From Flavobacteriales bacterium (lineage in GTDB: Bacteria; Bacteroidota; Bacteroidia; Flavobacteriales_F; PHOS-HE28): 64,000 nt of DNA. How positions within the stretch are numbered: position 1 is the first letter of the stretch; each line of letters opens with the position of its first letter. Under the pieces are notes generated by a model, which was not told the DNA's origin, searched no databases, and saw nothing but the letters and a program-made list of their open reading frames with translations. Shown here piece by piece: positions 1 to 64,000 of this stretch. The position numbers and the translations under genes are program-made. The DNA is taken from positions 16,605-80,604 of the forward strand of contig JBIIYP010000013.1 of the NCBI GenBank assembly GCA_044346705.1, in the 5' to 3' direction.

Positions 1-86
1 CACGCGGTCTGGCTCACGGTGGAGCGTATCCTTCCTACAGCACGCGCTCGTCTGATGCAGATCCGGGACCTGACGCCCTGAACCCG

Positions 87-452
87 TCACAACCCCAGCT
101 CCACGACCGGGTCCCAAAAGCGCTTCGCGAAGTCGAGCACCTGGTCGTCCCTCACCTTCACGCCTTCCTTCTCCAGCAGTTCCTGCATGCGGGTCTCCGT
201 GGCGAAGTGGTGCTTGCCGGTGAGCAGGCCGTTGCGGTTCACCACGCGGTGCGCGGGCACTTTCGGCTTCACAGCGTGCGCGTTGTTCATGCAGTACCCC
301 ACGATCCGGCTGCTGCGCGTGGCACCGAGGTAGCGCGCAATAGCGCCGTAGCTCGTCACCCTTCCCTTGGGGATCTCGCGCACCACGGCCATCACGTCGG
401 CGAAGAAGTCGCGTTGTTGGATGGCACCGTTGATGAGCTGGTTCTTTGCCAT
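87..452 (-). CDS. Alkyltransferase-like (ATL) protein. MGMT/Ogt DNA-binding domain with the reactive Cys replaced (PAHR instead of PCHR). The ATG at 452 is preferred over the GTG at 482.
   Basis: The ORF translation has ...REIPKGRVTSYGAIARYLG...VPAHRVVNRNG, matching the MGMT C-terminal helix-turn-helix and active-site loop but lacking Cys. Its start codon is 3 nt from the stop of the upstream gene. Confidence 0.7.
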   Translation of the reverse strand: MAKNQLINGAIQQRDFFADVMAVVREIPKGRVTSYGAIARYLGATRSSRIVGYCMNNAHAVKPKVPAHRVVNRNGLLTGKHHFATETRMQELLEKEGVKVRDDQVLDFAKRFWDPVVELGL

Positions 453-454
453 GC

Positions 455-937
455 TCACTGTGCCTTGCGCGCGGCCAACCACACCAGGAAGCGCTGTTCA
501 GCCTCAGCATCCGGGAAGGCCGACTTGTCCAGAATGATCATCTGGCCAGCGGTCAGGTAGAGCAGGTGGCGTCCATCGATCTCCATGGTGCGCTGGATGT
601 AGGACCAGGGGATCTCGCTATGTCCGCCGCCCGGTGTGGTGCCCACGAGCTTCTCGGGATCCAGCACGAAACGGCGCTCCTCGAAGATCCGCTGGTTGTC
701 CTTGCGGTGCGCCCAAGCGTAGAGCCACACGAGCATGATCAGCGGCCAGGCAAGGCTGAAAAAGGTGATGAAGGTGTGCAGGGGCTCGCCGTCCCACGTG
801 AAGAGGTAGAAAAAGCCCATGAGGATCAGCAGCCCGTAAAGCCACCCGCTCTTCCGCAGTTTCAGACGCACGATGAGCCGGAAGTAGCTCATGGGTGTCA
901 GCTGCATCGGGCGCAGCGTGATGGCTTCGGTGCTCAT
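455..937 (-). CDS. YcxB-like small membrane protein (two TM helices plus a PH-like C-terminal region)
   Basis: The ORF 455..985 has an internal ATG at 937 (MSTEAITL...). The hydrophobic stretch is LYGLLILMGFFYLFTW...LAWPLIMLVWLYAWA. Confidence 0.45.
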   Translation of the reverse strand: MSTEAITLRPMQLTPMSYFRLIVRLKLRKSGWLYGLLILMGFFYLFTWDGEPLHTFITFFSLAWPLIMLVWLYAWAHRKDNQRIFEERRFVLDPEKLVGTTPGGGHSEIPWSYIQRTMEIDGRHLLYLTAGQMIILDKSAFPDAEAEQRFLVWLAARKAQ

Positions 938-945
938 GGCAAGGC

Positions 946-1126
946 GAACCGAACGTAGTGGATCTTCCGCCCTTCGGTCAACCACATCTGCTCGTAGAAA
1001 GTGCGGATGTTGAGCACGTCCTGTTCGGCGGGTAACACGCGGTTGACGAGGTCCGCATAGACGTCATCGCTCTTCTCCAGAACCGGCAACTTGTGCTCGG
1101 CGTTCTGCTCCAGCGTGTATGCATAG
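946..1126 (-). pseudogene. Duplicated 3' fragment of trmB. About 181 bp, ~93% identical to 4306..4487, with a divergent last 3-5 codons.
   Basis: Direct nucleotide comparison of 946-1126 with 4306-4487. The translated fragment ...LEQNAEHKLPVLEKSDDVYADLVNRVLPAEQDVLNIRTFYEQMWLTEGRKIHYVRFALP matches the TrmB C-terminus. Confidence 0.85.
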
Positions 1127-1222
1127 CGAAGTCGCGTTCGTGACCGGCACTGTGGAGGAGGGTCCGTTCGGGCATGCGGCATTGTAAGGGCGAAGATCGC
1201 TCTTGTCATCACGCAAGCTAAT

Positions 1223-1918
1223 TTGTGCCGCATGGCCGCCATCCCCGAGATACGCCTTGCCGTTGATGCCATCGTGTTCGGCTACAAGAGCGGCGAATTG
1301 CTCGTGCTGTTGATCAAGCGGCGCTTCGGATCGACCAAAGGTTCATGGGCGTTGCCCGGAGGATTCGTGCTGAAACACGAAGGGCTCACCACCGCCGTCC
1401 ACCGCGAGCTGAAGGAAGAGACCGGCATCACGGTGAGCTGGATGGAGCAGCTCTACACCTTCGGCGATGATGTGCATCGGGATCCACGAAGCCGTGTGAT
1501 CTCCGTGGCCTACTTCGCGCTTGTCTGCCCTTCCACCCTGGAGCCTCAAGCGAACACGGACGCATCGGATGCCCAATGGTTCCCCTTGGAGCACATGCCA
1601 CCCCTCGCGTTCGACCATTCCGTGATCGTTAGCACCGCCCTCTCGCGCTTGCGTGCGAAGCTCTCCTATCAACCCGTTGGGTTCGAACTCCTGGACAAGG
1701 AATTCCCCTTCTCGGATCTGGAGACCTTGTACTCCACCATACTGGAACGCCCATTGGACCGTCGCAACTTCCGGAAGAAGTTCATGACCCTGGGCCTGTT
1801 GAAGTCCACGGGGAGAATTCGTCGACTTGGCGGCGGAAGGCCCGCACAGCTCTTCCGGTTCGACAGGCGCAAGTACGAGCAGCTTCAGCGGAAGGGCATT
1901 CTGCTTGACCTGACATAG
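1223..1918 (+). CDS. nrtR: NrtR-type regulator: N-terminal Nudix hydrolase domain plus C-terminal winged-helix domain (predicted NAD-salvage repressor)
   Basis: A Nudix box-like region (GGFVLKHEGLTTAVHRELKEETGI) is followed by a ~90-aa C-terminal domain. It sits immediately upstream of prs-nadV, the canonical NrtR regulon context. Confidence 0.65.
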   Translation: MCRMAAIPEIRLAVDAIVFGYKSGELLVLLIKRRFGSTKGSWALPGGFVLKHEGLTTAVHRELKEETGITVSWMEQLYTFGDDVHRDPRSRVISVAYFALVCPSTLEPQANTDASDAQWFPLEHMPPLAFDHSVIVSTALSRLRAKLSYQPVGFELLDKEFPFSDLETLYSTILERPLDRRNFRKKFMTLGLLKSTGRIRRLGGGRPAQLFRFDRRKYEQLQRKGILLDLT

Positions 1919-1976
1919 GACACCTCGATTTGCAAGATCCAAAGAAGTTCTCCATATTTGCGTATATTTTACACAA

Positions 1977-2816
1977 ATGGAGCTTCGACTGGACCCCACC
2001 TTCGATGTCCGCAGCGGTCGTCGGACGGTGCGCTTCGATTCTTCGGTATTCCCCGGTGGGGAACCGCACATACGGATACTCGAAGAGCTCGTCAGTGATG
2101 ATGAAGTGCTCGTCACCCACCGCATCAACTCCTTCAACGACCTCGGCCTCCTCTTGATCGCCATCGACGCCTTACGCCGCATGCGGATCAAGGCCGTTCG
2201 GGCAGTGATCCCCTACTTTCCGGCAGCGCGCCAGGACCGCGTGATGACACGGGGTGAAGCGCTCACCAGTAAAGTCTACGCGGAACTGATCAACGACCTC
2301 GGTCTCGATGAGGTGGTCATCTTCGACCCACACTCCGAAGTGGTGCCGGCGTTGCTTGATCATTGCACCGTGCTACAGAACCATGGATTCATCGCTCAAG
2401 TGCGGAAGCGGCTCCCAACCCCCCCCTTGCTCGTATCACCGGATGCTGGTGCGTTGAAGAAGATCCACGGGTTGGCCAAAACACTCGGCGACATGCGCGT
2501 GCTGGAATGTGGCAAGAACCGGGACGTGCGCACGGGCGCGTTGTCCGGCTTCACCGTGCCTAACGTGGACCTGGGTGGTCAACCCTGCTTGATCGTGGAC
2601 GATATCTGCGATGGAGGGGGCACTTTCCTGGGCCTCGCTGATGCCCTTCGCCTGCAGAACTCGGGACCCTTGTATCTGGCGGTAAGCCATGGCATCTTCA
2701 GCAAGGGCACCACAGCGCTGCTGCAAAAGTTCGATCGCTTGTTCACGACGGACTCCATTCGTTCAACGGAAGAGATCGGTGTGGAACGCATCGGTCTGGC
2801 CGACTTCATCCACTGA
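1977..2816 (+). CDS. prs: Ribose-phosphate pyrophosphokinase-like protein (NadV-associated Prs paralogue)
   Basis: PRPP-synthetase-like motifs are present (VSPDAGALKK..., DDICDGGGT). It is paired with nadV. Confidence 0.65.
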   Translation: MELRLDPTFDVRSGRRTVRFDSSVFPGGEPHIRILEELVSDDEVLVTHRINSFNDLGLLLIAIDALRRMRIKAVRAVIPYFPAARQDRVMTRGEALTSKVYAELINDLGLDEVVIFDPHSEVVPALLDHCTVLQNHGFIAQVRKRLPTPPLLVSPDAGALKKIHGLAKTLGDMRVLECGKNRDVRTGALSGFTVPNVDLGGQPCLIVDDICDGGGTFLGLADALRLQNSGPLYLAVSHGIFSKGTTALLQKFDRLFTTDSIRSTEEIGVERIGLADFIH

Positions 2817-2827
2817 ATACCATACGC

Positions 2828-4285
2828 ATGAACTCCCTGCTCAACACCGATGGGTACAAAGTGGATCACCGGCGGCAGTATCCGTCCGGCACCACGCTGG
2901 TCTATTCCAATTGGACACCGCGCAGATCACGCATACCCGGGATCGATGAAGTGGTCTTCTTCGGCCTTCAGTACTTCATCAAGCGCTATCTCATCGAGGA
3001 TTTTCAGGTGAACTTCTTCGCCCGGCCCAAGGAGGAGGTGGTCCGCTCCTACAAAAGGAGGATCGATACATACCTCGGTCCGAACTCCGTCGGTATCGCG
3101 CACATCGCCGCACTGCACGACCTCCGTTACCTTCCGATGGTGATCAAGGCACTCCCAGAGGGTTCATCAGTTCCGTTGCGCGTCCCGATGTGTACGATGT
3201 ACAACACGAAACCCGAGTTCTTCTGGCTGACCAACTACTTCGAGACCCTTCTTTCCACGACCCTCTGGTTACCGTGCAACTCGGCCACCGTCGCGCGCGC
3301 GTACAGGAAGAAACTCGATCACTACGCGGCTTCAACATCTTCATCAGAGGGTTTCGTCGACTGGCAGGCGCACGACTTCTCCATGCGCGGCATGGGCGGT
3401 GCCGAAGCTGCGATGCTATCCGGGGCGGGTCATCTGTTGAGCTTCTATGGCACGGACACCATACCGGCCATCGAATTCCTGGAGCAGTATTACAACGCGA
3501 ATGCCGAGAAGGAGACCATTGGTGGCTCGGTGGCAGCGACCGAACACTCCGTGATGTGCATGGGCACGGATACCGGTGAGCAGGACACCTTCGAGCGCTT
3601 GATCACGGAGATCTACCCGGGCGGGATCGTGTCCGTGGTTTCAGATACATGGGACCTGTGGAAGGTGCTCACGGAATATCTGCCCAATTTGAAGGATATA
3701 GTGCTTGCTCGTGACGGGAAACTCGTCGTACGTCCGGATAGCGGCGACCCTGCTGACATCCTCTGCGGTGACCCCAACGCTCCAGAAGGTCCGGCACACG
3801 AAGGCGTGATCCGATCACTTTGGAACACGTTCGGCGGTACGACCAATGCCAAGGGCTACCGTGAACTCGATGGCCACATCGGCGCGATCTACGGCGACAG
3901 CATCTCCCTGGATCGTGCCGAGGAGATCTGTAGCAGGCTAATGGCCAATGGATATGCGTCTACGAACGTGGTGCTTGGCATCGGGTCCTATACCTACCAA
4001 TACAACACTCGTGATACGTTCGGCTTTGCGATGAAAGCCACGTATGGTGAGGTGAACGGTTCAGGCCGTGCGATCTTCAAAGATCCGATCACGGATGATG
4101 GCACCAAGCGGTCAGCAAAGGGATTAATGAAGATCACCAAACAGAACGGTCGCTTCGTACTTCAAGAACAAGTCAGCTGGAACGAAGAGCGCGAAGGGGA
4201 ATTGTGCGAAGTGTTCAGGGATGGACGCTTGCTGATCGATGACAGCCTGAACGCCATACGGCAGCGGATCAGGAACCACGCCTGA
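2828..4285 (+). CDS. nadV: Nicotinamide phosphoribosyltransferase (NAMPT/NadV)
   Basis: The N-terminus is LLNTDGYKVDH..., length 485 aa, with the NAPRTase-family fold motif. Its stop lies 3 bp from the trmB stop (convergent). Confidence 0.8.
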   Translation: MNSLLNTDGYKVDHRRQYPSGTTLVYSNWTPRRSRIPGIDEVVFFGLQYFIKRYLIEDFQVNFFARPKEEVVRSYKRRIDTYLGPNSVGIAHIAALHDLRYLPMVIKALPEGSSVPLRVPMCTMYNTKPEFFWLTNYFETLLSTTLWLPCNSATVARAYRKKLDHYAASTSSSEGFVDWQAHDFSMRGMGGAEAAMLSGAGHLLSFYGTDTIPAIEFLEQYYNANAEKETIGGSVAATEHSVMCMGTDTGEQDTFERLITEIYPGGIVSVVSDTWDLWKVLTEYLPNLKDIVLARDGKLVVRPDSGDPADILCGDPNAPEGPAHEGVIRSLWNTFGGTTNAKGYRELDGHIGAIYGDSISLDRAEEICSRLMANGYASTNVVLGIGSYTYQYNTRDTFGFAMKATYGEVNGSGRAIFKDPITDDGTKRSAKGLMKITKQNGRFVLQEQVSWNEEREGELCEVFRDGRLLIDDSLNAIRQRIRNHA

Positions 4286-4288
4286 ACT

Positions 4289-4975
4289 TCACATGGGATC
4301 GATCCCGAACCGAACATAATGGATCTTCCGCCCTTCGGTCAGCCACATCTGCTCGTAGAAAGTGCGGATGTTGAGCACGTCCTGTTCGGCGGGTGACACG
4401 CGGTTGACGAGGTCCGCATAGACGTCATCGCTCTTCTCCAGAACCGGCAACTTGTGCTCGGCGATCTGCTCCAAGGTGTATTCATAGAGCAGCGGGCTGT
4501 CGGTCTTCAGGTGGATGAGGCCACCGGGCTTGAGCACCTCCTTGTAGCGCGCCAGGAACAAGGGGCTGGTGAGGCGCTTGCGGGCCTTGCCGATCTGCGG
4601 GTCGCTGAAGGTGAGCCAGATCTCGCCGACCTCGTGCGTGCCGAAACAACGAAGGAGATGATCGACGTGGGTGCGAACGAAACCGACGTTGTGCAGCCCG
4701 AGCTCCTTGGCCGTCCTGGCACCGCGCCAGATCCGCGCGCCCTTGATGTCCACCCCGATGTAGTTCTTCTCCGGCTCCAGCTGCGCCAGGCCCACGGTGT
4801 ACTCGCCGCCCCCACAGCCCAGCTCAAGCACCAGCGGGGCTTCGCGATGGAAGAAACCGCTGTTCCACTTCCCCTTGAACTTCAGGTCCGCAGCCTGCAG
4901 CTCCGTGAAGGTGGGTTGCACCACGTGTTCGTACGTGGCATTGTCAGCAAAGCGGCTGAGTTTGTTCTTCCCCAT
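4289..4975 (-). CDS. trmB: tRNA (guanine46-N7)-methyltransferase
   Basis: It has the SAM-binding motif LELGCGGGEYTVGLA and the TrmB C-terminus. The start is taken at the internal ATG (MGKNKLSRFADN...) rather than the 5107 ORF start. Confidence 0.8.
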   Translation of the reverse strand: MGKNKLSRFADNATYEHVVQPTFTELQAADLKFKGKWNSGFFHREAPLVLELGCGGGEYTVGLAQLEPEKNYIGVDIKGARIWRGARTAKELGLHNVGFVRTHVDHLLRCFGTHEVGEIWLTFSDPQIGKARKRLTSPLFLARYKEVLKPGGLIHLKTDSPLLYEYTLEQIAEHKLPVLEKSDDVYADLVNRVSPAEQDVLNIRTFYEQMWLTEGRKIHYVRFGIDPM

Positions 4976-5053
4976 GGTGGTGCGCGAAAATAGACCACCG
5001 ATCTTCGCCCCACGCCTTCGCACTGTGCCCAGCAGCGCTTCGGCGGACGAAGC

Positions 5054-6124
5054 ATGCTCCGCAACGCCCGCATCCTCGTTGCACCCCTTGATTGGGGCCT
5101 GGGCCATGCCGCGCGCTGTGTGCCGGTGGTCCGTGCTTTACTGTCCGAAGGCGCCACGCCGATCCTGGGTGCGGACAAGGGTCCGCTGCAGCTGCTGCGG
5201 GCGGAGTTCCCCGAGCTGGAGCATGTGCGGATCCCCGGGATCAACATCCGCTACGGCAGCGGCAGCAGCCAGGTGTGGAGCATGGCGCGGCAGTTCCCGG
5301 CCATGTTGCGCAGCATCCGCGCGGAGCACGCCGTGTTCGAACGCTTGGAACGCGACCTTCGGCTCAACGCGGTGATCAGCGACCAACGCTTCGGTCTGCA
5401 TAGCGATCGCCTCCCCTGCGTGCTGATCACGCACCAGGTCTTCCCCTTCACGCCCCTCGCACAGGGCGCCATGCGCAAGGTGAACCTCCGCCACATCGGC
5501 CGCTTCGATCGCTGCTGGGTGATGGACGAGCCCACCGCACCGGGCCTTGCCGGCGATCTTTCGCACGGTCCGCGCATGCCTGCGAACGCCCGTTACATCG
5601 GTGCGGTAAGCCGGTTCACCATCGCGAAGAGCAGGCCGACCGAGGCTGCCTACCGCATCGTGGCGGTGATCAGCGGCCCCGAACCGCAGCGCACCCAACT
5701 GGAAGGCCTGCTGCTCGACCAGTTGCACCGCATCGACGGCCGGCACCTGTTGGTGCAAGGGCTACCGGCATCGCCTGGTGAGCGTGTCGCAGGAAATGTC
5801 CGCATCGTGAGCCACCTACCGGGCGAGGCCCTTTCCGCGGCCATGCAGCATGCCGAGCTCATTGTTTCGCGCAGCGGCTACACCACGTTGATGGACCTCG
5901 CGGCGATCCAAAGGTCCGCGTTGATCATTCCCACACCGGGACAGCCGGAGCAGGAATACCTCGGCGACCTGCACGCCCGCACCGGCCGTTTCCTCGTGCA
6001 AGGCCAAGAGGCCATCGACCTGGCGGCCGCGTTGACGTGGGCCCCGCCTGCAAGCGCACCGGTGATGGAAGCACCGCTTCTGGCACAGGCGTTGAAGGAC
6101 CTTGGCGACCTGCTCGGCCGTTGA
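5054..6124 (+). CDS. Glycosyltransferase, GT28/MurG-like C-terminal domain family
   Basis: A 356-aa protein with an N-terminal GxGH-like motif (DWGLGHAARC) and a C-terminal SRSGYTTLMDLAA...IIPTPGQPEQ, typical of the UDP-glycosyltransferase fold. Confidence 0.5.
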   Translation: MLRNARILVAPLDWGLGHAARCVPVVRALLSEGATPILGADKGPLQLLRAEFPELEHVRIPGINIRYGSGSSQVWSMARQFPAMLRSIRAEHAVFERLERDLRLNAVISDQRFGLHSDRLPCVLITHQVFPFTPLAQGAMRKVNLRHIGRFDRCWVMDEPTAPGLAGDLSHGPRMPANARYIGAVSRFTIAKSRPTEAAYRIVAVISGPEPQRTQLEGLLLDQLHRIDGRHLLVQGLPASPGERVAGNVRIVSHLPGEALSAAMQHAELIVSRSGYTTLMDLAAIQRSALIIPTPGQPEQEYLGDLHARTGRFLVQGQEAIDLAAALTWAPPASAPVMEAPLLAQALKDLGDLLGR

Positions 6125-6129
6125 GCCCG

Positions 6130-7389
6130 ATGCAGCTATTTTTGGTCACCATGTCTGTCCGCCCAGCGCTCTTCACGTTCGCCGTGTCCCTGCCCTTCCT
6201 GCTTTCCGCACAGGAGGATCTCGACAAGCAGCTGCTCGACCTGCAGGGGCGCTACGAAGCCCTGAGGCAACAGGAAGCGGCGCTTGCGCTCCCGATCGAG
6301 CAGGCCAAGCTGGCGATCCTTCGTCGCGACCTTGCCGCCATCGGACTTCCGGCCTTGACGGCGGGCGACCAGGTGATCACGCATCCCGGCCATGCGCTGG
6401 TGTACAGCGAAGCCCACGAAGTGCCGAAGTGGACCGCGCACATCGCCAGCACCGAGCTCATCCAAGGCAACCTCGCTCGCATCGACACCTTCCTCAAGGA
6501 CCCGCAGGTCTCCTCCGGAACGAGCACGGTGGAGGACTACTGGAACAGCGGCTTCGACCGGGGCCACATGGTGCCGAGCGCCGACATGCGCTGGAGCCTC
6601 GAAGCGTTGACCGCCACTTACCTCTACAGCAACATCGCACCGCAACGCCCCGAGTTCAACCGCGGTTCGTGGGGCGAACTGGAGGACTGGGTGCGGCGCA
6701 CCGTCCGCTATGGCAACGAACGCGTGTTCGTGGTCACGGGACCGGTGCTGCGCGATGGCCTGCCGAAGATGACCAACCCCGGGCACAAGAACGAGGTCAG
6801 CATCCCCGAGCTCTTCTACAAGGTGATCGCCGACCTCGATGGGGATGAGAAAAAAGCCATCGCCTTCGTGATGAAGAACGGCGTGAACGAATACCCCACC
6901 ATCAGCTACGCGGTGCCCATCGACAGCGTGGAGAAGCTCACCGGCCTCGACTTCTTCCCGGCCTTGGACGACGCCACGGAAGCACGGCTCGAGGCCCAGA
7001 GCGACCCGAAGGCCTGGTACCACGAAGGCGACCCCTTCTTCGGCGAGGTGGCACCGATGAAGGCTCCGCTGCCGAACGGCATGTTCAACACCGTACAGGC
7101 CAAGTACCACATCGGCAACAGCGCCACCATCTGCGGCACCGTCGTGAGCACGCGCCGCACCGCCAAGGCCAACGCCATCTACCTCAACCTGGACCGCGGC
7201 CACCCCAACCAGAACTTCTACGCCACCGTGTGGGACTACAACGGCCCCAACTTCCACTACGACCCGGAGACCTTCCTGGTGAACAAGCAGGTCTGCATCA
7301 CCGGCAAGCTGACGATGTACGACGAGATCCCGCGGATCAGCGTGAACAACGAGAACGCGATCATGCTCTGGGAGGAAGCGGTGAAGTAG
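6130..7389 (+). CDS. Secreted DNA/RNA non-specific endonuclease (NUC/EndoG family) with a C-terminal OB-fold-like domain
   Basis: It has the catalytic SGFDRGHMVPSADM (DRGH) motif. A signal peptide follows the internal ATG at 6130 (MQLFLVTMSVRPALFTFAVSLPFLLSA). Confidence 0.75.
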   Translation: MQLFLVTMSVRPALFTFAVSLPFLLSAQEDLDKQLLDLQGRYEALRQQEAALALPIEQAKLAILRRDLAAIGLPALTAGDQVITHPGHALVYSEAHEVPKWTAHIASTELIQGNLARIDTFLKDPQVSSGTSTVEDYWNSGFDRGHMVPSADMRWSLEALTATYLYSNIAPQRPEFNRGSWGELEDWVRRTVRYGNERVFVVTGPVLRDGLPKMTNPGHKNEVSIPELFYKVIADLDGDEKKAIAFVMKNGVNEYPTISYAVPIDSVEKLTGLDFFPALDDATEARLEAQSDPKAWYHEGDPFFGEVAPMKAPLPNGMFNTVQAKYHIGNSATICGTVVSTRRTAKANAIYLNLDRGHPNQNFYATVWDYNGPNFHYDPETFLVNKQVCITGKLTMYDEIPRISVNNENAIMLWEEAVK

Positions 7390-7404
7390 GCCGCCGGGGT
7401 ACCT

Positions 7405-10400
7405 TTGTGGCCCGCCATGGACAAGCTCCTTACTGCCACCGCCACACTGCTGATCACCCTGTTCCTTGGCGCCTGCGGCACCGGGGACAAAAGCGGGGAC
7501 AAGACCAGCAGCACCTCCGCAGGTCCCCTGATGCAGGTTGTGCCGGCCGAACGCTCGGGCATCACCTTCAACAACACCATCACCGAGAGCCCGGAGATGA
7601 ACTACTTCACCTACATCTACGCCTACAACGGCGGCGGTGTGGCAGCGGGCGACATCAACAACGACGGGCTCACCGACCTCTACTTCACCGGCAACCAGGT
7701 CCCGGACAAGCTCTACCTGAACAAGGGAGGCCTGAAGTTCGAGGACATCACCGAGCAGGCGATCGGAACGAAGGCGAAGGAAGGTTGGCGCACCGGGGTG
7801 AGCATGGCCGATGTGAACGGCGATGGCTGGCTGGACATCTACGTGTGCCGCAGCGGCCCCACGAGCGACACGGCGCTCACGCGCAACCTCTACTACCAGA
7901 ACAACGGCAACGGCACCTTCAGCGAGCGGGCCCATGCGCTCGGCATCGCCGATACCACGCACAGCACGCAGGCCGCCTTCTTCGATGCGGACAACGACGG
8001 CGACCTCGACCTGTACGTGATGAACCACCCGCCGGGCCGCAAGCTCGGCCTCAGCAACTTCGCCGCGCTGAAGGCGATCCAGGACCACACCGCACCCACC
8101 GATCGCTTCTATCGGAACGAAGGCGGGCGCTTCACCGAGTCCACCTACGCCGCCGACCTTCAGAACTACGCGTACAGCCTGGGGCTGGGCATCGCGGACA
8201 TCGACCAGGACGGGTGGAGCGACATCTACGAGGCCAACGACTTCGACGCGCCGGACCTGATGTACCTCAACCGCACCGACGGCACCTTCGGCGAGCGGTC
8301 GCAGTTCCGCACGCGCCACACGAGCAACTTCGGCATGGGCTGCGACATCGCGGACTACAACAACGATGGCCTGCCGGACATCATGGTGCTGGACATGACG
8401 GCGGACGACCACAAGCGCAACAAGACCAACATGGGCAGCATGAGCCCGGAGCGGTTCTGGGCCAACGTGCGCGGCGGTTACTTCTTCCAGTACATGGTGA
8501 ACACGCTGCAGCTCAACAACGGCAACGGCACCTTCAGCGAGGTGGCGCAGCTCGCCGGCGTGGCGCGCACGGACTGGAGCTGGGCACCGCTATTCGCCGA
8601 CCTGGACAACGACGGCTGGAAGGACCTGATGATCACCAACGGCTTCAAGCACGACGTGCGCAACAATGATTATGCGCGTGGTACCTACGACAAGTTGAAG
8701 ACGGGCGCCGACTTCTACGGCACGCTGGACCTGATCCCCAGCACCAAATTGCGCAACTACCTCTTCCGCAACAACGGCGACCTCACCTTCGCCGACAGCT
8801 CGCAGGCCTGGGGCTTCACTGTGCCCGAGAACAGCAATGGAGCGGCTTATGCGGACCTCGACAACGACGGCGACCTGGACCTGGTGATCAACAACCTCGA
8901 TGAGGTGGCCACCGTCCACGAGAACACTGCGACCAGCCGCTTCCCGGACCGCCACTGGTTGCGGCTGAAGCTGACCAGCGGCAAGAGCGCCGCGTTAGCG
9001 GCAAAGGCGTATGTGCGCCACAAGGGCAGCCTGCAATACCAGGAACTCTCCCCCGTGCGCGGCTACCAGAGCACTGTGGAACCGTACCTGCATTTCGGCC
9101 TCGGGAGCGCCAGTACCGTGGACACCCTCGAGGTGCGCTGGCCCAACGGCACCCACAGCCTGCTCACCGGGGTGAAGCCCGACCAACTGCTGACACTGGA
9201 CCAGAAGGACGGCAGACCGCTCCCCACCGCCCCGGCGGTCCAAACGCTCTTCACCGACGTTCGGAGTTCGCTGAACGCCGACATGGTTCACGTGGAGAAC
9301 GCGTACGATGACTTCGCGCTCGAAGTGCTGCTTCCCCACAAGCAGAGCGAACAGGGCCCCTTGCTCGCCACGGCCGATGTGAACGGCGATGGGCGCGAGG
9401 ACGTGTTCATGGGCGGCTCCTACGTGAAGCCCGCGTCGCTGTGGCTGCAGCGTGCCGATGGCGGATTCGAAGCGGCGCGTTCACAACCCTGGAAGCAATA
9501 CACCATGCAGGAGCAGTTGGGCGGCGTGTTCTTCGATGCGGACAAGGACGGTGACATGGACCTGGTTGTCCTCGCCGGCTCCAATGAAGCGGACCTGCGC
9601 GAGGCGGCTTACACGCAACGCCTCTACCTCAACGATGGCAAGGGCGCTTACCGTGAGGTGAAGGATGCCCTCTCCTTCGTGATGACCAGCGCGCACAGCG
9701 CGGCCGCATCGGACATCGATGGCGATGGCGACCAGGACCTGTTCATCGGCGGGCGACAGACACCGGCGCACTACCCGTTCGCACCACGCAGCTACCTGTT
9801 GATCAACGACGGCACCGGCAGGTTCACCGACGCCACCCAACAGCTGGCCCCTGCCGTGATGGGCCCCGGGATGGTGACCGGCGTACGCTTCGCGGACATG
9901 GACAACGACCGCGATCCGGACCTTGTGATCGCTGGGGAATGGATGGGCATCATGGTCCTGTTGAACGAAAAGGGCCACTTCCTCGATGCCACTGTACCTG
10001 CGGGCCTGCAGGGCATGAAAGGCTGGTGGAGCGCGCTGACCACCGCCGATGTGAACGGTGACGGGCGCATGGACATCATCGCCGGCAACCTGGGCTGGAA
10101 CAGTAAATTCCATGGTACCGCGGAACACCCGGTGCACATCTACTGGGCCGACTTCGACGACAACGGACGGCACGACATCGTGCTGGCCAAGGAGAAGGCC
10201 GGGAAGCAACTGCCCGTGCGCGGCCGCGAATGCAGCAGCCAGCAGTGCCCGCGGATCCTGCAACGCTTCCCCACGTACCAGCAATTCGCGGATGCCGATC
10301 TCACCGCCATCTATACGCCCGAGAAGCTCGCCGGATCGCTTCACTTGCAGGCCACCTGGATGCTCAGCACCGTGCTGCTATCCAACGCCGATGGCACCTT

Positions 10401-10758
10401 CACGCCCAAACCCCTGCCGAACGCTGCGCAGGTATCACCCATCAACGGCATCGTTGCGCTGGACGTGAACAGCGACGGCCACTTGGACCTGGTCTGCGCC
10501 GGCAACCATTGGGGCGCAGAGGTGGAGACGGTGCGTTACGATGCCAGCATCGGCAGTGTCCTGTTGGGCAACGGCAAGGGGGATTTCCATGCGATGCCGG
10601 CCACCAGAAGCGGCTTCGTGGCCTGGGGCAACGTGAAGGACCTGGCACTGATCCAGCGCAACGGAAGGCGTACCGTGCTGGTGGCCAACAACAACGACGC
10701 CGTGCAGGCCTACGAACTGCGCGGCACCACGAAGCCTACTTCGACCGCTGCAAAGTGA
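7405..10758 (+). CDS. CRTAC1-family lipoprotein with FG-GAP/VCBS repeats and an ASPIC/UnbV domain
   Basis: It has a lipobox (LFLGAC), repeated DxNxDGxxD calcium-binding FG-GAP motifs, and ...LEVRWPNGTHS (ASPIC/UnbV signature). Confidence 0.75.
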   Translation: MWPAMDKLLTATATLLITLFLGACGTGDKSGDKTSSTSAGPLMQVVPAERSGITFNNTITESPEMNYFTYIYAYNGGGVAAGDINNDGLTDLYFTGNQVPDKLYLNKGGLKFEDITEQAIGTKAKEGWRTGVSMADVNGDGWLDIYVCRSGPTSDTALTRNLYYQNNGNGTFSERAHALGIADTTHSTQAAFFDADNDGDLDLYVMNHPPGRKLGLSNFAALKAIQDHTAPTDRFYRNEGGRFTESTYAADLQNYAYSLGLGIADIDQDGWSDIYEANDFDAPDLMYLNRTDGTFGERSQFRTRHTSNFGMGCDIADYNNDGLPDIMVLDMTADDHKRNKTNMGSMSPERFWANVRGGYFFQYMVNTLQLNNGNGTFSEVAQLAGVARTDWSWAPLFADLDNDGWKDLMITNGFKHDVRNNDYARGTYDKLKTGADFYGTLDLIPSTKLRNYLFRNNGDLTFADSSQAWGFTVPENSNGAAYADLDNDGDLDLVINNLDEVATVHENTATSRFPDRHWLRLKLTSGKSAALAAKAYVRHKGSLQYQELSPVRGYQSTVEPYLHFGLGSASTVDTLEVRWPNGTHSLLTGVKPDQLLTLDQKDGRPLPTAPAVQTLFTDVRSSLNADMVHVENAYDDFALEVLLPHKQSEQGPLLATADVNGDGREDVFMGGSYVKPASLWLQRADGGFEAARSQPWKQYTMQEQLGGVFFDADKDGDMDLVVLAGSNEADLREAAYTQRLYLNDGKGAYREVKDALSFVMTSAHSAAASDIDGDGDQDLFIGGRQTPAHYPFAPRSYLLINDGTGRFTDATQQLAPAVMGPGMVTGVRFADMDNDRDPDLVIAGEWMGIMVLLNEKGHFLDATVPAGLQGMKGWWSALTTADVNGDGRMDIIAGNLGWNSKFHGTAEHPVHIYWADFDDNGRHDIVLAKEKAGKQLPVRGRECSSQQCPRILQRFPTYQQFADADLTAIYTPEKLAGSLHLQATWMLSTVLLSNADGTFTPKPLPNAAQVSPINGIVALDVNSDGHLDLVCAGNHWGAEVETVRYDASIGSVLLGNGKGDFHAMPATRSGFVAWGNVKDLALIQRNGRRTVLVANNNDAVQAYELRGTTKPTSTAAK

Positions 10759-11770
10759 ACGAGAAGGTGGTGCCCTGGCCCTCTTCGCTCTTCACCACGA
10801 TGCTCTGATCGTGGGATTCAATGATGTGCTTCACGATGGCCAGGCCGAGGCCACTGCCACCTTCGTGGCGGGAACGGCTCATGCCCACGCGGTAGAACCG
10901 CTCGAAGAGCCGGGGCAGATGCTCCGGGCCGATGCCGATGCCGTCATCGGACACCTCGATCAGCACCTGGTCCTCCAACGGAAACGTGCGCACCTCGCAC
11001 AGGCCGCCGGACTTGCCGTAGTTGATGGCATTGGTGAACAGGTTGAGGAACACCTGTGACAGCCGGTCGCGATCAGCCTTCACCCAGACCGCTTCGTTCA
11101 ACTTCGAGACGATCCGCACACCCTTCTCGCGGGACTGCATCTCCACCTCGTCGATCAGCTCCTTCACCAGCGCAGTGAGGTCCATGCGGTCGATGGACAT
11201 CGCCATCACCCCGCTCTCCAGCTGCGTGATCATGTCCATGTCCTCCACGATCTTGATGAGCCGGTCCACACCATTGCTGGCGCGGTTCAGGAAGTCGCGG
11301 TTCACCCGGGGATCCTCCAGGCCGCCTTCGAGCAAGGTGAGGATGTAACCCTGGATGTTGAAGATGGGCGTCTTCAGTTCATGCGCCAGGTTGCCGATGA
11401 ACTCGCGCCGGAAGCGTTCCCGTTCCTTGAGCCCGGAGATCTCCGTGCTGCGCTGGTCCGCCCAGGCGCCCACTTCGCGGTCCAGTTCACCCAGCACATC
11501 CACGTCCGCGTCGGACCGGTCCGAACCTCCTTTGGCCATGCGGATGTCATGCACCGTGCGCAGGATCAGGCTCACGCGGGCCTGGATGAACCGCTGAACG
11601 AGATAGAGGCCTATCCCATAGGCGAAGCCTGCGGCCACCAAGGGGATGACGAACGCCACCGACCAGGGCCAGCTTCCCGCAAGGCCCATCAATACTGCGA
11701 GCAAGGCGGTCCCGGCAAGGGTCGCCAAGGCGATGAACAAAGCCGTACGACGAGGGGTAAGGGACCACAT
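10736..11770 (-). CDS. Sensor histidine kinase (two TM helices, HisKA plus HATPase_c); orphan, with no response regulator adjacent
   Basis: The H-box is FIGNLAHELKTPI and the N, G1 and G2 boxes are present (...NLFTNAINYG..., ...DDGIGIGPEHLPRLFERFYR, GGSGLGLAIVK). It overlaps the convergent upstream gene by 23 bp. Confidence 0.8.
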   Translation of the reverse strand: MWSLTPRRTALFIALATLAGTALLAVLMGLAGSWPWSVAFVIPLVAAGFAYGIGLYLVQRFIQARVSLILRTVHDIRMAKGGSDRSDADVDVLGELDREVGAWADQRSTEISGLKERERFRREFIGNLAHELKTPIFNIQGYILTLLEGGLEDPRVNRDFLNRASNGVDRLIKIVEDMDMITQLESGVMAMSIDRMDLTALVKELIDEVEMQSREKGVRIVSKLNEAVWVKADRDRLSQVFLNLFTNAINYGKSGGLCEVRTFPLEDQVLIEVSDDGIGIGPEHLPRLFERFYRVGMSRSRHEGGSGLGLAIVKHIIESHDQSIVVKSEEGQGTTFSFTLQRSK

Positions 11771-11894
11771 GCGCCGGCGAAGATATCGACCACGACATGC
11801 AGAACACCGTGTCCATCAGGGGTTTCAAAGCTGAGGCGCGCTTAACCTTCCAGCAACAACCAGGTGGTAATTTCACAGCCCCGCCTGCAGGCGC

Positions 11895-13589
11895 GTGCTC
11901 ATGCATTTCGGCATCCTCGAGTTCCTCATGTTGGCCGGTTCCCTGGCCCTCTTCATACATGGCATGAAGCTGCTGAGCGAAGGCCTGCAGAAGACCGCCG
12001 GAGGAGGCCTGCGACGGATCCTGGGGGCCATGACGGCCAACCCGTTCCGCGGGCTGCTCACCGGCTTCACCACCACGGCCCTGGTGCAGTATTCCTCGGT
12101 GACGACGGTGATGGTGGTGAGCTTCGTGAACGCCGGGCTCCTTTCCCTTCGCCAGTCCATTCCCGTGATCATGGGTGCCAATATCGGCACCACGCTCAAG
12201 GCGTTGCTTTTTGCTTCCGCTGGCGTGGCGAGCATGAAGCTATCCGTCGTGGCCCTGCCGATCCTGGGCATCGCCTTCCCGATGTTGTTCCTGAAGGGGG
12301 GACGGTTCAAGGCGGCCACCGAGATGTTGCTGGGCATCGCCCTGCTCTTCCTGGGTCTGGACCTGTTGAAGGAGAACGTGCCGCACTTTTCCGCCGATGC
12401 GCTGACCTTCCTGTCGGACCTCGGGGATAACGGCATTCTCAGCGTGCTTTTGTTCGTGGCGATCGGTGCGGTACTGGCGATCGCTGTACAGTCCAGCAGT
12501 GTGGCCTTGGCGCTCACCATGGCCATGTGCCAGAACGGGACCATTGGCTATGAGATGGCGGCCGCGATCGTGCTCGGCGAGAACATCGGCACCACGCTCA
12601 CCGCCAACATCGCGGCCATCGTGGCCAACGCCTGGGGAAAGCGCGCGGCACGGGCCCACTTCCTGATCAAGGTGATCGGCGTCGGTTGGGCTGTTCTGCT
12701 GTTCGGGCCCTACCTCGCCGGGATCGACCTCCTCGTTCAGGAATGGAACGGTGCATCCCCCTACACCAGCCCCAATGCCGTGCTCTGGGCGCTCACCTAC
12801 CTGCACATCTCCTTCAACGCGCTGAACACCGTTCTGCTCATCGGATTCCTGCCCTTCATTGAGCGCATCGTCACACGTATGGTGCGTTCCCGTGGGGAGG
12901 TGGATGAGGAGTACCGCCTGGAATACATCGAGGACCCGATGATGTCCCTAAGCCCCGAACTATCGCTGTTGGAGGCCCGCAAGGAGGTCCACAAGTTCGG
13001 ACGCCTCACCCAGAAGATGCATGGCATGGTCCGCGACCTGCTCATCGAGAAGGATGCCGCCGAACGCAGCCGCCTGCTCCTGCGCATCGCCAAATACGAG
13101 GACATCACCGACAGGATCGAAGTGGAGGTGAGCAAGTACCTCACCAAGACCGGTGCCGAGGCCCGCAACGAGGAGCTCAGCGAGCGCATCCGAGCCATGT
13201 TGTCCATCATCGGCGACCTGGAACGTGTGGGGGACATCCTGTTCCAGATGAGCAAGAGCGTTGAACGCAAGGTCGACGAACGCCTTTGGTTCAGCCCGGA
13301 GCAGCGACAGAACCTGCTCGAAATGATGCAGCTCCTGGAGAAAGCCTTCGAGGTCATGAACGAGAACCTCGGCATGGACGACGACACCGTGAAGCTCGAC
13401 GCCGCAACGGAGGCCGAGCAGCGCATCAACCAGCTCCGTGACCAGCTGCGGCGCACCCACCTGAAGAGCGTGGAGAGCGGCGACCACAACATCAAGAGCG
13501 GCATGGTCTATAGCGACCTCTTCAGCAGCTGCGAAAAGATCGGGGATCACCTGATCAACGTGAGCGAAGCGCTGGCCGGGGAGGTCTGA
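11895..13589 (+). CDS. Na+/phosphate cotransporter (NptA/YjbB family) with a C-terminal PhoU-like domain
   Basis: It has a multi-TM N-terminal half with the duplicated Na/Pi cotransporter motif, and a C-terminal coiled PhoU-like repeat (RIAKYEDITDRIEVEVSKYL...). Confidence 0.7.
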   Translation: MLMHFGILEFLMLAGSLALFIHGMKLLSEGLQKTAGGGLRRILGAMTANPFRGLLTGFTTTALVQYSSVTTVMVVSFVNAGLLSLRQSIPVIMGANIGTTLKALLFASAGVASMKLSVVALPILGIAFPMLFLKGGRFKAATEMLLGIALLFLGLDLLKENVPHFSADALTFLSDLGDNGILSVLLFVAIGAVLAIAVQSSSVALALTMAMCQNGTIGYEMAAAIVLGENIGTTLTANIAAIVANAWGKRAARAHFLIKVIGVGWAVLLFGPYLAGIDLLVQEWNGASPYTSPNAVLWALTYLHISFNALNTVLLIGFLPFIERIVTRMVRSRGEVDEEYRLEYIEDPMMSLSPELSLLEARKEVHKFGRLTQKMHGMVRDLLIEKDAAERSRLLLRIAKYEDITDRIEVEVSKYLTKTGAEARNEELSERIRAMLSIIGDLERVGDILFQMSKSVERKVDERLWFSPEQRQNLLEMMQLLEKAFEVMNENLGMDDDTVKLDAATEAEQRINQLRDQLRRTHLKSVESGDHNIKSGMVYSDLFSSCEKIGDHLINVSEALAGEV

Positions 13590-13690
13590 ACAAGTATCAA
13601 GTCACAAGTAGCAAGGGTCAAGGGTTCAATGCCCTTGTGACTTGACACTTGATACTTGTTACTTGAACCTTGACCCTTGGGTGTGCTCAG
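13590..13690. repeat. Heptad-periodic palindromic element: ~6 x CAAGNNN followed by ~7 x CTTGNNN, forming a long imperfect hairpin between convergent genes
   Basis: The sequence reads caagtat caagtca caagtag caagggt caagggtt caatgcc cttgtga cttgaca cttgata cttgtta cttgaac cttgacc cttgggt. Confidence 0.8.
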
Positions 13691-14199
13691 GGCACCACCA
13701 CCGCCTCCGTATACACGAGGTTGCTTTCGTGCAAGGCCCTGTCCACCAGCTTCACGCTGTAGCGGATGGTATCGCCGCTGGTGCCGGGCAAGGTGGGGTA
13801 CGGTTTCAACGCGACGGCGATCTCCCCTTCCAATGCCTTGTTCTGCCCCGTAGGCGTCACCACCGGAACGCGGTAGTAGAGCGGCAATGCGAATACGAAC
13901 GGGGGAGACCACACGTCATTCTCAAGCGTGTAATACTCCACGAAAAAATTGTGGTAATAGGTCTGCCCCGGGGCGAACGCGCCGGTCGTGTCGCCTTGTC
14001 CGAGGCCGATGTCGCCGTCGCCATCCGTGAACTTCACCACGATGGAGGCGGAATCACCGAACTGTTTGAACTCCTTGTAGCTGATCACGGGCTCCACGGG
14101 GAACTCCTCGGTCTTCAGGCAACCGGAAAGCAGGGTTCCGCACACGGCGGTGACCACGGCTAACTTGCGGGCGGTGCGGGCTGTTGGACGCATCAACAC
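13687..14199 (-). CDS. Hypothetical lipoprotein
   Basis: Signal and lipobox LLSGC. No recognisable catalytic motif. Confidence 0.4.
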   Translation of the reverse strand: MLMRPTARTARKLAVVTAVCGTLLSGCLKTEEFPVEPVISYKEFKQFGDSASIVVKFTDGDGDIGLGQGDTTGAFAPGQTYYHNFFVEYYTLENDVWSPPFVFALPLYYRVPVVTPTGQNKALEGEIAVALKPYPTLPGTSGDTIRYSVKLVDRALHESNLVYTEAVVVP

Positions 14200-14215
14200 A
14201 AAGGTAAGGCCTCCG

Positions 14216-15226
14216 ATGCACCCTCCCCTGCCCCCTCCCTACCAGGACCTGGCCGATCGGGTGTTCGCGGTAACGGATGCCGAAGCGTTCAACGCAGTGG
14301 CGCTCGACCTATTTCGTCTCCACGCCGCCCACAACCTCGTTTACCGTGGATTCCTGAAGGGATTGGGCACCACCGTCGAGGCGGTGGAACGCGTGGCCGA
14401 CATCCCCTGCCTGCCCATCGGCCTGTTCCGCAACCACCGCGTGTTGCTGGAAGGGCTGGAGCCTGCCGTCACCTTCACCAGCAGCGGCACCACAGGAGCC
14501 GTCACCAGCTCCCACCATGTGCCATGGCCTTCGCTGTACGAACGCTCCTTCCTCCGCTCGTTCGAAGCGGTATACGGCCCGGTGGCCGAATGGCGGATCC
14601 TGGCGGTGTTGCCCGCCTACCTGGAGCGCACTGGCAGCTCGCTGGTGTACATGGCCGAACAGCTCATCGCCCGTAGCGGCGATCCGATGAGCGGCACCTA
14701 CCTCTACCAGTACGATCGCCTGGCTGAATTGCTGAAGCAGAGCGAGGCCGAAGGGAAGAAGACCCTACTGTTGGGCGTCACCTTCGCGCTGCTCGACATC
14801 GCGGAACAGCACCCCATACCCCTGCGCCACACTACCATCATGGAGACCGGCGGCATGAAAGGGCGGAGACCGGAGCTGGTGCGCGATGAGCTGCATGCGC
14901 TCCTGAAGCAGGCCTTCAGTGTACCTGCCATCCACAGCGAATACGGCATGACGGAACTGCTGTCCCAGGCGTGGAGCACGGGTGAAGGGACCTACCGTTG
15001 CCCACCCTGGATGCAGGTGCTCGTGCGCGACCCCAACGACCCCTTCGAACGCCTCGGCACCGGTCGCACCGGCGGCGTGGACGTGATCGACCTTGCCAAC
15101 ATCGCCAGCTGCCCCTTCATCGCCACACAGGACCTCGGTCGGGTGGCCGCGGATGGCTCCTTCGAAGTGCTGGGCCGCTTCGACTTCAGCGACCTGCGCG
15201 GGTGCAACTTGTTGGTGGTGGAGTGA
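14216..15226 (+). CDS. LuxE-like acyl-protein synthetase / acyltransferase family protein
   Basis: A 337-aa protein from the internal ATG (MHPPLPPPYQ...). It has an adenylate-forming-like core (TSSGTTG..., ...ETGGMKGRR...) characteristic of the LuxE family. Confidence 0.5.
   Translation: MHPPLPPPYQDLADRVFAVTDAEAFNAVALDLFRLHAAHNLVYRGFLKGLGTTVEAVERVADIPCLPIGLFRNHRVLLEGLEPAVTFTSSGTTGAVTSSHHVPWPSLYERSFLRSFEAVYGPVAEWRILAVLPAYLERTGSSLVYMAEQLIARSGDPMSGTYLYQYDRLAELLKQSEAEGKKTLLLGVTFALLDIAEQHPIPLRHTTIMETGGMKGRRPELVRDELHALLKQAFSVPAIHSEYGMTELLSQAWSTGEGTYRCPPWMQVLVRDPNDPFERLGTGRTGGVDVIDLANIASCPFIATQDLGRVAADGSFEVLGRFDFSDLRGCNLLVVE
15169..15226. repeat. Direct repeat copy 1 (3' end of the luxE-like gene including its stop), partner at 16371..16427
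   Basis: gctgggccgcttcgacttcagcgacctgcgcgggtgcaacttgttggtggtggagtga compared with the copy at 16371 (2 mismatches). Confidence 0.85.
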
Positions 15227-15280
15227 GTGGCCAAAGTCTCTTTCCGCTGAACGCGCAGATGAGCCCTCCGGATCCGAGGA

Positions 15281-16033
15281 TCATCCTTTGAGGCGCATGG
15301 CCTGCCGCGCCACATCGACCAATTGCGGGTCGCCTTTGGCAAGCAAATAGAACTGAATGAACCAGTAGGGCATCTGTTGAAGGTCCCAGGACCATTGCTG
15401 GCCACCATCGCCCACCTTCATCTCTGCGAACATCACCGGCTCCTCCCCACTATTGTCGAACAAGAACGCGTGGTAGCACAGATCCAACGCAGGTACCAGT
15501 TGCTTCAAGGACCTCCAGTACCGTTCCATGATCTTCTCGGTTGGAACATCATGACCGCCTTGCTTGACCCTGGTCTTCACCCGGTCAATATTCATGAGCG
15601 GGGATTCCGTGGCCACGAAATAGAGGTAAACCTTATAGCCGTTCTTCCTAGCCTTGTCCATTACGGCCAACTTGGAGGAGTGGCTGAACACCGTTTCGAA
15701 CGAGAGCTTCTTGGCTCGTTTGATCAACAGGTGAACAATGTGCTGGGCAAGGAGCTGGGCATACCGTTGTGAGTCAACCGGTGCCTTGATCTTGAACACG
15801 TTCACACCCCAAGTCTGCCCTTTGCGGAACCAGAGCAGATCAGCGGGGCCTGGCAACAGACCACTGCTACGCGCGAATCGTTCGAAGACAAGCTTGTTGC
15901 TGTGGACCCCGAAATTCAGAAGGTTCAAGTGCTTGGTCGTGCGAAGGATCCGCTCGATCTCATCCGGGTTCACATACACGCCCATGTCCACCGGACGGCC
16001 ATTCACAAAAGCCTCTCGCACCTTGGTGTACAT
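15281..16033 (-). CDS. Zeta-toxin/COG4185-like P-loop kinase homologue with a degenerate Walker A (putative toxin or pseudo-toxin)
   Basis: The C-terminal region has ...KQGGHDVPTEKIMERYWRS and the N-terminal motif VNPDEI, typical of zeta-like kinases. The expected GxxGxGKS/T is replaced by GRPVDMG. Confidence 0.4.
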   Translation of the reverse strand: MYTKVREAFVNGRPVDMGVYVNPDEIERILRTTKHLNLLNFGVHSNKLVFERFARSSGLLPGPADLLWFRKGQTWGVNVFKIKAPVDSQRYAQLLAQHIVHLLIKRAKKLSFETVFSHSSKLAVMDKARKNGYKVYLYFVATESPLMNIDRVKTRVKQGGHDVPTEKIMERYWRSLKQLVPALDLCYHAFLFDNSGEEPVMFAEMKVGDGGQQWSWDLQQMPYWFIQFYLLAKGDPQLVDVARQAMRLKG

Positions 16034-16106
16034 GGTGCTCTATCCCCGAGCCGTTCGGACCAGCGAACACACGCAAGCGCAAGGTCTTGGCCATGCGGGA
16101 TCCAGC

Positions 16107-16328
16107 CTACGGCAACTTCACCGGCTCCAGACGCTGGACGCGTTTGGTCACCTTGCCGGCCTTGTTCACCATCACCAACCACCCGTCGCGCTCCACCATG
16201 ATGGTCTTTCGAACCGTAAAGGCCATCGCTTTGGCCTGTTTCGCCGCCTTCTTGAAGGCTGCATCCATCGCGCGACCTTCCGCGGTCGGTTTGCGAAGCG
16301 TCTTCAAAGCCTGCTTCTTGGTTGCCAT
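16107..16328 (-). CDS. Small basic protein (73 aa), putative antitoxin or partner of the downstream zeta-like gene
   Basis: It lies immediately upstream and co-oriented (74-bp gap) with the zeta-like ORF. There is no independent homology evidence. Confidence 0.3.
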   Translation of the reverse strand: MATKKQALKTLRKPTAEGRAMDAAFKKAAKQAKAMAFTVRKTIMVERDGWLVMVNKAGKVTKRVQRLEPVKLP

Positions 16329-16370
16329 GGTCCAAAGTTAAGGACGCCACTAATGCTTGAGGTGGACGCT

Positions 16371-16427
16371 GCTGGGCCGCTTCGACTTCAGCGACCTGCG
16401 GGGATGCAACTTGTTGGTGGTGGAGTG
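16371..16427. repeat. Direct repeat copy 2 of the luxE-like 3' end
   Basis: See 15169..15226. Confidence 0.85.
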
Positions 16428-16455
16428 AACGATCACCTCCCTGGCACGAGCAGCA

Positions 16456-17127
16456 CTACAAATGGTAGTAGTACAGGTTGCCCTCGAAGTTCGTGTCCAG
16501 GTTCGCCTTGCTATCGAAGAAGACCTGCTCCGTGGGAGCCTTGCAATACCCGAACTCATCATGCGCGGTGATCAACCGGGCATAGGCCGAGGCGATCACT
16601 GCATGTGAGCCATCGGAACTGCTCCGCAGCAGCTGGTCCTCCGTGTGGAAGAAGCAGGTAACGGTGCTTCCGAACCGATCGAACATCCAGACCCCATGCT
16701 CGGCGAACTGAACGACCAATGCGTCTATCTGCGCTTGTGGGATCCGCTGGTTGCATTCCGCCTTGGCGATGGGCTCGAACGCAGTGATGATCAGGAAGGG
16801 CTCGGAGCCGGTGCTTCCTGATGAAGGACCAACGGGCAACTGTGCGATCGCGCTCGCGTGGAAGGCCTTCCATATCCTGGCTTCCTTGGCGCCATCGATC
16901 TGCAGCGGACCTGACCAAAAGCCCGCCGCTTCGGCATAGCGTTCGAAGACCACCATCAACCTGGCCCGGCCGGCCGTTGCGACCCACTCGTAAAGGATGT
17001 TGAGCGGCCGCATGCCGAACTCCTGTTGGAGCCGATCCGCCAATTCGGACCCCGGCACGCCCATGCGATCAAGTCCCTGCTTGATCCGTTTCGTGGCTTG
17101 ATAATCCGGGTCGGAAGGAACGATCAT
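16456..17127 (-). CDS. Hypothetical protein (223 aa), downstream of tyrS
   Basis: An ORF with coding-like composition. No recognisable motifs. Confidence 0.35.
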   Translation of the reverse strand: MIVPSDPDYQATKRIKQGLDRMGVPGSELADRLQQEFGMRPLNILYEWVATAGRARLMVVFERYAEAAGFWSGPLQIDGAKEARIWKAFHASAIAQLPVGPSSGSTGSEPFLIITAFEPIAKAECNQRIPQAQIDALVVQFAEHGVWMFDRFGSTVTCFFHTEDQLLRSSSDGSHAVIASAYARLITAHDEFGYCKAPTEQVFFDSKANLDTNFEGNLYYYHL

Positions 17128-17160
17128 GCGTTCTCGATCAGCGAAGGGCCATGTCCTCGC

Positions 17161-18438
17161 TTACACCACCTTCACCAGGAAGTAACTCTTCTTCCCCCGC
17201 TGCAGCAGCACGAAGCGCTCGCTCAGCAGGTCGGAAGCGTTCACCACGCGGTCCTCGGCGGCCTTGGTGCGGTTCACGGCGATGGATCCTTCCTTCAGGG
17301 CGCGTTTCGCTTCGCCCTTGCTGGGCAGAAAGCCGGTGTGGTCCGTGAGCAGATCGATGATGCCGATGCCTGAGGTGAGCGCGCTGCGCGGCACTTCGGC
17401 CTGGGGCACACCGTCGAACACCTCCAGCAGTTGCTTCTCGCTGAGTTGGCTCAGCCCGTCCGTGGCATTGCTGAAGAGGATCTCGCTCGCACGGAGGGCG
17501 GCGTCCTTCTCAGCTTCCCCATGCACCAGCCTGGTGATGAACGCCGCCACCTCCTTCTGCAATTTGCGTCGTCCGGGATCCTTGGTGTGCTCGGCGATCA
17601 GAGCTTCGCATTCCTCCTGGGTCCAGTGCGTGAAGATCTTCGCGAAGCGCGCGGCCTCATCGTCCGAAGCGTTCAACCAGAACTGGTAGAACTTGTAAGG
17701 GCTGGTGCGCGCGGCATCGAGCCACACGTTGCCGCCCTCGCTCTTGCCGAACTTGCTGCCATCGCTCTTGGTGAGCAGTGGCGTGGTCACAGCGAAAGCC
17801 TCACCCCCTTCCATGCGGCGGATGAGCTCCGTACCCGTGGTGATGTTGCCCCATTGGTCGCTGCCTCCCATCTGCAAGCGACACCCGAGCTGCTTGTAGA
17901 GGTGCACGAAGTCGTAGCCCTGCACCAGCTGGTAGCTGAACTCGGTGAAGCTGATGCCGCTCTCCATGCGGTTCTTCACACTGTCCTTGGCCATCATGTA
18001 GTTCACGGTGATGTGCTTGCCCACTTCGCGGATGAAGCGGAGGAAGCCCATGTCCTTGAACCAGTCGTAGTTGTTGACGAGCTGCGCGGGGTTGGTGGGG
18101 CTGTTGAAATCGAGGAAGCGCTCCAGCTGGGCCTTGATGCAGGCCTGGTTGTGGCGGAGGGCGTCCTCATCCAGCAGGTTGCGTTCAGCGCTCTTGCCGC
18201 TGGGGTCGCCGACCATGCCGGTGGCGCCGCCAACGAGCGCCACGGGCTTGTGACCGCAACGCTGGAAGTGCACCAGGATCATGATCTGCACCAGGTTGCC
18301 CACGTGCAGGCTGTCCGCCGTGGGGTCGAAGCCGATGTAGCCGAGGGCCGGGGCCTGCTTCAGGTGGTCGGCGGTTCCGGGCATGCTGTCGTGCAGCAGT
18401 CCGCGCCAGTTCAGTTCGTGCAGAAAGTCGGTGGGCAT
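17161..18438 (-). CDS. tyrS: Tyrosine--tRNA ligase
   Basis: It has a HIGH-like motif (LHVGNL), a KMSKS-like motif (KFGKSEG) and a C-terminal S4 domain. The start is taken at the internal ATG ([11 protein letters not shown]...). Confidence 0.85.
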
Positions 18439-18629
18439 GGGGGGAAATGCGGGTTGCGAAGGTAGACAGCGGACAGGAGGCAGGGAGCAGCCGCAGTGGC
18501 CAGGAAGAGAGGAACCACCGATGGACACAGATGAACACAGATACTGATAAGAGCTGGCTGCCGGACCTACGCCCGTGGCTCGTGGCTCAGGGCTCGCAGC
18601 CAAAAGCGAAGGAAACAAGCTCTGCTGCC

Positions 18630-18680
18630 GAAAAGCCTTTTCACTTGACCCTTGTCACTTGCGTGTTGTCACTTACCACT
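18630..18680. repeat. CTTGNNN heptad array (cttgacc cttgtca cttgcgt gttgtca cttacca cttctcc), related to the element at 13590..13690
   Basis: Read directly in the tyrS/epimerase divergent intergenic region. Confidence 0.6.
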
Positions 18681-18705
18681 TCTCCCCTCGCCCTACCTTT
18701 CCCCG

Positions 18706-19710
18706 ATGGATCTGGTGACCGGCGGAACGGGGATCGTGGGCTCGCACCTGCTGCTGCACTTGGTGGCTGCGGGACGTGATGTGCGGGCCACGCGCAGGCC
18801 GGAGAGCAACGTGGACGTGGTGCGTCGGGTGTTCAAGCATCACCGTGCCGATGGCGAGGCGCTCTTCGACCGAATTGCCTGGGTGGAGGCCGACATGCTG
18901 GACCCCATCGCCCTGGAGGACGCCATGCGGGGTGTGGAGCACGTATACCACAGCGCCGCGCTGGTGAGCTTCGATCCACGTGATGACCGGGAGCTTTTCG
19001 CTCAGAACATCACCGGCACGGCCAACGTGGTGAACGCAGCGCTCGCGGCCGGTGTGAAGCGCTTGTTGCACGTGAGCTCCAACGCCAGCATTGGCAAGAT
19101 GGTCGATGGTGTGCCGGCCAACGAGGCGAACGAATGGGAACGCGACGCCAACACTTCGGCCTATGCCGTGAGCAAGGTGGAGGCGGAACTGGAGGTGCAA
19201 CGCGGCATCGCCGAAGGGCTGGATGCGGTGCTGGTGAACCCCTGCATCGTGCTGGGACCGGGCGTTGCGGGGCGCAGCAGCATGACGATGGTGGAGCGCG
19301 TCCGTAAGGGCACGCGCTTCTATCCGCCGGGCAGCAATTCCGTGGTGGACGCGCGTGATGTAGCGGCCTTTTCCGTGGCGCTGATGGAGAAGGGCGCGAC
19401 CGGGGAGAAGCACCTGCTCGTGGGCGAGAACCTCTCCTACCAGCAGCTCTTCACGCTCATCGCCACGGCCTTCGGCAAGCCCGGGCCTGTGTACAAGCTG
19501 CAGAGCTGGATGCTCGGCCTGGCCTGGCGCATGGAACGGTTGCGCACGCTGTTCGGCGGCAAGCCGTTGATCACACGCCACACGGCGCATACGGCGATGA
19601 TGCTGCGCAGCTATGATGCTTCCAAGGCCATGCGCATCACCGGCCTGCATTTCCGCAGCGCCAAAGAGTCCGTGGCGGATGTGGTGCGCTACTTGGGCGC
19701 CGAGGGCTGA
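18706..19710 (+). CDS. NAD-dependent epimerase/dehydratase (extended SDR) family protein
   Basis: It has the N-terminal Rossmann motif VTGGTGIVGSHL and a YxxxK region. Confidence 0.7.
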   Translation: MDLVTGGTGIVGSHLLLHLVAAGRDVRATRRPESNVDVVRRVFKHHRADGEALFDRIAWVEADMLDPIALEDAMRGVEHVYHSAALVSFDPRDDRELFAQNITGTANVVNAALAAGVKRLLHVSSNASIGKMVDGVPANEANEWERDANTSAYAVSKVEAELEVQRGIAEGLDAVLVNPCIVLGPGVAGRSSMTMVERVRKGTRFYPPGSNSVVDARDVAAFSVALMEKGATGEKHLLVGENLSYQQLFTLIATAFGKPGPVYKLQSWMLGLAWRMERLRTLFGGKPLITRHTAHTAMMLRSYDASKAMRITGLHFRSAKESVADVVRYLGAEG

Positions 19711-20042
19711 GGCCGGTCGTTCTCCTTCAGGCTGTCGAGCTCGACGAGGATCTCCGCATAGATGGCCTTGAGCTCCTCCGGGTGTTCCGCGTAGTACTGG
19801 AAGGTGCGCTTGAACTGCTCCTCCGTGATCTGCTCCTCGGTGAAGAGTTCGGCATAGTAGTCCTTCACGGGGCTGTCCGGCCGATGGTCGATGACCATCT
19901 CGTGGTTCAGGCGGGCCTCCACCAACTGGGCGCGCAACAAAACCTGCTTGAACTTCCCCCGCTCCAACACATCGGTCGGTGGGGCCTCCGCATTGGAGCA
20001 CGCCGCCAACAGCAGGATGAAGGGCAGGAGGAAGCGCATCAC
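19689..20042 (-). CDS. Small lipoprotein (DUF4296-like)
   Basis: Signal and lipobox LLLAACS. Its ATG overlaps the pyrC stop in an ATGA overlap. Confidence 0.45.
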   Translation of the reverse strand: MMRFLLPFILLLAACSNAEAPPTDVLERGKFKQVLLRAQLVEARLNHEMVIDHRPDSPVKDYYAELFTEEQITEEQFKRTFQYYAEHPEELKAIYAEILVELDSLKENDRPQPSAPK

Positions 20043-21376
20043 CGGGTGAAGAGCAGGCGTTCACCACGCACATTGCGGTCCAGCTTCCCGTTGGCGTAAA
20101 CGTGATGGCCGTTCACGAAGGTGTGCTTCACCTGCGCCTGGAAGGTCTGCCCTTCAAAGGGGCTCCAGCCACATTTGTAGAGCAGGTTCTCGCGGCTCAC
20201 GGTCCAGGGTGCGTTAAGGTCCACCAGAACGATATCGGCATGGTGGCCTTCGCGGATGAACCCACGGTCCTCCACCTGGAAGAGGCGGGCAGGCGCATGC
20301 GCCAGCTTCTCCACCACCTGTTCCAGCGTGAACACGCCTTGATGCACCAGCTCCAACATGGCCACCAACGCATGCTGCACGAGCGGACCGCCGGAGGGGC
20401 ACTTCGCATAGGGGCGGGCCTTCTCCTCCAACGTATGCGGTGCGTGGTCCGTGGCCACCACATCGATGCGGCCTTCCACCACGGCACGACGAATGGCATC
20501 GCGGTCGGCGCGGGTCTTGATCGCGGGGTTCCACCTCACCAAGGGGCCTTTGTCGATATACGCCTGCTCATCGAACCACAGGTGGTGCACGCAGGCTTCG
20601 GCGGTGATCTTCTTACCGTCCAACGGCCCGGGCGCGAACAGCTCCAGCTCCTTCGCGGTGCTGATGTGGAGCACGTGAAGCCGCGTTCCGAACTCCTTCG
20701 CCCTGGCTACTGCCCTGCTGCTGCTCAGGAAGCAAGCCTCCTCACTCCGGATGAGCGGGTGCTCGGCAATGGGGATGTCCTCACCGTAGCGCGCAATTGC
20801 AGCGGCCATGTTCGCCTTGATCAGCGGATCGTCCTCGGCGTGCACCGAAATGATCATGTGCGCCTGGCGGAAAAGTTCATTCAGCACGGCCTCATCGTCG
20901 ATGAGCATGTCGCCCGTGCTGCTGCCGAGAAAGGCCTTCAGCCCGCAGACCGTGCGCGGATCGGTACGCAACACCTCGTCGAGGTTGGTGTTGCTGATGC
21001 CCATGTGGAAGGAATAGTTGGCCAGGCTGCTTGCGGCGCCGAGCCTGTACTTGTCGGCCAGCAGCTCTTGGGTGAGCGCGCTGGGCACCGTGTTGGGCAT
21101 CTCCATGAAGCTGGTGATGCCGCCGGCCACGGCCGCTGCGGAAGCGAAAGCGATGTCGTCCTTGTGGGTGAGGCCGGGCTCGCGGAAGTGCACCTGGTCA
21201 TCGATGGAGCCCGGTAACAGGTGAAGGCCTGCGGCATCGAGCTCCTTCGCGCCGCGGGCCTGGCCGATACCACGTTGCTCGATGCGTTCAATGCGGCCAC
21301 TGCGCAGGAGCACATCGGCCTGGTGGGTGGTGCCCTCGTTCACCACGGTGGCGTTGCGGATCAGCAGGTCGTTCAT
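20039..21376 (-). CDS. pyrC: Dihydroorotase (cyclic amidohydrolase family)
   Basis: It has the metal-binding HxH motif (ISVHAED..., ...HVLHIS...) and a length typical of multifunctional-type DHOase. Confidence 0.7.
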   Translation of the reverse strand: MNDLLIRNATVVNEGTTHQADVLLRSGRIERIEQRGIGQARGAKELDAAGLHLLPGSIDDQVHFREPGLTHKDDIAFASAAAVAGGITSFMEMPNTVPSALTQELLADKYRLGAASSLANYSFHMGISNTNLDEVLRTDPRTVCGLKAFLGSSTGDMLIDDEAVLNELFRQAHMIISVHAEDDPLIKANMAAAIARYGEDIPIAEHPLIRSEEACFLSSSRAVARAKEFGTRLHVLHISTAKELELFAPGPLDGKKITAEACVHHLWFDEQAYIDKGPLVRWNPAIKTRADRDAIRRAVVEGRIDVVATDHAPHTLEEKARPYAKCPSGGPLVQHALVAMLELVHQGVFTLEQVVEKLAHAPARLFQVEDRGFIREGHHADIVLVDLNAPWTVSRENLLYKCGWSPFEGQTFQAQVKHTFVNGHHVYANGKLDRNVRGERLLFTR

Positions 21377-22089
21377 CGCTGGGTGATGGTCCTCATCCGC
21401 CAAACGCCGATGATGGCCTCACGGAAGATGTTCGTGCTCATCTTGCTCTTGCCCTTCACCCGGTCGATGAAGGTGATGGGCACCTCGGTGATGGTGAACC
21501 CGGCGAGCTTGGCCCGGTACTTCATCTCGATCTGGAACGCATAGCCCACGAACTTGATCTCGTCCAGCGCGAGACGCTCAAGAACGTGCCTGCGGTAGCA
21601 CACGAAGCCGGCCGTGGTATCACGCACACCGAGCCACAGGATGGAGCGCACGTACAGCGACGCGCCCACGCTCAGCATGATGCGGTCCCACGACCAGTCC
21701 TTCACCTCTCCGCCTTTCACGTAACGCGACCCCACGCTCATATCGGCGCCACCTTCCGCGCATGCCGCATGGAGGCGAACAAGGTCATCCGGGTCGTGGC
21801 TGAAGTCCGCATCCATCTCGAAGATGAAGTCGTACTTGCGTTCGATGGCCCACTTGAAGCCGGTGATGTAGGCAGTGCCCAGGCCCAGCTTGCCCGCACG
21901 TTCGATCAGGTGGAGGCGGTCCGGCCATTGCTGTTGGAGCCGCTTCACGATGGCCGCCGTGCCATCGGGCGACCCGTCATCCACCACCAGCAGATGGAAC
22001 TCCGGCACCAGACGGAACACATGTCCGATGATGTCGGCGATGTTCTCCTTCTCGTTGTAGGTGGGGATGATGACCAGCCGTTCAGGCAA
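21373..22089 (-). CDS. GT2 polyprenol-phosphate mannose/glucose synthase-like glycosyltransferase
   Basis: The N-terminus IIPTYNEKENI and DDGSPDGT..., plus the DAD/ED motif (EMDADFSHDPDDL), are typical of the DPM1 family. Confidence 0.75.
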   Translation of the reverse strand: MPERLVIIPTYNEKENIADIIGHVFRLVPEFHLLVVDDGSPDGTAAIVKRLQQQWPDRLHLIERAGKLGLGTAYITGFKWAIERKYDFIFEMDADFSHDPDDLVRLHAACAEGGADMSVGSRYVKGGEVKDWSWDRIMLSVGASLYVRSILWLGVRDTTAGFVCYRRHVLERLALDEIKFVGYAFQIEMKYRAKLAGFTITEVPITFIDRVKGKSKMSTNIFREAIIGVWRMRTITQR

Positions 22090-22137
22090 GGGAGCGGGGA
22101 ATGGTCGGCAAAGATAGACCCGCCCCGATCGCCGTTG

Positions 22138-25100
22138 TCAACGCACAAGGGTCACACTGCCTGTGCGGTCCAGACGCTCTCCGGAATACGCATCCTTACC
22201 CGTGATCTTCCACACGTAAACGCCGACCGGCACGGGGTCACCATTGGGGAAGTTGCCGCTCCACTGCGCATCGGGATCGGCGGTGTCGAACAAGATCTGT
22301 CCCCAGCGATCCAAGATGAGGAAGCGGTGGTAGCGCCGGTCGACCCCTTGCATTACGGGGAAGAAGCGGTCGTTGATGCCATCGCCGTCCGGAGAGAAGG
22401 CGGTCGGCACGAACAAGCCGGCACCGGGTTCGATCGTCACCAGGGCGCAGGCGGTATCGAGGCAGGTCGGCGACACCGCGGCCGTCAGGCAGACCAGGTA
22501 GCTGTCCGAAAGCGCCGAGGGGAACTCGATCACCGGCTCCTGCTCGGTGCTCGCGGCGAAAGTGCCGAAGGACCAGAGGAAGGACGTGGCACCAAGGCTG
22601 TTGTTCTGGAAGGTGACGAGCGGCGCATTGGTGGTGATGACCTCCGGTGCGCTGGTGAAGCTGGCCACGGGCGCTGCATAGACCGCGATGGGCGCCTGGC
22701 CGGCCACCGTACCGCTGCACCCCGATCCAACATCGACCGTGAGGGTGACGACATAGTTCCCCGGCACATCGTAGACCACGGTATCACCGCCGCATTGGGA
22801 GGAGGTCTGTCCATTCCCGAGATCCCACAAGCAATTCCCTGCCACGGGCTGGTCCGTGCTGAACACCACCGACACCGGCGCACAGCCCTCACCCACCAAG
22901 CTGGTAATGGTCGGTTCCGGTACTGCGATGATCGTCACATCCACGGTGCTGCTCGCTTGAGGACACGGTGCCGGGGCGCTGACGGTATAGACATAGGCGC
23001 CGCCCATGGCGGAGGAAGGATCAAGCGCAGGGCCGCATGGAACGCCCCCAGGACCCATCCATGCGCCACCGGATTGTGGAGCTCCACCCAACGCTTGAAA
23101 AAGGTCGATCGGCGTTCCATTGGAGCAAGCGGTGACGCTGCCCGGTGTACCCGCATCGGCCACCGGGCTCACTCCCACCTGTACGACCGCATTGTCCGAT
23201 AGGCAGGGCGCGGTACCATCCACGGTGTAGACATAGGCACCTGGCGCATCCGTTCCGGGTTGGAAGGTCCCGGAAGGCACTGCGCCGTTGGGCCCGGACC
23301 AAAGTCCACCCGCCTGGGGTGCGCCACCCAATAAGATGAACAAGGACTGCGCGGCATCCGCACTGCAGAACATGACCATGGCATCCACGCCGGCAGAGGG
23401 TGCCTGGGAAACGGCCATGGTCACTGTGGCCGAGACCGAAGGACAAGGCAACGAAGGCGATACGGTGTAGACGTAATTGCCGGGGGACCCGGTGGCCGGC
23501 AAGAAGATCGCGCTCACTGCGCCACCGCCCGGACCGGTCCAAGAGCCACCGGGATCGGGTGTGCCACCGAGCAGGGTGAACAGGTCCACGGGCTGGGCCA
23601 CCGAACACAGCGTCGAACTGCCATCGCTGCCTGCATCACCGGCCTGCCCGATGGCCACGGTGACCGTGGCCTGGTCACCAGGACAACTGCCCGCACCAGG
23701 CAGGGAATACTGGAAAACACCGGCCGGACCGAGGGCTGGGTCCAAGGTGCCGGACATGGCCACACCACCAGGCCCGGTCCACCAACCCGTGGTGTCCGGC
23801 GTACCGCCCAAGGATGCGAAGAGGTCCATCACGGGGCCTGAGGAGCAGGCGGAGACAGCTGCGCTCTGTCCTGCATCCGGGCCGGCCAGAACACCGACCG
23901 TGACAACGGCTTGATCCGTGGGACAGCCCGGGCTCGAGATGGTATAGGTGTACGCTCCGGGAAGCGTATTCCCGGGAACGAACGGCCCGAAGAAGGGTGC
24001 TCCATTGGGATCGGTCCAGGTGCCGCCGACATCCGGAGTGCCGCCCAAGGCATTGAACAGGCCGAGCGGTGCGGTGCTGGTGCAGACCGAGAGCACCGAA
24101 TCGAGCCCGGCATCGACCGACAGCGAAACAAGGACCGTGAGCGTGGCAGTGGGCAGTGGACCCAGGCATGTGCCCGGAGCAGGAACGATGTACGTGTACG
24201 TGCCCGGGAGCCATGTGGCCGGATCGAAGGTCGAGGATACCACGGTGTTGTTGGGGTCCAGCCAGGTACCCGTACTATCGGGTGAACCAAGCAGGGAATC
24301 GGTCATGAACACGGGTGCTCCGGTCGCGCACAGCACGATGGAATTGCTGAGGCCCGCGGTCGGATCGGGCACCACATCCACGGTGATGATAGCGGTATCC
24401 GAAGCGCAGGCGATACCCTGAACGACATACGCGTAGGCTCCCTCCAGGGCGGAAGCAGGATCGAAGAGCCCGATGAACGGGGCTCCGTTGGGATCGGTCC
24501 ACGTGCCCGTGGTCATGGCGCCCGGAGCCAGCACGGAGCTCAAGGGGAAAGGGATGTAGTTCCCACAGACCACGAACTGCACATCCGCTCCGGCCAATGG
24601 CTGCGGCTCAACGGAGACCGTCACCGCGGCTTGATCGCTCACGCATGGCGCTGTCGCGGAGATCAGGTAGGTGTATGTGCCCGGAGCATCCACCGCGGGG
24701 TCGAAGCTCCCGTTGAAGACCGTACCCGCGGGACCGGTCCATGCACCGCCGCCCTGCGCACCTGCCAGCAAAGCGAAGAGGTCCGTTGATGCGGCGCTGG
24801 AGCACACCACGACGGCGGAATCAGTACCGGCGGAAGGTGATCCCGTCTCGCTCACCGTAACGGTCGCCTGATCGTTCGGGCACGGCGCTGTGCCGGTCAC
24901 CGTATAGCTGAACACACCTGGTGCATCCAGCTGCGGATCATAGGTGCCGCTGAAAGCCACACCCCCAGGGTCGGTCCAACCGCCACCGGATTGGGCACCG
25001 GTCAGCGCGCTCTCCAAACTCACCGCCCCGCCTTGGTCGCAAACGGTCAACGTACCGTCGACACCCGCATTCGCCGCATTCGTCACCGTCGTGGTCACCG

Positions 25101-28100
25101 TGGACTGGTCGTTCAGGCAGGGGGCGACACCCTGCACCGTATACGTGTAGACCCCTGGCACGTCCGTTGCCGGATCGAAGGTGCCGGAGAAGGCCGCTCC
25201 ACCAGGGGCCACCCATGTGCCGCCGGCCTGCGCACCGACCAAAGCGGTGGACAGGTCCGCTGGAGGACCGCTCGAACAGAACGCAAGGGACCCGTTCAGG
25301 CCTGCGTTCGCTGCGGCATTTTCGATCACCGTCACCGTGGACTGCGCATTGGGACAGGGCGCCGTTCCGTTGACGAGGTAGGTGTAGATGCCAGGGGCAT
25401 CGACCACGGGATCATAGATACCGGCGAAGGCACCACCGCCAGGGGTGCTCCAAGAGCCTCCCGGGGAAGCACCGTTCAACTGCGTGAAAAGGGAGATCTG
25501 CGCTCCTGGATCACAAACGGAGACCGCCGCGCTCGTGCCCGCATCCGGACCGATGACCTCGGCAACGGTGACGGTAGCTTGATCGCTGACGCAGGGCGCT
25601 GCCGCACTGATGAGATAGGTATACACGCCCGGAACATCCGACGTGGGATCATAGGTGCCGGTGAACGCAGCACCGCCAGGGGCGGTCCAGACGCCACCGG
25701 CCTGCGAACCGACAAGTGCAGTGAACAGATCGGCAGGTGCCGCGGTGCTGCACAGGGTGAGCGAACCATCGGCACCGGCGTTGGGCGAACCGGTCTCGGT
25801 AACGGTGACCGTGGCCTGGGAGCTTGGGCAAGGAACAGTACCGCCCAAGGTGTAGGTGTAGCCGCCGGATGCGTTCAGGGCAGGATCATACGTGCCTGAG
25901 AAGGCCACGCCGCCAGGCCCGGTCCAAACACCGCCAGGTTGCGCGCCCACGAGCAAGGCGAACAGATCCACCGGGGTGCCCAGGTCACAGACGACCGTCG
26001 CCAGATCCACGCCTGCATCGGAGGCCACGACCTCCGCAACGGTCACTGTGGACTGGTCGTTCGCGCATGGGGCGGAGCCGGGCAACACATAGGTGTACAC
26101 CCCGGCTGCATCCACGGCCGGATCATACGTGCCGCCGAAGGCCGCGCCACCCGGTGCCGTCCAGCTTCCACCGGCCTGGGCACCGCCCAACGAGGTGAAA
26201 AGCAATGCAGGGGCATCGCTGCTGCAGAGCGTGAGCGAGCCATCCGTTCCGGCATCCGCCGAAGCGGTGACCGACACCGCTACGGTGGATAGATCGTTCA
26301 CACAGGGTGCTGTGCCGGTCAACGTGTAGGTGTAAAGGCCAGAGGCATCAATGGCCGGGTCGAAGGTGCCGGAGAACGCCGCGCCACCCGGTGCGGTCCA
26401 GTTGCCTCCGGCCTGCGCACCGGTGAGCGAAGCGAACAACGCGACCGGCGCTGCCGTGGTGCACAGCGCCAGCGATCCGTTCGTTCCGGCGTCCGGGGCA
26501 AGCGCTTCCGTTACTATGACCGATGCACTGGTGTTGGGACAGGGCGAGGCTGAGGCCACCGTGTAGGTGAAGACACCCGGCCCGTCAGCAGCGGGATCAT
26601 AGGTACCACCAAAGGCTGCGCCACCCGGAGCGGTCCAGCTGCCACCGGCCTGGGGGCTTCCGCCGAGCGCGGTGAACAGTGCAAGGGGGCCATCCGTGCT
26701 GCACAACGCGACAGCTCCACTGGAACCGGCATCCGCGATCGTGATCTCCGTGACCGTTACCGCCGCCGTGGCGTTCACACAGGGCGCAGCACCGATCACC
26801 GTGTAGACGTAAGCCCCGGATGCATTGACCGCGGGATCGTAGGTGCCTGCGAAGGTTCCGCCACCCGGAGCGATCCATGACCCACCGGCTTGGGCAGTGC
26901 CACCCAACACCGGAAGCAAGGCTTGCGCTGCAGCCGTGGAACAGATGCCCAGGGACCCGCTCACACCGGCCACAGGCTGGGCAAGGACAGTTACGGTCAC
27001 GGTGGAGGCATCGCTGATACAGGGCGCCGAAGCGGGGATGGTATAGGTATAGAGGCCCGGGGCATCAGAGGAGGGGTCGAACCATGCACCGACCGGTGCG
27101 CCGAGGGGATCCGTCCATCCACCACCAACCTGAGCACCCGTAAGCGCCGCGAACAAGGACGTGGGCGCGCTCGTGCTGCACAGATCCAGAGTGCCATCGG
27201 CGCCGGCATTGGGGGCCAACAGCTCGTTCACTGTAACCGTCGCCGTGGCATCCGGACAGGCTCCACCACCGCTCACTCCATAGACGTAGGCGCCGGGTGC
27301 ATCGATCAACGGATCGTACGTACCACTGAACGGGGCCCCACCCGGAGCGGTCCAGGTACCGCCGGACTGTGGCGCTCCTCCAAGTTCACCGAAGAGTCCC
27401 TGGGGAACGCTAGTGGAGCAGAGGTCCACGCTGCTGTTCGCGCCGGCATTGGGAACGGCAAGCACCGTTACGGTGACCGTCGCATCGGCTGTGGCGCAGG
27501 AGTTACTGACCGTGTAGACATAGGCTCCTGCAGCGTCGGTCAGGGGGTTGAACGTGCTGGCATGCGGCGCTCCACCTGGCGCTGTCCACGCGCCACCGGT
27601 GGCCGGTGCCCCTCCCAATGAAGCGAAGAGGTCCACCGATGGACCACCGGCACAGGCATTCACGGCGGCGTCCGCGCCGGGATCAGGCAACGGTCCTCCT
27701 GCATCCACTGAAATGATGTTCACCGCAACGGACACCGTGTTCACGATCGGACAGGAGCCATCGTTCGCCTCCACGAGCACGTTCACCGGGCTGTTCAGCG
27801 GGTCACCGACCCAGCAGATGGTCGCAATGGCCGGGTTCGAACCGGTCACCGTAAAGGTGGCGCCCGGCAGCAGGATGGTGGCTTGGGAGATCACTTGAAG
27901 CACCGTCGCTGGATCGACATCGGTGAACACGATGTCCACGCAGAAGGGTTCCCCTTCGCAGACCTCGATGCTGGCCGGTCCGGTGATGGTGCCTCCGGTA
28001 TTGTTGGTGATGCTCGATGCCGTGGGTGCAATGCCGGTGCAGTTCAATACAACGAAGAGGATGTCACGCTGTACCGTACCGATCAATTGACCGTTCGCAT

Positions 28101-28872
28101 CGAACTCCTCCACCAGCACCACCACCACATAGTTCCCCACCACGGTGGGCGTGAAGGTGAGCTGTCCGGTGATCGGATCCAGGAGCACACCGGGAATGGG
28201 CACGGCACCCGAGTAACCGGGGTTGTAGGTGACCGCCGTGGGAGCCGGAGCCGCGTACTGACCGCTGACCAGCGAATAGACCAGGCTGTCGCCATCGGGC
28301 TCGGTAACACCGAAGTTGTAGTCCACCGGTTGGTTCACACACACATAGGGCAGCGACTGGTCGGTGAAGACCGGGGAGTTGTTGCATGCTGCGTTGAGGT
28401 TGTCCAGGGTGGCCTCTACATAGATGCCGGGCAAGGCGGCCACGTTGATGGTCGTGTTCCTGCAGCAGATATCCCAGCTGATCGTCCATGAATCACAGGG
28501 CGCAAGCACCACCACCACATCGAACTGGTAGAGCTCAATACCGGGCAGGGCACCACCATTGCACGTGCTGTTGGGCAGCGCCGAGGGACAGAGCTGCGAC
28601 ACCTCCGTTGCCACGGGGGGCGGCAGGTTGTTCAACGTGAATTGCGAACCGCAATCGCTCTGGAGATCGAGGCTTTGGGAAATGATCTGGAAGCCCGAGC
28701 AATCCAGGAACAGGTCCAGGTGGACCAGGTACTGATTACCGCCAAGGCATTCGTAGGTGATGCTGGCTCCGGAATAATGGGCTGCACGCGCCGGCATCAC
28801 CCACACCAGCAGCAACGCCGGCAGTGTTGTGCGCCACTGGGGACGGCACCGGGAAAGGAGGCGCGCGCACAT
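22138..28872 (-). CDS. Giant cell-surface adhesin-like protein (2244 aa) with ~20 tandem ~79-aa SprB-like/Ig-like repeats and a T9SS type B (gliding motility-associated) C-terminal sorting domain
   Basis: It has an N-terminal signal peptide. The repeat unit is ...GGxWTAPGGAxFxGTYDPxxDAxGxYTYTxxGxAPCxNDxxTVTVxV. The C-terminus is ...FSPDGDGINDRFFP...LILDRWGQILFDTADPDAQWSGNF...VYVWKITGKDAYSGERLDRTGSVTLVR. Confidence 0.8.
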   Translation of the reverse strand: MCARLLSRCRPQWRTTLPALLLVWVMPARAAHYSGASITYECLGGNQYLVHLDLFLDCSGFQIISQSLDLQSDCGSQFTLNNLPPPVATEVSQLCPSALPNSTCNGGALPGIELYQFDVVVVLAPCDSWTISWDICCRNTTINVAALPGIYVEATLDNLNAACNNSPVFTDQSLPYVCVNQPVDYNFGVTEPDGDSLVYSLVSGQYAAPAPTAVTYNPGYSGAVPIPGVLLDPITGQLTFTPTVVGNYVVVVLVEEFDANGQLIGTVQRDILFVVLNCTGIAPTASSITNNTGGTITGPASIEVCEGEPFCVDIVFTDVDPATVLQVISQATILLPGATFTVTGSNPAIATICWVGDPLNSPVNVLVEANDGSCPIVNTVSVAVNIISVDAGGPLPDPGADAAVNACAGGPSVDLFASLGGAPATGGAWTAPGGAPHASTFNPLTDAAGAYVYTVSNSCATADATVTVTVLAVPNAGANSSVDLCSTSVPQGLFGELGGAPQSGGTWTAPGGAPFSGTYDPLIDAPGAYVYGVSGGGACPDATATVTVNELLAPNAGADGTLDLCSTSAPTSLFAALTGAQVGGGWTDPLGAPVGAWFDPSSDAPGLYTYTIPASAPCISDASTVTVTVLAQPVAGVSGSLGICSTAAAQALLPVLGGTAQAGGSWIAPGGGTFAGTYDPAVNASGAYVYTVIGAAPCVNATAAVTVTEITIADAGSSGAVALCSTDGPLALFTALGGSPQAGGSWTAPGGAAFGGTYDPAADGPGVFTYTVASASPCPNTSASVIVTEALAPDAGTNGSLALCTTAAPVALFASLTGAQAGGNWTAPGGAAFSGTFDPAIDASGLYTYTLTGTAPCVNDLSTVAVSVTASADAGTDGSLTLCSSDAPALLFTSLGGAQAGGSWTAPGGAAFGGTYDPAVDAAGVYTYVLPGSAPCANDQSTVTVAEVVASDAGVDLATVVCDLGTPVDLFALLVGAQPGGVWTGPGGVAFSGTYDPALNASGGYTYTLGGTVPCPSSQATVTVTETGSPNAGADGSLTLCSTAAPADLFTALVGSQAGGVWTAPGGAAFTGTYDPTSDVPGVYTYLISAAAPCVSDQATVTVAEVIGPDAGTSAAVSVCDPGAQISLFTQLNGASPGGSWSTPGGGAFAGIYDPVVDAPGIYTYLVNGTAPCPNAQSTVTVIENAAANAGLNGSLAFCSSGPPADLSTALVGAQAGGTWVAPGGAAFSGTFDPATDVPGVYTYTVQGVAPCLNDQSTVTTTVTNAANAGVDGTLTVCDQGGAVSLESALTGAQSGGGWTDPGGVAFSGTYDPQLDAPGVFSYTVTGTAPCPNDQATVTVSETGSPSAGTDSAVVVCSSAASTDLFALLAGAQGGGAWTGPAGTVFNGSFDPAVDAPGTYTYLISATAPCVSDQAAVTVSVEPQPLAGADVQFVVCGNYIPFPLSSVLAPGAMTTGTWTDPNGAPFIGLFDPASALEGAYAYVVQGIACASDTAIITVDVVPDPTAGLSNSIVLCATGAPVFMTDSLLGSPDSTGTWLDPNNTVVSSTFDPATWLPGTYTYIVPAPGTCLGPLPTATLTVLVSLSVDAGLDSVLSVCTSTAPLGLFNALGGTPDVGGTWTDPNGAPFFGPFVPGNTLPGAYTYTISSPGCPTDQAVVTVGVLAGPDAGQSAAVSACSSGPVMDLFASLGGTPDTTGWWTGPGGVAMSGTLDPALGPAGVFQYSLPGAGSCPGDQATVTVAIGQAGDAGSDGSSTLCSVAQPVDLFTLLGGTPDPGGSWTGPGGGAVSAIFLPATGSPGNYVYTVSPSLPCPSVSATVTMAVSQAPSAGVDAMVMFCSADAAQSLFILLGGAPQAGGLWSGPNGAVPSGTFQPGTDAPGAYVYTVDGTAPCLSDNAVVQVGVSPVADAGTPGSVTACSNGTPIDLFQALGGAPQSGGAWMGPGGVPCGPALDPSSAMGGAYVYTVSAPAPCPQASSTVDVTIIAVPEPTITSLVGEGCAPVSVVFSTDQPVAGNCLWDLGNGQTSSQCGGDTVVYDVPGNYVVTLTVDVGSGCSGTVAGQAPIAVYAAPVASFTSAPEVITTNAPLVTFQNNSLGATSFLWSFGTFAASTEQEPVIEFPSALSDSYLVCLTAAVSPTCLDTACALVTIEPGAGLFVPTAFSPDGDGINDRFFPVMQGVDRRYHRFLILDRWGQILFDTADPDAQWSGNFPNGDPVPVGVYVWKITGKDAYSGERLDRTGSVTLVR
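22950..27750. repeat. Tandem array of ~20 imperfect ~237-bp repeats inside the adhesin gene
   Basis: Spurious plus-strand ORFs beginning MP.KA.PPG.V.PPA.AP recur at a ~237-bp spacing (24944, 25181, 25655, 25892...). Repeated protein modules are visible in the translation. Confidence 0.8.
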
Positions 28873-29076
28873 GGTCCTTATCCTTTGGCCCGGCACCGGC
28901 CGACCCGCAGGGCCGCAAAGGTACCCTGTTCACGTGGGCCTGTCATCTTTTATTCATCGACTAACCGCTTGACGGTCAGCGGGTATGAACAAAGTTCAGG
29001 ATCCACGCGACCCTCACCTCGAAGGAACATGATCGAAGTGCCCGGGGAATGTACTTTTGCCAGCCTTTCGGACAAG

Positions 29077-29095
29077 GCATCCTCAAGCAGGATGC
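29077..29095. promoter_or_regulatory. Perfect 7-bp inverted repeat gcatcct-caagc-aggatgc ~60 bp upstream of the outer-membrane protein gene (candidate operator)
   Basis: Read directly. It lies in the divergent promoter region between the adhesin gene and 29156. Confidence 0.3.
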
Positions 29096-29155
29096 AGGCC
29101 CGGCGGACCTGTGCACGAACGACCGGCTGAACACCGCGAACCTCCTTCGCCCTGC

Positions 29156-31717
29156 ATGAACTCGATCTCCCTCCCTTCATTCGCGGTCTCCGCCATGCTT
29201 CTTGCGGGCCTTCCGGTGGCAGCGCAGTTGGACTCCACGGTGACCACCGCCCCGGACACATCGGACGCCACCGCCCAAGGGCGCCTGCTGTTGACGACAG
29301 TGACCGCGGACGACCTGGAATCCGAGCTTGGGTCACAGGATATCAGCGGCATTCTCCAAAGCTCGCGTGATGTGTTCACCAGCACGGCGAGCTTCAATTT
29401 CGGTGCGGCACGTTTCCGGATCCGCGGCCTTGACCCGGAGAACACGTTGATGAGCATCAATGGTGTGCTGGTGAACGACCTGGAGACCGGTTGGGTATCG
29501 TGGACCAACTGGGCCGGCCTGAACGATGTGACCCGTTGGATGACGGTTCGCAGCGGCATCAGCTCATCGCGCTTGAACTTCGCGGGGATCGGTGGTTTCG
29601 TTGAGTTGAGCCTGAGGGCCAGTGAGCTCCGTAAGGGCACACGCGTGAGCTACGCGAACAGCAACCGCATCTACAGCAACCGGGTCATGGCCACCTACAA
29701 TACCGGCCTGATGGCGAACGGTTGGGCCTTCACCGCGAGCGCCTCCAGCCGTTGGTCCGACGAAGGCTATGTGGACGGCACCTACATGCGGGCCTTCGCC
29801 TACCTCTTCGGTGCGGAGAAGAAGCTCAACGACCGGCACAGCCTGGGCTTCACGGCCTTCGGTGCGCCCATTGAACAGGGGCGCCAGACGCTCGGCCTGC
29901 AGGAGAGCTACGACCTCACCGGCAACAACTTCTACAACCCCGCGTGGGGCTATCAGAACGGCGAAAAGAGGAACTCCCGTGTGAGCTACGACCACAAGCC
30001 CACCTTCCTGTTCACGCACTACTACACGCCCACCGCGAGCACCAAGCTCACCTCCACCCTCTTCTACTCCTTCGGGCGCGACGGAATGACGAACCTGAAC
30101 TGGTACGACGCCCCCGACCCGCGCCCCGACTACTACCGCAAGCTGCCCAGCTACTACACCCCGGGGCTATCCACCAACACCCAGAACGACCCCGACTACG
30201 CGGCCCAGCTCACACAGCTCTGGCAGCAGGACCCGAACACCCAGCAGATCAACTGGGACCAGCTCTACTTCGCCAACGGGAAGAACCTGTACTCGCTGCA
30301 GAATGCCGAGGGGATCGCCGGGAACACCGTCACCGGGAACCGCAGCAAATACATCCTCGAGGAGCACCGCACCGACCCCACACGCATCGGCATCAACAGC
30401 GTGTACAATAAGGAGATCGACAGCAAGCGGCACTATACCATCGGGGGCAGCTACAACAAGCAGGTCTCGCACAACTTCAAGGTGATGAAGGACCTGCTGG
30501 GCGGCGATTTCTACGTGGACATCGACCAGTTCGCGGACCGCGACTTCAACAACGACACCATCTCGCAGAACAACCTGGAGAACGTGAACAACGCGGTCTA
30601 TACAGGTGATGAGTTCGGCTACAACCACGACATCCACGTGCGCTTGCTGAACGTGTTCGGCCAATACGAGATCAAAGGCGAGCGCATGGAGGCCTACGCC
30701 AGCGGCTCCTTCTCCATGACCGACTTCTGGCGCGACGGACAGTACGTCAATGGCCGCTTTCCGGAGAATTCGTTCGGCAAGGGCGAGGTGCACAACTTCG
30801 TCAACTTCGGCCTGAAGGGCGGGGTGGTCTACAAGCTCACCGGCCGCCATTTCATCACGGCGAACGCGGCCTACATGACCCGCCCACCGTCGACACGGAC
30901 CGCTTACTTGAGCCCCCGCACCCGCGATGCCGTGATCAATGGCCTCACCAACGAGGTGGCCTACAGCGCCGATCTGAGCTATGTGGTGCGCATGGCCCGC
31001 CTGCGGGGCCGTGCCACCGTGTTCCTGGCACAGATCAACGACCAGCTCTGGTCGCGAACGTTCTATCACGACGATTACCGCACGCTGGTGAACTATACGA
31101 TGACCGGTGTGGATCAGCAGCACATGGGCGCGGAGATCGGGCTGGAAGGCAACATCACCAGCACCTGGGTGGCCACTGCCGTCTTCGCCGGCGGGCGCTA
31201 CCTCTACGACTCGCGCCCCACCGCCACCATCACGCGCGACAACAGCGCGGAGGAGCTCGCCAACCGCACCGTGTATTGGGAGAACTACCGCGTGGGCGGT
31301 GTACCACAGACCGCCGCCTCGCTGGGTCTGAAGTACAACTCGCCCAAATTCTGGTTCGTGGGTGTGAACGCGAACTGGTTCGGCGACATCTACCTGGACC
31401 CGAACCCCGACCGCCGCACCGCGGAGGCGCTGCAGAACTTCACCACCGAGGACGAACAGTGGGACGCGCTGCTGGAGCAGACCGAGCTGGACCCGGGAAT
31501 GACCCTGGACCTCTATGCCGGCAAGAGCTGGATGCTCCAGCGGAAATACCGGATCGCCGTCAACCTCAGTGTCAGCAACATCCTCAACACGACCGACCTG
31601 CAGACCGGCGGTTTCGAACAGATGCGGTACGACCGCCAGGACGTGGGCAACTTCCCACCGCGCCTGAGCTACATGTTCGGCACCACCTACTTCGCCATGG
31701 TCACCTTCAGCTTCTAA
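29156..31717 (+). CDS. TonB-dependent receptor-like outer-membrane beta-barrel protein
   Basis: It has a signal peptide (MNSISLPSFAVSAMLLAGLPVAAQ), a plug-like region (...ARFRIRGLDPENTLMSINGVLVND...) and ends in aromatic ...VTFSF. Confidence 0.55.
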   Translation: MNSISLPSFAVSAMLLAGLPVAAQLDSTVTTAPDTSDATAQGRLLLTTVTADDLESELGSQDISGILQSSRDVFTSTASFNFGAARFRIRGLDPENTLMSINGVLVNDLETGWVSWTNWAGLNDVTRWMTVRSGISSSRLNFAGIGGFVELSLRASELRKGTRVSYANSNRIYSNRVMATYNTGLMANGWAFTASASSRWSDEGYVDGTYMRAFAYLFGAEKKLNDRHSLGFTAFGAPIEQGRQTLGLQESYDLTGNNFYNPAWGYQNGEKRNSRVSYDHKPTFLFTHYYTPTASTKLTSTLFYSFGRDGMTNLNWYDAPDPRPDYYRKLPSYYTPGLSTNTQNDPDYAAQLTQLWQQDPNTQQINWDQLYFANGKNLYSLQNAEGIAGNTVTGNRSKYILEEHRTDPTRIGINSVYNKEIDSKRHYTIGGSYNKQVSHNFKVMKDLLGGDFYVDIDQFADRDFNNDTISQNNLENVNNAVYTGDEFGYNHDIHVRLLNVFGQYEIKGERMEAYASGSFSMTDFWRDGQYVNGRFPENSFGKGEVHNFVNFGLKGGVVYKLTGRHFITANAAYMTRPPSTRTAYLSPRTRDAVINGLTNEVAYSADLSYVVRMARLRGRATVFLAQINDQLWSRTFYHDDYRTLVNYTMTGVDQQHMGAEIGLEGNITSTWVATAVFAGGRYLYDSRPTATITRDNSAEELANRTVYWENYRVGGVPQTAASLGLKYNSPKFWFVGVNANWFGDIYLDPNPDRRTAEALQNFTTEDEQWDALLEQTELDPGMTLDLYAGKSWMLQRKYRIAVNLSVSNILNTTDLQTGGFEQMRYDRQDVGNFPPRLSYMFGTTYFAMVTFSF

Positions 31718-31722
31718 CGCAC

Positions 31723-33015
31723 ATGCGCTTGCACCCCTCCACCCACCGCCGGAAAGCGATCCTCGGGATCGCCCTTTCCCTCGTCCTTCTCGGTGCCTGT
31801 AAGAAGGAATTCGATACGCCGCCTGAACGCACGATCCCGGTGGGAGGTGTGCTCACCATTGCGGACCTGCGTGCACTGTACACCGGCACCACGGTGCACT
31901 TCCCGGAGGACAGGAGCGTGTACGCCGTGGTGACCGCGGACGAGGAGAACGGCAACCTGTACAAGAACGTCTACGTGCAGGACGGCACCGGCGCCATATG
32001 CCTGCGGTTGTTGAGCGGCGGTGGGCTTTACCAAGGGGACAGCATCCGCATCTACCTGCCGGGCACGATCCTGAGCAGCTACAATGGGTTGTTGCAGCTG
32101 GACTCCGTGGACGTTGACAACAACGTGGTGAAGCAGGCCACCTTGGTGAACGTGGAACCCCTGCATGTGACCATCGACCAGATCACGCCGGCCATCCAAT
32201 CGATGCTCATCAGCCTGGACAGCGTGGAGTTCGTGACCAGCGAGCTGGGACAAACGTATGCGGACGCCGTTGGCCAGTCGAGCGAGAACCGCACCCTGAC
32301 CAGCTGCGGAGGCTCCCAAGTGCTTGTGCGCACCAGCGGGTATTCCAACTTCGCCGGCACCGTGATCCCCTCCGGCAACGGCAGCTTCGTGGCGATCGCC
32401 GGCCAGTTCGGCTCGGACATGCAGCTCTACATACGCAACATCAACGAGGTGAAGCTGGACAGCGCTCGCTGCACGGGCAATCCCATCGAGCCCTGTGATC
32501 CGGCCGGTCCGGTGGCGGAGGACTTCTCCACGGTGACCGATAACGTGGATATCGGGCTGCCCTGTTGGTTCAACATCTCCACCATCGGAAGCCGCCTTTG
32601 GCGTGGTAACGCCTACAACGCCGAACTCTATGCCGAGGCCACGGCCTTCGGCAGTTCCAACAGCCTCGATGAGGCCTGGCTCATCAGCCCCACCATGCAG
32701 GCCAGCGGCGCCAACACGCTCCAGTTCAAGACCCAGCGTGGCTTCGGTGCGGCCGGTCACGATCCGTTCGCCGCCTTCGTAAGCACCAACTTCAACGGGC
32801 TGAACGCGTCCTCCGCGGTATGGATCCCCATACCCTGCACGTACGCCACCCCAAGCACCCCTGACTTCACCTGGATCTCCAGCGGTTCCATCGACCTGTC
32901 CCAGGTGCTTCCGCAAGGCTACACCGGCACTTTCGCGGTGGGCTTCCGCTTCCAAGGCAGCGACCCCAACGGGCAGACCACCAACATGCGCCTGGACGAT
33001 GTCCAGCTCCAATAG
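31723..33015 (+). CDS. Lipoprotein with an N-terminal OB-like domain (DUF5689-like) and a C-terminal choice-of-anchor-J-like domain
   Basis: It has a lipobox (LLGAC) at the internal ATG 31723. It shares a ~110-aa module (..QDGTGAI.L....GDSIRI..) with the next gene. Confidence 0.45.
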   Translation: MRLHPSTHRRKAILGIALSLVLLGACKKEFDTPPERTIPVGGVLTIADLRALYTGTTVHFPEDRSVYAVVTADEENGNLYKNVYVQDGTGAICLRLLSGGGLYQGDSIRIYLPGTILSSYNGLLQLDSVDVDNNVVKQATLVNVEPLHVTIDQITPAIQSMLISLDSVEFVTSELGQTYADAVGQSSENRTLTSCGGSQVLVRTSGYSNFAGTVIPSGNGSFVAIAGQFGSDMQLYIRNINEVKLDSARCTGNPIEPCDPAGPVAEDFSTVTDNVDIGLPCWFNISTIGSRLWRGNAYNAELYAEATAFGSSNSLDEAWLISPTMQASGANTLQFKTQRGFGAAGHDPFAAFVSTNFNGLNASSAVWIPIPCTYATPSTPDFTWISSGSIDLSQVLPQGYTGTFAVGFRFQGSDPNGQTTNMRLDDVQLQ

Positions 33016-33049
33016 GACCTTTTCGAAACGACCCCAACACACCGATCCC

Positions 33050-34402
33050 ATGAGAACAGCAGTACTCCTTACGATGCTCGCGCTCGGCAGCGCACTACAG
33101 GCCCAGACGGTCTTCACCAGCGACCTGGAAAGCTGGACCGGCAACGTCCCCAATGGCTGGGTCGGCGCCAAGACCAACCTTCCGCAACAGGACATCACCC
33201 AATCGAACACCAACCCTCACGGTGGACTGCTTGCCGTGCGGTTGAACAACGACACCTCTTCGCATCGCCGCTTCACCACCGTACAGCAGACCGTGGTGGC
33301 CGGTACCGCATACACCATCAGCTTCTGGGTGCGCGGTCAAGGCGAAGTGCGCACCGGGCTGTTCGATGGTCGTCCGGGTGGCAGCTCCGGCTATTCCCCC
33401 TATAACGGTTACACCACCGTGAGCAGCAACACCTGGCAGCAGGTCACGCAGACGGTCTCCTGCACGAACGACACCGTGGGTGCCGAGTTCATCATTTCCG
33501 TGCGCAATACCATCGCCCCCGATCACCTGTTGATCGACGACGTGAACATCGAAGTGGCGGGAGCTCCCAGCCCCAGCAGTATCTATTCCGTCCAATTCAC
33601 CGCTGACCCGAACGGCGCCTCGCCAGTAGCCAACCAAGGCGTGATCACGGGAGGCCGGGTCACCGGTGTGGTGCCATCCGGCACGGCGAAGGGCTACTAC
33701 CTGCAGGCCGGCACCGGTGGATGGAGCGGCATCTACGTGCTCGACCCCACGAACACCGTGAACCGCGGAGACAGCGTGACGCTTGGCGCGACCGTGGAGG
33801 AGAGCTTCGGATACACCCGCCTCACCAACGTGACCAACTTCACCATCGTGAGCACTGGCAACCCCGATCCGGCGATCACCGATGTAACAACGGCCCAGGC
33901 CAACACCGAACCGTACGAAGGGGTGCTCAGCAAGGTGACCAACGTTCCTTGCGTGGTGGCTCCCAACAACTTCGGGGAATGGAAGCTGTTCAACGGCGAT
34001 TCGCTCATGGTGGACGACCAGATGTACGCTTACCCGGCCATGGTCGGCACCAGCTACAGCGTGACGGGTTGCATGTTCTACTCCTTCGGAAAATACAAGA
34101 TCGAGCCGCGTGACCTGAACGATGTGGAAGTGGCCAACAGCATCGCCGATAACGCCTATTTCGCCAATGTCACCGTAGGTCCAGTGCCTGCGAACGAGGT
34201 GCTGTACATCTCCGTTGGCGAGCTCGCCAGCGACCGCGTGGAGTACATGCTCACCGACCTGCAGGGCCGTTCGATCGCCAACGGAACCTTCACCAGCGAC
34301 CGCAACATCATCAACGTGTCCGGCTTGAACACCGGCAGCTATGTGCTCACCCTCCGGACCACGGAGGCCACGCGCAGCACGATCGTGATGGTGCAGCGCT
34401 GA
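33050..34402 (+). CDS. Secreted protein with a T9SS type A C-terminal sorting domain
   Basis: It has a signal peptide (MRTAVLLTMLALGSALQAQ). The C-terminus ...YMLTDLQGRSIANGTFTSDRNIINVSGLNTGSYVLTLRTTEATRSTIVMVQR matches the Por-secretion C-terminal domain pattern. Confidence 0.65.
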   Translation: MRTAVLLTMLALGSALQAQTVFTSDLESWTGNVPNGWVGAKTNLPQQDITQSNTNPHGGLLAVRLNNDTSSHRRFTTVQQTVVAGTAYTISFWVRGQGEVRTGLFDGRPGGSSGYSPYNGYTTVSSNTWQQVTQTVSCTNDTVGAEFIISVRNTIAPDHLLIDDVNIEVAGAPSPSSIYSVQFTADPNGASPVANQGVITGGRVTGVVPSGTAKGYYLQAGTGGWSGIYVLDPTNTVNRGDSVTLGATVEESFGYTRLTNVTNFTIVSTGNPDPAITDVTTAQANTEPYEGVLSKVTNVPCVVAPNNFGEWKLFNGDSLMVDDQMYAYPAMVGTSYSVTGCMFYSFGKYKIEPRDLNDVEVANSIADNAYFANVTVGPVPANEVLYISVGELASDRVEYMLTDLQGRSIANGTFTSDRNIINVSGLNTGSYVLTLRTTEATRSTIVMVQR

Positions 34403-34555
34403 TCGACCTCGTAGCTGAACTTAGCGGGGCGTCCAGAGGGCGCCCCGCTCGCATTTCAGCCGGTCAGCACCACCGATACAGCCGACCTTTCCAGTGCCAT
34501 CGGCTTCGCTCCGTATCCATCCGTGTTCAACCACTGTCGAAGATGCACGGCGACC

Positions 34556-34605
34556 TTCACTTCCCGCGCACCAGTATCACGAACACTGGCCAGTGATGCC
34601 CGCAA
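34556..34605. repeat. Diverged (~87%) copy of the last ~45 bp of the endonuclease/exonuclease/phosphatase gene; partner at 34690..34740
   Basis: tcacttcccgcgcaccagtatcacgaacactggccagtgatg compared with tcacttctcgcgcaccaggatcacgaacacgggaaagtgatc. Confidence 0.6.
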
Positions 34606-34689
34606 CAGGACACGGCATGCTATCCGTGTTCGTCCGTGTCCACCTGCGTGCCGGCAGGCAGGTCCTTGGTTGAACGCACCTGGTATCGC

Positions 34690-35733
34690 TCACTTCTCGC
34701 GCACCAGGATCACGAACACGGGAAAGTGATCGCTCCAGCCATCGGTGTACTGATCCCCCACGAAGGTCCGGTGGGGATAGCCTTGGAAGTTGCCGTCCGT
34801 CTGTTTCAGGAAGGGCTCGTTGAACACGCGGGTGCCGTAGTAGCGGTAGTACCCGCCTGCGCCGCTCACCATGTTGGGGCTCAGGATGATCTGGTCGAAC
34901 AGGTTCCAGCTGTCCCTCCACGCCAGCGAACCGATGCCCTTGTTGTACAGCTCGAACATGGGGTTGTAGAGCAGGGGCCCCACGGCCTTGTTCTTGTCGC
35001 CTGTGCTCTTCAGGGCTCTTTTCACGCTCTCATCCACGGGGTCGTCATTGAGGTCGCCCATGTAGGCGATACGGCCTTGCGGATGCACTGTCGCAAGTGA
35101 ATCAACGATGTGGCGGCCCAAGGAGGCGGCCAGCACGCGCAAGGGTTTCGAACGGGCCTCGCCACCGCGCCGTGAAGGCCAGTGCGCGACGATCACGGAG
35201 AGCGTATCACCGTCGGCCAGGCCGGTCACCACCAGTTGGTCGCGGGTGCGCCAGGCGGTATCGGCGGGGTTGCTCAAGCGGTAGGCGCGCTCATGCAGCA
35301 CGGTGAAGCGCGCGGGATCATAGAGCATGGCCACGTCCACGCCCCGCCGGTCGGGCGAATCGTGGTGCACGATGCCATAGTGCTTGTTCGCGATGGCCTT
35401 GGCCTTCACCAGGTCCTCCAGCACACCGCGGTTCTCCACTTCGGCAAGCCCGATCACCGCGAGGCCGTTCAGGTCCTTGCCCATGGCACCGATCACCTCC
35501 CCCATCTTGTCCACCTTTCGTCCGTAACGCATAGTGCCCCATTGCTTCGCGGCGCCCGGCAGGAATTCCGCATCATCGGTATCCGGCGAATCGATGGTGT
35601 CGTAGAGGTTCTCGATGTTGTAGAACCCGATGCAATACGGCACCAATTCCTGCTTCGCCTTGCCATCGGCCTGTGCGTGCAACGAATAGGAACCAAGCAA
35701 TGCGACGGAGAGAAGAAGACCGTAACGGATCAT
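34690..35733 (-). CDS. Endonuclease/exonuclease/phosphatase (EEP) family secreted protein
   Basis: A signal peptide follows the internal ATG (MIRYGLLLSVALLGS). The EEP N-terminal motif is YCIGFYNIENLYD and the C-terminus is ...GWSDHFPVFVILV. Confidence 0.7.
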   Translation of the reverse strand: MIRYGLLLSVALLGSYSLHAQADGKAKQELVPYCIGFYNIENLYDTIDSPDTDDAEFLPGAAKQWGTMRYGRKVDKMGEVIGAMGKDLNGLAVIGLAEVENRGVLEDLVKAKAIANKHYGIVHHDSPDRRGVDVAMLYDPARFTVLHERAYRLSNPADTAWRTRDQLVVTGLADGDTLSVIVAHWPSRRGGEARSKPLRVLAASLGRHIVDSLATVHPQGRIAYMGDLNDDPVDESVKRALKSTGDKNKAVGPLLYNPMFELYNKGIGSLAWRDSWNLFDQIILSPNMVSGAGGYYRYYGTRVFNEPFLKQTDGNFQGYPHRTFVGDQYTDGWSDHFPVFVILVREK

Positions 35734-35792
35734 GAGGGCGCGAATGGCGGGCAAGATAGCCGATCGCTCAAGGGGCAAAGCCCATGCCTTCC

Positions 35793-35942
35793 GGCTCCCC
35801 CTCCTCCCCTCGCTGATGGCGAGGGGGATGATAGGATGCATGGGCTTCGCCAAGTTCGCCAACGAGATCTGCGGATCGCTTCTATTCATCCCCCGCGCCC
35901 CGGCCGTAGGACGGGAAACAGCGAGGGGGCGGAGGGGGAGCC
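35793..35942. mobile_element. MITE-like or structured element: 22-bp terminal inverted repeats (ggctccccctcctcccctcgct / agcgagggggcggagggggagcc) flanking ~105 bp with a nested second inverted repeat
   Basis: Read directly in the intergenic region between 35733 and 35971. Confidence 0.45.
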
Positions 35943-35970
35943 AGCCTGCGATCCGCCCTCATCCCCGCTC

Positions 35971-36606
35971 TCACGGCCGCGTTGCCGGGAAGTACAGCGG
36001 ATGCAGCTCGTTGTAGCGCCGCATGTACTGGAAGATGACCTCCTCCTTCCGCTTCTTCACCGGGATCTCGCTCCATTGTGCGTAGAGCACCTCATCACGC
36101 TTCAGCAGTTGCTCCATGGTGGCTGCGGTGATCGGCAGGAACGTACCCGTCTCCATATCAAGAATGCGCTGCTCCTGAACGGTGCGGGTCACCGGGCCGC
36201 CCATCATGTAGCCGTAGTTGTTCCAATCCTGGTAGCTGCTCTCGTACAGCACATGGCACAAGGTGCCCATCATGCCGATGCGGTAGAACCCATCCCCCAC
36301 GTGCAGGTGGATCGCGTTGTTGCTGCACAGGCCCCACACCGCGTCCAGATCCACCCGCACCCGTGCGCCCGTGCTGTCCAGGTGGTAGAGCTTGTCGCCC
36401 CGGAGCAGGTCCTGAACGGGCGTGCCCTGTGCATCGGTCAGCGCCTTCAGCGGCAGGTCGGGCGCATTGTCGCGAAAGGCCTCGAAGCGCAGGTAGATCC
36501 CCTCGGCGAAGTCGAAGCCACCTCGGTAGCGCACCAGGCCCGTGTCCACTTGCGCGACCAGCGAGGACGCGAGGCCCAATGAAGCGATGGCAGCGAAGCA
36601 CCTCAT
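35971..36606 (-). CDS. Hypothetical secreted protein (211 aa)
   Basis: The signal peptide is MRCFAAIASLGLASSLVAQ. Its ATG overlaps the stop of the upstream hydrolase (ATGA). The longer 494-aa ORF is an artefact. Confidence 0.5.
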   Translation of the reverse strand: MRCFAAIASLGLASSLVAQVDTGLVRYRGGFDFAEGIYLRFEAFRDNAPDLPLKALTDAQGTPVQDLLRGDKLYHLDSTGARVRVDLDAVWGLCSNNAIHLHVGDGFYRIGMMGTLCHVLYESSYQDWNNYGYMMGGPVTRTVQEQRILDMETGTFLPITAATMEQLLKRDEVLYAQWSEIPVKKRKEEVIFQYMRRYNELHPLYFPATRP

Positions 36607-37376
36607 GACACGGAGCGGATCAGCTGCACCACTTCGTCCGGTGCCTGGGCATGCACCCAATGGCCCGCGAAGTCGATGGTCTCCACGCGGCACTTGGGGA
36701 ACTGCTCCTTGATCTGCGGCAGGTCCTCCCGCGTGATGTAATCGCTCTGGCCACCGCGGATGAAGAGCGTCGGCGTGCGCACCGTCTCCGGACCGATGGG
36801 CGCCAGGATGTCCTTCAGGTCCCGCGCGATCACCGGCACGTTGAAACGCCAGGCGAGCTGCTCCGGCGTTCCCCAGTATAGGCTCTTCATCAGGAACTGC
36901 ACCACCCCGGGCTCGGGAATGAAACGCGCCAGGTGCTCCTCCACCTCCTGCCGCGTGTGCTTGGTGGCGAGGTCGATGTCCTGCAACGCGGCCAGGATGT
37001 GGTCGTGGTTGCGCGTGGTGTACTCGCGCGGACCGATGTCGATCACCACCAGCTGTTTCAGCAGGCCGGGGTAGAGCTGCGCGACGCGCATCGCCGTCTT
37101 GCCGCCCATGCTGTGGCCCACGAGCACCACATCGCGCAGACCTTCCTTCGCCAGCAGCTCGAACACATCCTCCGCCATCAGCGGGTAGGTGATCCGATCG
37201 GTGTGCGGGCTTCGACCGTGGTCGCGCTGGTCCACCAGCATCACCTCGTGGTCCGTGGCCAGTTCCTTGGCGATGGAGCCCAGGTTGTCGCTGCTGCCGA
37301 AGAGGCCGTGCAGGATCACGATGGGCTGACCTGTGCCCATGCGGCGGTGGAAGAGGGGGACGTGCGTGGAGGACAT
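36603..37376 (-). CDS. Alpha/beta hydrolase
   Basis: HGLFGSS near the N-terminus, the nucleophile elbow GHSMGG, and a C-terminal His. Confidence 0.75.
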   Translation of the reverse strand: MSSTHVPLFHRRMGTGQPIVILHGLFGSSDNLGSIAKELATDHEVMLVDQRDHGRSPHTDRITYPLMAEDVFELLAKEGLRDVVLVGHSMGGKTAMRVAQLYPGLLKQLVVIDIGPREYTTRNHDHILAALQDIDLATKHTRQEVEEHLARFIPEPGVVQFLMKSLYWGTPEQLAWRFNVPVIARDLKDILAPIGPETVRTPTLFIRGGQSDYITREDLPQIKEQFPKCRVETIDFAGHWVHAQAPDEVVQLIRSVS

Positions 37377-37475
37377 GGTGCGGCTTCAAAGGTATCGCGG
37401 GGTCACGCACCATCCCCTCAGGTGCCACGTCAGCACTGTTAGTAATGGGATGCACGCATTGCTCGATCGACCACT

Positions 37476-40382
37476 TTACGCCACCATCCCCCTCACAAAC
37501 ACCTCCACATACTCCTTCATCCGCTCCACGATCCGTTCCCCGATCTCCCGCGCCTTCAACACGCTCGGTCGTGCCTCAAGACATTTGAACACATCGTCCT
37601 TCAGCGGTTCCTGACCGCTGAAGATATAGGACTCGATAAGGTTGGCGAACTGCTTCTGATCCAGCCCTTCCTCTTCGCAGAGTGCTTGCAGGGCTAGTAC
37701 GCGTTGGTCCTCCCAATAGCGCTCGAACTCGTCCTGCACGCGAGCTGCGTCCTCGATCGTCGGCAGGTGCTCGGCGATGAACTTCTCGATCAGTTCGCGT
37801 TTGCTGCGCAGCTCCACCTCGCTGCCCAGCAGGGCGGCGATCTGCTTGCGGACCTGTTCGCCGCCGCCGGTGTGCTCCTTCTCTTTCAGACGCGCCAGCA
37901 GCTTTAGGATGTACGACACGTTGATCTCGTCGCGGTGCACCAGCACCAGCTCGAAGTCGATGTCCTCCAGGATGCTGTGCTTCTCCTTGGTGCGTTGGCG
38001 CTGCACGCTATCGCGAAGGTCCAGGTACTTGCTGGTATAGTCGGCGAACTGCTGCTCGGTCAGCGGCAGGTCGCGCCAGTCGAACTCGGCGTAGGTCTTC
38101 AGCACATTCAGCAGGCGGATCAGCTCTCGGAAGGCGGAGACGAAGGCCAGCTGTTGTTCCTCGTCGTGCAGGTCGTCCACCGAGCGCACGGTGGGGGCTA
38201 CTTCCAGCAGCTTCTTATAGGCGGCGATGAAAGCGGCCACCAGTTTCTTATAGGGTGGTAGGAAGATCACCTCCTTCGCGTCCTTGTTGCTGAAGAGGGC
38301 GAGCGCATCGTCCGTGGCCTTTTTCAGGTTGCGGTAGGCCACGATGTTGCCCTGGCTCTTCTTCTCGTTCAGGATGCGGTTGGTGCGGCTGTAGGCCTGG
38401 ATCAGTCCGTGGTAGCGGAGCTTCTTGTCCACGTACAGGGTGTTCACCTTCTTGGCATCGAAGCCGGTGAGCATCATGTTCACCACCAGCACCAGGTCGA
38501 TGCGGTCGCTGTCCTTGGCGTTGGCCTTCTCGCGCTCGCGCAGCTTCTTGGTGATGTCCTTGAAGTAGTTCTCCATCCCCTTCTGGTCGCTGGTGCTGAA
38601 GGCGGTGCCGAACTGCGCGTTGTAGTCGCGGATGATGCGCTCGATGCCGTCGCGGCTGTGGCCGCTGCCATAGGTGGCGGGCGGCTCGCTGGCGAGGGTC
38701 TCATCCTCGGGCAGGGCGCCCACGGCTTCCTCATCCTCCTCGTTGGTGCCGTAGCTGTAGATGGCGGCGATGCGCAGGTCGTGCGCGCCGGCCTCCTTGC
38801 GCTGGCGGAAGAGCTCGTAGTATTTCAGCAACGTGGGGATGCTGCTGATGGCGAAGAGCGCGCTGTATTCGCGGTTGTGGGTCTTGCGGTCGTGGTACTG
38901 GAGGATGTGGTCCACGATCTTGCCCAGGCGGGTATCGTCATCGAAGACCTCCGCGCGGTCGATGTCCTCCACCTCGATGTCCAGCTCCACGCCGTCCTTC
39001 TGTTTGTAGCGCCCAACGTACTCCACACTGAAGCGCAGCACGTTCTCGTCGCGGATGGCGTCGGTGATCACGTACTTGTGCAAGCACTCGCCAAAAAGCT
39101 GCTTGGTGGTGCGCTTGCCCAGCTCGTTGGTGCTGGCGTTCTCGGCGAAGATGGGTGTGCCCGTGAAGCCGAAGAGCTGCGCGTTGCTGAAGTAGCTGGT
39201 GATGGCGCCGTGCGTTTTGCCGAACTGGCTGCGGTGGCACTCATCGAAGATGAAGACCATGCGCGCGTCCTTCAGCGCTTCCACCTGCCGCTCGTGCCGC
39301 ACCTTGCTGATGGCGATGTGCAGCTTCTGGATGGTGGTGACGATCAACTTGGTGTTCGGGTCGGCCAACTGCTCCACCAGGCCGCGCGTGTTCTCGGTGG
39401 CGTCCACGCTGCCTTCCTTGTACTCGTTGAAGTCCTCCATGGTCTTGTAGTCGAGGTCCTTGCGGTCCACGACGAAGACCACCTTGGCCACCTCGGGCAG
39501 GCCCATGATCACCTGGCTGGCCTTGAAGCTCGTGAGCGTTTTGCCGCTGCCGGTGGTGTGCCAGATGTAACCGTAGTTGTTCACGCGCTCATCACCCGTT
39601 TTGGGTGTGTACTGGCGCACCTTCTCCACCAGCCCTTCCACGGCGTACACCTGGTAGGGGCGCAACACCATCATCCGCCGGTCGCGGTCGTTCATCACCA
39701 CGTAGTGGCCCAGCATGCGGCCCAGGCGGGCGATGTTCAGGAAGTCCGTGGCGAAGTCGGTCAGTTCGCTGCGGCGCCTGCTGTGGGTATCCGTCCAGTA
39801 GAAGGTCTGCGCGAAGGTGAGCGCCTCAATGGGGTTGTTCACGTAGTACTTCGTGTTGACCCCGTTGCTGATGGCGAAGAGCTGGATGTACTGGAACAGC
39901 CCGCCGTTGGCCCAGTAGCTGTGGCGCTTGTAGCGCACGATCTGGTTGAAGGCCTCCTTCAGTTCCAGCCCGCTGCGCTTCAGCTCCACCTGCACCACGG
40001 GCAGGCCGTTGCACAGGATGGTGACATCGTAGCGGTTGGTGTAGCTGCCCACGTTGGTCACCTGCTGGGTCACCTGCCATTTGTTGGCCGCAGGCTCGCC
40101 GCCATCGAAGAAGCGCACGTAGCTAACGGTGCCGTCCTCGCGCTCCAGCGCATAACGGTCGCGCAAGATCTTGCTACGGTCGTACAGCGTACCCTTCTGC
40201 AGGTGGTTCAGGATGCGGGTCATGTCCCGCTGCGTGAAGGTGGTGCCGTTGAAGGCCTCCAGCTGCGTTTGCAAGTTGGCCAGCAGGGCGGCTTCGTCCT
40301 GGATAGTCACAGGTCCATAGCCCATGCCGCGCAACTGGCTTACCAGCTCGGCTTCGAGGAGGGCTTCGGGTTGGGTGGTCAT
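37476..40382 (-). CDS. hsdR: Type I restriction enzyme R subunit
   Basis: Walker A is WHTTGSGKT, followed by the DEAH region (FIFDECHRSQ) and helicase C motifs. Length ~968 aa from the internal ATG. Confidence 0.85.
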   Translation of the reverse strand: MTTQPEALLEAELVSQLRGMGYGPVTIQDEAALLANLQTQLEAFNGTTFTQRDMTRILNHLQKGTLYDRSKILRDRYALEREDGTVSYVRFFDGGEPAANKWQVTQQVTNVGSYTNRYDVTILCNGLPVVQVELKRSGLELKEAFNQIVRYKRHSYWANGGLFQYIQLFAISNGVNTKYYVNNPIEALTFAQTFYWTDTHSRRRSELTDFATDFLNIARLGRMLGHYVVMNDRDRRMMVLRPYQVYAVEGLVEKVRQYTPKTGDERVNNYGYIWHTTGSGKTLTSFKASQVIMGLPEVAKVVFVVDRKDLDYKTMEDFNEYKEGSVDATENTRGLVEQLADPNTKLIVTTIQKLHIAISKVRHERQVEALKDARMVFIFDECHRSQFGKTHGAITSYFSNAQLFGFTGTPIFAENASTNELGKRTTKQLFGECLHKYVITDAIRDENVLRFSVEYVGRYKQKDGVELDIEVEDIDRAEVFDDDTRLGKIVDHILQYHDRKTHNREYSALFAISSIPTLLKYYELFRQRKEAGAHDLRIAAIYSYGTNEEDEEAVGALPEDETLASEPPATYGSGHSRDGIERIIRDYNAQFGTAFSTSDQKGMENYFKDITKKLREREKANAKDSDRIDLVLVVNMMLTGFDAKKVNTLYVDKKLRYHGLIQAYSRTNRILNEKKSQGNIVAYRNLKKATDDALALFSNKDAKEVIFLPPYKKLVAAFIAAYKKLLEVAPTVRSVDDLHDEEQQLAFVSAFRELIRLLNVLKTYAEFDWRDLPLTEQQFADYTSKYLDLRDSVQRQRTKEKHSILEDIDFELVLVHRDEINVSYILKLLARLKEKEHTGGGEQVRKQIAALLGSEVELRSKRELIEKFIAEHLPTIEDAARVQDEFERYWEDQRVLALQALCEEEGLDQKQFANLIESYIFSGQEPLKDDVFKCLEARPSVLKAREIGERIVERMKEYVEVFVRGMVA

Positions 40383-40518
40383 GCGGGGGCAGCGCAAGGT
40401 CGGGAATGTGGACTTTACAACAATTAACTGCCTGGCGGTGAATATCTGACGTTCATCGGTCACCCTGCATCATTGGTGATCGTACTTTAGTGGCATCCCT
40501 ACCACGGCACCTCTGAAC

Positions 40519-41268
40519 ATGTTCGAGAATTTCCCGGTCAAGGTCGTTGACCCCTTGCCCTCGCGGATAGATCCATGCCCTATTGTGCAAGCGATCTTCG
40601 AGATACGCTTCACAACGACCACGCCTTGGGCTCAACTGCCAGGCAGGGTGGAACGATTGCTGGGGGATGAGTACGTAGGTCAGGAACTCCCCCTGTTCGA
40701 ACTGCCCAACCAATTCAAGCAGCAGATCCCGGGCAGTGTTTACCTACCTCAGTACCAGTTCCACTCGGAACAGTTCGTAGTGAACCTTGCACCACAGATG
40801 ATCGGGCTGGGGGTCCAAACCATGAGCTATCCGGGTTGGTCGGTGGTGCAAGCAGAGTTGAGCACATTCCTAGACAAGATCGTTTCCGATGGATTCATGG
40901 AAGAGGGCGCACGGCTTGGCATCCGTTACAGTGACTTCTTCGAGCTGAACATCTTCGAACATATCGATCTTGACATCCATGTGAACGGGAAGGCCATCAA
41001 GGACAAGGATCGCCAGTTCACAACCGTTTTCCAGGAAGGTCCAATGACCATTCGTTTGGTTCTTATCAATGGCGCCATCATGGAGAACTCACATGGTCCA
41101 CGTCGTGGCTCGGTGTTGGATATCGATGTGGCTTTCGGTCCATTGGACTTCGATCTTAAGACCAATGTGCTGGACCGCTTCACAGAAGCCCACGATGTGA
41201 TCAAGAAGCTGTTCTTTGGCCTCGTTAAGCCTGACATGCTGGATTCACACAAGCCCGAGTACGTATGA
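40519..41268 (+). CDS. Hypothetical protein (249 aa), possibly TIGR04255-like. First gene of a 3-gene operon embedded in the type I R-M locus.
   Basis: The N-terminal ...PIVQAIFEIRF... pattern. Lower GC than the flanks. Its stop overlaps the next gene's start. Confidence 0.4.
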   Translation: MFENFPVKVVDPLPSRIDPCPIVQAIFEIRFTTTTPWAQLPGRVERLLGDEYVGQELPLFELPNQFKQQIPGSVYLPQYQFHSEQFVVNLAPQMIGLGVQTMSYPGWSVVQAELSTFLDKIVSDGFMEEGARLGIRYSDFFELNIFEHIDLDIHVNGKAIKDKDRQFTTVFQEGPMTIRLVLINGAIMENSHGPRRGSVLDIDVAFGPLDFDLKTNVLDRFTEAHDVIKKLFFGLVKPDMLDSHKPEYV

Positions 41269-41723
41269 GCAACAAGATCCACTTCGCTGAACCCCGGGTG
41301 TACAAGTTGGACGAGGATCTCCAAACCAACATGGATCCCGGCATGTGGTCCACCACGCTATCCGCAGATGAGCAGGACCTGCTTATCAAGAAGCTGGGCG
41401 ACCGCGGTTGGGGCCGTATGCTACTCTTCTCCAAGTACTACACGCCCGATTGGGGTGAAGGGAATAGGCAGGTCTCTCCGCGTGCACAAGCCACAATGAT
41501 GCGGTTCCTTGAGCATGTGACTTTCCGCAAGGGTGCCGATCCAAGTGTCTTCCTCTCCAACGATGGCGAGTTGCAGGTGGCATGGAGCGACACGAGCGGC
41601 AAAGCTGTTCAATTGCTCTTTGGCCCGAACTCGATCGAAGTGTTACATGAGGCGCAACTCCGTGAAGAGTCATTGCCATTGTCCGCTTATGATAAGCTCG
41701 CCCAGGAATTCAGTCATGTCTGA
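41265..41723 (+). CDS. Hypothetical protein (152 aa), second gene of the operon
   Basis: ATGA overlap with the upstream gene. No recognisable motif. Confidence 0.4.
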   Translation: MSNKIHFAEPRVYKLDEDLQTNMDPGMWSTTLSADEQDLLIKKLGDRGWGRMLLFSKYYTPDWGEGNRQVSPRAQATMMRFLEHVTFRKGADPSVFLSNDGELQVAWSDTSGKAVQLLFGPNSIEVLHEAQLREESLPLSAYDKLAQEFSHV

Positions 41724-42171
41724 GCAACTGGTCGGTGATGAGGAAGAGTTGGTTCGCGCTGTTTGCAGTGCAGACATGAAGGACAACGACCGTATCTCTT
41801 CCCTCCTCATGACTGGTAAGGACACATCGGTTAGCCGCACGAAGCTCATTCCTCTTACCGACCACTGGGATCTGTTCCGCCGCTGTGTAGAGAAACCCGA
41901 TGTACGTAAGCTGGAGATGATCGCCACGATCACCATTCCTGAGCTGCGCGCCATAGCGGAAGAACATTCCAAGGAGTTTAAAACACCCAAGCGCGAGATC
42001 AAAGTGCTTGTGAAGCCCAACAGCTGCTGGCGACCACCTGAAGGCCATGCGGAGATCGAGGGTAAGCTGAGCCAGGGGCTCGCGAACACCATCATCAAAA
42101 GGATGCTCTATCACAAGGAGGATAACTCCAAGTGGAACTTTGACGGCACTGGCTTGGTGGCCAATCTCTGA
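41716..42171 (+). CDS. Hypothetical protein (151 aa), third gene of the operon. Has a weak Rx5H (HEPN-like) pattern.
   Basis: The internal ATG at 41716 overlaps the upstream gene by 8 nt. The motif is ELRAIAEEH. Confidence 0.35.
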   Translation: MSEQLVGDEEELVRAVCSADMKDNDRISSLLMTGKDTSVSRTKLIPLTDHWDLFRRCVEKPDVRKLEMIATITIPELRAIAEEHSKEFKTPKREIKVLVKPNSCWRPPEGHAEIEGKLSQGLANTIIKRMLYHKEDNSKWNFDGTGLVANL

Positions 42172-42255
42172 GTAGGGCTGTTCTTGCGCGATTCCGTGTC
42201 AAGCCCGTAATGACAGCCTACACGAACATCTGCGAACAGCCCCTCAGCGGCCTCA

Positions 42256-43419
42256 TCAAACAAACATCTGTTGTAAGAGGCCGCGCTTCCACCGCTGCGC
42301 CGCCGCCACCGCCTGCGCCACGCCCGCCACCTTCGCATCCAAGGCCATCAGGAAGCCCGCGATGCGGGATTGCTCTTCGAGACAAGGAAGTGAAATGGGC
42401 ATGCCGGTGAACATCGGCAGACGCAACGATTTCACGGTCGACCCAACGGCTTGAGTAAGGAAGTACGCCCGGTGCTTGTCGATGTACTGAAACAGGAATG
42501 GACCTGTTGCTCCCTTGAAGTTCATTATCGCATAGGCTCTTTGGTGCAGGTCGAACTTTCCGGTGAAGTGTTTCGGGACGAACTCTTGCCCCTCACCGCC
42601 TACGATGATCGCCTCGGTGTCGTACAGGAATATGCTACTCCTGCGCACATCCACGGAGCGATCGAAGAAGGTGTACTGCGCGTCCAAGGATGAATCGACG
42701 CGGTTAGAAGTTCCAGTGGTGATATACGCGATCTCCCCCAACCTCTTCTCCTCCCAATCCGGGAACTCCCCGCCATCCTTCCGCTTGAAGCGCAGTTCTT
42801 GCGCGAACAGTTGTTGCACCACGCCCTTTTTGTACTGCTCCAGCAAGGCCTGCTTGCGCTTCAGCTGCTGGATCTTGCGGTCCACCGCACCCAGGAAGGC
42901 CGCGATCTTCTGCTGTTCGGGGAGGGCTTCCGGAATATTCAGTTCAAGAGCACGAAGGTCATTACTGTAGATCCTCGTGATCGTGGTCGAGTTCAGCTTC
43001 GACCAGTCGATCTTCGACAATAGCAGGAAGAGGAAGTCGTTGATGACATGCTCCTCAGGATTGTCTATCCAAACAATGTTCGAGTCCTGGTAGTAGCTAT
43101 CGTGTCCATCAAACTGCAGACACTTTCCCACTGTGCCAGCGCAAGTGATCAGCGTTTCACCAGCTCGCGGATAGTTGTATCTCTCCTTGAAGTCCTCAAA
43201 GTGCTTGCGGGTTATGTACGAATCCGGCTTCCCACCTAAGGTCCCGATCTTGTAGAATGGTACGTCTCCGCTCTCGGCGGTCTGGTTCGCGAAGATCCTC
43301 TTGCACATGAGGATCTCGCACCCATCACCAAGAGCACGCTTCGACCAATTCCCTTTGAACGCAGGGAACCGCAGCATTGGAACTTGTCGGTGCACCTTCT
43401 CCGTCACTTCGTTCATCAC
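42256..43419 (-). CDS. hsdS: Type I restriction-modification specificity subunit
   Basis: Two target-recognition domains are separated by a conserved coiled region (...LPEQQKIAAFLGAVDRKIQQL... and ...LEEQSRIAGFLMALDAKVAG...). Confidence 0.8.
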   Translation of the reverse strand: MMNEVTEKVHRQVPMLRFPAFKGNWSKRALGDGCEILMCKRIFANQTAESGDVPFYKIGTLGGKPDSYITRKHFEDFKERYNYPRAGETLITCAGTVGKCLQFDGHDSYYQDSNIVWIDNPEEHVINDFLFLLLSKIDWSKLNSTTITRIYSNDLRALELNIPEALPEQQKIAAFLGAVDRKIQQLKRKQALLEQYKKGVVQQLFAQELRFKRKDGGEFPDWEEKRLGEIAYITTGTSNRVDSSLDAQYTFFDRSVDVRRSSIFLYDTEAIIVGGEGQEFVPKHFTGKFDLHQRAYAIMNFKGATGPFLFQYIDKHRAYFLTQAVGSTVKSLRLPMFTGMPISLPCLEEQSRIAGFLMALDAKVAGVAQAVAAAQRWKRGLLQQMFV

Positions 43420-43886
43420 GCGGTTGGTGTTTCGGTATCGGGGGCTTCGCCTTCGAGAGCCTCAGGCATCGCCCCAGCCTCAGGCATCGCCCCAGCCTCA
43501 GGCATCGCCCCAGCCTCGCCTTCGAGAGCCTCAGGCTTCGGCATCGCCGGATCCGTATTCGCGTTGGCTGAGGCACTCGAAGCCAACGCTAGCAGGGCTT
43601 TGACGTCGCGGTAGGCCTTTGCGTATTCGGGGAGCTTATCGAAATCGCCGTTGATCAACGCTTCCTTCTTCTTCCTGCTCCAGCCTTGCACTTGCTTCTC
43701 GCGGTAGAAGGCTTGGTCCACGCGTGGGTACCACTCGTAGTAAACGAGCTTCACCGGTGGATGCTTGCGGGTGTGGTTGGCACCTTCGCCGGCTTCATGC
43801 TGTGCAATACGTCGCTCCAAATCGTTGGTGCTACCGGTGTAGTAGGAGCCATCGCCGCAGAGGAGTATGTACATGAAGCCTTGCAT
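43416..43886 (-). CDS. GIY-YIG nuclease family protein with a repetitive C-terminal tail
   Basis: The N-terminus is FMYILLCGDGSYYTGSTNDLERRIAQH (GIY-YIG). The C-terminus is PEAGAM x3. The stop overlaps the hsdS start (ATGA). Confidence 0.7.
   Translation of the reverse strand: MQGFMYILLCGDGSYYTGSTNDLERRIAQHEAGEGANHTRKHPPVKLVYYEWYPRVDQAFYREKQVQGWSRKKKEALINGDFDKLPEYAKAYRDVKALLALASSASANANTDPAMPKPEALEGEAGAMPEAGAMPEAGAMPEALEGEAPDTETPTA
43459..43512. repeat. 3 x 18-bp perfect tandem repeat (agcctcaggcatcgcccc) encoding PEAGAM repeats
   Basis: Read directly. Confidence 0.9.
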
Positions 43887-43960
43887 GGTGATTCAGTGTA
43901 TGCTGGCTTCGAGTGCCTCAGCCAGCGGCGAGATCGGGCCCTGAGGTTCTCGAAGGGCCA

Positions 43961-45604
43961 TCACGCGAACGGCTTTTCAATTCCCAACTCCTTGCAATAC
44001 CCCGCCAAATCGGCATCGGTCTCTTTCATCCCCGTCTCCAAAGCGACGAGCTCCTTCGCCACGGCGTTCAGGTCCACGGTTTCCTCGGCCTCGAAGGTGT
44101 CCACGTAGCGTGGTATGTTCAGGTTGTAGCCGTTGGCCTTCACTTCTTCCAACGTGGCCAGGTGGCTGTACTTCGGCTGCGCAGTACGCTCGCGGTAGGT
44201 GCTCACGATGCGGTCCACATCCGCAGGCCGCAGCTTGTTCTGCGTCTTCACCTTCTCGTAGTTCCCTTCGCCACTGGCATCGATGAAGAGGATGTTGTCG
44301 CGGTCCTTGCGCCCGCGCTTGAGCACCACGATGCTGGTGGGGATGCCGGTGCCGTAGAAGATCTGGGCGGGCAGGCCGATCACGGCATCGAGCACGTTGA
44401 GGTCGCGGATCAGGTATTCGCGGATGTGCGCCTCGGCCGCGCCGCGGAAGAGCACGCCGTGGGGCAGAACGCAGGCCAGCGTTCCTCCCTCGGTCGCCGA
44501 AGCGCCGCGCGAAGGCTGACCCTCGTCCAGGTGGTGCAGCATGTGCAGCAGGAAGGCGAAGTCGGCCTTGGTCTGCGGCGCCAGCTTGCCGGGGGCGCTG
44601 AAGCGGTCGTCCGTGGCCTTGGTGGGGCCGGGTTTCCAGTGCGCGCTGAAGGGCGGGTTGGCCACGATGGCCTCGAAGCGGTGCTCCAGGTGCTGCGGGC
44701 GCTCCAGCGTGTCCTCGTTGCGCACATCGAACTGCCGGTAATGCACATCGTGCATGATCATGTTCATGCGGCACAGGTTGAACGTGGTGGGGTTCATCTC
44801 CTGCCCGTAGATGGTGCCCACGTCCAGCACTTCGCGCTTCACGCGCAGCAGCAAGCTGCCGCTGCCGCAGGTGGGGTCGTACACGCTCTTCAGCCGTTTC
44901 TTGCCCGTGGTAACGATGCGCGCCAGCACGGTGCTCACCTCCTGCGGGGTATAGAACTCACCGGCCTTCTTGCCCGCGCCGCTGGCGAATTGCGCAATGA
45001 GGTATTCGTAGGCATCGCCCAGCACATCGTGCGCGGGGTCGTTCAGCTCGAAGTCCACGGTGGCCAGCTTGCGCAGCACCTTCACCACCAGGTTGTTCTT
45101 GTCCTTTTCGCCCTTGCCCAGCTTGCTGCTGGTAAGGTCCAGGTCCTCGAAGAGGTTGGCGAAATCATCCTCGCTCTCGTGCCCGCGCGTGCTGTCGCTG
45201 ATGCGGTTGAGCACCTTTGTGAGTTTGTCCAGGATGAAGGGCGCATCGGCACCTTCGGCCTCTTCGCCGCTGGGCACGATGTTCTTGAAGAGCTCTTCGG
45301 GCTCCAGGAAGTAGCCGAGGTGTTCCACAGCCAAGAGGCGTACCTCGTTCAGGTAGGCATCACGGTCGGCGTCCTTCACTCTCTCACCCTTTCCCTCTTT
45401 CACTTTCTCACCTTTCAGCAGGTCATCATAGCTCACGCCGTCCGGGTGCAGGATCTCGTCGGCATAGATCTCCATCTTCTCGCTGAGGTACTTGTAGAAG
45501 ATGAAGCCGAGGATGTAGTCGCGGAAGTCGTCCGCGCTCATCTTGCCGCGCAGGGCGTTGGCGATGTCCCAGAGGGTGGCTTCGAGGCGTTGTTTGGAGG
45601 TCAT
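43961..45604 (-). CDS. hsdM: Type I restriction-modification methyltransferase (N6-adenine) subunit
   Basis: It has the HsdM N-terminal domain (LWDIANALRG...), the SAM motif (VYDPTCGSGSLL) and NPPF (IVANPPFS). Confidence 0.85.
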   Translation of the reverse strand: MTSKQRLEATLWDIANALRGKMSADDFRDYILGFIFYKYLSEKMEIYADEILHPDGVSYDDLLKGEKVKEGKGERVKDADRDAYLNEVRLLAVEHLGYFLEPEELFKNIVPSGEEAEGADAPFILDKLTKVLNRISDSTRGHESEDDFANLFEDLDLTSSKLGKGEKDKNNLVVKVLRKLATVDFELNDPAHDVLGDAYEYLIAQFASGAGKKAGEFYTPQEVSTVLARIVTTGKKRLKSVYDPTCGSGSLLLRVKREVLDVGTIYGQEMNPTTFNLCRMNMIMHDVHYRQFDVRNEDTLERPQHLEHRFEAIVANPPFSAHWKPGPTKATDDRFSAPGKLAPQTKADFAFLLHMLHHLDEGQPSRGASATEGGTLACVLPHGVLFRGAAEAHIREYLIRDLNVLDAVIGLPAQIFYGTGIPTSIVVLKRGRKDRDNILFIDASGEGNYEKVKTQNKLRPADVDRIVSTYRERTAQPKYSHLATLEEVKANGYNLNIPRYVDTFEAEETVDLNAVAKELVALETGMKETDADLAGYCKELGIEKPFA

Positions 45605-45705
45605 GGTGGGGCTCGCCGAAGTTTCGGCGGGGGTGAAGGGGTGTAAAATACCTATGCGGAAGCGAACGGGAGCCTCGTGGCTTGCCTGCGCATCCTGCTC
45701 CACCC

Positions 45706-46419
45706 CTACCGCAACTCCCGCAAGTACAACCCCACCGTATTCTCCAACCCGAACCGCAGCGCATCGCAGATCAGCGCGTGGCCGATGGAGACCTCCAGCA
45801 GCCCGGGCACCTGCTGCGCGAAGTAGCGGAGGTTATCGCGGTCCAGGTCGTGGCCGGCGTTGAGGCCGAGGCCGAGTTGGGCGGCGCGTTCACCTGCCCG
45901 TACGAAAGGTGCGACGACAGCCTCGCGATCGGTGTGATAGCCTGCGGCATAGGGCTCGGTGTAGAGCTCGATGCGGTCGGTGCCGGTGTCGGCGGCGTGG
46001 CCGATCAGCTCCAGGTCGGTGCCCATGAAGAGGGAGGTGCGGATGCCGGCGCCTTTGAAACGCGCGATCACGTCCTGCAGGAAGGCCTTGTGCGTGCGCG
46101 CTTCCCAGCCGGCGTTGCTGGTGAGCGCCTCGGGCGGATCGGGCACCAGCGTCACCTGCGCGGGGCGCACCTCCAGCACCAGCGCGATGAAGTCGTCCGT
46201 GGGGTAGCCCTCGATGTTGAACTCCGTGGTGAGCAGGGGCTTCAGGGCGCGCACATCGCTGCGGCGGATGTGGCGTTCGTCAGGCCGGGGATGCACGGTG
46301 ATGCCCTGCGCGCCGTAGCGCTCGATGAGCAGCGCGGTGGCCACCACATCGGGGTTGTTGCCGCCGCGTGCGTTGCGCAGGGTGGCGAGCTTATTGATGT
46401 TGACGCTGAGCTGGGTCAT
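45706..46419 (-). CDS. pdxJ: Pyridoxine 5'-phosphate synthase
   Basis: [19 protein letters not shown]... over ~238 aa. The upstream 500+ aa of the track ORF is an artefact. Confidence 0.8.
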
Positions 46420-46485
46420 CGGTTCAGTATACCTTGCTCCCGCTAACGAAGCGTCCAAAGGTAGAACGGACGCGGCCCGCAGCCC

Positions 46486-47148
46486 ATGCACGCCATCGAC
46501 CTGATCACCAACGAGATCCCCCCGCTCCGCCCGAACGACACGGTGGCGCGTGCCTTGGACTGGATGGAAGAGTTCAAGGTGAGCCACCTGCCCGTGGTGC
46601 AGGAACAGCGCCTGGTGGGCATGGTGAAGGACAGCGTGCTGATCGACCGCAACGACGCCAAGGCCTTGGTGGAGAGCATCATGGAACGGGTGGAGGTGCC
46701 GTTCGTCCGGGGTGGGCAGCACATCTACGACGTGATGAAGCTGATGGTGGAGCGCGGCCTCACGGTGGTGCCTGTGCTGGACATGACCGGCAATTACCTG
46801 GGCGCGGTGAACGAACACATGGCGCTGCGCCGCCTGGCCGAGGTCACCAACATGCGCGAGCCCGGCAGCGTGGTGGTGCTGGAGCTGAACATGAACGACT
46901 ACAGCCTGCAGGAGATCGCCCGCATCGTGGAAGGCAACGACGCGCGTGTGCTGAGCGTGTACTGCCACACGATCGAGGAGAGCGCGCGGCTGGAGGTGAC
47001 CCTGAAGATCAACCGCGAGGACATCAGCGACATCCTGCAGACCTTCGAGCGCTTCGAGTACGAGGTGAAGACCACCTTCCAGGGATCGCGCTTCAACGAT
47101 GACCTGCGCGGTCGTTTCGATGAGCTGATGCGCTTCATCAATCTCTAA
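46486..47148 (+). CDS. CBS-pair domain protein with a C-terminal ACT-like domain
   Basis: Two CBS motifs (...VSHLPVV..., ...[15 protein letters not shown]...). Confidence 0.6.
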
Positions 47149-47160
47149 CGGGCGCCGCCC

Positions 47161-48549
47161 ATGTCCGCGGCACGGACCCTTCACTGCCTGCTGGCACTGG
47201 CGCTCGGCCTTGGGCTCTGCGCACAGGAGCAGCGTGTGGTGAGCGGCATCGTGGTGGAGGGCAACAAACGCACCCGCGAACGGATCATCCTGCGCGAACT
47301 GGTGTTCCACGAAGGCGACACGCTGACCACGGACGCCTTGTACGAGCAGCTGGAGCGCAGCCGCCAGAACCTGATGAACACGGCCCTCTTCAATTCGGTG
47401 GTGCTCCTGCCCACCTACCTGCCGGGGAGCGACGTCTTCATCACCATCACCGTGAACGAGCGCTGGTACTTGTGGCCCTCGCCCATCATCCAGCTCGCCG
47501 ACCCCAACTTCAACACCTGGTGGCTCACCAAGGACTTCAGCCGGATCAACTACGGGGCCTACCTCTACCAGTACAACTTCCGCGGGCTGAACGAGACCAT
47601 CTACCTCAAGATGCAGTTCGGCTATGCGCGCCAGTTCGGGTTGCGCTACAAGGTGCCCTACTTCGACAAGCGGCAGCGCTGGGGCTTCAGCATCGGCGGG
47701 CAGTTCGCCGAGCAACGCGAGATCACCATCGGCACGGTGGACAACAAGCGGGTGCTGTTCTCCCAGCCCGACCTGAACGCCCGCACCGAGTGGAAAGGCG
47801 ATGTACAGATGACCCTGCGGCCCACCCACGACCTTCGCCATACCTGGACCCTGGGCTACGTGCAGGCGGGGGTGCAGGACACCATTGGCAAGCTGGCACC
47901 GGACTACTTCGGCCAAGGCGTGCTCGACACCCGCTACCTGGTGCTCGGCTACGGCCTGGTGCATGACGAACGCGACTCACGCGCCTACACCCGGGATGGT
48001 CACTACGCGGAGCTGCGGCTCTGGCGCTTCGGTCTGGGCCTTGGCGACCTGAACGCACCCGACCTCACCACCGCCTACGCCACCATCAAGCACTGGCAGA
48101 AGCTGAGCGAACGGTGGACCGTGAGCCTCACGGCCCGGGGCAAGACCACCTTCGGGGACCCTGTGCCCTATTATGTGCAGGAAGGCCTGGGCTACGACAA
48201 CTTCATCCGGGGCTACGAGTACTACGTGATCGACGGCCAGCACTATGTCCTGGGCAAGGCCGATGCCGCCTTCGCCCTGATCAAGCCGCGCCAATACACG
48301 GTGGACCAGGTGCCGATCGAGTCGTTCCGCACCCTGTATGTAGCGCTCTACCTGGACGTGTACGTGGACCTGGGCTATGTCTGGGATGACCAATACGACG
48401 ATGTCAACTTCCTGGCCGGCAGCTGGCAGAGCGGATATGGCGCGGGGCTCGACCTGGTGACCAGCTACGACCAGGTGCTGCGCATCGAATACAGCTTCAA
48501 CGCCTTGGGCGAGGGTGGCCTTTTCCTACATTTCACCCAACCTTTCTGA
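47161..48549 (+). CDS. POTRA-domain outer-membrane beta-barrel protein (BamA/TamA superfamily, short form)
   Basis: It has a signal peptide, a POTRA-like region ([25 protein letters not shown]) and ends ...LFLHFTQPF. Confidence 0.5.
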
Positions 48550-48552
48550 ACC

Positions 48553-49455
48553 ATGCGCATCGGTGTTCACGGTCGATCGATGGCCTCCGCCATGGCCCCG
48601 GAAGTGGCGCGCGTGCTGGAGCGCATGAACGCCCACGGCCTGCAGCCGTGCCTGGACGAGGACCTCACGGCGTGGTTGACCGCCAATGGCCTCTCGGTGA
48701 AAGGCGGCACCCTGACCCGAACGGCCGGTCGGCTCAAGGACATCGACATGGTGCTGAGCCTGGGCGGCGACGGCACCTTCCTGGACTCCGTGGCCATGGT
48801 GGGCCGGGCAGGGATACCGGTGCTGGGCATCAACCTGGGGCGGCTGGGCTTCCTGAGCAGCGTGCCCTTGGAGGAGACGGACCAGGCCTTCGAGGCCATT
48901 TCGAAGGGACGGTTCACGCTGGAAGAGCGCAGCGTAGTGCAGGTGGATGGCGCTGCCGCGCAGCTGGGTGAGCGCAACTTCGCCCTCAACGAAGTAAGCC
49001 TGCACAAACGCGACAGCTCCAGCATGATCACGGTGCACGCCACAGTGGGCGACCGGTTCCTGAACACGTATTGGGCGGACGGGCTCATCGTGGCCACACC
49101 GACCGGTTCAACGGCCTACTCCCTCAGCTGTGGAGGGCCCCTGCTCGACCCCCGATGCGACTCCCTGGTCATCACCCCGATCAGCCCCCACAACCTGAAC
49201 GTCAGGCCGTTCGTGGTGCCCGACCACTATCCGATACGGCTGATCGCGGAGGCCCGCGGCGGAAAATACCTGGTGAACCTGGATTCGCGGAGCGTAACCC
49301 TGGAGGCAAGCACGGAGCTCACCATCACCAAGGCCCCGTTCAGCGTGCAGTTGGTGCATTTGGAAGGCCATGACTTCATGAGCACCCTGCGCGCCAAGCT
49401 CATTTGGGGGCTGGATGTTCGCTCTGCCCCCCCATTGCTGCGCCCCAACGACTAA
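48553..49455 (+). CDS. nadK: NAD+ kinase
   Basis: GGDGT motif (VLSLGGDGTFL) and NE/D short motif. Confidence 0.8.
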   Translation: MRIGVHGRSMASAMAPEVARVLERMNAHGLQPCLDEDLTAWLTANGLSVKGGTLTRTAGRLKDIDMVLSLGGDGTFLDSVAMVGRAGIPVLGINLGRLGFLSSVPLEETDQAFEAISKGRFTLEERSVVQVDGAAAQLGERNFALNEVSLHKRDSSSMITVHATVGDRFLNTYWADGLIVATPTGSTAYSLSCGGPLLDPRCDSLVITPISPHNLNVRPFVVPDHYPIRLIAEARGGKYLVNLDSRSVTLEASTELTITKAPFSVQLVHLEGHDFMSTLRAKLIWGLDVRSAPPLLRPND

Positions 49456-49507
49456 ATTCGCGGCCGGAACGGTATACGAAGCTGAGCTTCAAGCCGTTGT
49501 TGAGCCG

Positions 49508-50341
49508 ATGCGCCGCCTACTCCCGATCCTCCTCGCCCTCCTGCTGGCCGCGCCCCTATTGGGCCAGGTGAGCGAGTTGGGCATCACGGGGGGGGTCACC
49601 TACTACATCGGCGACCTGAACCCGCTGAAGCACTACCCCAAGAACACGCACCTCGGGGGGGGACTGGTGTACCGCTACAACTTCAACGACCGCTACGCCT
49701 TCCGCCTGCAAGGGCTCTACGGCAAGCTGGAAGCCTACGACAGCGACTCGGACGACAGCCTGCAGGTGCGACGCAACCTCAGCTTCAGGGCCAACCTCTT
49801 CGAGGTGTCCGGGCTGATCGAGGTGAACTTCTTCAAGTACCGCAGCACAGCGAAGGATTCCCGCCGGTGGACACCGTTCATTTTCCTGGGGCTCGCCTAC
49901 TTCCGTGCAAGTCCGCAAGCGCAACTGGACGACACGTGGTACGACCTGCCGCAGCTGGGCACCGAGGGTCAGGGCAGCTCCTTGGGCGAGGACACCTACA
50001 AAGTGGACCGTATCTGCCTGCCCTTCGGAGCGGGCCTGAAGTTCAACCTGGGCAAGCTCGACCTGCAGATGGAATGGGGCCTGCGCCGCACATGGACCGA
50101 CCATATCGACGATGTGAGCGGCACCTACGTGGACAACGCCCTGCTCTCCTTCGAAAGCGGCGAGCTCACCGCCCAGCTGGCCGACCGCAGCGACCTTCGC
50201 GAGACCGGACTGAACACCGGACGTGCCCGGGGTGATTCCCAGACCCGGGACTGGTACCAGTACACCGGGTTGACCCTGACCTACCTGCTCACCCGCTTCA
50301 CCGAGTGCGATGAGCTCTACCAGAAAATGAACCGCCGCTGA
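49508..50341 (+). CDS. Outer-membrane beta-barrel protein (DUF6089-like)
   Basis: A signal peptide follows the internal ATG (MRRLLPILLALLLAAPLLGQ). It has alternating amphipathic strands. It sits in the conserved position between nadK and uppS. Confidence 0.5.
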   Translation: MRRLLPILLALLLAAPLLGQVSELGITGGVTYYIGDLNPLKHYPKNTHLGGGLVYRYNFNDRYAFRLQGLYGKLEAYDSDSDDSLQVRRNLSFRANLFEVSGLIEVNFFKYRSTAKDSRRWTPFIFLGLAYFRASPQAQLDDTWYDLPQLGTEGQGSSLGEDTYKVDRICLPFGAGLKFNLGKLDLQMEWGLRRTWTDHIDDVSGTYVDNALLSFESGELTAQLADRSDLRETGLNTGRARGDSQTRDWYQYTGLTLTYLLTRFTECDELYQKMNRR

Positions 50342-50351
50342 GCATCTTCCC

Positions 50352-51128
50352 GTGGGCAACGCACAACCGACCCCCCTGGACCAGGCGCTGCGCGAGCAGA
50401 TCGATCCCGCACGCGTTCCCCAGCACGTCGCCATCATCATGGACGGCAACGGCCGCTGGGCGAAGCAGCACGGGGAGCTCCGTGTGGTGGGCCACAGCAG
50501 CGGTGTGCGCAGTGTTCGCGACACCCTGGTGGGTGCCACGGAGATCGGGGTGAAGTACCTCACCCTTTACGCCTTCAGCACGGAGAACTGGAACCGACCG
50601 CGCGCCGAGGTGGACGCCTTGATGGACCTGTTGGTGAACACGCTGATGAGCGAGCTGGACAGCCTGCATGAGAACGGCGTGCGCCTGAACGCCATCGGCG
50701 ACCTGGACAGCCTGCCCGGGAGCTGCCAGGCCACCCTGAAGGAGGCCATCCGACAGACGGCGAAGAACGACCGCATCACCCTTACGCTGGCCCTGAGCTA
50801 CAGCAGCCGTTGGGAGCTGGTGAACATGGTGAAGCGCCTGGCGCGCTCCGTGAAGGACGGCTCCTTGGCCTTGGACGACATCGACGACCAGCTGGTGAGC
50901 GACCACCTGACCACCGTGGGCATGCCCGACCCCGAGCTGCTGATCCGTACCAGCGGCGAGCAGCGCATCAGCAACTTCCTGTTGTGGCAGATCGCCTATG
51001 CCGAGCTCTGGTTCAGCCCCGTGCTGTGGCCCGATTTCCGGCGTGAGCACCTCTACCAGGCCGTGTTGGACTACCAGCACCGCGAACGCCGATTCGGCCT
51101 CACCAGCGAACAGCTCGACCCCGCATGA
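50352..51128 (+). CDS. uppS: Isoprenyl transferase (undecaprenyl diphosphate synthase)
   Basis: HVAIIMDGNGRWA motif. Confidence 0.85.
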   Translation: MGNAQPTPLDQALREQIDPARVPQHVAIIMDGNGRWAKQHGELRVVGHSSGVRSVRDTLVGATEIGVKYLTLYAFSTENWNRPRAEVDALMDLLVNTLMSELDSLHENGVRLNAIGDLDSLPGSCQATLKEAIRQTAKNDRITLTLALSYSSRWELVNMVKRLARSVKDGSLALDDIDDQLVSDHLTTVGMPDPELLIRTSGEQRISNFLLWQIAYAELWFSPVLWPDFRREHLYQAVLDYQHRERRFGLTSEQLDPA

Positions 51129-53716
51129 ACCAGGCGCTCCGGAGGTCCGACCTGCTGAAGGGTCGCTTGAACGCGTTGGCCGTGGCCGTGCTGTTGTGCC
51201 TTGGAACCCCCACCGGAGCGCAGGCCCAGAAGATCAAGGGTCCCACCATGGACTACGCCTTCCCGAAGGAGTACACCCTTGGCGGCATCACCGTGAGCGG
51301 TTGCGTGACGCGCGAGCCCAACGCCGTGAAGCTCTTCAGCGGCCTGAAGGTGGGCGACAAGATCACCGTTCCAGGGCAGAAGATCACCGACGCGATCAAG
51401 AACATCTGGGAGCAGCGGCTCTTCAGCGACGTGACCATCGAGGCGGCCGAGGTTCGCGGGCAGACCATCTTCCTGAACATCATCGTGACCGAGCTGCCGC
51501 AACTGGCGGCGTACAAGTTCGAGAACGTGAGCAAGAGCGAATCGGAAAAACTGCGGGACGAGATCGAGCTGGTGCGTGGCCAACAGGTGAACGAGGCCGC
51601 CATCAGCGAAGCGCGCGAGGCCATCCGCCGGTATTACGTGGAGAAGGGCTACCTCAAGACCAAGGTCATTACGCGCCAGCAGAAGAGCGACTCGTTGATG
51701 GCCAACAGTGTGCTCCTGTTCTTCAACGTGGAGCGTGGCCCCCGGGTGCGCATCGCCGACATCACCTTCACCGGCAACGAGCATGTGCCTGCCAGCAAGC
51801 TGCGCAAGGCCATGAAGAACACCAAGCGCAAACGGGCCTACAACATCTTCGGTTCGTCCAAGTTCATCGCCAAGGACTACCTCACCGACAAGCAGAACGT
51901 GGTGGATGTGTTCAACGAGTTCGGCTACCGGAACGCGGCCGTGGTGTGGGACACCCTGTACTATGTGGACGACGACAAGATCCAACTGGAGCTTCGGGTG
52001 GAGGAGGACAAGCAGTTCCACTTCCGCAACGTCACCTTCACCGGCAACACCAAGTACGACGCGGATACATTGAGCAAGGTACTGGGCATCAAACGCGGTG
52101 ACATCTACAACAAGAAGCGGCTGGAGACGAAGCTCTACATGAACCAGAGCGGGCAGGACATCAGCTCGCTTTACATGGACAAAGGCTACCTCTCGTTCAA
52201 CCCCGAACCGGTGGAGGTGGTGGACGGTGACAGCATCGACCTGGAGATCCGCATCCGGGAAGGCAAGCAGTACCGGATCCGCAACGTGACCATCTCGGGC
52301 AACAGCAAGACCTACGACCACGTGGTGCGGCGCGAGCTGCGCACGAAACCCGGGCAGCTCTTCGACCGCAGCGAAGTGATCCGCTCGCAGCAGCAGCTGA
52401 TCGGGCTGGGCTATTTCGACCCGGAGCAGACCACGGTGAACCCGAGCCCGGACCCGCGCACCGGCCTGGTGGACCTGGAATACGTGGTGGCCGAGAAGCC
52501 GAGCGACCGACTGGAACTGAGCGGAGGCTACGGTGCGGGGCGACTGGTGATCAGCCTGGGGTTGTCCTTCACCAACTTCAGCATGCGGAAGTTCTTCACG
52601 GATGCCTGGAGGCCGCTCCCCTCCGGTGATGGCCAGACGCTCAGCCTGCGTGCACAGACCAACGGCAGGTTCTTCCAGAGCTACAACATCTCCTTCGTGG
52701 AACCCTGGCTCGGTGGCCGCAAGGCCAACTCCCTGAGCGTCTCGGCGTTCCATTCCGTGCAGACCAACGGGGCGAACAAGAACATCCAGACCTCCACCGG
52801 GCCCATCCCCAATCCGCTTTACCAGTCCTTGAAGATCATCGGGGGCACCGTGGGCTTCGGCAAGCGTGTCACCTGGCCGGACGACTACTTCTCCGTGAGC
52901 CACACGGTGGGCTACCAGCAATACAACCTGAACAACTGGAACTCGCTGTTCTCCTATAACAATGGGCGCAGCAACGTGCTCACCTACCAGTTCCGCATAT
53001 CGCGCCGTTCCATCTTCGCACCGTTCTGGAACACCCAGGGGTCGGACATCACCTTCAGCATGAAGCTCACTCCGCCGTGGTCCCTCTGGTCCTGGACCGG
53101 AGCGTTCCCCGAGGGTGAGGAGATCTCCGAACTGCCGGATGCCGTGAAGTACAAATGGGTGGAGTTCAACAAGTGGAAGTTCACCACGCAGTGGTTCGTT
53201 CCCGTGACCCGCGCACCGGCAGGAGGCTCTCCGGACAGGAGGCTCGTGCTGATGGCGCGTGCCGGCTTCGGCTATCTGGGCATCTACAATCCCGAGGTCG
53301 GCGAGTCCCCCTTCGAGCGGTTCTACCTGGGCGGCAGCGCCCTTACCGGGTTCCAGCTGGACGGCCGGGAGATCGTGGCGTTGCGCGGCTACGATGACCT
53401 GTCACTGTCCCCCCAGACCGGTTCGTTCTTCATCAACAAGTACACGGCCGAGCTGCGCTACCCGATCAGCCTGAACCCTCAGGCGACGATCTTCGGATTG
53501 GGCTTCATGGAGGCCGGCAACACCTGGAACCAGCTGGACCGTTACGACCCCTTCCGCCTGTACCGGTCCGCGGGCATCGGTCTGCGACTTTTCCTGCCCA
53601 TGTTCGGTCCCATGGGCCTGGACTACGGCTGGCGCTTCGACGATGTCCCAGGGCGCCCCACCATGGCCCAGAGCCAGTTCCACTTTACGATCGGCATAGA
53701 TCTTGGCGAGCTCTAA
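51125..53716 (+). CDS. bamA: Outer membrane protein assembly factor BamA
   Basis: 863 aa, multiple POTRA repeats and a C-terminal Omp85 barrel. It sits in the conserved context upstream of the ompH genes. Confidence 0.85.
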   Translation: MNQALRRSDLLKGRLNALAVAVLLCLGTPTGAQAQKIKGPTMDYAFPKEYTLGGITVSGCVTREPNAVKLFSGLKVGDKITVPGQKITDAIKNIWEQRLFSDVTIEAAEVRGQTIFLNIIVTELPQLAAYKFENVSKSESEKLRDEIELVRGQQVNEAAISEAREAIRRYYVEKGYLKTKVITRQQKSDSLMANSVLLFFNVERGPRVRIADITFTGNEHVPASKLRKAMKNTKRKRAYNIFGSSKFIAKDYLTDKQNVVDVFNEFGYRNAAVVWDTLYYVDDDKIQLELRVEEDKQFHFRNVTFTGNTKYDADTLSKVLGIKRGDIYNKKRLETKLYMNQSGQDISSLYMDKGYLSFNPEPVEVVDGDSIDLEIRIREGKQYRIRNVTISGNSKTYDHVVRRELRTKPGQLFDRSEVIRSQQQLIGLGYFDPEQTTVNPSPDPRTGLVDLEYVVAEKPSDRLELSGGYGAGRLVISLGLSFTNFSMRKFFTDAWRPLPSGDGQTLSLRAQTNGRFFQSYNISFVEPWLGGRKANSLSVSAFHSVQTNGANKNIQTSTGPIPNPLYQSLKIIGGTVGFGKRVTWPDDYFSVSHTVGYQQYNLNNWNSLFSYNNGRSNVLTYQFRISRRSIFAPFWNTQGSDITFSMKLTPPWSLWSWTGAFPEGEEISELPDAVKYKWVEFNKWKFTTQWFVPVTRAPAGGSPDRRLVLMARAGFGYLGIYNPEVGESPFERFYLGGSALTGFQLDGREIVALRGYDDLSLSPQTGSFFINKYTAELRYPISLNPQATIFGLGFMEAGNTWNQLDRYDPFRLYRSAGIGLRLFLPMFGPMGLDYGWRFDDVPGRPTMAQSQFHFTIGIDLGEL

Positions 53717-53747
53717 GCAGGATCGTCTAATTTCGACGGCTGTCCAC

Positions 53748-54434
53748 ATGAACCATCTCCTCCGCTGCTTTGCCTTGCTGGGCGTGCTTTCCACAGCACT
53801 GACGAACCAGGCGCAACGCATCGCGTTCGTGAACTCCAAGTACATCCTGGAGCAGATGCCGGATTACCAAAGTGCGCAGAGCGAACTGGACCGGTTCAGC
53901 ACCCAATGGCAGAAGGAGATCGACGACCGTTGGGCACAGGTGAAGCGCCTGCGTGATGCGTTCAACGCCGAAGCGATCCTGCTGACGGAGGACATGAAGC
54001 GCACGCGCATGGAGGACATTGAAAAGAAGGAGCGCGAGGCCCGGGAACTGCAGAAGAAACGCTTCGGCGTGGAGGGCGACCTGTTCAAGAAGCGCCAGGA
54101 ACTGATCCAGCCGATCCAGGACCGGATCTACGACGCGGTGAAGGAGGTGGCGGGCACGAGCTACGTGGCCATCTTCGACATCGGCGGCATGGGCAACAAC
54201 GTGCTCTATGCCAGCGAGAAGTACGACAAGAGCGACGCTGTGCTGCGGAAACTGGGGATCAAGCCCGGCAAGAGCACCAACAGCGGCAACCTGCGCGAGG
54301 ACGAAGAGGCCCCGGATGAACCCGAAGAGACCCCGCCGCAAGAAGGCGGTGGTCGTGATGGTGGCAGCCCCCCGCCACCCCGATCCGGTGGAGGCGATGG
54401 TGGTGGATCCACTCCTGTTACGAAACCCCGTTAG
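53748..54434 (+). CDS. OmpH/Skp family periplasmic chaperone
   Basis: Signal peptide, coiled-coil rich, with a C-terminal low-complexity G/P tail. Confidence 0.7.
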   Translation: MNHLLRCFALLGVLSTALTNQAQRIAFVNSKYILEQMPDYQSAQSELDRFSTQWQKEIDDRWAQVKRLRDAFNAEAILLTEDMKRTRMEDIEKKEREARELQKKRFGVEGDLFKKRQELIQPIQDRIYDAVKEVAGTSYVAIFDIGGMGNNVLYASEKYDKSDAVLRKLGIKPGKSTNSGNLREDEEAPDEPEETPPQEGGGRDGGSPPPPRSGGGDGGGSTPVTKPR

Positions 54435-54447
54435 TGAAACGACAACA

Positions 54448-54954
54448 ATGAAGAAGTTCCTGATGACCCTCTGCCTGGCCGCGATCACCGCACCCGCGTT
54501 GATGGCCCAGAGCCCCAAGCTCGGCCACATCGACCGCCAAGCCATGATGCTGATGCTGCCCGAGCGCAAGGATGCCGAGGCCAAGATGCAAGCCTTCGCC
54601 AAGACCCTGGAGGAGCGGCTGAAGGCCATGGGCACCGAGTACCAGACCAAGTTGGAGCAGGCGAACGCCGGCCAGGCCACCATGACCAACACGGAAAAAG
54701 ATGTCGTCATGCGCGAACTGCAGGACCTGGAGAAGCGCATCACCGATGCGCAGGAAAAGGCCCAGGAGGACCTGGCCAAGCAGGAACAGGAGCTCCTGGC
54801 CCCGATGGTGGACCGCACGAACAAGGCGATCCAGGAAGTGGCCACCGCAGGGAACTTCACGTACATCTTCGACACCAGCGCGGGCATGGTGCTCTACTAC
54901 GACAAAGGGGAGGACATCCTTCCTGCGGTAAAGACCAAGCTCGGCATCCAGTAA
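54448..54954 (+). CDS. OmpH/Skp family periplasmic chaperone (second copy)
   Basis: A signal peptide (MKKFLMTLCLAAITAPALMAQ) follows the internal ATG 54448. Skp-like length of 168 aa. Confidence 0.7.
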   Translation: MKKFLMTLCLAAITAPALMAQSPKLGHIDRQAMMLMLPERKDAEAKMQAFAKTLEERLKAMGTEYQTKLEQANAGQATMTNTEKDVVMRELQDLEKRITDAQEKAQEDLAKQEQELLAPMVDRTNKAIQEVATAGNFTYIFDTSAGMVLYYDKGEDILPAVKTKLGIQ

Positions 54955-54966
54955 GCGCGAACCTGC

Positions 54967-55830
54967 GTGGCCGATACCCTCCCCACCTCGCCAGGCCGAA
55001 GGCTCCGCGAAGGCGCGGTCGGCATCTTCGACAGCGGCATCGGTGGACTTACGGTGGCCAAAGCCGTTCAGCAGGCGCTCCCCACGGAGCGCCTGCTCTA
55101 TTTCGGGGATGGTGCCCACGTGCCCTACGGTGAACGAAGCACCGAGCAGATCCTGTCGTTCAGCACGGCGATCACGGAATTCCTGTTGGCCCACGACAGC
55201 AAGCTGATCGTCATCGCCTGCAATACGGCCTCGGCCGCGGCCTTGGCCGCCTTGCGCGAGCGGTTCCCCGTTGTGCCGTTCGTCGGGATGGAACCGGCCG
55301 TCAAGCCTGCAGCTGAACACACCCGGTCGGGTGTGGTGGGTGTGCTCGCCACGGTGTCCACGGTGCAGAGCGCGGTGTTCGCCAGCGTGGTGGCCCGTTT
55401 CGCCCAGGGGGTGCAGGTGATCCAACAGGCCTGCCCGGAGCTGGTCCGCCAGATCGAGGTTGGTGCCTTCGACACCCCACGCACGGAAGCAATGCTGCGC
55501 GGCTGGCTGGAGCCCATGCTCGAGCGCGGGATCGATGCGCTTGTGCTGGGCTGCACGCACTACCCCATCGTCCGTCCGCTGATCGAACGCATCGTGGGGC
55601 CCGGGGTACGCGTGATCGACCCAGCCCCTGCGATCGCAAGGCGAGTGCAGCACATCCTGGATGAACGCGATGCGTTGGCGCCTGCCGGTGCACAGGGATC
55701 ACTGACCTGTTGGACGAGCGGCCCCGTTCACACGTTCCGCTCCATGCTGGAACACCTTGGCCTGCCTGGCCACGACGTGCACGCCGCCTGCTGGCCCAAC
55801 GAGGCACTGGTCACTCCGTGTACCAGCTAG
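54967..55830 (+). CDS. murI: Glutamate racemase
   Basis: The motifs GIFDSGIGGLTV and ...IACNTAS... are present. Confidence 0.8.
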   Translation: MADTLPTSPGRRLREGAVGIFDSGIGGLTVAKAVQQALPTERLLYFGDGAHVPYGERSTEQILSFSTAITEFLLAHDSKLIVIACNTASAAALAALRERFPVVPFVGMEPAVKPAAEHTRSGVVGVLATVSTVQSAVFASVVARFAQGVQVIQQACPELVRQIEVGAFDTPRTEAMLRGWLEPMLERGIDALVLGCTHYPIVRPLIERIVGPGVRVIDPAPAIARRVQHILDERDALAPAGAQGSLTCWTSGPVHTFRSMLEHLGLPGHDVHAACWPNEALVTPCTS

Positions 55831-56326
55831 CGTAGAGGCGATAGTTCGCGGCGATCCGCTCGATCTCGTTGCGGCTGAGGTCATCGCTCACCGGGCCGAT
55901 GCGCCTGGCGGGAACGCCGGCCATGAGGCTTCCCGGTTCAACGATGGTGCCCTGAAGCACCACAGCACCCGCCCCGATCACACTGCCCTCACCGATCACC
56001 GCCCCGTCCATCACGATCGCGCCCATGCCGATGAGCACCTTGTCATGCACCGTGCACCCATGCACCAGGGCGTTATGTCCGATGCTCACATCGTTGCCGA
56101 TGGTGAGCGCCGCTCGCTGGTAGGTGCAATGAAGCACGGCACCGTCCTGCACGTTCACGCGATCGCCGATGCGGATGCTATGCACATCCCCGCGCACCAC
56201 CGCGTTGTACCACACGCTGCAGCCATCGCCCATGATCACATCGCCGATCACCACGGCGGTCTCCGCCAGAAAGATGTTCACCCCGAATGCAGGTGTGATC
56301 CCCCGGAGCGTCCGGACCAAGGCCAT
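55811..56326 (-). CDS. Gamma-class carbonic anhydrase / hexapeptide-repeat (LbH) protein
   Basis: Hexapeptide repeats plus conserved His ligands (...HGC..., ...LHC...). Confidence 0.7.
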   Translation of the reverse strand: MALVRTLRGITPAFGVNIFLAETAVVIGDVIMGDGCSVWYNAVVRGDVHSIRIGDRVNVQDGAVLHCTYQRAALTIGNDVSIGHNALVHGCTVHDKVLIGMGAIVMDGAVIGEGSVIGAGAVVLQGTIVEPGSLMAGVPARRIGPVSDDLSRNEIERIAANYRLYASWYTE

Positions 56327-56328
56327 GG

Positions 56329-56688
56329 TCAGTGCTTTTCGACGGGTTTGCCGCAGCCTTCCTTCTGGCAGCAGGCAGGCAGGTTGCGAAAGGCCTTCTC
56401 GTCGCCAGGAACATCGTCCGCGTAGTAGCCCAGCTTCGTTACGGCCGTCCGCAACTTGGCGGGGTCCGTGCGCTTGGGGTCGTAGGTCACATGGATGATG
56501 TTGGTGGACAGGTCGAGGTCCGCCTTTTTCACGCCTTTCTCATAGATCAGCCCATCCTCGATGGTCTTCTCACACATGTCGCATACCGAACTGGTGCGGA
56601 TGTCGAGCTGGGCAAGGTCGGCCTTCGGTTCTTGGGCAGTGGCGGTGCCCAGGGCGAGGGCAAGGGCAATGGTGGTAAGGGTCTTCAT
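56329..56688 (-). CDS. Periplasmic heavy-metal-associated (HMA) domain protein
   Basis: It has a signal peptide and a CxxC metal-binding motif (SSVCDMCEKT). The C-terminus is Cys-rich (ACCQKEGCG). Confidence 0.6.
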   Translation of the reverse strand: MKTLTTIALALALGTATAQEPKADLAQLDIRTSSVCDMCEKTIEDGLIYEKGVKKADLDLSTNIIHVTYDPKRTDPAKLRTAVTKLGYYADDVPGDEKAFRNLPACCQKEGCGKPVEKH

Positions 56689-56702
56689 GATCTTGTGCTG
56701 TG

Positions 56703-58958
56703 TTAAGGTCCGGGGTTTCGGTCAAGGGTGTAGCGCAGGCCACCATAGAACATGGCCTTGTTCGTAGGCCCCCAGATCAAGGAGGCGTCAAAATACGGGC
56801 CGAACGGATCGTCGGGGGCGATGATCTGCTGTTGCTGCAGGGTGCTGGTGAGGTTCTCCCCGCCGACGTAGAACTCCCACGACCCTGCGACCAGCGTCAC
56901 TTGGGCATGGAGCGTGGCGTAGGCCGGTGAGCGTTCGGCAAAGCGATGGACCTCCGGGTTGCTCTCGGTCGACGGGATCCTCGAGGAACCGAAGCCATTG
57001 AGGGTGATGTCGAAACGGAAGCGCTCGTTGCGGCTTTCGTAGGCCAGGTCCACCATGCCACGGTGCACCGGCGTGAAGGGCCGTTCGAGCAGCACGCCAT
57101 CGTAGGTGGTGCGCACATCGTACCAGCGGTAAGCCACCTTCGCGTTGATGCGCCGTGCGAGGGCCACCTGCACGTCCGTGAGCACGCTGTTCGCGAAGCT
57201 TTGTCCATCGAGCATGGTGAAGACCACCTGCTGGGGGCTGCGGTCCAGGTCGGTCACCACCTGGTCGGTGAACTGCGTGCGGTAGGCATCGACGGTGAAG
57301 GCCCACTTCCGATCGAGCCATTTCCACTTGTGCACCAGGGATGCACCGAGGTTCCACGCCCTTTCCATACGCAACGTTCCATCGACATGCACGGTGCGGG
57401 AGCTGGCCAGCACGCTGGCGTTCTCGGCGAGCGGCACGGCGGTACGGAAGGCGTTCCCCACGGACAGGCGCACGGCCGTCAAGGGGCCCAGGTCGTACTT
57501 GGCATGCAAGCGGGGGCTCACCGCCTGGCCGAACCAGCTGTTCAGGTCAGCCCGCAGGCCCGCCACCCCCGTGAAGGCACCGCGCCGCAGGGTGTACTCC
57601 GCGAAAGCACCGGGCATCACCTCGTTGCGCGCGAAGCTGCTGTCACGGTATACCTCCACATAATCGTCCACCTGCAGGCTCAGGCCGGTCTTCAGGTCGT
57701 CCTGTCCGCCAGCGGTGAGCATCTGGTAGATCGCACTGCCATACACGCTCTTCTGCTCCCCGGTATAGGTGGTGCGCCCATAGGTGGAAGCCAGGTGGTG
57801 CTGGCGCGCACTGAACACCAGGCCCACGCTCCGGCTGGGGTCGTTCCGGAAGATGAAACCGTACTTGCCGATCGCATCGACCATCTCGTTGTTGATGTCC
57901 ACGCGGTAGTGATCGGCACCGGTCCCTTCGGATGCCCCGTGCTCGTCCGTCTGGCCACCCCTGCGGTTGTCCGTCACGTAACGCAGCACCACCTGTGCGG
58001 TCACGTTGTCCTTGCGGTGCAGCCAGCGGTCCATCACGTTGAACCGGTCGGTCTTGGGCTGGTCCAGGAAGGTGTCGTTGTTCTGGTCCATCGCCGTGTT
58101 GAACACGTTGCCATGCACCATGAGCAGGTTGGACGAATAGGCCCCGGTCCGCTGGGTGAAATGCAGGTTGGCCTCGACGCGCCCCTGCGAATTGCCATAG
58201 AGGTTCATGAAGAAAGGCACGGCGGTATCTGGCGCCAGCAGGCACAGATCGATCTGGCCGGTCATGGCGTTGGGGCCGTTCACGGCGGTACCGATGCCCT
58301 TGCTCACATTGATCGAGTTGATCCACGTGCCCGGTATCAGGGTGAGGCCGTGGTTGGTGCTGAGGCCGCGCACGAAAGGGATGTTCTCCACGCTGGTCTG
58401 CGCGTACTTCCCATCCAGGCCCAGCATGCGAATGGCCTTGGTGCCGCTCACCGCATCGGTGAAGCTCACATCCACGGTGGCGTTGCTCTCGAAGCTCTCG
58501 CTGAGGTCACAGCAGGCCGCACGCTTCAGCTCTTTCGCCCCGATGGCCTCGGTGTTGATGAGCGTGCGTGTGGAGAGCTGTGTGCTCTGTTGCCGCTCCA
58601 CCACCTCGGCGGTCTTCAGTTCCGTTGCCGGATCCAGCACGAAACGCAACGGTGCCGTGGGCGCCTGCTCCAGCAACAGGCTGTCCTCGGAATACCCGGA
58701 TACGAACACGGCGATCAGCACCGGATAGGGGATCGGTGCGGCATGGCGGAACCGCCCGTCGGCATCGGCCATCACGGGAACGCTGTAGGCCTCCGTCCCC
58801 CGGCCGATCAGCACCAACGATGCGAAGGGCAAGGGTGCCGAGGCCCCGTTCGGTGAACGGCCGAGCACCTGCCCGGCAAGGGCCGTGGCATCCTGCGCCA
58901 AGGCCTCAAGGCCGACGAGCAGGAGCAGGAGGAGGACTGAACTTCGGAAGGGGAACAT
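56703..58958 (-). CDS. TonB-dependent receptor
   Basis: It has a signal peptide, a carboxypeptidase-regulatory-like N-domain, a plug domain and a 22-strand barrel length (751 aa). Confidence 0.7.
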   Translation of the reverse strand: MFPFRSSVLLLLLLVGLEALAQDATALAGQVLGRSPNGASAPLPFASLVLIGRGTEAYSVPVMADADGRFRHAAPIPYPVLIAVFVSGYSEDSLLLEQAPTAPLRFVLDPATELKTAEVVERQQSTQLSTRTLINTEAIGAKELKRAACCDLSESFESNATVDVSFTDAVSGTKAIRMLGLDGKYAQTSVENIPFVRGLSTNHGLTLIPGTWINSINVSKGIGTAVNGPNAMTGQIDLCLLAPDTAVPFFMNLYGNSQGRVEANLHFTQRTGAYSSNLLMVHGNVFNTAMDQNNDTFLDQPKTDRFNVMDRWLHRKDNVTAQVVLRYVTDNRRGGQTDEHGASEGTGADHYRVDINNEMVDAIGKYGFIFRNDPSRSVGLVFSARQHHLASTYGRTTYTGEQKSVYGSAIYQMLTAGGQDDLKTGLSLQVDDYVEVYRDSSFARNEVMPGAFAEYTLRRGAFTGVAGLRADLNSWFGQAVSPRLHAKYDLGPLTAVRLSVGNAFRTAVPLAENASVLASSRTVHVDGTLRMERAWNLGASLVHKWKWLDRKWAFTVDAYRTQFTDQVVTDLDRSPQQVVFTMLDGQSFANSVLTDVQVALARRINAKVAYRWYDVRTTYDGVLLERPFTPVHRGMVDLAYESRNERFRFDITLNGFGSSRIPSTESNPEVHRFAERSPAYATLHAQVTLVAGSWEFYVGGENLTSTLQQQQIIAPDDPFGPYFDASLIWGPTNKAMFYGGLRYTLDRNPGP

Positions 58959-59029
58959 GGACGATCATTCTGTGTAACAGAGGTCACCTGCGCCGTGCCC
59001 TGAGGCATGGCCGCACGAACGATCGCGGA

Positions 59030-59437
59030 CTAGATCAGGAAGCAGCTCACCTCGGCCAGTCGCTCGGAAAGCGACGGTGGCGGGGGGCGGTGGTCAACGT
59101 GCACGCCAGGGCGATGGAGCTCCATGGGGGGCAACTGCACCTGGAAGGCCATGACCGCCACCTGCTGAACCGGTATCAGCACGGGAGGCTGGGGCGCAAA
59201 AGGTTGCTTGCCCGGTTCTGCGGTGAACACCTCACAACAGACCGCCTTCACGGCGGCCCCTTGGGAACCGCCATCCTCCGGACAGCATTCCTTGGCATGG
59301 CCCAGGGAAACCTCGGAACGACCGCTCATCAGGCAATCCATGCGCGATACGGCCGGTGCTGCGCTTCCCAGGAGGAACAGCACCAGGAGCATCCAGATGG
59401 ATGCCCGGCGGGAAGTCGATGGACGGGCGGCCAGCAT
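59030..59437 (-). CDS. Hypothetical Cys-rich secreted protein
   Basis: A hydrophobic N-terminus (MLLVLFLLGSAAPA) plus CC pairs (KECCPEDGG, AVCCEV). Confidence 0.35.
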   Translation of the reverse strand: MLAARPSTSRRASIWMLLVLFLLGSAAPAVSRMDCLMSGRSEVSLGHAKECCPEDGGSQGAAVKAVCCEVFTAEPGKQPFAPQPPVLIPVQQVAVMAFQVQLPPMELHRPGVHVDHRPPPPSLSERLAEVSCFLI

Positions 59438-59567
59438 CAGGTCGCAAATGTAGGCTCAGCGCACGCCGGGGGCCAGTGCCAAGCGCACGGGACCTTGGGA
59501 GCCCAAGACGGGGGCTGAAGGACCTAATTTTGTTCCGTCGCCCAGTTCAGGGCACCCACGCACGTCC

Positions 59568-60182
59568 ATGGAACCCAGCACGAAACGCGCACCGATAACG
59601 GTATATGCCGAAAGCACGCCCAATCCTTTGACGCTCCGCTTCGTGTCCAGCCGGATGTTGGTTCCGGATGGCCGGATGCTCGAGTTCCGCAAGGCCGAAG
59701 AGGCCGAGGGCGTCTCCCCCTTGGCGGAAAAGGTGTTCGACCTGCCCTTTGTGGAGGGGGTGTTCATCAGCGGCAACTTCATCACCGTGACACGCAACGC
59801 CGCGGTGGATTGGGACCTGGTGCAACTGGAGCTTCGGGAATACATCCAGGACTACCTGAACACGGAAGGCTCGGTGGTGAACGACGATGCCCCTGCACAG
59901 GCGCTGTTGGACGCGAATGAGCGCGCCGTGACGCATGCGGACGCGGTTTCGGAGGAGGACAAAAGGATCGTGAGCATATTGGATGAATACGTGGCGCCTG
60001 CCGTGGCAGCGGATGGCGGTCATATCGCGTTCCGCTCATTCACGGATGGTGTGGTCACCGTTTCACTGCGTGGAAGTTGCAGTGGATGCCCCAGCAGTAT
60101 GGTGACGCTCAAGGGCGGCATCGAGAACCTGCTGAAGCAGATGGTGCCTGGGGTGCGCGAGGTGATCGCCGAAGAACTCTAG
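59568..60182 (+). CDS. NifU/Nfu-type Fe-S cluster assembly protein
   Basis: It has an Nfu N-domain plus the C-terminal CxxC (GSCSGCPSS). Confidence 0.7.
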   Translation: MEPSTKRAPITVYAESTPNPLTLRFVSSRMLVPDGRMLEFRKAEEAEGVSPLAEKVFDLPFVEGVFISGNFITVTRNAAVDWDLVQLELREYIQDYLNTEGSVVNDDAPAQALLDANERAVTHADAVSEEDKRIVSILDEYVAPAVAADGGHIAFRSFTDGVVTVSLRGSCSGCPSSMVTLKGGIENLLKQMVPGVREVIAEEL

Positions 60183-60251
60183 CTCATCGTGTTCCGCGTG
60201 TGCGATCCGCGACCTGATCGCATCCTATGGTCAAACCCCTTCGGGAAGACC

Positions 60252-60977
60252 ATGAAGAACACCTCACGCATACTGGCCCTCACCCTTGCGCTCAGCGCCG
60301 TGGGAGCCCTGAACGCCCAGACCATCGGCGAGATCCAAGGCTCCATCCTGGCGCCCGATGGCACCCCCGCTTACGGAGCCTTGGTGGAGGTCCAGAACGG
60401 CGGCGACCGCATCGCCACCGCAGCGGACATGGAAGGCCGCTTCGTGCTGAAACCCCTGGTCCCAGGCACCTACACCGTGCGCTTCAGCAGTGCCGAGTTC
60501 GCGGCGTTCGAAATGGAAGGCGTGGTGGTGAACCCGGACAAGATCACCTTCCTCCGCAACATGAAGAGCGATGCCCGGGAGCTCGGTGTGATCGAGATCA
60601 CCAAGCGCCGCTGGGAACCACCCCTGATCGATCCGGAGGAACCCGGCAAGACCACCTTGATCCACACCCAGTTCAAGCGCGACCCCACCCGCAAGAACCT
60701 GGTGAAGCTCGCGTGCACGGTCGGACCAGGTGTCTACAAGGCGCCCAACAGCGAAGAGCTGTATTTCAAAGGATCACGCGCCGACGCCATGATCTACTTC
60801 GTGGACGGCGTGAAGATGAGCCGCTTGACAGGGGTGCCACCGGATGCGGTGAACAGCATCAGCGTCTATACCGGAGGGGTGCCGGCCAAGTACGGTGACT
60901 TCACCGGCGGGGTGATCGCGATCGAGACCAAGACCTACTTCGATCTTTACCGTCAACGCCAGGCCGGCATCCGCTGA
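60252..60977 (+). CDS. Carboxypeptidase-regulatory-like domain secreted protein
   Basis: Signal peptide after the internal ATG. CarbopepD_reg-like region (GALVEVQNGGDRIATAADMEGRFVLKPLVPGTYTVRFS). Confidence 0.5.
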   Translation: MKNTSRILALTLALSAVGALNAQTIGEIQGSILAPDGTPAYGALVEVQNGGDRIATAADMEGRFVLKPLVPGTYTVRFSSAEFAAFEMEGVVVNPDKITFLRNMKSDARELGVIEITKRRWEPPLIDPEEPGKTTLIHTQFKRDPTRKNLVKLACTVGPGVYKAPNSEELYFKGSRADAMIYFVDGVKMSRLTGVPPDAVNSISVYTGGVPAKYGDFTGGVIAIETKTYFDLYRQRQAGIR

Positions 60978-60980
60978 ACC

Positions 60981-61550
60981 ATGTTCCTGCGCCGCAAGGC
61001 CATCGACCCCCTCACCGACGAGGACCTGATCGCCCGCATCCGCGCGGGCGACCAGGCCTCGCTCGGCGTTCTGTGGGACCGGTATGCGCACCTGCTCTTC
61101 GGCGTTGGCATGAAGTACCTGAAGGACACGGAGCGCAGCAAGGACCAGGTGCTTGAGCTCTTCACCACGCTACCCGACCTGCTGGCGAAGCATGTGGTGA
61201 AGAACTTCCGCAGCTGGGTGCACACCGTGATGCGCAACCGCTGCTTCATGGAGCTGCGCGGGAACGACCGCAGCAAGGGCCTGGAAGGCCCTTTGGCCGA
61301 TGAGCCCGAGGAACTGACGCATGAAGCCGCCTTGCACGAAGCCACCCTACAACAACTTGAACGGGCCATCGATGGATTGAAGGAAGGACAGCGCGAGTGC
61401 ATCCGCCTGTTCTACCTGCAGCGGATGAGCTACACGCAAGTAGCCGAACGCACCGGCCTCGACCTTGAGCAGGTCCGCAGCAACCTCCAGAACGGTCGAC
61501 GCAACCTGCGCATCCACTTGGAAAGCCATGCCCACGATGAGACCCTTTGA
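60981..61550 (+). CDS. ECF-type RNA polymerase sigma-70 factor
   Basis: Sigma region 2 (...VMRNRCFMELR) and region 4 helix-turn-helix (...YLQRMSYTQVAERTGL...) are present. Confidence 0.75.
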   Translation: MFLRRKAIDPLTDEDLIARIRAGDQASLGVLWDRYAHLLFGVGMKYLKDTERSKDQVLELFTTLPDLLAKHVVKNFRSWVHTVMRNRCFMELRGNDRSKGLEGPLADEPEELTHEAALHEATLQQLERAIDGLKEGQRECIRLFYLQRMSYTQVAERTGLDLEQVRSNLQNGRRNLRIHLESHAHDETL

Positions 61551-62604
61551 CCCCTTCACCCCACCGGGGCCGCCCTCGCAGGACCTGCTGGAACGTTATG
61601 TCCGTGGCGAGCTCCATGCAGCCGAGCGCCATGCCCTGGAACTCCGGATGGAAGAGGACCCCTTGCTCCGCGAGGCCGTTGAGGGGCTCGGCATGCCGAA
61701 CGCGCTCGCAGGGCTTTCACCGCTCGCTGACCATCGGCCGCGGACCGTGCGTTGGGGGCCCCGGCTGTTCGGCGCCGGCCTGTTGATCGCGGCAGGTTGG
61801 GTGGCCGCCCTGCTGTGGGTCCGTGAGGAGCCCAACGCAGCACCTGCGCCCATCGCCCAACAGCAACTGGAACAACCCTTCGCCGCGGACAGTGTGATCG
61901 CTGTGATCGAGCAGGAGATCATCCTGACGGAGCCCTTGAACGCAACGGAACGCATCGGCCACGACCCCGTGCAACGAGCGCCCATGACCGTGCGCGACAC
62001 CGTCATGGCACAGCCCATCGATCGTCGGGACAGCAGCCCGACCGCGCTGACCATACCACCGCCGGTGCCCGCACCGAGGGAAGCTCCGCCCAGGACCCGC
62101 AGCAACCGGCAGCTGGCCTATGTGCATGACCTGAAGCTCGTGCATCCCAAGGAGCTCTACGAGCCCGTGCCATTGCTCACGGAACCCAGCGGCATCCCGG
62201 CCAATTTCGCGGATGGCAACGACATGCGGGAACGGACCGGCCCACCACGCACCATGCGTTACCTGGACTATATGGACGTGGCGCTGGGCCGCTTCGCACG
62301 GAACGATGAGCGCGGCTGTCTGCAGGACCTGGTCCACCTGTTGGGCCAGTATCCCAACGACGTGAACGGGCGGTTCTATGCCGGCCTGTGCTGCTACAAC
62401 CTGGGGCTCCCGGAGCGGGCCATGGGTTACCTCGAAGCAGTGGTGAACGACCCCCTCGATACCTTCCAAGAGGAGGCGTACTGGTACCTCGCCCTCAGCA
62501 CGGAACGAGCATTGGGCATGGAAGCTGCGGAAGCGCTCTACCGGAACGTGGCTGAAGGCGGCGGCTTCTATGCCCCTCGGGCCGTTGCGAAGCTCACCCC
62601 CTGA
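61528..62604 (+). CDS. Putative anti-sigma factor (single TM, C-terminal TPR-like domain)
   Basis: It overlaps the sigma factor's 3' end. It has a TM segment (LFGAGLLIAAGWVAALLWV) and C-terminal TPR-like helices. Confidence 0.5.
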   Translation: MPTMRPFDPFTPPGPPSQDLLERYVRGELHAAERHALELRMEEDPLLREAVEGLGMPNALAGLSPLADHRPRTVRWGPRLFGAGLLIAAGWVAALLWVREEPNAAPAPIAQQQLEQPFAADSVIAVIEQEIILTEPLNATERIGHDPVQRAPMTVRDTVMAQPIDRRDSSPTALTIPPPVPAPREAPPRTRSNRQLAYVHDLKLVHPKELYEPVPLLTEPSGIPANFADGNDMRERTGPPRTMRYLDYMDVALGRFARNDERGCLQDLVHLLGQYPNDVNGRFYAGLCCYNLGLPERAMGYLEAVVNDPLDTFQEEAYWYLALSTERALGMEAAEALYRNVAEGGGFYAPRAVAKLTP

Positions 62605-62664
62605 ACGGGGCGGGGCGCCGCTGCTTCCGCATCGGCGCCCCGCCCGTTAGCGGAGTACCCGGAA

Positions 62665-63963
62665 CTACTTGTCGAGCACCTTGAACTCTGTGCGTCGGTT
62701 GCGTTGGTGCTGCTCATCGGTACACATGGTGCATTCACACGCGTCCACCGGTTTCGTTTCGCCGTAGCCCTTGCTCTTCACACGGTCCTTGGCGATGCCC
62801 TTGCTGATGAGGTGGTCCACGGCGCTCTTGGCACGCTTCTCCGAGAGGCTCGCGTTGTACGCATCCTTGCCGCGGCAGTCGGTGTGTGAGCTCAGTTCGA
62901 TCTTCACCGAAGGGTTGTCGATCAGGGTCTGCACCAACTTGTCCAGCTCCACGGCGGCATCGGGGCGGATGTTCCACTTGGCCAGGTCGTAGTAGATGTT
63001 GTCCAAGCGCACCACCTGGTCCACTTCCAGCGGGAAGAGGTTGAAGTCGGTCTTGATGAGGGCGCTGGTCTTGCCTTTGGTGGTGATGCGCGCACTTTGC
63101 TTGAAGAAGCCCTCCTTCTCCACCCTGACGCGGTGATCGGTCGCGGGTTGGAGGCTGAAGGCATACCTGCCATCGGCACCTACCACCACTTCCTGAAGCA
63201 CGTTGTCGCTGGCATCACACAGCAGCACCTTGCTGCCGGCAAGTGGCTGCATCGTCCCGCCGTGGTACACCACGCCCTCCGCACCGTAGTCGACCTTGTC
63301 CAGTTCGACCAGTACGCTCTCCAAAGGGTCGACCTCGGTGCTGACCACCATTTCACGCTGCATGTAGCCGTTCTTGCTCGCACTGATGGTGTAGCTCGTC
63401 CGGTGGTCGGCATCGAAGGCGAACTTCCCTTCCGTGTCGGTCTCCATAGTGGGCAGGTCCATCCGCTGGCCGCGATCATCCTTCACCAGCACGGTGGCCA
63501 TGGGGATCGGCAGCCGTGTGAGCTTGTCCACGACCGTACCGGCGATGCGGATCAAGGGCGGGCGCACCGTGGCGCCGTAGATATCATCGCTGCCCTTGCC
63601 TCCGGGTCGATCGCTGGCGAAGAACCCCGTGCTGTCATCGCTCAACAACACCATGTTGTGGTCGTTGAACCGGGTGTTCAAGGGGTATCCGAGGTTGAAC
63701 ACATTGCCCGGCCCGGTGGGCGTAAGGCGGCACATGAAATTGTCATGGCCCCCCAGACCGGAATGCCCGTTGCTGGAGAAGTACAGCACGCTGTCGCGGC
63801 TCAGGAACGGGAAGAGCTCATCGCCCAAGGTGTTCACCTTGGGACCCATGTTCGTCGGAACGCCCCAGCCATTGCCAAGGTTCTCGCAATACCAGATGTC
63901 GGTACCACCAACTCCACCGGGCCTGTCGCTGGCGAAGAACAAGCGCCGACCGTCGATGCTCAC
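62665..63963 (-). CDS. OmpA-family protein with WD40-like/TolB-like beta-propeller repeats and a C-terminal OmpA peptidoglycan-binding domain; the N-terminus may extend past the window end
   Basis: The C-terminus has ...LSSHTDCRGKDAYNASLSEKRAKSAVDHL...TEFKVL (OmpA_C). PD40-like repeats are present. Confidence 0.65.
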   Translation of the reverse strand: MSIDGRRLFFASDRPGGVGGTDIWYCENLGNGWGVPTNMGPKVNTLGDELFPFLSRDSVLYFSSNGHSGLGGHDNFMCRLTPTGPGNVFNLGYPLNTRFNDHNMVLLSDDSTGFFASDRPGGKGSDDIYGATVRPPLIRIAGTVVDKLTRLPIPMATVLVKDDRGQRMDLPTMETDTEGKFAFDADHRTSYTISASKNGYMQREMVVSTEVDPLESVLVELDKVDYGAEGVVYHGGTMQPLAGSKVLLCDASDNVLQEVVVGADGRYAFSLQPATDHRVRVEKEGFFKQSARITTKGKTSALIKTDFNLFPLEVDQVVRLDNIYYDLAKWNIRPDAAVELDKLVQTLIDNPSVKIELSSHTDCRGKDAYNASLSEKRAKSAVDHLISKGIAKDRVKSKGYGETKPVDACECTMCTDEQHQRNRRTEFKVLDK

Positions 63964-64000
63964 GCAGGGATGCCCGTTGTTGAAGCCCGGGTCGTTGTGC

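Follow-up and report, generated by a model that had tools for sequence, protein, structure and literature searches.

A NAD-salvage operon between two copies of the trmB 3' end in a freshwater Flavobacteriales bacterium: a probable recombination scar derived from a related chromosome

Insertion of foreign DNA at the 3' end of a gene is best known from genomic islands at tRNA genes and from the cis-mobilisable elements (CIMEs) found together with ICESt1 and ICESt3 at fda of Streptococcus thermophilus. Additive flexible genomic islets, a concept of population genomics, spread by homologous recombination in conserved flanks. Homology-facilitated illegitimate recombination, reportedly described in natural transformation by de Vries and Wackernagel and by Prudhomme et al., both in 2002, in its canonical form usually deletes recipient DNA, whereas the locus described below carries a duplication. 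NrtR-regulated prs-nadV operons with the arrangement nrtR-#prs-nadV are known from Cytophaga hutchinsonii, Shewanella oneidensis and Chromobacterium violaceum (Rodionov et al. 2008, PMC2330246), and a 21-bp palindromic NrtR operator with a GT-N7-AC core was described in the same study.

In an uncultured freshwater Flavobacteriales bacterium, the nrtR, prs and nadV genes have a copy of the trmB 3' end on either side, both in the same orientation. Within the stretch of 64,000 nucleotides that was analysed (the window), the locus comprises the following features.

87-449, minus strand: resident ogt-like gene of 120 aa with no domain other than the MGMT DNA-binding one (PF01035), listed as context only
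455-937, minus strand: ycxB, native gene downstream of trmB, YcxB-like membrane protein of 160 aa (Pfam PF14317)
934-1126, minus strand: trmB', pseudogene fragment made of the native tail ...RFALP* (934-944) and repeat copy A (945-1126)
1127-4305, no strand: putative inserted DNA of 3179 bp, absent from empty-site relatives and collinear without gaps with the filled lineage L118
1128-1175, minus strand: ogt', probable remnant of a foreign ogt-like gene (its first 16 codons, MPERTLLHSAGHERDF), from alignment to ogt of lineage L101
1176-1231, no strand: divergent nrtR-ogt intergenic spacer, probably imported (37/55 identical to the L101 spacer, z = 6.2)
1232-1918, plus strand: nrtR, Nudix-related transcriptional regulator whose Nudix box is intact (PF00293, 76.4 bits; PF21906 NrtR_WHD, 74.8 bits)
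1957-1977, plus strand: candidate NrtR operator TTTGCGTATATTTTACACAAA, palindromic over 21 bp around a GT-N7-AC core and overlapping the prs start codon
1977-2816, plus strand: prs paralogue, ribose-phosphate diphosphokinase (TIGR01251, 148 bits against a cutoff of 113)
2828-4285, plus strand: nadV, nicotinamide phosphoribosyltransferase (NF006629, 587 bits against a cutoff of 405; NAMPT_N and NAPRTase), convergent with trmB
4289-4305, minus strand: trmB tail (..G)IDPM*, probably imported, in register with native trmB
4289-4975, minus strand: intact trmB, tRNA m7G46 methyltransferase of 228 aa (NF001080, 259 bits against a cutoff of 132)
4306-4487, minus strand: repeat copy B, the native 3' part of intact trmB (3-4 differences in 182 nt from the empty-site lineages L114 and L111)

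Judged by its sequence, the cassette itself is a known kind of operon, an NrtR-regulated prs-nadV. As in the published operons (PMC2330246), nrtR is followed by prs-nadV, the second Prs is a dedicated one, a GT-N7-AC palindrome of 21 bp lies directly upstream of prs, and the regulator combines an N-terminal Nudix domain with a C-terminal winged helix of NrtR type, both domains being matched. There is no essential difference. The regulator scores 141.8 bits against NF050029 (ADPR-responsive repressor), which is below the equivalog cutoff of 400 and indicates membership at the family level only. The sequence TTTGCGTATATTTTACACAAA occurs once in the window, where 0.04 matches were expected by chance, and was kept in 5/5 aligned cassettes. 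The prs and nadV genes lie 11 nt apart in one operon. Presumably, NrtR bound to the 21-bp operator represses this operon until ADP-ribose releases it; the two enzymes Prs and NadV, we assume from their families, would then convert nicotinamide to NMN. The original prediction had named an NrtR-type Nudix regulator, a Prs paralogue and NadV, and the Pfam and NCBIfam profile scores bear it out. It had also described a segment of lower GC, which agrees with a G+C content of 0.52-0.60 in the cassette and 0.61-0.68 in the flanks. By composition the cassette is foreign to its surroundings. GC3 is 0.71-0.77 in the cassette and 0.81-0.89 in the flanks; as it is somewhat below that of the flanks in every lineage, composition is only weak evidence for recent acquisition.

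The bracketing of the operon by direct repeats, also part of the original prediction, was recovered by a repeat search (945-1131 and 4306-4492, 187 nt, 95%), by BLAST (945-1126 and 4306-4487, 174/182 nt identical) and in metagenome contigs. The repeats are real, and the identity of about 93% first given was slightly low compared to the 95.6% obtained by BLAST. Their true limits, 945-1126 and 4306-4487 with a junction at 1126-1128, were set by alignment to empty-site relatives. A 41-nt repeat core occurs exactly twice in the window and in none of 100 shuffles. Fourteen independently assembled metagenome contigs, 99.2-100% identical to the window, cross each repeat copy into its own flanks, so the arrangement is not an assembly artefact. 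Two finer points made at the outset were found as stated: the nadV stop (4283-4285) and the trmB stop (4289-4291) are separated by 3 nt, and the copies differ in their terminal codons, RFALP* in the fragment and RFGIDPM* in intact trmB.

The comparison with cassette-free relatives that had been suggested as a check yielded clean empty sites with a single trmB (L111-L114, L116, L108 and L006). In the close relatives L111-L114 and L116, a 226-aa trmB ending in RFALP* overlaps ycxB, and both flanks are 94-97% identical to the window (for L114, 95.4% on the right and 97.2% on the left). L108 and L006 represent more distant empty sites, and the trmB tail reads RFA(L/I)P* in all ycxB-bearing empty sites examined at this position (L006, L108, L111, L114, L116). 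The empty site corresponds exactly to the left flank of copy A, one repeat and the right flank of copy B. A different order is found in at least six lineages (L012, L101/L102, L103, L107, L109, L110), in which trmB> <nadV-prs-nrtR is present with no repeats; ogt adjoins nrtR in L012, L101, L107 and L109. In all cassette-bearing relatives trmB ends in RFGI(S/N/L/EAN)*, wherever its end was read. The nearest cassette relatives are Flavobacteriales chromosomes with 75-90% amino-acid identity, and the closest NadV outside the group is 90% identical; the donor itself would lie outside the sampled lineages. In some relatives a Macro-domain gene has been added after nadV. The insert could be excised as one piece from a chromosome with the order trmB> <nadV-prs-nrtR ogt>, for which L012, L101, L107, L109 and L110 were counted, and the occurrence of this repeat-free order in more distant relatives suggests that it is a slice of such a chromosome.

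Both ends of the insert carry gene fragments. One end consists, in register, of the last five codons of a foreign trmB (RF|GIDPM*), and the other reaches as far as codon 16 of an ogt-like gene that is likewise foreign. The homology-side joint lies at the extreme end of trmB and leaves the frame unbroken (..HYVRF|GIDPM*), the tail being of the donor type RFGI..; trmB was reconstituted, as had been proposed, with a new tail brought in by the insert. The ogt' remnant is identical to the 5' end of L101 ogt at 36/48 nt (z = 8.7 against shuffles). The adjacent spacer has no similarity to the upstream region of the window's own ogt (z = 0.4) and would carry the nrtR promoter together with the former ogt promoter. 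At the second joint (1126-1128, trmB CATAG-C-GAAGTCGCG ogt'), which is illegitimate with at most 2 nt of microhomology, ogt codon 16 is joined to approximately codon 165 of trmB. This position is 182 nt upstream of the in-register joint, and consequently 182 nt of native trmB are found on both sides of the insert. The same two junctions are present, collinear without gaps, in three lineages (the window, L117 and L118).

Each repeat copy carries the SNPs of its own lineage and differs from that lineage's empty site at only 3-10 of 182 nt, while donor-like relatives are only 76-81% identical to the copies. These comparisons argue that the target's own sequence makes up both copies along their full 182 nt. 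Copy B retains all conserved TrmB residues. Copy A is a 65-codon trmB fragment that ends in RFALP*, overlaps the ycxB start and matches positions 167-222 of the TrmB profile NF001080; it carries three derived replacements (E>A, I>N, S>L) at residues invariant in 10 relatives and, on this evidence, is decaying as a pseudogene next to ycxB. The ycxB ATG overlaps the native trmB stop (ATGA), an overlap also present at the empty sites of L108, L111, L114 and L116. Copy A of L082, L088 and L096 carries copy-B alleles at 955, 958 and 981, and at 4395 the copy-A allele segregates in copy B, a pattern that indicates exchange between the copies by gene conversion.

Combined, these observations lead us to propose, with a probability of about 0.8, that the 3179-bp segment 1127-4305 came from a related Flavobacteriales chromosome of the trmB-operon-ogt type, was inserted into a trmB-ycxB genome in a single event and then spread. 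In the donor, the nrtR-prs-nadV operon would reside permanently between trmB and the ogt-like gene; the segment would have been copied or cut from there and joined to a recipient with the local order trmB-ycxB through one homology-guided joint in the trmB tail and one illegitimate joint 182 nt upstream. It may have entered by a template switch during replication or repair, by a donor fragment bridging two sister chromosomes, or as a circularised fragment that integrated in the Campbell manner, the copies being homogenised later. Each of these routes would rest on recombination and replication functions of the host without an element-encoded recombinase. The native-like rather than hybrid character of both copies would fit a template switch, as it would gene conversion at a later time. 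A point against the model is the position of the in-register joint at the very limit of the homology, since a donor of about 80% identity has little matching sequence to offer there. The proposed event shares with homology-facilitated illegitimate recombination one homology-guided joint at a conserved gene, one illegitimate joint with minimal microhomology and the lack of an element-encoded recombinase; it differs in that 182 nt were duplicated, whereas recipient DNA is deleted or replaced in the canonical process. Laboratory insertion-duplication (Campbell-type) integration likewise leaves the insert between two copies of the homologous target, but both copies look native here and not like donor/recipient hybrids.

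Among other histories, the one that fares best, though improbable, starts from a tandem duplication from trmB codon 165 to ogt codon 16 that made the ogt'|trmB' joint, after which homologous recombination exchanged one duplicate for the alternative gene content. Such a duplication yields exactly this type of joint, and in their central part the repeats hardly differ. However, two rare events are required, one of them a replacement for which only ogt' with its 48 nt, or a diverged trmB, could serve as anchor; both the spacer and the ogt' remnant are of the foreign and not the resident ogt type, and the intermediate was seen in no relative.

We consider it quite unlikely that the insert is a site-specific integrative element, or a cis-mobilisable remnant of one, with an attP mimicking the trmB 3' end, the repeats as attL and attR, and a tyrosine or serine recombinase encoded elsewhere acting on trmB. 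Direct repeats at a gene 3' end, gene reconstitution, clean empty sites and presence/absence polymorphism would all be expected of it, the empty sites being predicted by recombination as well. ICESt1/ICESt3, CIMEs and tRNA-gene islands indeed share a 3'-end insert that restores the gene, direct repeats, and empty and filled alleles; they differ from the present locus, which has no integrase, no defined att core, long native repeats and termini that are chromosomal gene fragments of a relative. As already noted in the original prediction, no integrase was found: Pfam detected no recombinase among the scanned window genes or in calls covering 7 kb on the left and 15 kb on the right, about 70 kb in all, although one encoded beyond this region might act in trans. 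The insert encodes only nrtR, prs and nadV, with no transposase, and neither inverted repeats nor att-like ends were found; nor does a 182-nt duplication resemble the short fixed-length target duplication of transposons and IS elements. Ends derived from an element's attP and travelling with the cargo were considered and rejected: the ends come from a relative's chromosome, where they are the tail codons of trmB and codons 1-16 of ogt, and the same cargo is repeat-free in L012, L101, L103 and L107. Neither site-specific integration, the initial reading, nor an integrative element mobilised in trans is supported, given ends made of chromosomal fragments, repeats that are native and lineage-specific over all 182 nt, and a donor order of genes that at least six lineages share in fixed, repeat-free form. 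Comparable duplications elsewhere (41-101 nt at ogt, 59-70 nt at a LuxE-like gene) differ in length and junctions and have no cassette termini in common. Similar 3'-end duplications nearby flank a toxin-antitoxin pair and a zeta-toxin-like gene, and the 3' end of the resident ogt (85-185) belongs to another repeat pair, its partner lying outside the window. It had also been remarked that nadV modules travel on phages and plasmids. This holds in general (382 phage records match) but does not apply here: these matches reach only 63-70% identity over parts of nadV, compared to the 75-90% amino-acid identity of Flavobacteriales chromosomes. In the plasmid and phage collections the cassette region has no more than weak, partial nadV matches, and viral contigs lack the repeat core.

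A reversed direction, in which trmB-cassette-ogt is ancestral and a relative with ycxB supplied trmB'-ycxB(-ogt) through recombination that was homologous on one side and illegitimate on the other, is equally hard to sustain. The ogt'|trmB' junction is symmetrical as to direction, ycxB is patchily distributed, and the GC3 of the cassette fits this order of events. Against it, close relatives (flanks 94-97%) that miss one part all miss the cassette and never ycxB, cassette-only genomes are diverged by at least 15-20%, copy B is native-like, the GIDPM tail is 100% conserved along with the insert, and the insert is better conserved between lineages than ycxB and copy A. A chimeric assembly join at the repeat can be dismissed: several short contigs terminate inside the repeat, but the 14 that cross each copy come from independent samples and assemblers, and the two copies differ at fixed positions.

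From the composition of its ends and repeats, the insert is best described as a recombination scar and not a self-mobile element. After the founding event, it would have passed between lineages of about 95% identity through ordinary homologous exchange of the flanking DNA. The inserts of the window and of L118 share 96-99% identity, compared to 91.5-92.7% for ycxB and copy A, and an insert more conserved than one flank fits transfer by flanking homology. This feature and the presence/absence polymorphism among strains of 95-99% identity are shared with additive flexible genomic islets; here, in contrast, the founding illegitimate event is still legible in two gene fragments and a 182-nt duplication. 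In the trmB' fragment the ATGA overlap of stop and start is preserved, and the fragment may, together with the ogt promoter region that was imported, maintain ycxB expression. The repeats should permit precise, RecA-mediated loss of the cassette, and some empty sites of close relatives could be secondary losses through repeat-repeat recombination and not ancestral. The empty L116 and the filled L117 are 99.1% identical over 1403 nt; near-identical strains thus exist with and without the insert, and one population holds both states. The NAD-salvage insert at present persists as a presence/absence polymorphism, with its repeat copies under gene conversion.

The 3' end of trmB is present in two direct copies around nrtR-prs-nadV, as the original prediction had described, and this arrangement was confirmed by repeat search, BLAST and domain matches. 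The repeat search of the window returned the pair 945-1131 and 4306-4492 (187 nt, 95% identity) and BLAST returned 945-1126 and 4306-4487 (182 nt, 95.6%); comparison with empty sites placed the repeat at these 182 nt. A 41-nt core of the repeat occurs exactly twice in the window and not at all in shuffled sequences. The features of the locus are the following.

945-1126: copy A, on the side of the YcxB-like gene ycxB; 3' fragment of trmB (trmB')
1127-4305: insert of 3179 bp
1128-1175, minus strand: ogt', remnant encoding MPERTLLHSAGHERDF, the N-terminus of an ogt-like gene
1957-1977: candidate operator TTTGCGTATATTTTACACAAA, overlapping the prs start
4306-4487: copy B, the end of intact trmB

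The intact TrmB (228 aa) ends in copy B and matches NF001080 with 259 bits for a cutoff of 132. The fragment in copy A spans 65 codons and retains a match to the TrmB C-terminus. The terminal codons differ between the two copies as predicted, RFGIDPM* in intact trmB and RFALP* in copy A, and the stop of the latter overlaps the ATG of ycxB. The genes bracketed by the copies are nrtR (Nudix and NrtR winged helix domains), a Prs paralogue and nadV; the nadV and trmB stops are 3 nt apart and the G+C of the cassette is below that of the flanks, both as anticipated. Since the same arrangement was found in at least 14 independently assembled metagenome contigs (99.2-100% identity), an assembly artefact is excluded. 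In L094, a contig of the window's own population, about 21 nt (window 4441-4461) are missing within copy B and trmB is called at 261 aa; this may be a true in-frame variant or else an error of assembly at the repeat.

Sites devoid of the cassette were found in relatives. The first, L108, was located with a gapped DNA pattern of the predicted empty joint; it carries a single trmB ending in RFALP* and overlapping ycxB (89% nucleotide identity). Closer relatives were drawn from the 90%-identity YcxB cluster. Flank identity to the window is 94-97% in the empty loci L111-L113, L114 and L116, each of which is made up of exactly one repeat between the left flank of copy A and the right flank of copy B. 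The expectation of a clean empty site with a single trmB in cassette-free relatives was thus borne out in L108, L111-L114 and L116, and with it the proposal that the insertion rebuilt an intact trmB. In L114, identity to the window is 95.4% on the right flank and 97.2% on the left flank, where the match runs through ogt, a toxin-antitoxin pair, Mrp and NifU. Two further loci, L117 and L118, are filled; their ycxB flank has diverged differently, and they show the same two joints with no gaps. The YcxB protein is the same in the empty L116 and the filled L117, which match at 99.1% over 1403 nt, so the cassette is a presence/absence polymorphism in one population.

Similarity of the window to several ycxB-bearing relatives stops at 442-457, near the ycxB-ogt boundary; in L108 the match breaks off no more than a few codons from the beginning of ogt. 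The left ends of L111 and L116 carry genes for Por_Secre_tail proteins instead of ogt, and that of L108 unrelated sequence. These breaks place ycxB itself at a rearrangement breakpoint. An incoming ycxB had been considered because the N-terminal part of TrmB is closest to L001/L103 and the C-terminal part to L006/L108; it was dropped after the clean empty sites in close relatives argued against it. A mosaic trmB was also abandoned, the signal being too weak (L108 is 79-84% identical all along trmB).

To identify the source of the insert, gene order around trmB was compared in relatives. A genome scan with TrmB identified a clade of uncultured high-G+C Flavobacteriales MAGs (TrmB 73-86% identical) with the conserved order endonuclease, glycosyltransferase, trmB, ycxB in some, and ogt-like gene, with one trmB and no cassette. 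In one member, L012, nadV-prs-nrtR sits between trmB and ogt, and NadV homologues at 84-90% identity led to further cases (L101/L102, L103, L107, L109 and L110). In all of these nadV, or nadV followed by a Macro-domain gene, is convergent on trmB, and nrtR is divergent from ogt in L012, L101, L107 and L109. Self-comparison of L012, L101, L103 and L107 revealed no trmB repeat. Outside this group, NadV is only 75-76% identical and occurs in many Flavobacteriaceae, a kinship that marks the cassette as of Flavobacteriales chromosomal type. Phage and plasmid collections gave only partial nadV matches (63-70% identity), and the repeat core was absent from viral contigs.

The Macro-domain gene lies directly after nadV in L101 (9459-9914), L109 (3792-4247) and L110 (1543-1998) and is not in the window cassette; its position fits a link of ADP-ribose metabolism to the NrtR regulon. 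In L103 (129-947), a 272-aa Transpeptidase-family protein (PF00905), by eye presumably similar to class D beta-lactamases, is encoded between nrtR and ogt without a flanking repeat.

Both ends of the insert match this donor-like order. At the ycxB end, ogt' is identical to the ogt of L101 at 36 of 48 nt (z = 8.7), and the 56 nt beyond it match the nrtR-ogt spacer of cassette-bearing relatives at 37 of 55 positions (z = 6.2), with no similarity to the upstream region of the window's own ogt (z = 0.4). At the trmB end, the intact gene finishes in HYVRF-GIDPM*; an RFGI(S/N/L/EAN)* tail is found in every cassette-bearing relative read there (L012, L101, L103, L107, L110) and an RFA(L/I)P* tail at every ycxB-bearing empty site examined there (L006, L108, L111, L114, L116). 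Combined, the ogt remnant, the spacer and the GIDPM tail indicate that the insert is a single continuous slice of a chromosome with trmB convergent on nadV-prs-nrtR followed by ogt. From these alignments, the boundaries of the slice are the last trmB codons and ogt codon 16. Joint 1 is in register, at the end of trmB homology. Joint 2, 182 nt upstream of joint 1, is illegitimate, with at most 2 nt of microhomology (trmB CATAG / C / GAAGTCGCG ogt').

A chimeric ORF of 82 codons (934-1182, minus strand) starts at an ATG that lies 7 nt upstream of that of ogt' and continues in frame through trmB' to the ATGA overlap with ycxB; gene callers list its product as hypothetical, with a length of 82 or 102 aa. 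Rather than encoding a functional protein, the ORF may act in translational coupling.

The repeats themselves bear on how the slice arrived. The original prediction had read them as the product of site-specific integration or of mobilisation in trans. Both copies bear the SNPs of the lineage in which they sit, with only 3-10 differences in 182 nt from its empty allele, and donor-like relatives are 76-81% identical to the repeats, which argues that the repeats are the duplicated native target and not att sites borne by an element. The absence of a nearby integrase had been correctly noted: no recombinase was found in the insert, in the Pfam-scanned window genes or in the precomputed annotations, which cover 7 kb on the left and 15 kb on the right. 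With native repeats, ends lying in chromosomal gene fragments and no recombinase nearby, the att/integrase reading was dropped in favour of a slice of a relative's chromosome.

The copies differ mainly at both repeat edges. At residues invariant in 10 relatives, copy A has 3 derived replacements and copy B none; judged from this comparison, copy A is a decaying fragment. Position 1121, 5 nt from the joint, is the sole copy-A-specific position across all filled alleles. No remnants of donor-type sequence were found at the repeat edges; where copy A differs near the junction, the change is either derived and unique or a polymorphism that native alleles also show. In the population of the window, copy A of L082, L088 and L096 contains linked copy-B alleles and one copy-A allele segregates in copy B, a pattern that indicates apparently ongoing gene conversion between the copies.

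Insertion of the chromosomal slice would have been driven by host recombination and replication functions. The scar could have arisen by template switching to and from a relative's DNA, by a donor fragment that bridged sister chromosomes, or by Campbell entry of a circularised fragment with subsequent conversion; these candidates are indistinguishable here, and each predicts the absence of a recombinase. Because the joints are identical in three lineages, the founding event was single. Comparison of the window with L118 gives 96-99% identity for the insert and 100% for the GIDPM tail, against just 91.5-92.7% for ycxB with copy A, a contrast that fits subsequent transfer by homologous recombination, one crossover lying within copy A or close to it. 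Recombination between the repeats may have generated some of the empty alleles as revertants, their sequence being compatible with either origin. Low GC3 is weakened as proof of recent import, since cassette GC3 is below that of the flanks in every lineage.

The nrtR-prs-nadV cassette is an already known operon type. The NrtR family, including that of Cytophaga hutchinsonii, is characterized by the order nrtR-#prs-nadV, a dedicated Prs paralogue and a 21-bp GT-N7-AC palindrome (PMC2330246), all of which the window cassette shares. The candidate operator occurs once in the window, where chance alone would give 0.04 matches, and is conserved in 5 cassettes. The window NrtR scores under the NCBIfam equivalog cutoff, so membership is claimed at the family level only. 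By eye, TTTG-type motifs precede the candidate operator. Bacteroidota promoters differ from the sigma-70 consensus, and TTTG-type motifs have been reported for Bacteroidetes promoters. On the ycxB side, the trmB' fragment would preserve the overlapping ATGA of trmB' and ycxB, and ycxB-ogt may be transcribed from a promoter within the imported spacer.

Similar 3'-end duplications were found at two other genes, with the following features.

85-185: ogt 3'-end repeat, stop codon included; partner outside the window at L081:4588-4688 (L081 coordinate = window + 5296)
15168-15226 and 16370-16428: LuxE-like 3'-end repeats, 59 nt, 97%, stop codon included
15281-16033: Zeta_toxin-like gene, convergent, 250 aa, GC3 0.73
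16456-17127: 223-aa ORF with no Pfam match, between the LuxE-like fragment and tyrS

Between the ogt repeats (101 nt, 96%), just beyond the left end of the window, lies a convergent HepT/MNT toxin-antitoxin pair. In L009 and L008 the pair lies in repeats of 71 nt (98.6%) and 75 nt (85%), respectively, with other junctions. L008:11147-12792 is an array of ogt, a 245-aa unknown ORF, a 41-nt ogt fragment, HepT/MNT, a 75-nt ogt fragment and mrp. L114 and L115 carry HepT as a fragmented gene. The LuxE-like (acyl-protein synthetase) repeats bracket the Zeta_toxin-like gene; relatives have tyrS directly next to the LuxE-like gene, in convergent orientation. At the same site in L008 (4400-5892), LuxE-like 3'-end repeats of 70 nt surround an AAA_14/DUF4143 ATPase, and no cassette termini are common to the window and L008 cargoes. 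Because repeat lengths and junctions vary, recurrent homology-guided events are favoured over site-specific recombination; the search could detect only repeat-bearing cases, which biases the apparent regularity. L001:16205-17029 was rejected as a further parallel: its 63-nt direct repeats (92%) fall after the stop of a 2-oxoacid:ferredoxin oxidoreductase beta-subunit gene and enclose a transposase-like ORF (243 aa, by eye presumably of RAYT/IS200-type HUH type), a different kind of insertion.

Other features of the window were recorded. A 1113-aa FG-GAP/ASPIC (UnbV) protein (7405-10758), encoded between the endonuclease and a histidine kinase, is present in close relatives (L111) and, among distant clade members, at this position only in L025 (69%); this patchy presence suggests another lineage-specific insertion. 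About a dozen tandem 237-nt units (23492-27376, 60-84% identity) are probably repeat domains of one very large surface protein on the minus strand. Two low-GC3 ORFs with no Pfam match (40480-41268 and 41521-42171) lie within a type I restriction-modification system.

37476-45832: type I restriction-modification system
37476-40469: hsdR
42256-43461: hsdS
43416-43892: GIY-YIG protein
43961-45832: hsdM

The trmB duplication could be one case of systematic recombinase-free gene gain in this Flavobacteriales clade, with entry at stop codons and cargo excisable and re-insertable by RecA; we consider this broader reading unlikely, at roughly one chance in five. By such a route, the conserved 3' end of a relative's gene would guide cargo to the stop codon and leave a direct duplication of 40-190 nt, which would let the cargo exit as a circle and re-enter empty relatives by RecA alone, as a 'homology-borne' mobile cassette. 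Instances may include trmB, the ogt-like and the LuxE-like genes in the window genome, and the ogt-like and LuxE-like genes with other cargo in L008/L009.

In conclusion, the scar provides a well-documented example from nature of gene gain independent of an integrase; its target duplication is long, and it segregates as a polymorphism in the wild. It is unusually legible for a metabolic operon acquired with no mobile-element machinery: public data suffice to recover both parental orders, the empty site, the exact joints, the later gene conversion and the live presence/absence polymorphism. It also cautions that direct repeats at a gene 3' end are not proof of an integrase-driven island. For this freshwater Flavobacteriales population, it means that some strains gain a regulated nicotinamide salvage that their closest relatives lack.

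Follow-up and report, generated by a model that had tools for sequence, protein, structure and literature searches.

In a 64,000-nucleotide stretch of DNA (the window) from an uncultured, high-GC Flavobacteriales bacterium, the 97-base spacer between the ends of two convergent genes is occupied by a long imperfect hairpin of 7-base repeat units, which raises the question of what such an element is and whether it acts on the genes that it separates. The gene on the plus strand (11901..13589) encodes a 562-aa Na/Pi cotransporter with PhoU domains (Pfam Na_Pi_cotrans 4e-51, PhoU 1e-14), and the exact protein carries the name 'phosphate:Na+ symporter' in the sources. Facing it on the minus strand is an open reading frame (13687..14199) for a conserved, lipoprotein-like hypothetical protein of 170 aa, which belongs to a 19-member 90% cluster and whose 3' end is conserved in the relatives L261-L271. 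The first-pass annotation had placed the element between convergent genes, and this location is upheld by the Pfam matches and by independent gene calls on 8/8 metagenome contigs, which mark both neighbours as real.

The 5' arm of the element (13591..13625), delimited by the sequence, pattern statistics and a period-7 detector, consists of five perfect CAAGNNN heptads and reads CAAGTAT CAAGTCA CAAGTAG CAAGGGT CAAGGGT. The 3' arm (13634..13682), supported by the sequence, an inverted-repeat scan and the folds, is inverted with respect to it and comprises seven perfect CTTGNNN heptads, CTTGTGA CTTGACA CTTGATA CTTGTTA CTTGAAC CTTGACC CTTGGGT. Between the arms lie 8 nt (13626..13633, TCAATGCC), which form the apex in the folds or may be read as a degenerate sixth unit. 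An earlier description as six CAAG units followed by seven CTTG units is right in its order and in the CTTG count, and has to be amended to five perfect CAAG units plus the degenerate one. The first heptad begins 1 nt beyond the TGA stop of the transporter gene (13587-13589), after a single A, and the last is separated by 4 nt (GTGC) from the stop of the 170-aa gene (TCA on the plus strand, 13687-13689). All 12 units keep a strict 7-nt register, and no other period was detected by the period detectors. The core positions CAAG/CTTG are invariant (48/48), while the 36 variable positions form 11 different triplets. With at most one mismatch allowed, (CTTGNNN)x3 was matched 11 times in the window against 0.21 matches expected from shuffles, all of them at 13.6 kb and 18.6 kb, and both TRF and a lag-7 autocorrelation scan recovered the same arrays as the pattern search.

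For both strands a long, imperfect hairpin is predicted, with -50.2 and -48.2 kcal/mol over 121 nt (z about -4.4), and none of 200 shuffles folded as well, in agreement with the hairpin first proposed from the sequence; the 103-nt core alone gave -40 kcal/mol (z -4.9). The transcript of either strand would read 5'-(CAAGNNN)n...(CUUGNNN)n-3', with a predicted imperfect stem of about 27 bp. In the predicted fold of lowest energy the loop measures 12 nt and the last CAAGGGT unit is unpaired; the first four or so CTTGNNN units of the 3' arm pair with the 5' arm, and the last three have a predicted alternative pairing with CAAGGGTCAAGGGTTCAA. In the 3' arm, the inverted-repeat scan reported a repeat (I2) of 18 nt with 94% complementarity. 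Cruciform extrusion of the element is possible.

A canonical terminator was rejected as an explanation, since a consensus scan found no intrinsic terminator at 13590-13690: a short GC-rich stem with a U-tract is absent, and the tail after the stem is ACUUGAACCUUGACCC. Canonical terminators are not enriched around the element either (6 found against 9.7 expected), and therefore something else must end the flanking transcripts. A known RNA family was also dismissed, as Rfam gave no match at E<=1 in the window between 13000 and 19500, except for a chance rsmX match elsewhere, and returned only tRNAs on eight class loci. The 7-nt period loses the reading frame and the arrays lie outside called genes, which excludes a coding repeat, and the element is identical across eight independent assemblies from different samples, which speaks against a phase-variable contingency locus. 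The neighbouring phoR and PhoU-domain genes suggested a Pho box or PhoB site; however, members of the class described below flank unrelated genes, and Pho boxes have an 11-bp period. A sigma-70-like match on the minus strand (13621-13593) only reflects TTGACC within a heptad and was not accepted as a promoter; the promoter consensus of Bacteroidota differs from the sigma-70-like one. A literature search with sequence strings of the element returned plant NAC motifs only.

Comparison of the orthologous locus among relatives shows how the element changes. It is kept in L262 (90% amino acid identity), and resized variants that still fold occur in L263/L266 (84%) and in L261 (92%), the fold of the latter being weak (z -1.4). 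Unit number among these relatives shifts by 7 or 14 nt. Between the window and its relatives, 125/135 core positions (93%) are identical, against 56/84 variable positions (67%) and 289/353 positions of the flanks (82%). Relatives at 59-68% identity are without the element, and the two genes of L269-L271 leave almost no space between them. In relatives with no more than 50% identity, the same spot is occupied by bidirectional terminators composed of an A-tract, a GC stem and a T-tract (z -6.8 and -9.3), and the relatives that carry them are low-GC. The window element resembles these terminators in its orthologous position and in its polarity, an A-containing arm lying 5' and a T-containing arm 3' on both strands, but differs in having no U-tract and no short GC-rich stem, its stem being about 27 bp long with periodic mismatches, and in that other members of its class occur within operons.

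The same architecture was then found to be common. In a search of 596 Gb of genomes, in which the pattern is calculated to occur about 0.1 times by chance, at least 120 loci were obtained, with about 11 phyla among the matches listed. Two short arrays of heptanucleotide repeats, inverted with respect to each other, make up the element, a 'heptad-repeat hairpin' that belongs to a widespread bacterial intergenic class; it is real and not unique, and the class has already been noticed in the literature. Pseudomonas and its relatives contribute 36/120 of the matches listed, which also include some high-GC Flavobacteriales MAGs (L134, L140) with a unit dialect similar to that of the window. Period 7 is dominant among the matches listed (319 arrays versus 27, 20 and 10 for periods 6, 8 and 9), and shuffles of the listed class loci yielded about one array; inverted pairs of period 8 were also seen in class loci. 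As to further copies in the organism itself, about which the first-pass annotation had asked, the approximately 77 kb scanned contain a single heptad hairpin, a further CTTG array that stands alone and an array of CGTGGCT units; the period-7 detector found no second heptad hairpin within these 77 kb. In other genomes the architecture is abundant.

Class members start a median of 6.5 nt (IQR 1-10) past the stop codon of whichever gene has its 3' end towards the element (n=114, among the matches listed), and the gene contexts among the matches listed are 63 co-directional, 22 convergent and 9 divergent. Elements were also found within operons, namely pstA-[el]-pstB-[el]-phoU, pilB-pilC, accD-folC, two RND genes, and infB and the next gene, and in 3/5 spacers of a Gemmataceae tRNA cluster. 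These positions inside operons and tRNA clusters indicate that the hairpins are not efficient terminators in general. The median spacer between the arms is 16 nt in the class, compared with 8 nt in the window. A design with a canonical terminator in the centre and heptad 'wings' on its sides fits only a subset of Pseudomonas members, whose central spacer begins A-rich and ends T-rich; central spacers folded alone are weak (mean -2.4 kcal/mol).

Period 7 is the invariant of the class, since inverted pairs of the same kind are built from GAAG/CTTC, from ACAG/CTGT and from other units. Control cores in viral contigs gave 50 pairs for GAAG, 19 for ACAG, 10 for CAAG, 4 for CAAC and 2 for GAAC, and many other unit types occur in the flanks of the genome matches. 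CAAG/CTTG is accordingly not a special, universally recognised word, and the occurrence of this architecture with other 4-nt cores weakens the view that it is read as a specific word. Arm order in viral contigs is strongly biased, CAAG-to-CTTG outnumbering the reverse 10:0 and GAAG-to-CTTC 50:3; a universal rule that the purine arm comes first was nevertheless abandoned, as other unit families, sampled without regard to orientation, gave a ratio of 12:7. Complementarity between arms at the variable positions is 70%, against 52-65% when the two arms come from separate elements of one dialect; for the Pseudomonas group the corresponding figures are 69% and 65%.

Comparable repeats have been published from other bacteria. 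Pairs of heptameric (GGGANTN)n repeats in Xanthomonas campestris and X. axonopodis are transcribed and comprise roughly 185 arrays per genome, about 90% of them intergenic and near the end of the upstream ORF (28 nt vs 160 nt) (Rehm et al. 2015, PMC4692102); the same paper cites Mrazek et al. (2007) on the broader group of heptanucleotide 'long simple sequence repeats'. The Xanthomonas pairs are similar to the present class in their 7-nt units with four to five conserved and two to three free positions, in having about four units per array and frequent convergent inverted pairs, in their mostly co-oriented flanking genes, with some convergent and few divergent ones, and in that the same locus is kept between species while its length varies. 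They differ in that the window units are CAAG/CTTG and not G-rich, and therefore do not form a G-quadruplex, and in the host, here a Flavobacteriales bacterium with a low density of arrays in about 77 kb. The G-tracts of the Xanthomonas and Nostoc repeats define a published subfamily, not the heptamer class, and are absent from the window element. Geobacter metallireducens likewise has 'global regulator binding sites' in pairs (Aklujkar et al. 2009, PMC2700814), in which arrays of three to five heptamers or octamers in tandem lie on opposite strands at a variable distance from each other, in intergenic DNA and also inside operons (proB-proA). Their units are different (GTTGCTYN, TCTCCGTS, MTYCTGA), an adjacent IS insertion has been reported, and their interpretation as IHF/HU sites is a guess of those authors (PMC2700814).

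The element is tentatively best explained as a REP-like 3'-end hairpin that acts as a weak bidirectional terminator and evolves by 7-nt slippage. REP and BIME elements of enterobacteria and pseudomonads serve as protectors of mRNA 3' ends and as weak attenuators. They too are imperfect intergenic palindromes located just past stop codons, between convergent genes and in operons, including pst. The REP-like or terminator-position reading fits best because the element lies at the site of the bidirectional terminators of distant relatives and because the class abuts stop codons, and the first-pass annotation, which had named a bidirectional terminator, a REP-like element and a heptad-spaced array of protein-binding sites as options, is partly supported. 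The missing U-tract argues against a terminator of the usual type. Further points against the reading are the members inside operons and tRNA clusters, the arm complementarity at the variable positions, the 12:7 arm order, the weak fold in L261 and the single hairpin in about 77 kb. The hairpin would act in the manner of REP/BIME as a 3'-terminal or intercistronic RNA structure, weakly stopping or slowing RNA polymerase in both directions without a U-tract and blocking 3'-to-5' exonucleases, by which the 3' ends of both converging mRNAs would be defined and stabilised. Replication slippage in steps of one 7-nt unit may have given rise to the array and altered its length; among long bacterial simple repeats, heptamers are the favoured unit length. 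Changes in one arm may have been mirrored onto the other through template switching inside the palindrome. The likeness to REPs and REPINs has its bounds, since these have a species-wide consensus, a GTAG-type tag and RAYT transposases, whereas here the stem consists of 7-nt repeats. No REP-style genome-wide consensus of about 20-40 nt was found among the copies in genomes with several matches, the two arrays of the window differ, and inspection of the sequence revealed no GTAG-type tag at the ends of the element.

Several observations would suit a tolerated selfish or neutral repeat, in which slippage and palindrome-perfecting template switching fill free intergenic space, the element has no function of its own, and selection removes only harmful arrangements. 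Elements fill spacers wholly, the outermost unit in some cases even incorporating the stop codon (TAAG, xTAG, TGAG), many unit sequences coexist per genome (in L132 seven heptad hairpins of four to five unit types lie within 8 kb), and some arrays are near-perfect repeats, as expected of young expansions. The stepwise changes by 7 and 14 nt and the nearly abutting genes of the relatives without the element point the same way, as do the Xanthomonas experiments, which found no function (PMC4692102). A wobble test is also in line with this account: sense-strand mismatches of the G:U type number 52 against 41 of the A:C type in 58 co-directional contexts, which is no clear excess and hence no clear RNA-structure signature. 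Uniform decay, however, cannot yield wholly invariant cores beside highly variable spacers, nor cores more conserved than flanking coding DNA. Furthermore, arm length in the class peaks at four to five units without a geometric fall-off, the order bias of CAAG and GAAG units is strong, and identity among eight assemblies means that the element is not hypervariable. A repeat without function is the less likely reading, though still in contention. A mobile element of REP/MITE type, copied by a transposase such as RAYT, would account for the hairpin shape next to stop codons and for presence in the window lineage but absence from the relatives at 59-68% identity, and insertion sequences have been reported beside the analogous Geobacter sites (PMC2700814). 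It is very improbable, given that same-genome copies, in genomes with several matches, have a common unit type and no master sequence, that orthologous elements stay in place across species (those of the Pseudomonas loci L192 and L232 differ by a 7-nt indel), that no target duplication is visible at 13590/13683, that no transposase lies nearby in the window, and that a single hairpin occurs in about 77 kb.

Four conserved and three free positions per unit across orthologues are also what fixed-footprint contacts would be expected to leave, and the array may be a putative protein-binding site in 7-nt register, with a reader of ssRNA or ssDNA (OB-fold/cold-shock, 6-7-nt footprint; or HutP-like, NAG-N4 triplets) or of dsDNA (omega ribbon-helix-helix) controlling hairpin formation or local transcription. 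HutP, omega/pSM19035 and the heptanucleotide sites of CspB are precedents for binding of this kind, and the omega ribbon-helix-helix repressor reads contiguous 7-bp heptads, direct as well as inverted. S1, Csp or CsrA have been proposed as readers of TAACTGA repeats (MacGregor 2015, PMC4679880). The degenerate outermost units, which retain 'AG', the lineage-specific unit 'dialects', and the lone direct arrays, at 18.6 kb in the window and numbering three to five each in phage contigs (CAAG in the sense strand 46 vs 15), are consistent with such a reader. A single reader for the class is contradicted by the unrelated units within and between genomes, no candidate gene is linked to the arrays within the window, and a 7-bp spacing turns successive sites to different faces of B-DNA. 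A binding array is unlikely, though still in contention. Heptad geometry of the omega-operator kind is present here, while a promoter position is lacking at 13.6 kb and possible at 18.6 kb. A non-B DNA structure (G-quadruplex, i-motif or triplex), suggested earlier for G-rich heptamers in Xanthomonas and Nostoc, is scarcely credible: the anatomy equals that of the GGGAATC family, for which a G-quadruplex was shown in vitro (PMC4692102), but the CAAGNNN/CTTGNNN element contains no in-register run of three or more G, and the preference for four to five units, attributed to the G-quadruplex, is seen in the non-G4 CAAG/CTTG family too. A G-quadruplex at this element is effectively refuted, being impossible from the sequence.

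It is also conceivable, if quite improbable, that the 7-nt register itself is functional and that the window element is one instance of pan-bacterial regulatory hairpins, whose conserved 4-nt cores would allow pairing in multiple registers or coating, one unit at a time, by some abundant protein of cold-shock/OB-fold type whose footprint is 7 nt, the hairpin serving as a tunable attenuator and mRNA-stability switch after stop codons, in operons, between tRNAs and in phages. Recurrence in about 11 phyla, the position at stop codons, including those of cultivable Pseudomonas operons, and the constraint on four of seven positions suggest a shared cause. No other long simple repeat is as common in bacteria as the heptamers, and the G-quadruplex idea published for the best-studied family is inapplicable to the CAAG/CTTG family, which agrees with it in number of units, pairing, position at gene ends and pattern of conservation. 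Should such hairpins determine mRNA 3' ends or the polarity of operons, they would form a widespread, unannotated layer of expression control and also cause ends and starts of ORFs to be called wrongly; should they be selfish, they would offer a clean system in which to study 7-nt slippage.

The related CTTGNNN array suspected near 18.6 kb is real: seven CTTGNNN-like heptads, of which three are perfect, form a direct array on the plus strand (18637..18685; sequence, pattern matches and gene starts from the L122 calls). It reads CTTTTCA CTTGACC CTTGTCA CTTGCGT GTTGTCA CTTACCA CTTCTCC and lies alone, without a CAAG partner, in the divergent spacer between tyrS and an epimerase gene. TRF and the period-7 detector located a different heptad array, (CGTGGCT)x3.3, in the same spacer (18574..18597, plus strand). 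The CTTG array is in sense orientation for the epimerase gene and stops 20 nt short of its start codon (18706). Intergenic tandem heptamers in sense orientation just upstream of start codons are likewise known as the cyanobacterial STRR heptamers and as the TAACTGA direct repeats of Beggiatoaceae, cyanobacteria and some Bacteroidetes (MacGregor 2015, PMC4679880), which differ in being near-perfect direct repeats of one heptamer and almost never inverted pairs.

Direct reading of the 97-bp spacer between the gene for the Na/Pi cotransporter with PhoU domains (11901-13589, + strand) and that for a conserved hypothetical protein of 170 aa (13687-14199, - strand) places the beginning of the element 1 nt past one stop codon and its end 4 nt before the other. 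The TGA and a single A are followed by five perfect CAAGNNN units (13591-13625; CAAGTAT, CAAGTCA, CAAGTAG, CAAGGGT, CAAGGGT), TCAATGCC at the apex and seven perfect CTTGNNN units (13634-13682; CTTGTGA, CTTGACA, CTTGATA, CTTGTTA, CTTGAAC, CTTGACC, CTTGGGT), and then by GTGC and TCA. The first-pass annotation had counted six CAAG units, the sixth of which is degenerate; its seven CTTG units are all perfect. All 48 core positions are invariant, and 11 different triplets occur among the 3-nt spacers. The 7-bp periodicity it described was recovered by TRF and by two periodicity scans of our own, which detected no other arrays of the kind, and (CTTGNNN)x3, allowing up to one mismatch, had 11 matches in the window where 0.21 were expected, always at the element or at 18.6 kb. 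Both strands fold into the single long imperfect hairpin that had been proposed (-50.2 and -48.2 kcal/mol, z about -4.4, equalled by no shuffle), the predicted fold of the 103-nt stop-to-stop segment reaches -40 kcal/mol (z -4.9), and the element is the longest intergenic hairpin within the 64-kb window. The convergent setting was likewise borne out, as the gene pair and its 97-bp spacer were also called independently on eight metagenome contigs, and the element is identical base for base in 8/8. The GC content is 62%, and PorP/SprF and CHU_C genes are present in the neighbourhood, as befits a host that is an uncultured, high-GC member of the Flavobacteriales. Apart from the arrays near 18.6 kb, no further heptad hairpins or arrays of this kind were found in about 77 kb of the organism (window plus two extensions). 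An MNT/HepT (nucleotidyltransferase/HEPN) toxin-antitoxin pair is encoded outside the window, about 0.5 kb before its start (contig L386, 4743-5377).

The DNA downstream of the transporter stop codon was compared across 50 metagenomic loci carrying relatives of the cotransporter. The same 5+7 element is found in L262 (90% aa) with three substitutions, one of which, A to G, retains pairing as G:U on the + strand. In L263 and L266 (84%), the left arm has four CAAG units and the right arm, which is longer, alternates CTTG with CGTG units, the mark of 14-nt duplications, and the fold persists (z -3.2); in L261 (92%) the element is shortened and partly decayed (z -1.4). Only a direct CAAG array is present in L268 (68%), unrelated sequence follows the stop codon in L264, L265 and L267 (67-68%), and the two genes nearly abut in L269-L271 (59-65%). 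Low-GC relatives at or below 50% aa carry textbook bidirectional terminators (A-tract, GC stem, T-tract) at the same spot (z -6.8 and -9.3). Between the window and its relatives, in pairs not chosen by pattern, identical positions amounted to 125/135 in cores, 56/84 at variable positions and 289/353 in flanks; over all seven orthologous pairs the identities were 94%, 65% and 78%, respectively. An indel of exactly 7 nt separates two orthologous elements of Pseudomonas. The element is thus kept in place, resized by unit steps, constrained at four of seven positions, and the positional equivalent of a terminator.

A scan of 596 Gb of species-representative genomes with the pattern CAAGN3CAAGN3CAAG-N(3-33)-CTTGN3CTTGN3CTTG yielded at least 120 loci, against about 0.1 expected by chance (our own arithmetic, 596e9 x 2 x 31 / 4^24). 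According to record titles, the matches listed cover Pseudomonadota (36 loci of Pseudomonas and relatives; also Thiobacillus, Gallionella, Halomonas and Thioalkalivibrio), Bacteroidota (including two high-GC Flavobacteriales MAGs, L134 and L140, with units similar to those of the window), Acidobacteriota, Planctomycetota, Verrucomicrobiota, Chloroflexota, Gemmatimonadota, Patescibacteria, Nitrospinota, Omnitrophica and Geobacter/'Deltaproteobacteria'. Titles from Bacillota, Actinomycetota, Enterobacterales, Cyanobacteria and Archaea were absent among the matches listed, which is a hint only. Among the same matches, arms mostly have 4-5 units, the inter-arm spacer has a median of 16 nt without a preferred phase, and units form lineage 'dialects': CAAGCNN in Pseudomonas, CAAGTCY in Pyrinomonadaceae, CAAGTTY in Gemmataceae and CAAGARN in Mucilaginibacter.

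CAAG is not a special word. Control cores and arm orders, which were scanned in viral contigs rather than bacterial genomes, gave 10 stretches for CAAG then CTTG, none for the reverse, 50 for GAAG then CTTC, 19 for ACAG then CTGT, four for CAAC then GTTG, two for GAAC then GTTC, and three for CTTC then GAAG, one of these merely the junction of two tandem forward elements. Four pairs in this rare reverse order lie in viral contig L384 (5808-8826). A universal purine-arm-first order was also discarded, being strong for CAAG and GAAG but 12:7 when other unit types were sampled without regard to orientation. In 0.87 Mb of bacterial loci, 319 arrays with at least four invariant columns over four units had period 7, as against 27, 20 and 10 with periods 6, 8 and 9 and about 1 in shuffles; in these loci, 102 heptad arrays are additional to the pattern-matching elements, comprise many unit types and are mostly inverted pairs. 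What is invariant is therefore the inverted pair of short 7-nt arrays. Seven heptad hairpins of four to five unit types (GGTAGCC/CGGCTAC, GGAGGCG/CCGCCTT, CAAGTCT/AGACTTG, GAGCTTC/AAGCTCG) occupy 8 kb of a Thermomicrobiales MAG (L132, 1274-7716), and similar saturation was noted in L139, L177, L216, L229 and L230. A few period-8 inverted pairs stand alongside heptads in L142, L158, L227 and L229 (e.g. AAAGTRTC/ACACTTTG), like the 'class 1' sites of Geobacter.

Lone arrays were seen in a family of low-GC (about 37%) tailed-phage contigs (L001-L120) with a terminase small subunit and a VRR-NUC-like gene. These carry 3-5 direct (GCTTGNN)n arrays per roughly 5 kb, of 4-11 units with two free positions each, at gene junctions or small-ORF tails and almost never as inverted pairs (e.g. 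L004: 1731-1786, 1823-1864, 2633-2674). Where gene direction was unambiguous, the sense strand read CAAG(C) versus CUUG in a ratio of 46:15, from rough gene calls, which hints at a transcription-linked bias.

By a crude ORF caller, 63 of 125 elements are co-directional with their flanking genes, 22 convergent and 9 divergent, the remainder being contig edges or caller artefacts. The median distance to the facing gene 3' end is 6.5 nt (IQR 1-10), with 81% falling between -10 and +15 nt (n=114), and the stop codon is often inside the outermost degenerate unit (TAAG, xTAG, TGAG). By Pfam matches on their flanking ORFs, the co-directional cases are genuine operons, namely pstA-[element]-pstB-[element]-phoU, a pair of RND transporter genes, accD-folC, pilB-pilC, and infB with its next gene. 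In a six-tRNA cluster of a Gemmataceae MAG (L164, 4613-5421), heptad hairpins fill 3/5 spacers (CCAGTCT/GAGACTG and CAAGTTY/RAACTTG). Efficient termination can be ruled out for members within operons and tRNA clusters, since the next gene follows too closely to leave space for a promoter.

No Rfam family matches the element, and eight loci of its class matched tRNA families alone. The kind of element is already known. Xanthomonas heptamers, (GGGANTN)n arrays that most often have four units and conserve positions 1-4 and 6, form 70-75 convergent inverted pairs per genome and are about 90% intergenic. Their mean distance is 28 nt to the upstream ORF and 160 nt to the downstream one, and most are flanked by co-oriented genes (16% convergent, 7-8% divergent); 83% recur at the same locus in two species with altered lengths, and they are transcribed, a function having been sought and none found (Rehm et al. 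2015, PMC4692102). Their anatomy is that of the CAAG/CTTG element. The same authors prefer G-quadruplexes and explain the preferred four units as the minimum that a G4 needs; the same preference is seen in the CAAG family, which lacks any G-tract. Paired hepta- and octanucleotide arrays of Geobacter metallireducens were guessed to be IHF/HU sites (Aklujkar et al. 2009, PMC2700814), TAACTGA direct repeats occur upstream of start codons (MacGregor 2015, PMC4679880), and heptamers are the commonest long simple repeats according to Mrazek 2007 as cited there. Added here are the CAAG/CTTG unit family, how broadly it occurs, its closeness to stop codons and the conservation of cores versus spacers. 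The class is broad, unannotated and unexplained, and is testable in cultivable Pseudomonas.

Of a bidirectional terminator, a REP-like element and a protein-binding array, the options originally offered, a REP-like hairpin at a terminator's position fits best, the intra-operon members speaking against efficient termination. Our best-supported reading, a tentative one of somewhat less than even confidence, is a REP-like 3'-end or intercistronic heptamer hairpin, which at this convergent junction would stand in for a bidirectional terminator, protect the 3' ends of both converging mRNAs and evolve through 7-nt slippage. With CAAG or GAAG in the first arm, elements have the A-then-T polarity of bidirectional terminators; such an order would leave the 3' arm with the weaker pyrimidine-RNA/purine-DNA hybrid and would sequester pyrimidine-rich, Rho-attracting RNA. 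Sense-RNA mismatches in 58 co-directional contexts gave no clear wobble signature (52 G:U-type versus 41 A:C-type).

Inter-arm complementarity at variable positions is 70%, compared with 52-65% for arms from different elements of the same dialect (Pseudomonas group, 69% versus 65%), a modest excess, so that the arms look as if drawn separately from one unit repertoire, not kept as a strict palindrome. A tolerated selfish repeat would account for the unit diversity and the filled spacers but leaves the constrained cores unexplained, and we consider it rather unlikely. Those cores would follow if a putative protein read the heptad array, an improbable reading that leaves the many unit types unexplained. 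A mobile REP/MITE fits poorly and is very improbable, and non-B DNA, an equally poor fit, is hardly credible.

The related CTTGNNN array reported near 18.6 kb is real, a lone direct array of three perfect and four degenerate units (18637-18685) without a CAAG partner, which runs in the sense direction of the epimerase gene and stops 20 nt before that gene's start. The divergent tyrS/epimerase spacer (267 bp) is unusually repeat-rich throughout, and also holds a different heptamer array, (CGTGGCT)x3.3 (18574-18597), and the 10-bp tandem repeat CACAGATGAA x2.7 (18516-18542). A strain difference was noted at 17124-17430, where a 127-kb JGI contig (L121, 4345-4647) carries, behind tyrS, a DUF805 gene that the window lacks, and its TyrRS call is longer (442 vs 425 aa); ENA contigs agree with the window. 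The 40-44 kb region has a GC content of 55-56% versus about 63%, and a perfect 18-bp x3.3 tandem repeat (43458-43517) within a 156-aa ORF (43416-43886, - strand) encodes a repeated GAMPEA hexapeptide. A second convergent-junction hairpin (62608-62645), GC-rich, with 17 bp and a 4-nt loop (GGGCGGGGCGCCGCTGC/GCATCGGCGCCCCGCCC) and without heptads or a T-tract, lies between a + ORF ending at 62604 and a - ORF ending at 62665.

What the first reader, a model, noticed from the sequence alone, without database searches (positions are those of the whole stretch)
15169..16427. Toxin-antitoxin-like two-gene cassette flanked by ~58-bp direct repeats of the luxE-like gene 3' end
The last 58 bp of the acyl-protein-synthetase-like gene, including its TGA, recur at 16371-16427 with 2 mismatches. 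The copies bracket a 1.1-kb segment carrying a 73-aa protein and a 250-aa zeta/COG4185-like protein. This is the same architecture as the trmB/nadV case: a 3'-end copy, then cargo, then another 3'-end copy. It suggests a recurring insertion mechanism in this genome.
Basis: seen in the sequence. Interest (0 to 1): 0.68.

Follow-up and report, generated by a model that had tools for sequence, protein, structure and literature searches.

The report
Toxin-antitoxin cassette inserted with gene-end duplication
A small, now-broken toxin-antitoxin cassette was inserted at the end of a housekeeping gene with a 59-base copy of that gene's end on each side; a relative has the exact empty site, and the pattern fits host recombination adding, swapping and removing such cassettes without a dedicated enzyme.

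Summary
A 59-nt direct repeat (15168-15226 and 16370-16428, 57/59 identical) is the last 59 nt of the luxE-like gene including its TGA. It brackets 1143 nt carrying only a zeta-type toxin and a 73-aa antitoxin. A related metagenome contig (L137) is an exact empty site: the window equals it plus 1202 nt, which is the cargo plus one repeat copy. Close relatives carry either the zeta cassette or a VapBC cassette between the same two copies. A farther relative has luxE and tyrS overlapping by 4 nt. The VapBC cassette is about 99% identical in two lineages whose luxE differs by about 16%, with the breakpoint in the last ~17 nt of luxE. The window holds two more cases (trmB with a nadV island, and an endonuclease/phosphatase gene). 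Mirror-image control searches gave no hits. The three repeats share no motif, and no recombinase was found. The most likely mechanism is integrase-independent, homology-anchored insertion-duplication, after which the two copies act as recombination arms. This is inferred, not shown. The toxin carries a +1 frameshift in its Walker A motif in 29 of the 30 fetched assemblies of this species (the repeat junctions are in 27-29). It is a moderately interesting variant of known island biology.

The parts
14216..15226 (+). luxE-like acyl-protein synthetase gene (336 aa), the target gene
   Evidence: Pfam LuxE match at 4.1e-8. Called as a 336-aa product in about 96 assembly blocks. The synteny NaPi-lipoprotein-luxE-> <-tyrS is conserved across Flavobacteriia.
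15168..15226 (+). Proximal repeat copy (P): the functional last 59 nt of luxE, including the TGA
15227..16369 (.). Inserted cargo, 1143 nt, absent from the empty-site relative L137
   Evidence: Window 13268-15226 aligns to L137rc 1-1944 and window 16370-18471 aligns to L137rc 1886-3987. The two alignments overlap on exactly the 59-nt repeat. GC is 51-56%.
15281..16094 (-). Zeta-family toxin gene, a pseudogene: a +1 frameshift (extra base at about 16042) sits inside the Walker A motif (GPNGSG|KST). The 250-aa ORF 15281-16033 is its 3' part.
   Evidence: Alignment with the intact L111 and L123 genes shows GGG-A[T]AG-AGC. The motif is present in 29 of 30 same-species loci. Intact homologues are 270-278 aa.
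16107..16328 (-). 73-aa putative antitoxin, intact, ending 12 nt upstream of the toxin ATG
   Evidence: Found with exactly this sequence in 97 assembly blocks. It has no Pfam or NCBIfam match. A small ORF of 55-74 aa precedes the toxin in other family members.
16333..16340 (-). TAACTTTG on the minus strand, 4 nt before the antitoxin ATG: a candidate Bacteroidetes -7 promoter box (inference)
   Evidence: Read directly from the sequence. The block CCAAAGTTAAGGA is conserved in L111, L120 and L123. The consensus TAnnTTTG comes from my own knowledge and was not tested.
16370..16428 (+). Distal repeat copy (D): the displaced native luxE 3' end, now a non-coding remnant
   Evidence: It is contiguous with orf223 and tyrS exactly as the single luxE end is in L137. 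D copies in relatives decay: L123 D has 5/59 differences and L119 D has an indel.
16456..17127 (-). orf223, a conserved hypothetical protein and the native right-hand neighbour of luxE in this clade. It is itself an older insertion relative to L121.
   Evidence: It is absent from L121 and from L002-L013.
17161..18438 (-). tyrS (tyrosyl-tRNA synthetase), convergent with luxE. Its 3' part is mosaic between strains.
   Evidence: In L086 the stretch 17128-17512 does not align.
4306..4492 (-). Parallel case 1, proximal copy: the 3' end of trmB (4289-5107), followed by a foreign tail GIDPM*
934..1131 (-). Parallel case 1, distal copy: the native trmB 3' end. Its TGA overlaps the ATG of the downstream YcxB-like gene. 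The cargo between the copies is NrtR-prs-nadV (1223-4285).
   Evidence: Full-length TrmB proteins with this FALP* tail occur in same-species metagenome contigs (P0241, P0367).
34690..34730 (-). Parallel case 2, proximal copy: the last 41 nt of the Exo_endo_phos_3 gene (34690-35889)
34557..34597 (-). Parallel case 2, distal copy (88% identical, includes the stop codon), separated from the proximal copy by about 90 nt of sequence in which I see inverted repeats (not folded)
   Evidence: E=1.8e-9 in the local search.

Best explanation
A 1143-nt cassette holding only a zeta-type toxin-antitoxin operon and its minimal promoter was added at the 3' end of the luxE-like gene. The event duplicated the last 59 nt of that gene. 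The copy continuous with luxE (P) keeps the gene intact. The displaced native end (D) stays attached to the old downstream neighbours, orf223 and tyrS. I propose that no dedicated recombinase was involved. Under this model, DNA from a relative that already carried the cassette next to its own luxE was anchored by homology in luxE. It was fixed either by one crossover of a circular [59 nt + cargo] molecule (Campbell type) or by an illegitimate join at the other end (homology-facilitated illegitimate recombination, HFIR). In this compact genome luxE and tyrS abut or overlap, so only events that duplicate the gene end leave both neighbours intact. Once formed, P and D act as short homology arms. 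They allow cassette deletion (P x D, giving the empty site), replacement (zeta by VapBC) and transfer into other backgrounds by ordinary host recombination. An active toxin-antitoxin pair would penalise loss through P x D recombination. In this species the toxin is now frameshifted, so the module is decaying. Shown here: the duplication, the exact empty site, alternative cassettes in the same slot, recent cassette transfer with a breakpoint at the luxE end, and the recurrence of 3'-end duplications. Inferred: RecA dependence, the form of the intermediate, the direction of each event, and the stabilising role of the toxin-antitoxin pair.
For: (1) The indel is exact. L137 aligns to the window on both sides, and the two alignments overlap by exactly the 59-nt repeat.

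(2) The slot is variable. luxE and tyrS overlap by 4 nt in L121. The slot holds zeta TA in the window, L111, L120 and L123, VapBC in L119 and L125, and Phd/Doc in L001.

(3) L119 and L125 differ by about 16% in luxE but show only 2 mismatches in about 170 nt from the last ~17 nt of luxE into the VapBC cassette. L119's functional luxE ends GAC TAG while its D copy keeps GAG TGA.

(4) In L120 the same TA+D block is followed by different DNA starting exactly after D's TGA.

(5) No integrase, transposase or resolvase domain appeared in the cargo, in the ORFs scanned with Pfam, or in the called genes of overlapping contigs. No tRNA was found.

(6) The three repeat pairs in the window share no motif. 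Their lengths vary: about 41-47, 59 and 182-187 nt.

(7) Three of 47 gene 3' ends have a downstream direct copy, against none in three mirror controls.

(8) In the trmB case the distal copy is native, because its TGA overlaps the next gene's ATG. The proximal copy carries a foreign tail. Full-length TrmB proteins with the native tail occur in same-species metagenome contigs.

(9) Other zeta-family cassettes (L128, L132) and the Doc cassette in L001 have no flanking repeats, so the duplication is not encoded by the cassette.

(10) An independent luxE-cargo-luxE remnant-tyrS arrangement exists in Flavobacterium.

(11) Strong mosaicism of toxin alleles and of the tyrS 3' end shows frequent recombination here.

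(12) HFIR-displaced 3' ends are the published model for V. cholerae T6SS immunity arrays and Rhs orphans (PMC5361080).
Against: Homology arms of 41-59 nt are near the lower limit for RecA-type recombination (my own knowledge), so Campbell integration through them would be rare. No donor lineage with luxE-TA and no D copy was found. The illegitimate junction therefore cannot be checked for microhomology, and Campbell and HFIR cannot be told apart. On the luxE tree L137 is nested among D-bearing lineages, so it may be a secondary excision rather than the ancestral state. Polarity is unresolved. No circular junction or same-species empty junction was seen in the 30 fetched loci, but these were selected for carrying the cassette. 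A recombinase encoded outside the 64-kb window cannot be excluded. The strict 3'-end bias is also what integrase-driven islands show.
Confidence: 0.6

Rival explanations
1. The cassette is a cargo-only derivative of a site-specific integrative element. A tyrosine or serine recombinase encoded elsewhere acts in trans and uses the last 59 nt of luxE as attB. P and D would then be attL and attR, and cassette arrays would grow by tandem accretion, as in tRNA-targeting islands or tycheposons.
For: The direct repeats sit exactly at a gene 3' end and the empty site is exact. Different cassettes occupy the same slot, and variable DNA lies on both sides of D. The VapBC breakpoint falls within the last ~17 nt of luxE. 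All three duplications are at 3' ends.
Against: No recombinase domain was found in the cargo or among the window ORFs scanned. The three repeat pairs share no motif, so three separate specificities would be needed. Repeat length is variable (41-187 nt), and the D left boundary differs between the zeta (-59) and VapBC (about -51) arrangements. A 182-nt repeat at 95.6% identity is unusual for an att core. Most cargo-bearing luxE/tyrS spacers in other genomes have no remnant. The 20-nt core pattern is absent from IMG/VR viral contigs.
Confidence: 0.15
2. The duplication persists because the distal copy is functional. It would be the transcription terminator or 3' UTR of the convergent neighbour, which in the compact ancestral arrangement lies inside the luxE coding end. 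Selection for that element, rather than the insertion mechanism, would explain why the copy is there.
For: In Flavobacterium L064 and L049 the conserved core of the remnant is a hairpin (TCCCAA...TTGGGA) flanked by an A-run and a T-run. It abuts the tyrS stop codon, so it looks like a bidirectional terminator embedded in luxE. luxE and tyrS overlap or lie within 10 nt of each other in several relatives.
Against: In the window's clade the 59-nt segment has no terminator-like site. Its folding is not better than shuffled sequence, with z from -1.05 to +0.13. D copies accumulate substitutions and an indel like a pseudogene. This reading also explains retention only, not how the duplication arose.
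Confidence: 0.1
3. The repeat is a chance match or an assembly artefact.
For: None, apart from the source being metagenomic.
Against: E=6e-21. The P and D junctions recur in 27 and 29 of the 30 fetched same-species contigs, which come from dozens of independent assemblies. The same arrangement, with the same boundaries, is present in related lineages from other samples.
Confidence: 0.01

Closest known systems
Homology-facilitated illegitimate recombination with displaced 3' ends (V. cholerae T6SS effector-immunity arrays; Rhs/CDI orphan arrays; PMC5361080)
   Same: A conserved upstream gene serves as the homology anchor. New cargo is added next to it, and the old 3' end is pushed downstream as a remnant. 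Arrays and mosaics then spread by ordinary homologous recombination. No integrase is involved.
   Different: Here the anchor genes are housekeeping genes (luxE-like, trmB, a nuclease/phosphatase), not polymorphic toxin genes. The cargo is a toxin-antitoxin operon or a metabolic module. The displaced piece is only 41-187 nt and non-functional, and the functional gene is unchanged in protein sequence.
Minimal mobile elements of Neisseria (PMC3787668, PMC1797815)
   Same: Different whole-gene cassettes sit between the same pair of conserved genes in different strains. No mobility genes are present. Exchange occurs by recombination in the flanks.
   Different: Minimal mobile elements as I know them need two conserved flanking genes and leave no duplication (not checked in the papers). 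Here a copy of one gene's end is carried along, giving the cassette both arms from a single gene.
Integrase-mediated genomic islands at gene or tRNA 3' ends, including cargo-only arrays such as tycheposons (bioRxiv 10.1101/2020.12.28.424599; resemblance recalled from memory, paper not read here)
   Same: A direct repeat of the target's 3' end flanks the cargo, the target gene is restored, the empty site is exact, and accretion at one site is possible.
   Different: No integrase was found, there is no common core, the repeat lengths vary, and the targets are unrelated protein-coding genes.
Campbell-type insertion-duplication (single crossover of a circular DNA carrying a chromosomal fragment), as used for suicide-vector mutagenesis
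   Same: The product has exactly this structure: the homologous segment is duplicated on both sides of the insert, and the insert can be lost by recombination between the copies.
   Different: This would be a natural event with very short homology (59 nt). The origin of the circle is unknown.
Epsilon/zeta (PezAT) toxin-antitoxin systems
   Same: A Pfam Zeta_toxin P-loop kinase-like toxin is preceded by a small ORF in one operon.
   Different: The 73-aa upstream protein has no detectable similarity to epsilon or PezA. There is no sequence match to any solved structure. The toxin is inactivated by a frameshift in this species.

Membership tests
Zeta-toxin family type II toxin-antitoxin system | Toxin matches the Zeta_toxin domain above the curated threshold | tested here: met
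The match covers profile positions 77-165 only.
Zeta-toxin family type II toxin-antitoxin system | Intact Walker A P-loop (GxxGxGKS/T), needed for kinase activity | tested here: not met
   In the window the motif reads GPNGSG followed by a frameshift (extra base at about 16042). Relatives P0002, P0003, L111 and L123 have GPNGSGKST. The family assignment holds, but the window copy is a pseudogene.
Zeta-toxin family type II toxin-antitoxin system | Small antitoxin gene immediately upstream in the same operon | tested here: met
   The 73-aa ORF ends 12 nt before the toxin ATG. ORFs of 55-74 aa precede homologous toxins in unrelated contexts.
Zeta-toxin family type II toxin-antitoxin system | Antitoxin homologous to epsilon/PezA, with neutralisation of the toxin | tested here: not met
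   The 73-aa protein has no Pfam or NCBIfam match. Neutralisation cannot be tested with these tools.
Site-specific integrative island (integrase + att) | Direct repeats of the target 3' end and an exact empty site | tested here: met
Site-specific integrative island (integrase + att) | Integrase or recombinase gene in or next to the element | tested here: not met
   The cargo holds only the two toxin-antitoxin genes. No recombinase domain appeared in the Pfam scans of the window ORFs tested or in the called genes of overlapping contigs. A recombinase elsewhere in the genome is not excluded.
Site-specific integrative island (integrase + att) | A common core sequence at sites used by one recombinase | tested here: not met
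   The best local alignment scores among the three repeat sequences lie within the range of shuffled sequences.
Integron gene cassette | attC-type imperfect hairpin at the cassette boundary and an intI/attI platform | tested here: not met
   Folding of the repeat region is not better than shuffles. No integrase was found. No Rfam match was found.
Homology-anchored insertion-duplication (Campbell or HFIR) | The insert is bounded by a duplicated stretch of the recipient, with no other change at the site | tested here: met
   The L137 alignments overlap by exactly 59 nt.
Homology-anchored insertion-duplication (Campbell or HFIR) | Donor-type polymorphisms in the copy next to the cargo and native sequence in the displaced copy | tested here: met
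   trmB: the proximal tail is GIDPM*, while the distal tail FALP* overlaps the next gene's ATG and is found in full-length same-species TrmB. L119: the proximal end is GAC TAG and the distal end is GAG TGA. For the window's luxE pair itself there are only two synonymous differences, which is uninformative.
Homology-anchored insertion-duplication (Campbell or HFIR) | Microhomology at the illegitimate junction, or a circular intermediate; RecA dependence | not testable with these tools
   No donor arrangement was recovered. No circle junction was seen in the 30 fetched loci, but these are not an unbiased sample.
Minimal mobile element / replacement islet | Different cassettes between the same conserved genes in related strains, exchanged by recombination in the flanks | tested here: met
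   The slot is occupied by zeta, VapBC, Doc, a 114-aa membrane ORF, or nothing. The VapBC cassette is about 99% identical between lineages whose luxE differs by 16%.

The most novel reading that the evidence does not exclude
These Flavobacteriales may carry a class of integrase-free mobile cassettes whose only mobility feature is a short copy of the 3' end of a conserved host gene. Host recombination between the two copies would excise a circle consisting of one copy plus the cargo. After transfer, that circle could re-insert into any relative's intact gene end without damaging it. Toxin-antitoxin cargo would penalise loss. If this is general (three cases in 64 kb), it would be a main route of additive gene gain in compact genomes that lack classical mobile elements. 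Alternatively, an undiscovered trans-acting recombinase could target gene ends.
Probability: 0.25. Interest if true: 0.7.

Novelty: new variant of a known kind. Interest (0 to 1): 0.5.

Why it matters
Many abundant environmental bacteria with compact genomes show plenty of small gene-content differences between strains but few classical mobile elements. This locus gives a concrete, testable anatomy for how such genes may come and go. The cargo is bracketed by a duplicated gene end. An exact empty site exists. Alternative cassettes occupy the same slot. One cassette is nearly identical in lineages that are otherwise 16% diverged. If host recombination alone does this, short gene-end copies are a simple marker for finding recently acquired genes in metagenome-assembled genomes. 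They would also explain how insertions are tolerated between overlapping or abutting genes. The toxin-antitoxin cassette itself is ordinary, and here it is decaying.

Tried and rejected
Terminator or RNA-structure role for the repeat: there is no terminator-like site in it, folding z-scores run from -1.05 to +0.13, and there is no Rfam hit. I rejected this for the window's clade, although the independent Flavobacterium remnant does look like a terminator.

Integron attC reading: there is no hairpin and no integrase.

Cassette-encoded mobility: other zeta-family loci (L128, L132) and the Doc cassette in L001 have no flanking repeats.

Common motif among the three repeats: none found.

Recombinase in the window: none found in three Pfam batches or in the called genes of overlapping contigs. 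About a dozen ORFs in my gene list were not scanned directly.

Same-species empty site or circle junction for the luxE cassette: none in the 30 fetched loci. All exact-protein look-ups returned the filled arrangement.

Viral origin of the luxE repeat: the 20-nt core pattern is absent from IMG/VR.

Solved-structure relatives of the toxin: none by sequence.

Polarity of L137 (ancestral or excised): the luxE neighbour-joining tree is star-like and L137 is nested, so this stays unresolved.

Full report
OBSERVATION. The repeat is real. Window 15168-15226 and 16370-16428 are 59 nt long with 57/59 identical. Self-blastn of the whole window gives E=6e-21. The first copy is the last 59 nt of a luxE-like acyl-protein synthetase gene (14216-15226; Pfam LuxE), including its TGA. 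In both copies homology stops exactly at the stop codon. Both mismatches are synonymous third-codon positions. Self-blastn finds only one other long-range repeat in the window, the trmB pair, so this is not a dispersed family.

The 1143 nt between the copies have lower GC, 51-56% against 61-66% over the luxE gene upstream. They carry two minus-strand genes: a 73-aa ORF (16107-16328) and a zeta-family toxin gene (Pfam Zeta_toxin). The 250-aa ORF is only the 3' part of a 270-aa gene (16094-15281). That gene is broken by a single extra base at about 16042, inside the Walker A codons. Relatives read GGG AAG AGC (GKS) where the window reads GGG ATA GAG. The same frameshift motif is present in 29 of 30 independently assembled contigs of this species, so it is not a sequencing error.

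COMPARATIVE ANATOMY. Across Flavobacteriia the order NaPi transporter - lipoprotein - luxE -> <- tyrS - epimerase is conserved. The luxE and tyrS stop codons range from overlapping by 4 nt to 3.3 kb apart. I ordered relatives by LuxE identity and looked at what sits between the two genes.

- L121 (81%, GCA_016788485.1): luxE and tyrS overlap by 4 nt and nothing lies between them.
- L137 (about 90%): luxE -> <- orf223 - tyrS, with one luxE end and no toxin-antitoxin cassette.
- The window, L111/L136 (90%), L120 (92%) and L123 (89%): luxE - zeta toxin-antitoxin - luxE remnant. The remnant has the same left boundary in all four. The toxin is intact (270-273 aa) in all but the window's species.
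- L119 (93%) and L125 (85%): a VapB/PIN-VapC cassette follows luxE instead. In L119 it is followed by a shorter, degraded remnant of about 50 nt and then orf223.
- L001 (77%): a Phd/Doc-type pair sits in the same slot with no remnant.

The decisive result comes from L137. Window 13268-15226 aligns to L137rc 1-1944, and window 16370-18471 aligns to L137rc 1886-3987. The two alignments overlap on L137 by exactly the 59-nt repeat. The window is therefore that site plus 1202 nt, which is the cargo plus one repeat copy. The distal copy (D) is the native luxE end, still attached to its old neighbours.

EVIDENCE THAT THE TWO COPIES ARE USED AS RECOMBINATION SUBSTRATES. First, L119 and L125 differ by about 16% across luxE. 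From the last ~17 nt of luxE through about 170 nt of the VapBC cassette they show only 2 mismatches. L119's functional luxE ends GAC TAG, like the outgroup L121, while its remnant keeps GAG TGA. The cassette therefore arrived recently together with the very end of a foreign luxE. Second, in L120 the same toxin-antitoxin + D block is followed by unrelated DNA starting exactly after D's TGA. Third, toxin alleles are mosaic. P0002 appears nearly identical to the window over the C-terminal half but much more divergent in the N-terminal half (by eye; the N-terminal part is not aligned by blastn). P0003 shares the window's N-terminus. A strain of the window's own species (L086) has a replaced tyrS 3' end plus a DUF805 gene. 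Fourth, D copies decay like pseudogenes: L123 D has 5/59 changes and L119 D has an indel.

RECURRENCE. The window contains two more gene 3' ends with a downstream direct copy.

The first is trmB (4289-5107, minus strand). Its last ~187 nt recur at 945-1131 (95.6% identity over 182 nt). The cargo between the copies is an NrtR-type NUDIX regulator, a prs-like gene and nadV. The TGA of the distal copy overlaps the ATG of the next gene (ATGA), so the distal copy is the native end. The proximal copy ends with a different tail (GIDPM* against FALP*). Full-length TrmB proteins that are 99% identical but end in FALP* exist on other metagenome contigs of this species (P0241; P0367 on a 7.4-kb contig, with further strain-specific substitutions). 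This is what an empty-site allele would look like. Their contigs could not be fetched.

The second is an Exo_endo_phos_3 gene (34690-35889, minus strand). Its last 41 nt, stop codon included, recur about 90 nt downstream at 88% identity.

A systematic search compared the last 200 nt of 47 genes with the 6 kb downstream of each. It recovered exactly these three cases, plus three short 15-17-nt matches at E=0.002-0.008 that I take to be chance. Three mirror-image controls gave no hit at E<=1e-4: 5' ends against upstream, 3' ends against upstream, and 5' ends against downstream.

The three repeat sequences share no motif beyond chance. No integrase, transposase or resolvase domain was found in the cargo, in the window ORFs scanned with Pfam, or in the called genes of overlapping same-species contigs. 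About a dozen ORFs in my gene list were not scanned directly. No tRNA or Rfam family is present. Other zeta-family cassettes in unrelated contexts have no flanking repeats.

An independent example at the same gene pair exists in Flavobacterium (L064, L049): luxE - 114-aa membrane ORF - luxE remnant - tyrS. There the conserved core of the remnant is a hairpin flanked by an A-run and a T-run, and it abuts the tyrS stop codon. It looks like a bidirectional terminator embedded in the luxE coding end.

MECHANISM. The best-supported reading is an integrase-independent, homology-anchored insertion-duplication. Foreign DNA carrying the cassette next to a luxE end is anchored by homology in luxE. It is fixed either by a single crossover of a circular [59 nt + cargo] molecule or by an illegitimate join at its far end (HFIR). 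HFIR is the model proposed for displaced 3' ends in V. cholerae T6SS arrays and Rhs orphans (PMC5361080).

Selection explains the shape of the survivors. In all three window cases the target gene abuts, overlaps or converges on a neighbour. Only events that duplicate the gene end leave both genes whole. A promoterless 3' fragment is harmless, whereas a 5' fragment would not be.

Once formed, P and D allow ordinary host recombination to act in three ways. It can delete the cassette, which gives exactly the L137 structure. It can swap the cassette, as in L119. It can move the cassette or the neighbouring DNA between backgrounds, as in L120.

The steps shown are the duplication, the exact indel, the alternative cassettes, the recent transfer with a breakpoint at the luxE end, and the 3'-specific recurrence. 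The steps inferred are RecA dependence, the nature of the intermediate, the polarity of L137 (ancestral or excised; the luxE tree is star-like and L137 is nested), and any stabilising role of the toxin-antitoxin pair. Arms of 41-59 nt are short for RecA-type recombination. For the founding events this favours HFIR with the whole gene as anchor. Later exchanges would then use the short copies only rarely.

RIVALS. A trans-acting site-specific recombinase cannot be excluded, because only 64 kb were examined and the 3'-end bias fits it. It would, however, need three unrelated specificities, and it fits poorly with the variable repeat lengths and boundaries. A functional role for D as a terminator is not supported in this clade, though it is plausible for the Flavobacterium remnant. 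Chance or assembly artefact is excluded.

CLASSIFICATION. The cargo belongs to the zeta-toxin family by domain match and operon layout. Its antitoxin is unrelated to epsilon/PezA, no solved structure matches by sequence, and the window copy is a pseudogene. The insertion architecture works like HFIR or Campbell products and like minimal mobile elements. It fails the tested defining features of integrase islands (recombinase, common core) and of integron cassettes.

VERDICT. The recurring mechanism is most likely general recombination plus selection in a compact genome. I rate it a new variant of a known kind, with interest 0.5.

Noticed in passing
window 934-1131 and 4289-4492; cargo 1223-4285: The trmB/nadV island has the same architecture as the luxE case. 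The native trmB end (FALP*, its TGA overlapping the next gene's ATG) is displaced by 3.2 kb of NrtR-prs-nadV, and the functional trmB carries a foreign tail (GIDPM*). Same-species TrmB proteins with the native FALP* tail exist (P0241, P0367). The S/L site inside the repeat is polymorphic among strains (P0364), which may indicate conversion between the two copies.
   Followed up: partly
window 1977-4285; viral loci L145-L224: The prs-like + nadV gene pair of the trmB island is a module common in IMG/VR viral contigs. There were 339 NadV relatives at 52-61% identity among those listed. In 74 of the 80 fetched loci a prs-like match lies within about 2 kb upstream on the same strand. The cargo may ultimately derive from phage. 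No trmB fragment was found in those loci.
   Followed up: partly
window 34557-34597 and 34690-34730: This is a third gene-3'-end duplication. The last 41 nt (with the stop codon) of an Exo_endo_phos_3 gene recur about 90 nt downstream at 88% identity. By eye, the spacer contains inverted repeats (GGACACGG/CCGTGTCC; CCTGC...GCAGG) and no gene. I did not fold it.
   Followed up: partly
window about 16042 (toxin gene 15281-16094, minus strand): A single extra base sits inside the Walker A lysine codon of the zeta toxin. It is present in 29 of the 30 fetched assemblies of this species, while the 73-aa antitoxin stays intact. Sister lineages have intact toxins.
   Followed up: yes
window 17128-17512; L086/L096, L111, L119: The 3' third of tyrS exists in two very divergent allelic forms (425-aa and 442-aa products). 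One strain of the window's own species (L086) carries the other form plus an extra DUF805 gene. Its identity to the window drops from 99.7% to 96.8% beyond that point, which indicates a recombination tract from another lineage.
   Followed up: partly
L064 7388-7458; L049 7411-7446: In Flavobacterium the luxE coding 3' end contains an A8 - hairpin (TCCCAA...TTGGGA) - T-run element that looks like a bidirectional terminator serving convergent tyrS. After insertion of a 114-aa membrane ORF, a copy of just this piece is retained next to tyrS.
   Followed up: partly
L119 3040-3058 and 3090-3110 (also in L125): The VapB-like antitoxin gene contains two near-exact matches of 19-21 nt to the adjacent luxE gene. 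These are ACGCCATYCTGAAGCAGGC, and GACTTCAGCGACCTGC, which lies inside the 59-nt repeat region and encodes DFSDL. They may be codon-bias coincidence or traces of microhomology-mediated events.
   Followed up: no
L120 9168-9418: About six tandem copies of a 42-nt unit (92-94% identical) lie downstream of the alternative right-flank gene, a 210-aa ORF with a weak fn3 match.
   Followed up: no
window 37476-45703: A type I restriction-modification system (hsdR 37476-40463, hsdS 42256-43419, hsdM 43961-45703) has a GIY-YIG nuclease-domain ORF (43416-43886) between hsdS and hsdM. Two unannotated ORFs (40519-42171) lie between hsdR and hsdS.
   Followed up: no
window 22138-28896 and 7405-10758: A 2252-aa ORF on the minus strand is built of 237-nt repeats; same-species contigs annotate it with a CHU_C domain. 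A 1117-aa FG-GAP/ASPIC repeat protein is also present. Together they account for most of the repeat families in the window.
   Followed up: no
window 6037-7389: A 450-aa protein with a non-specific DNA/RNA endonuclease domain (Endonuclease_NS, 1.4e-51) lies 0.9 kb from the trmB island. Its relevance to DNA uptake or processing is unknown.
   Followed up: no
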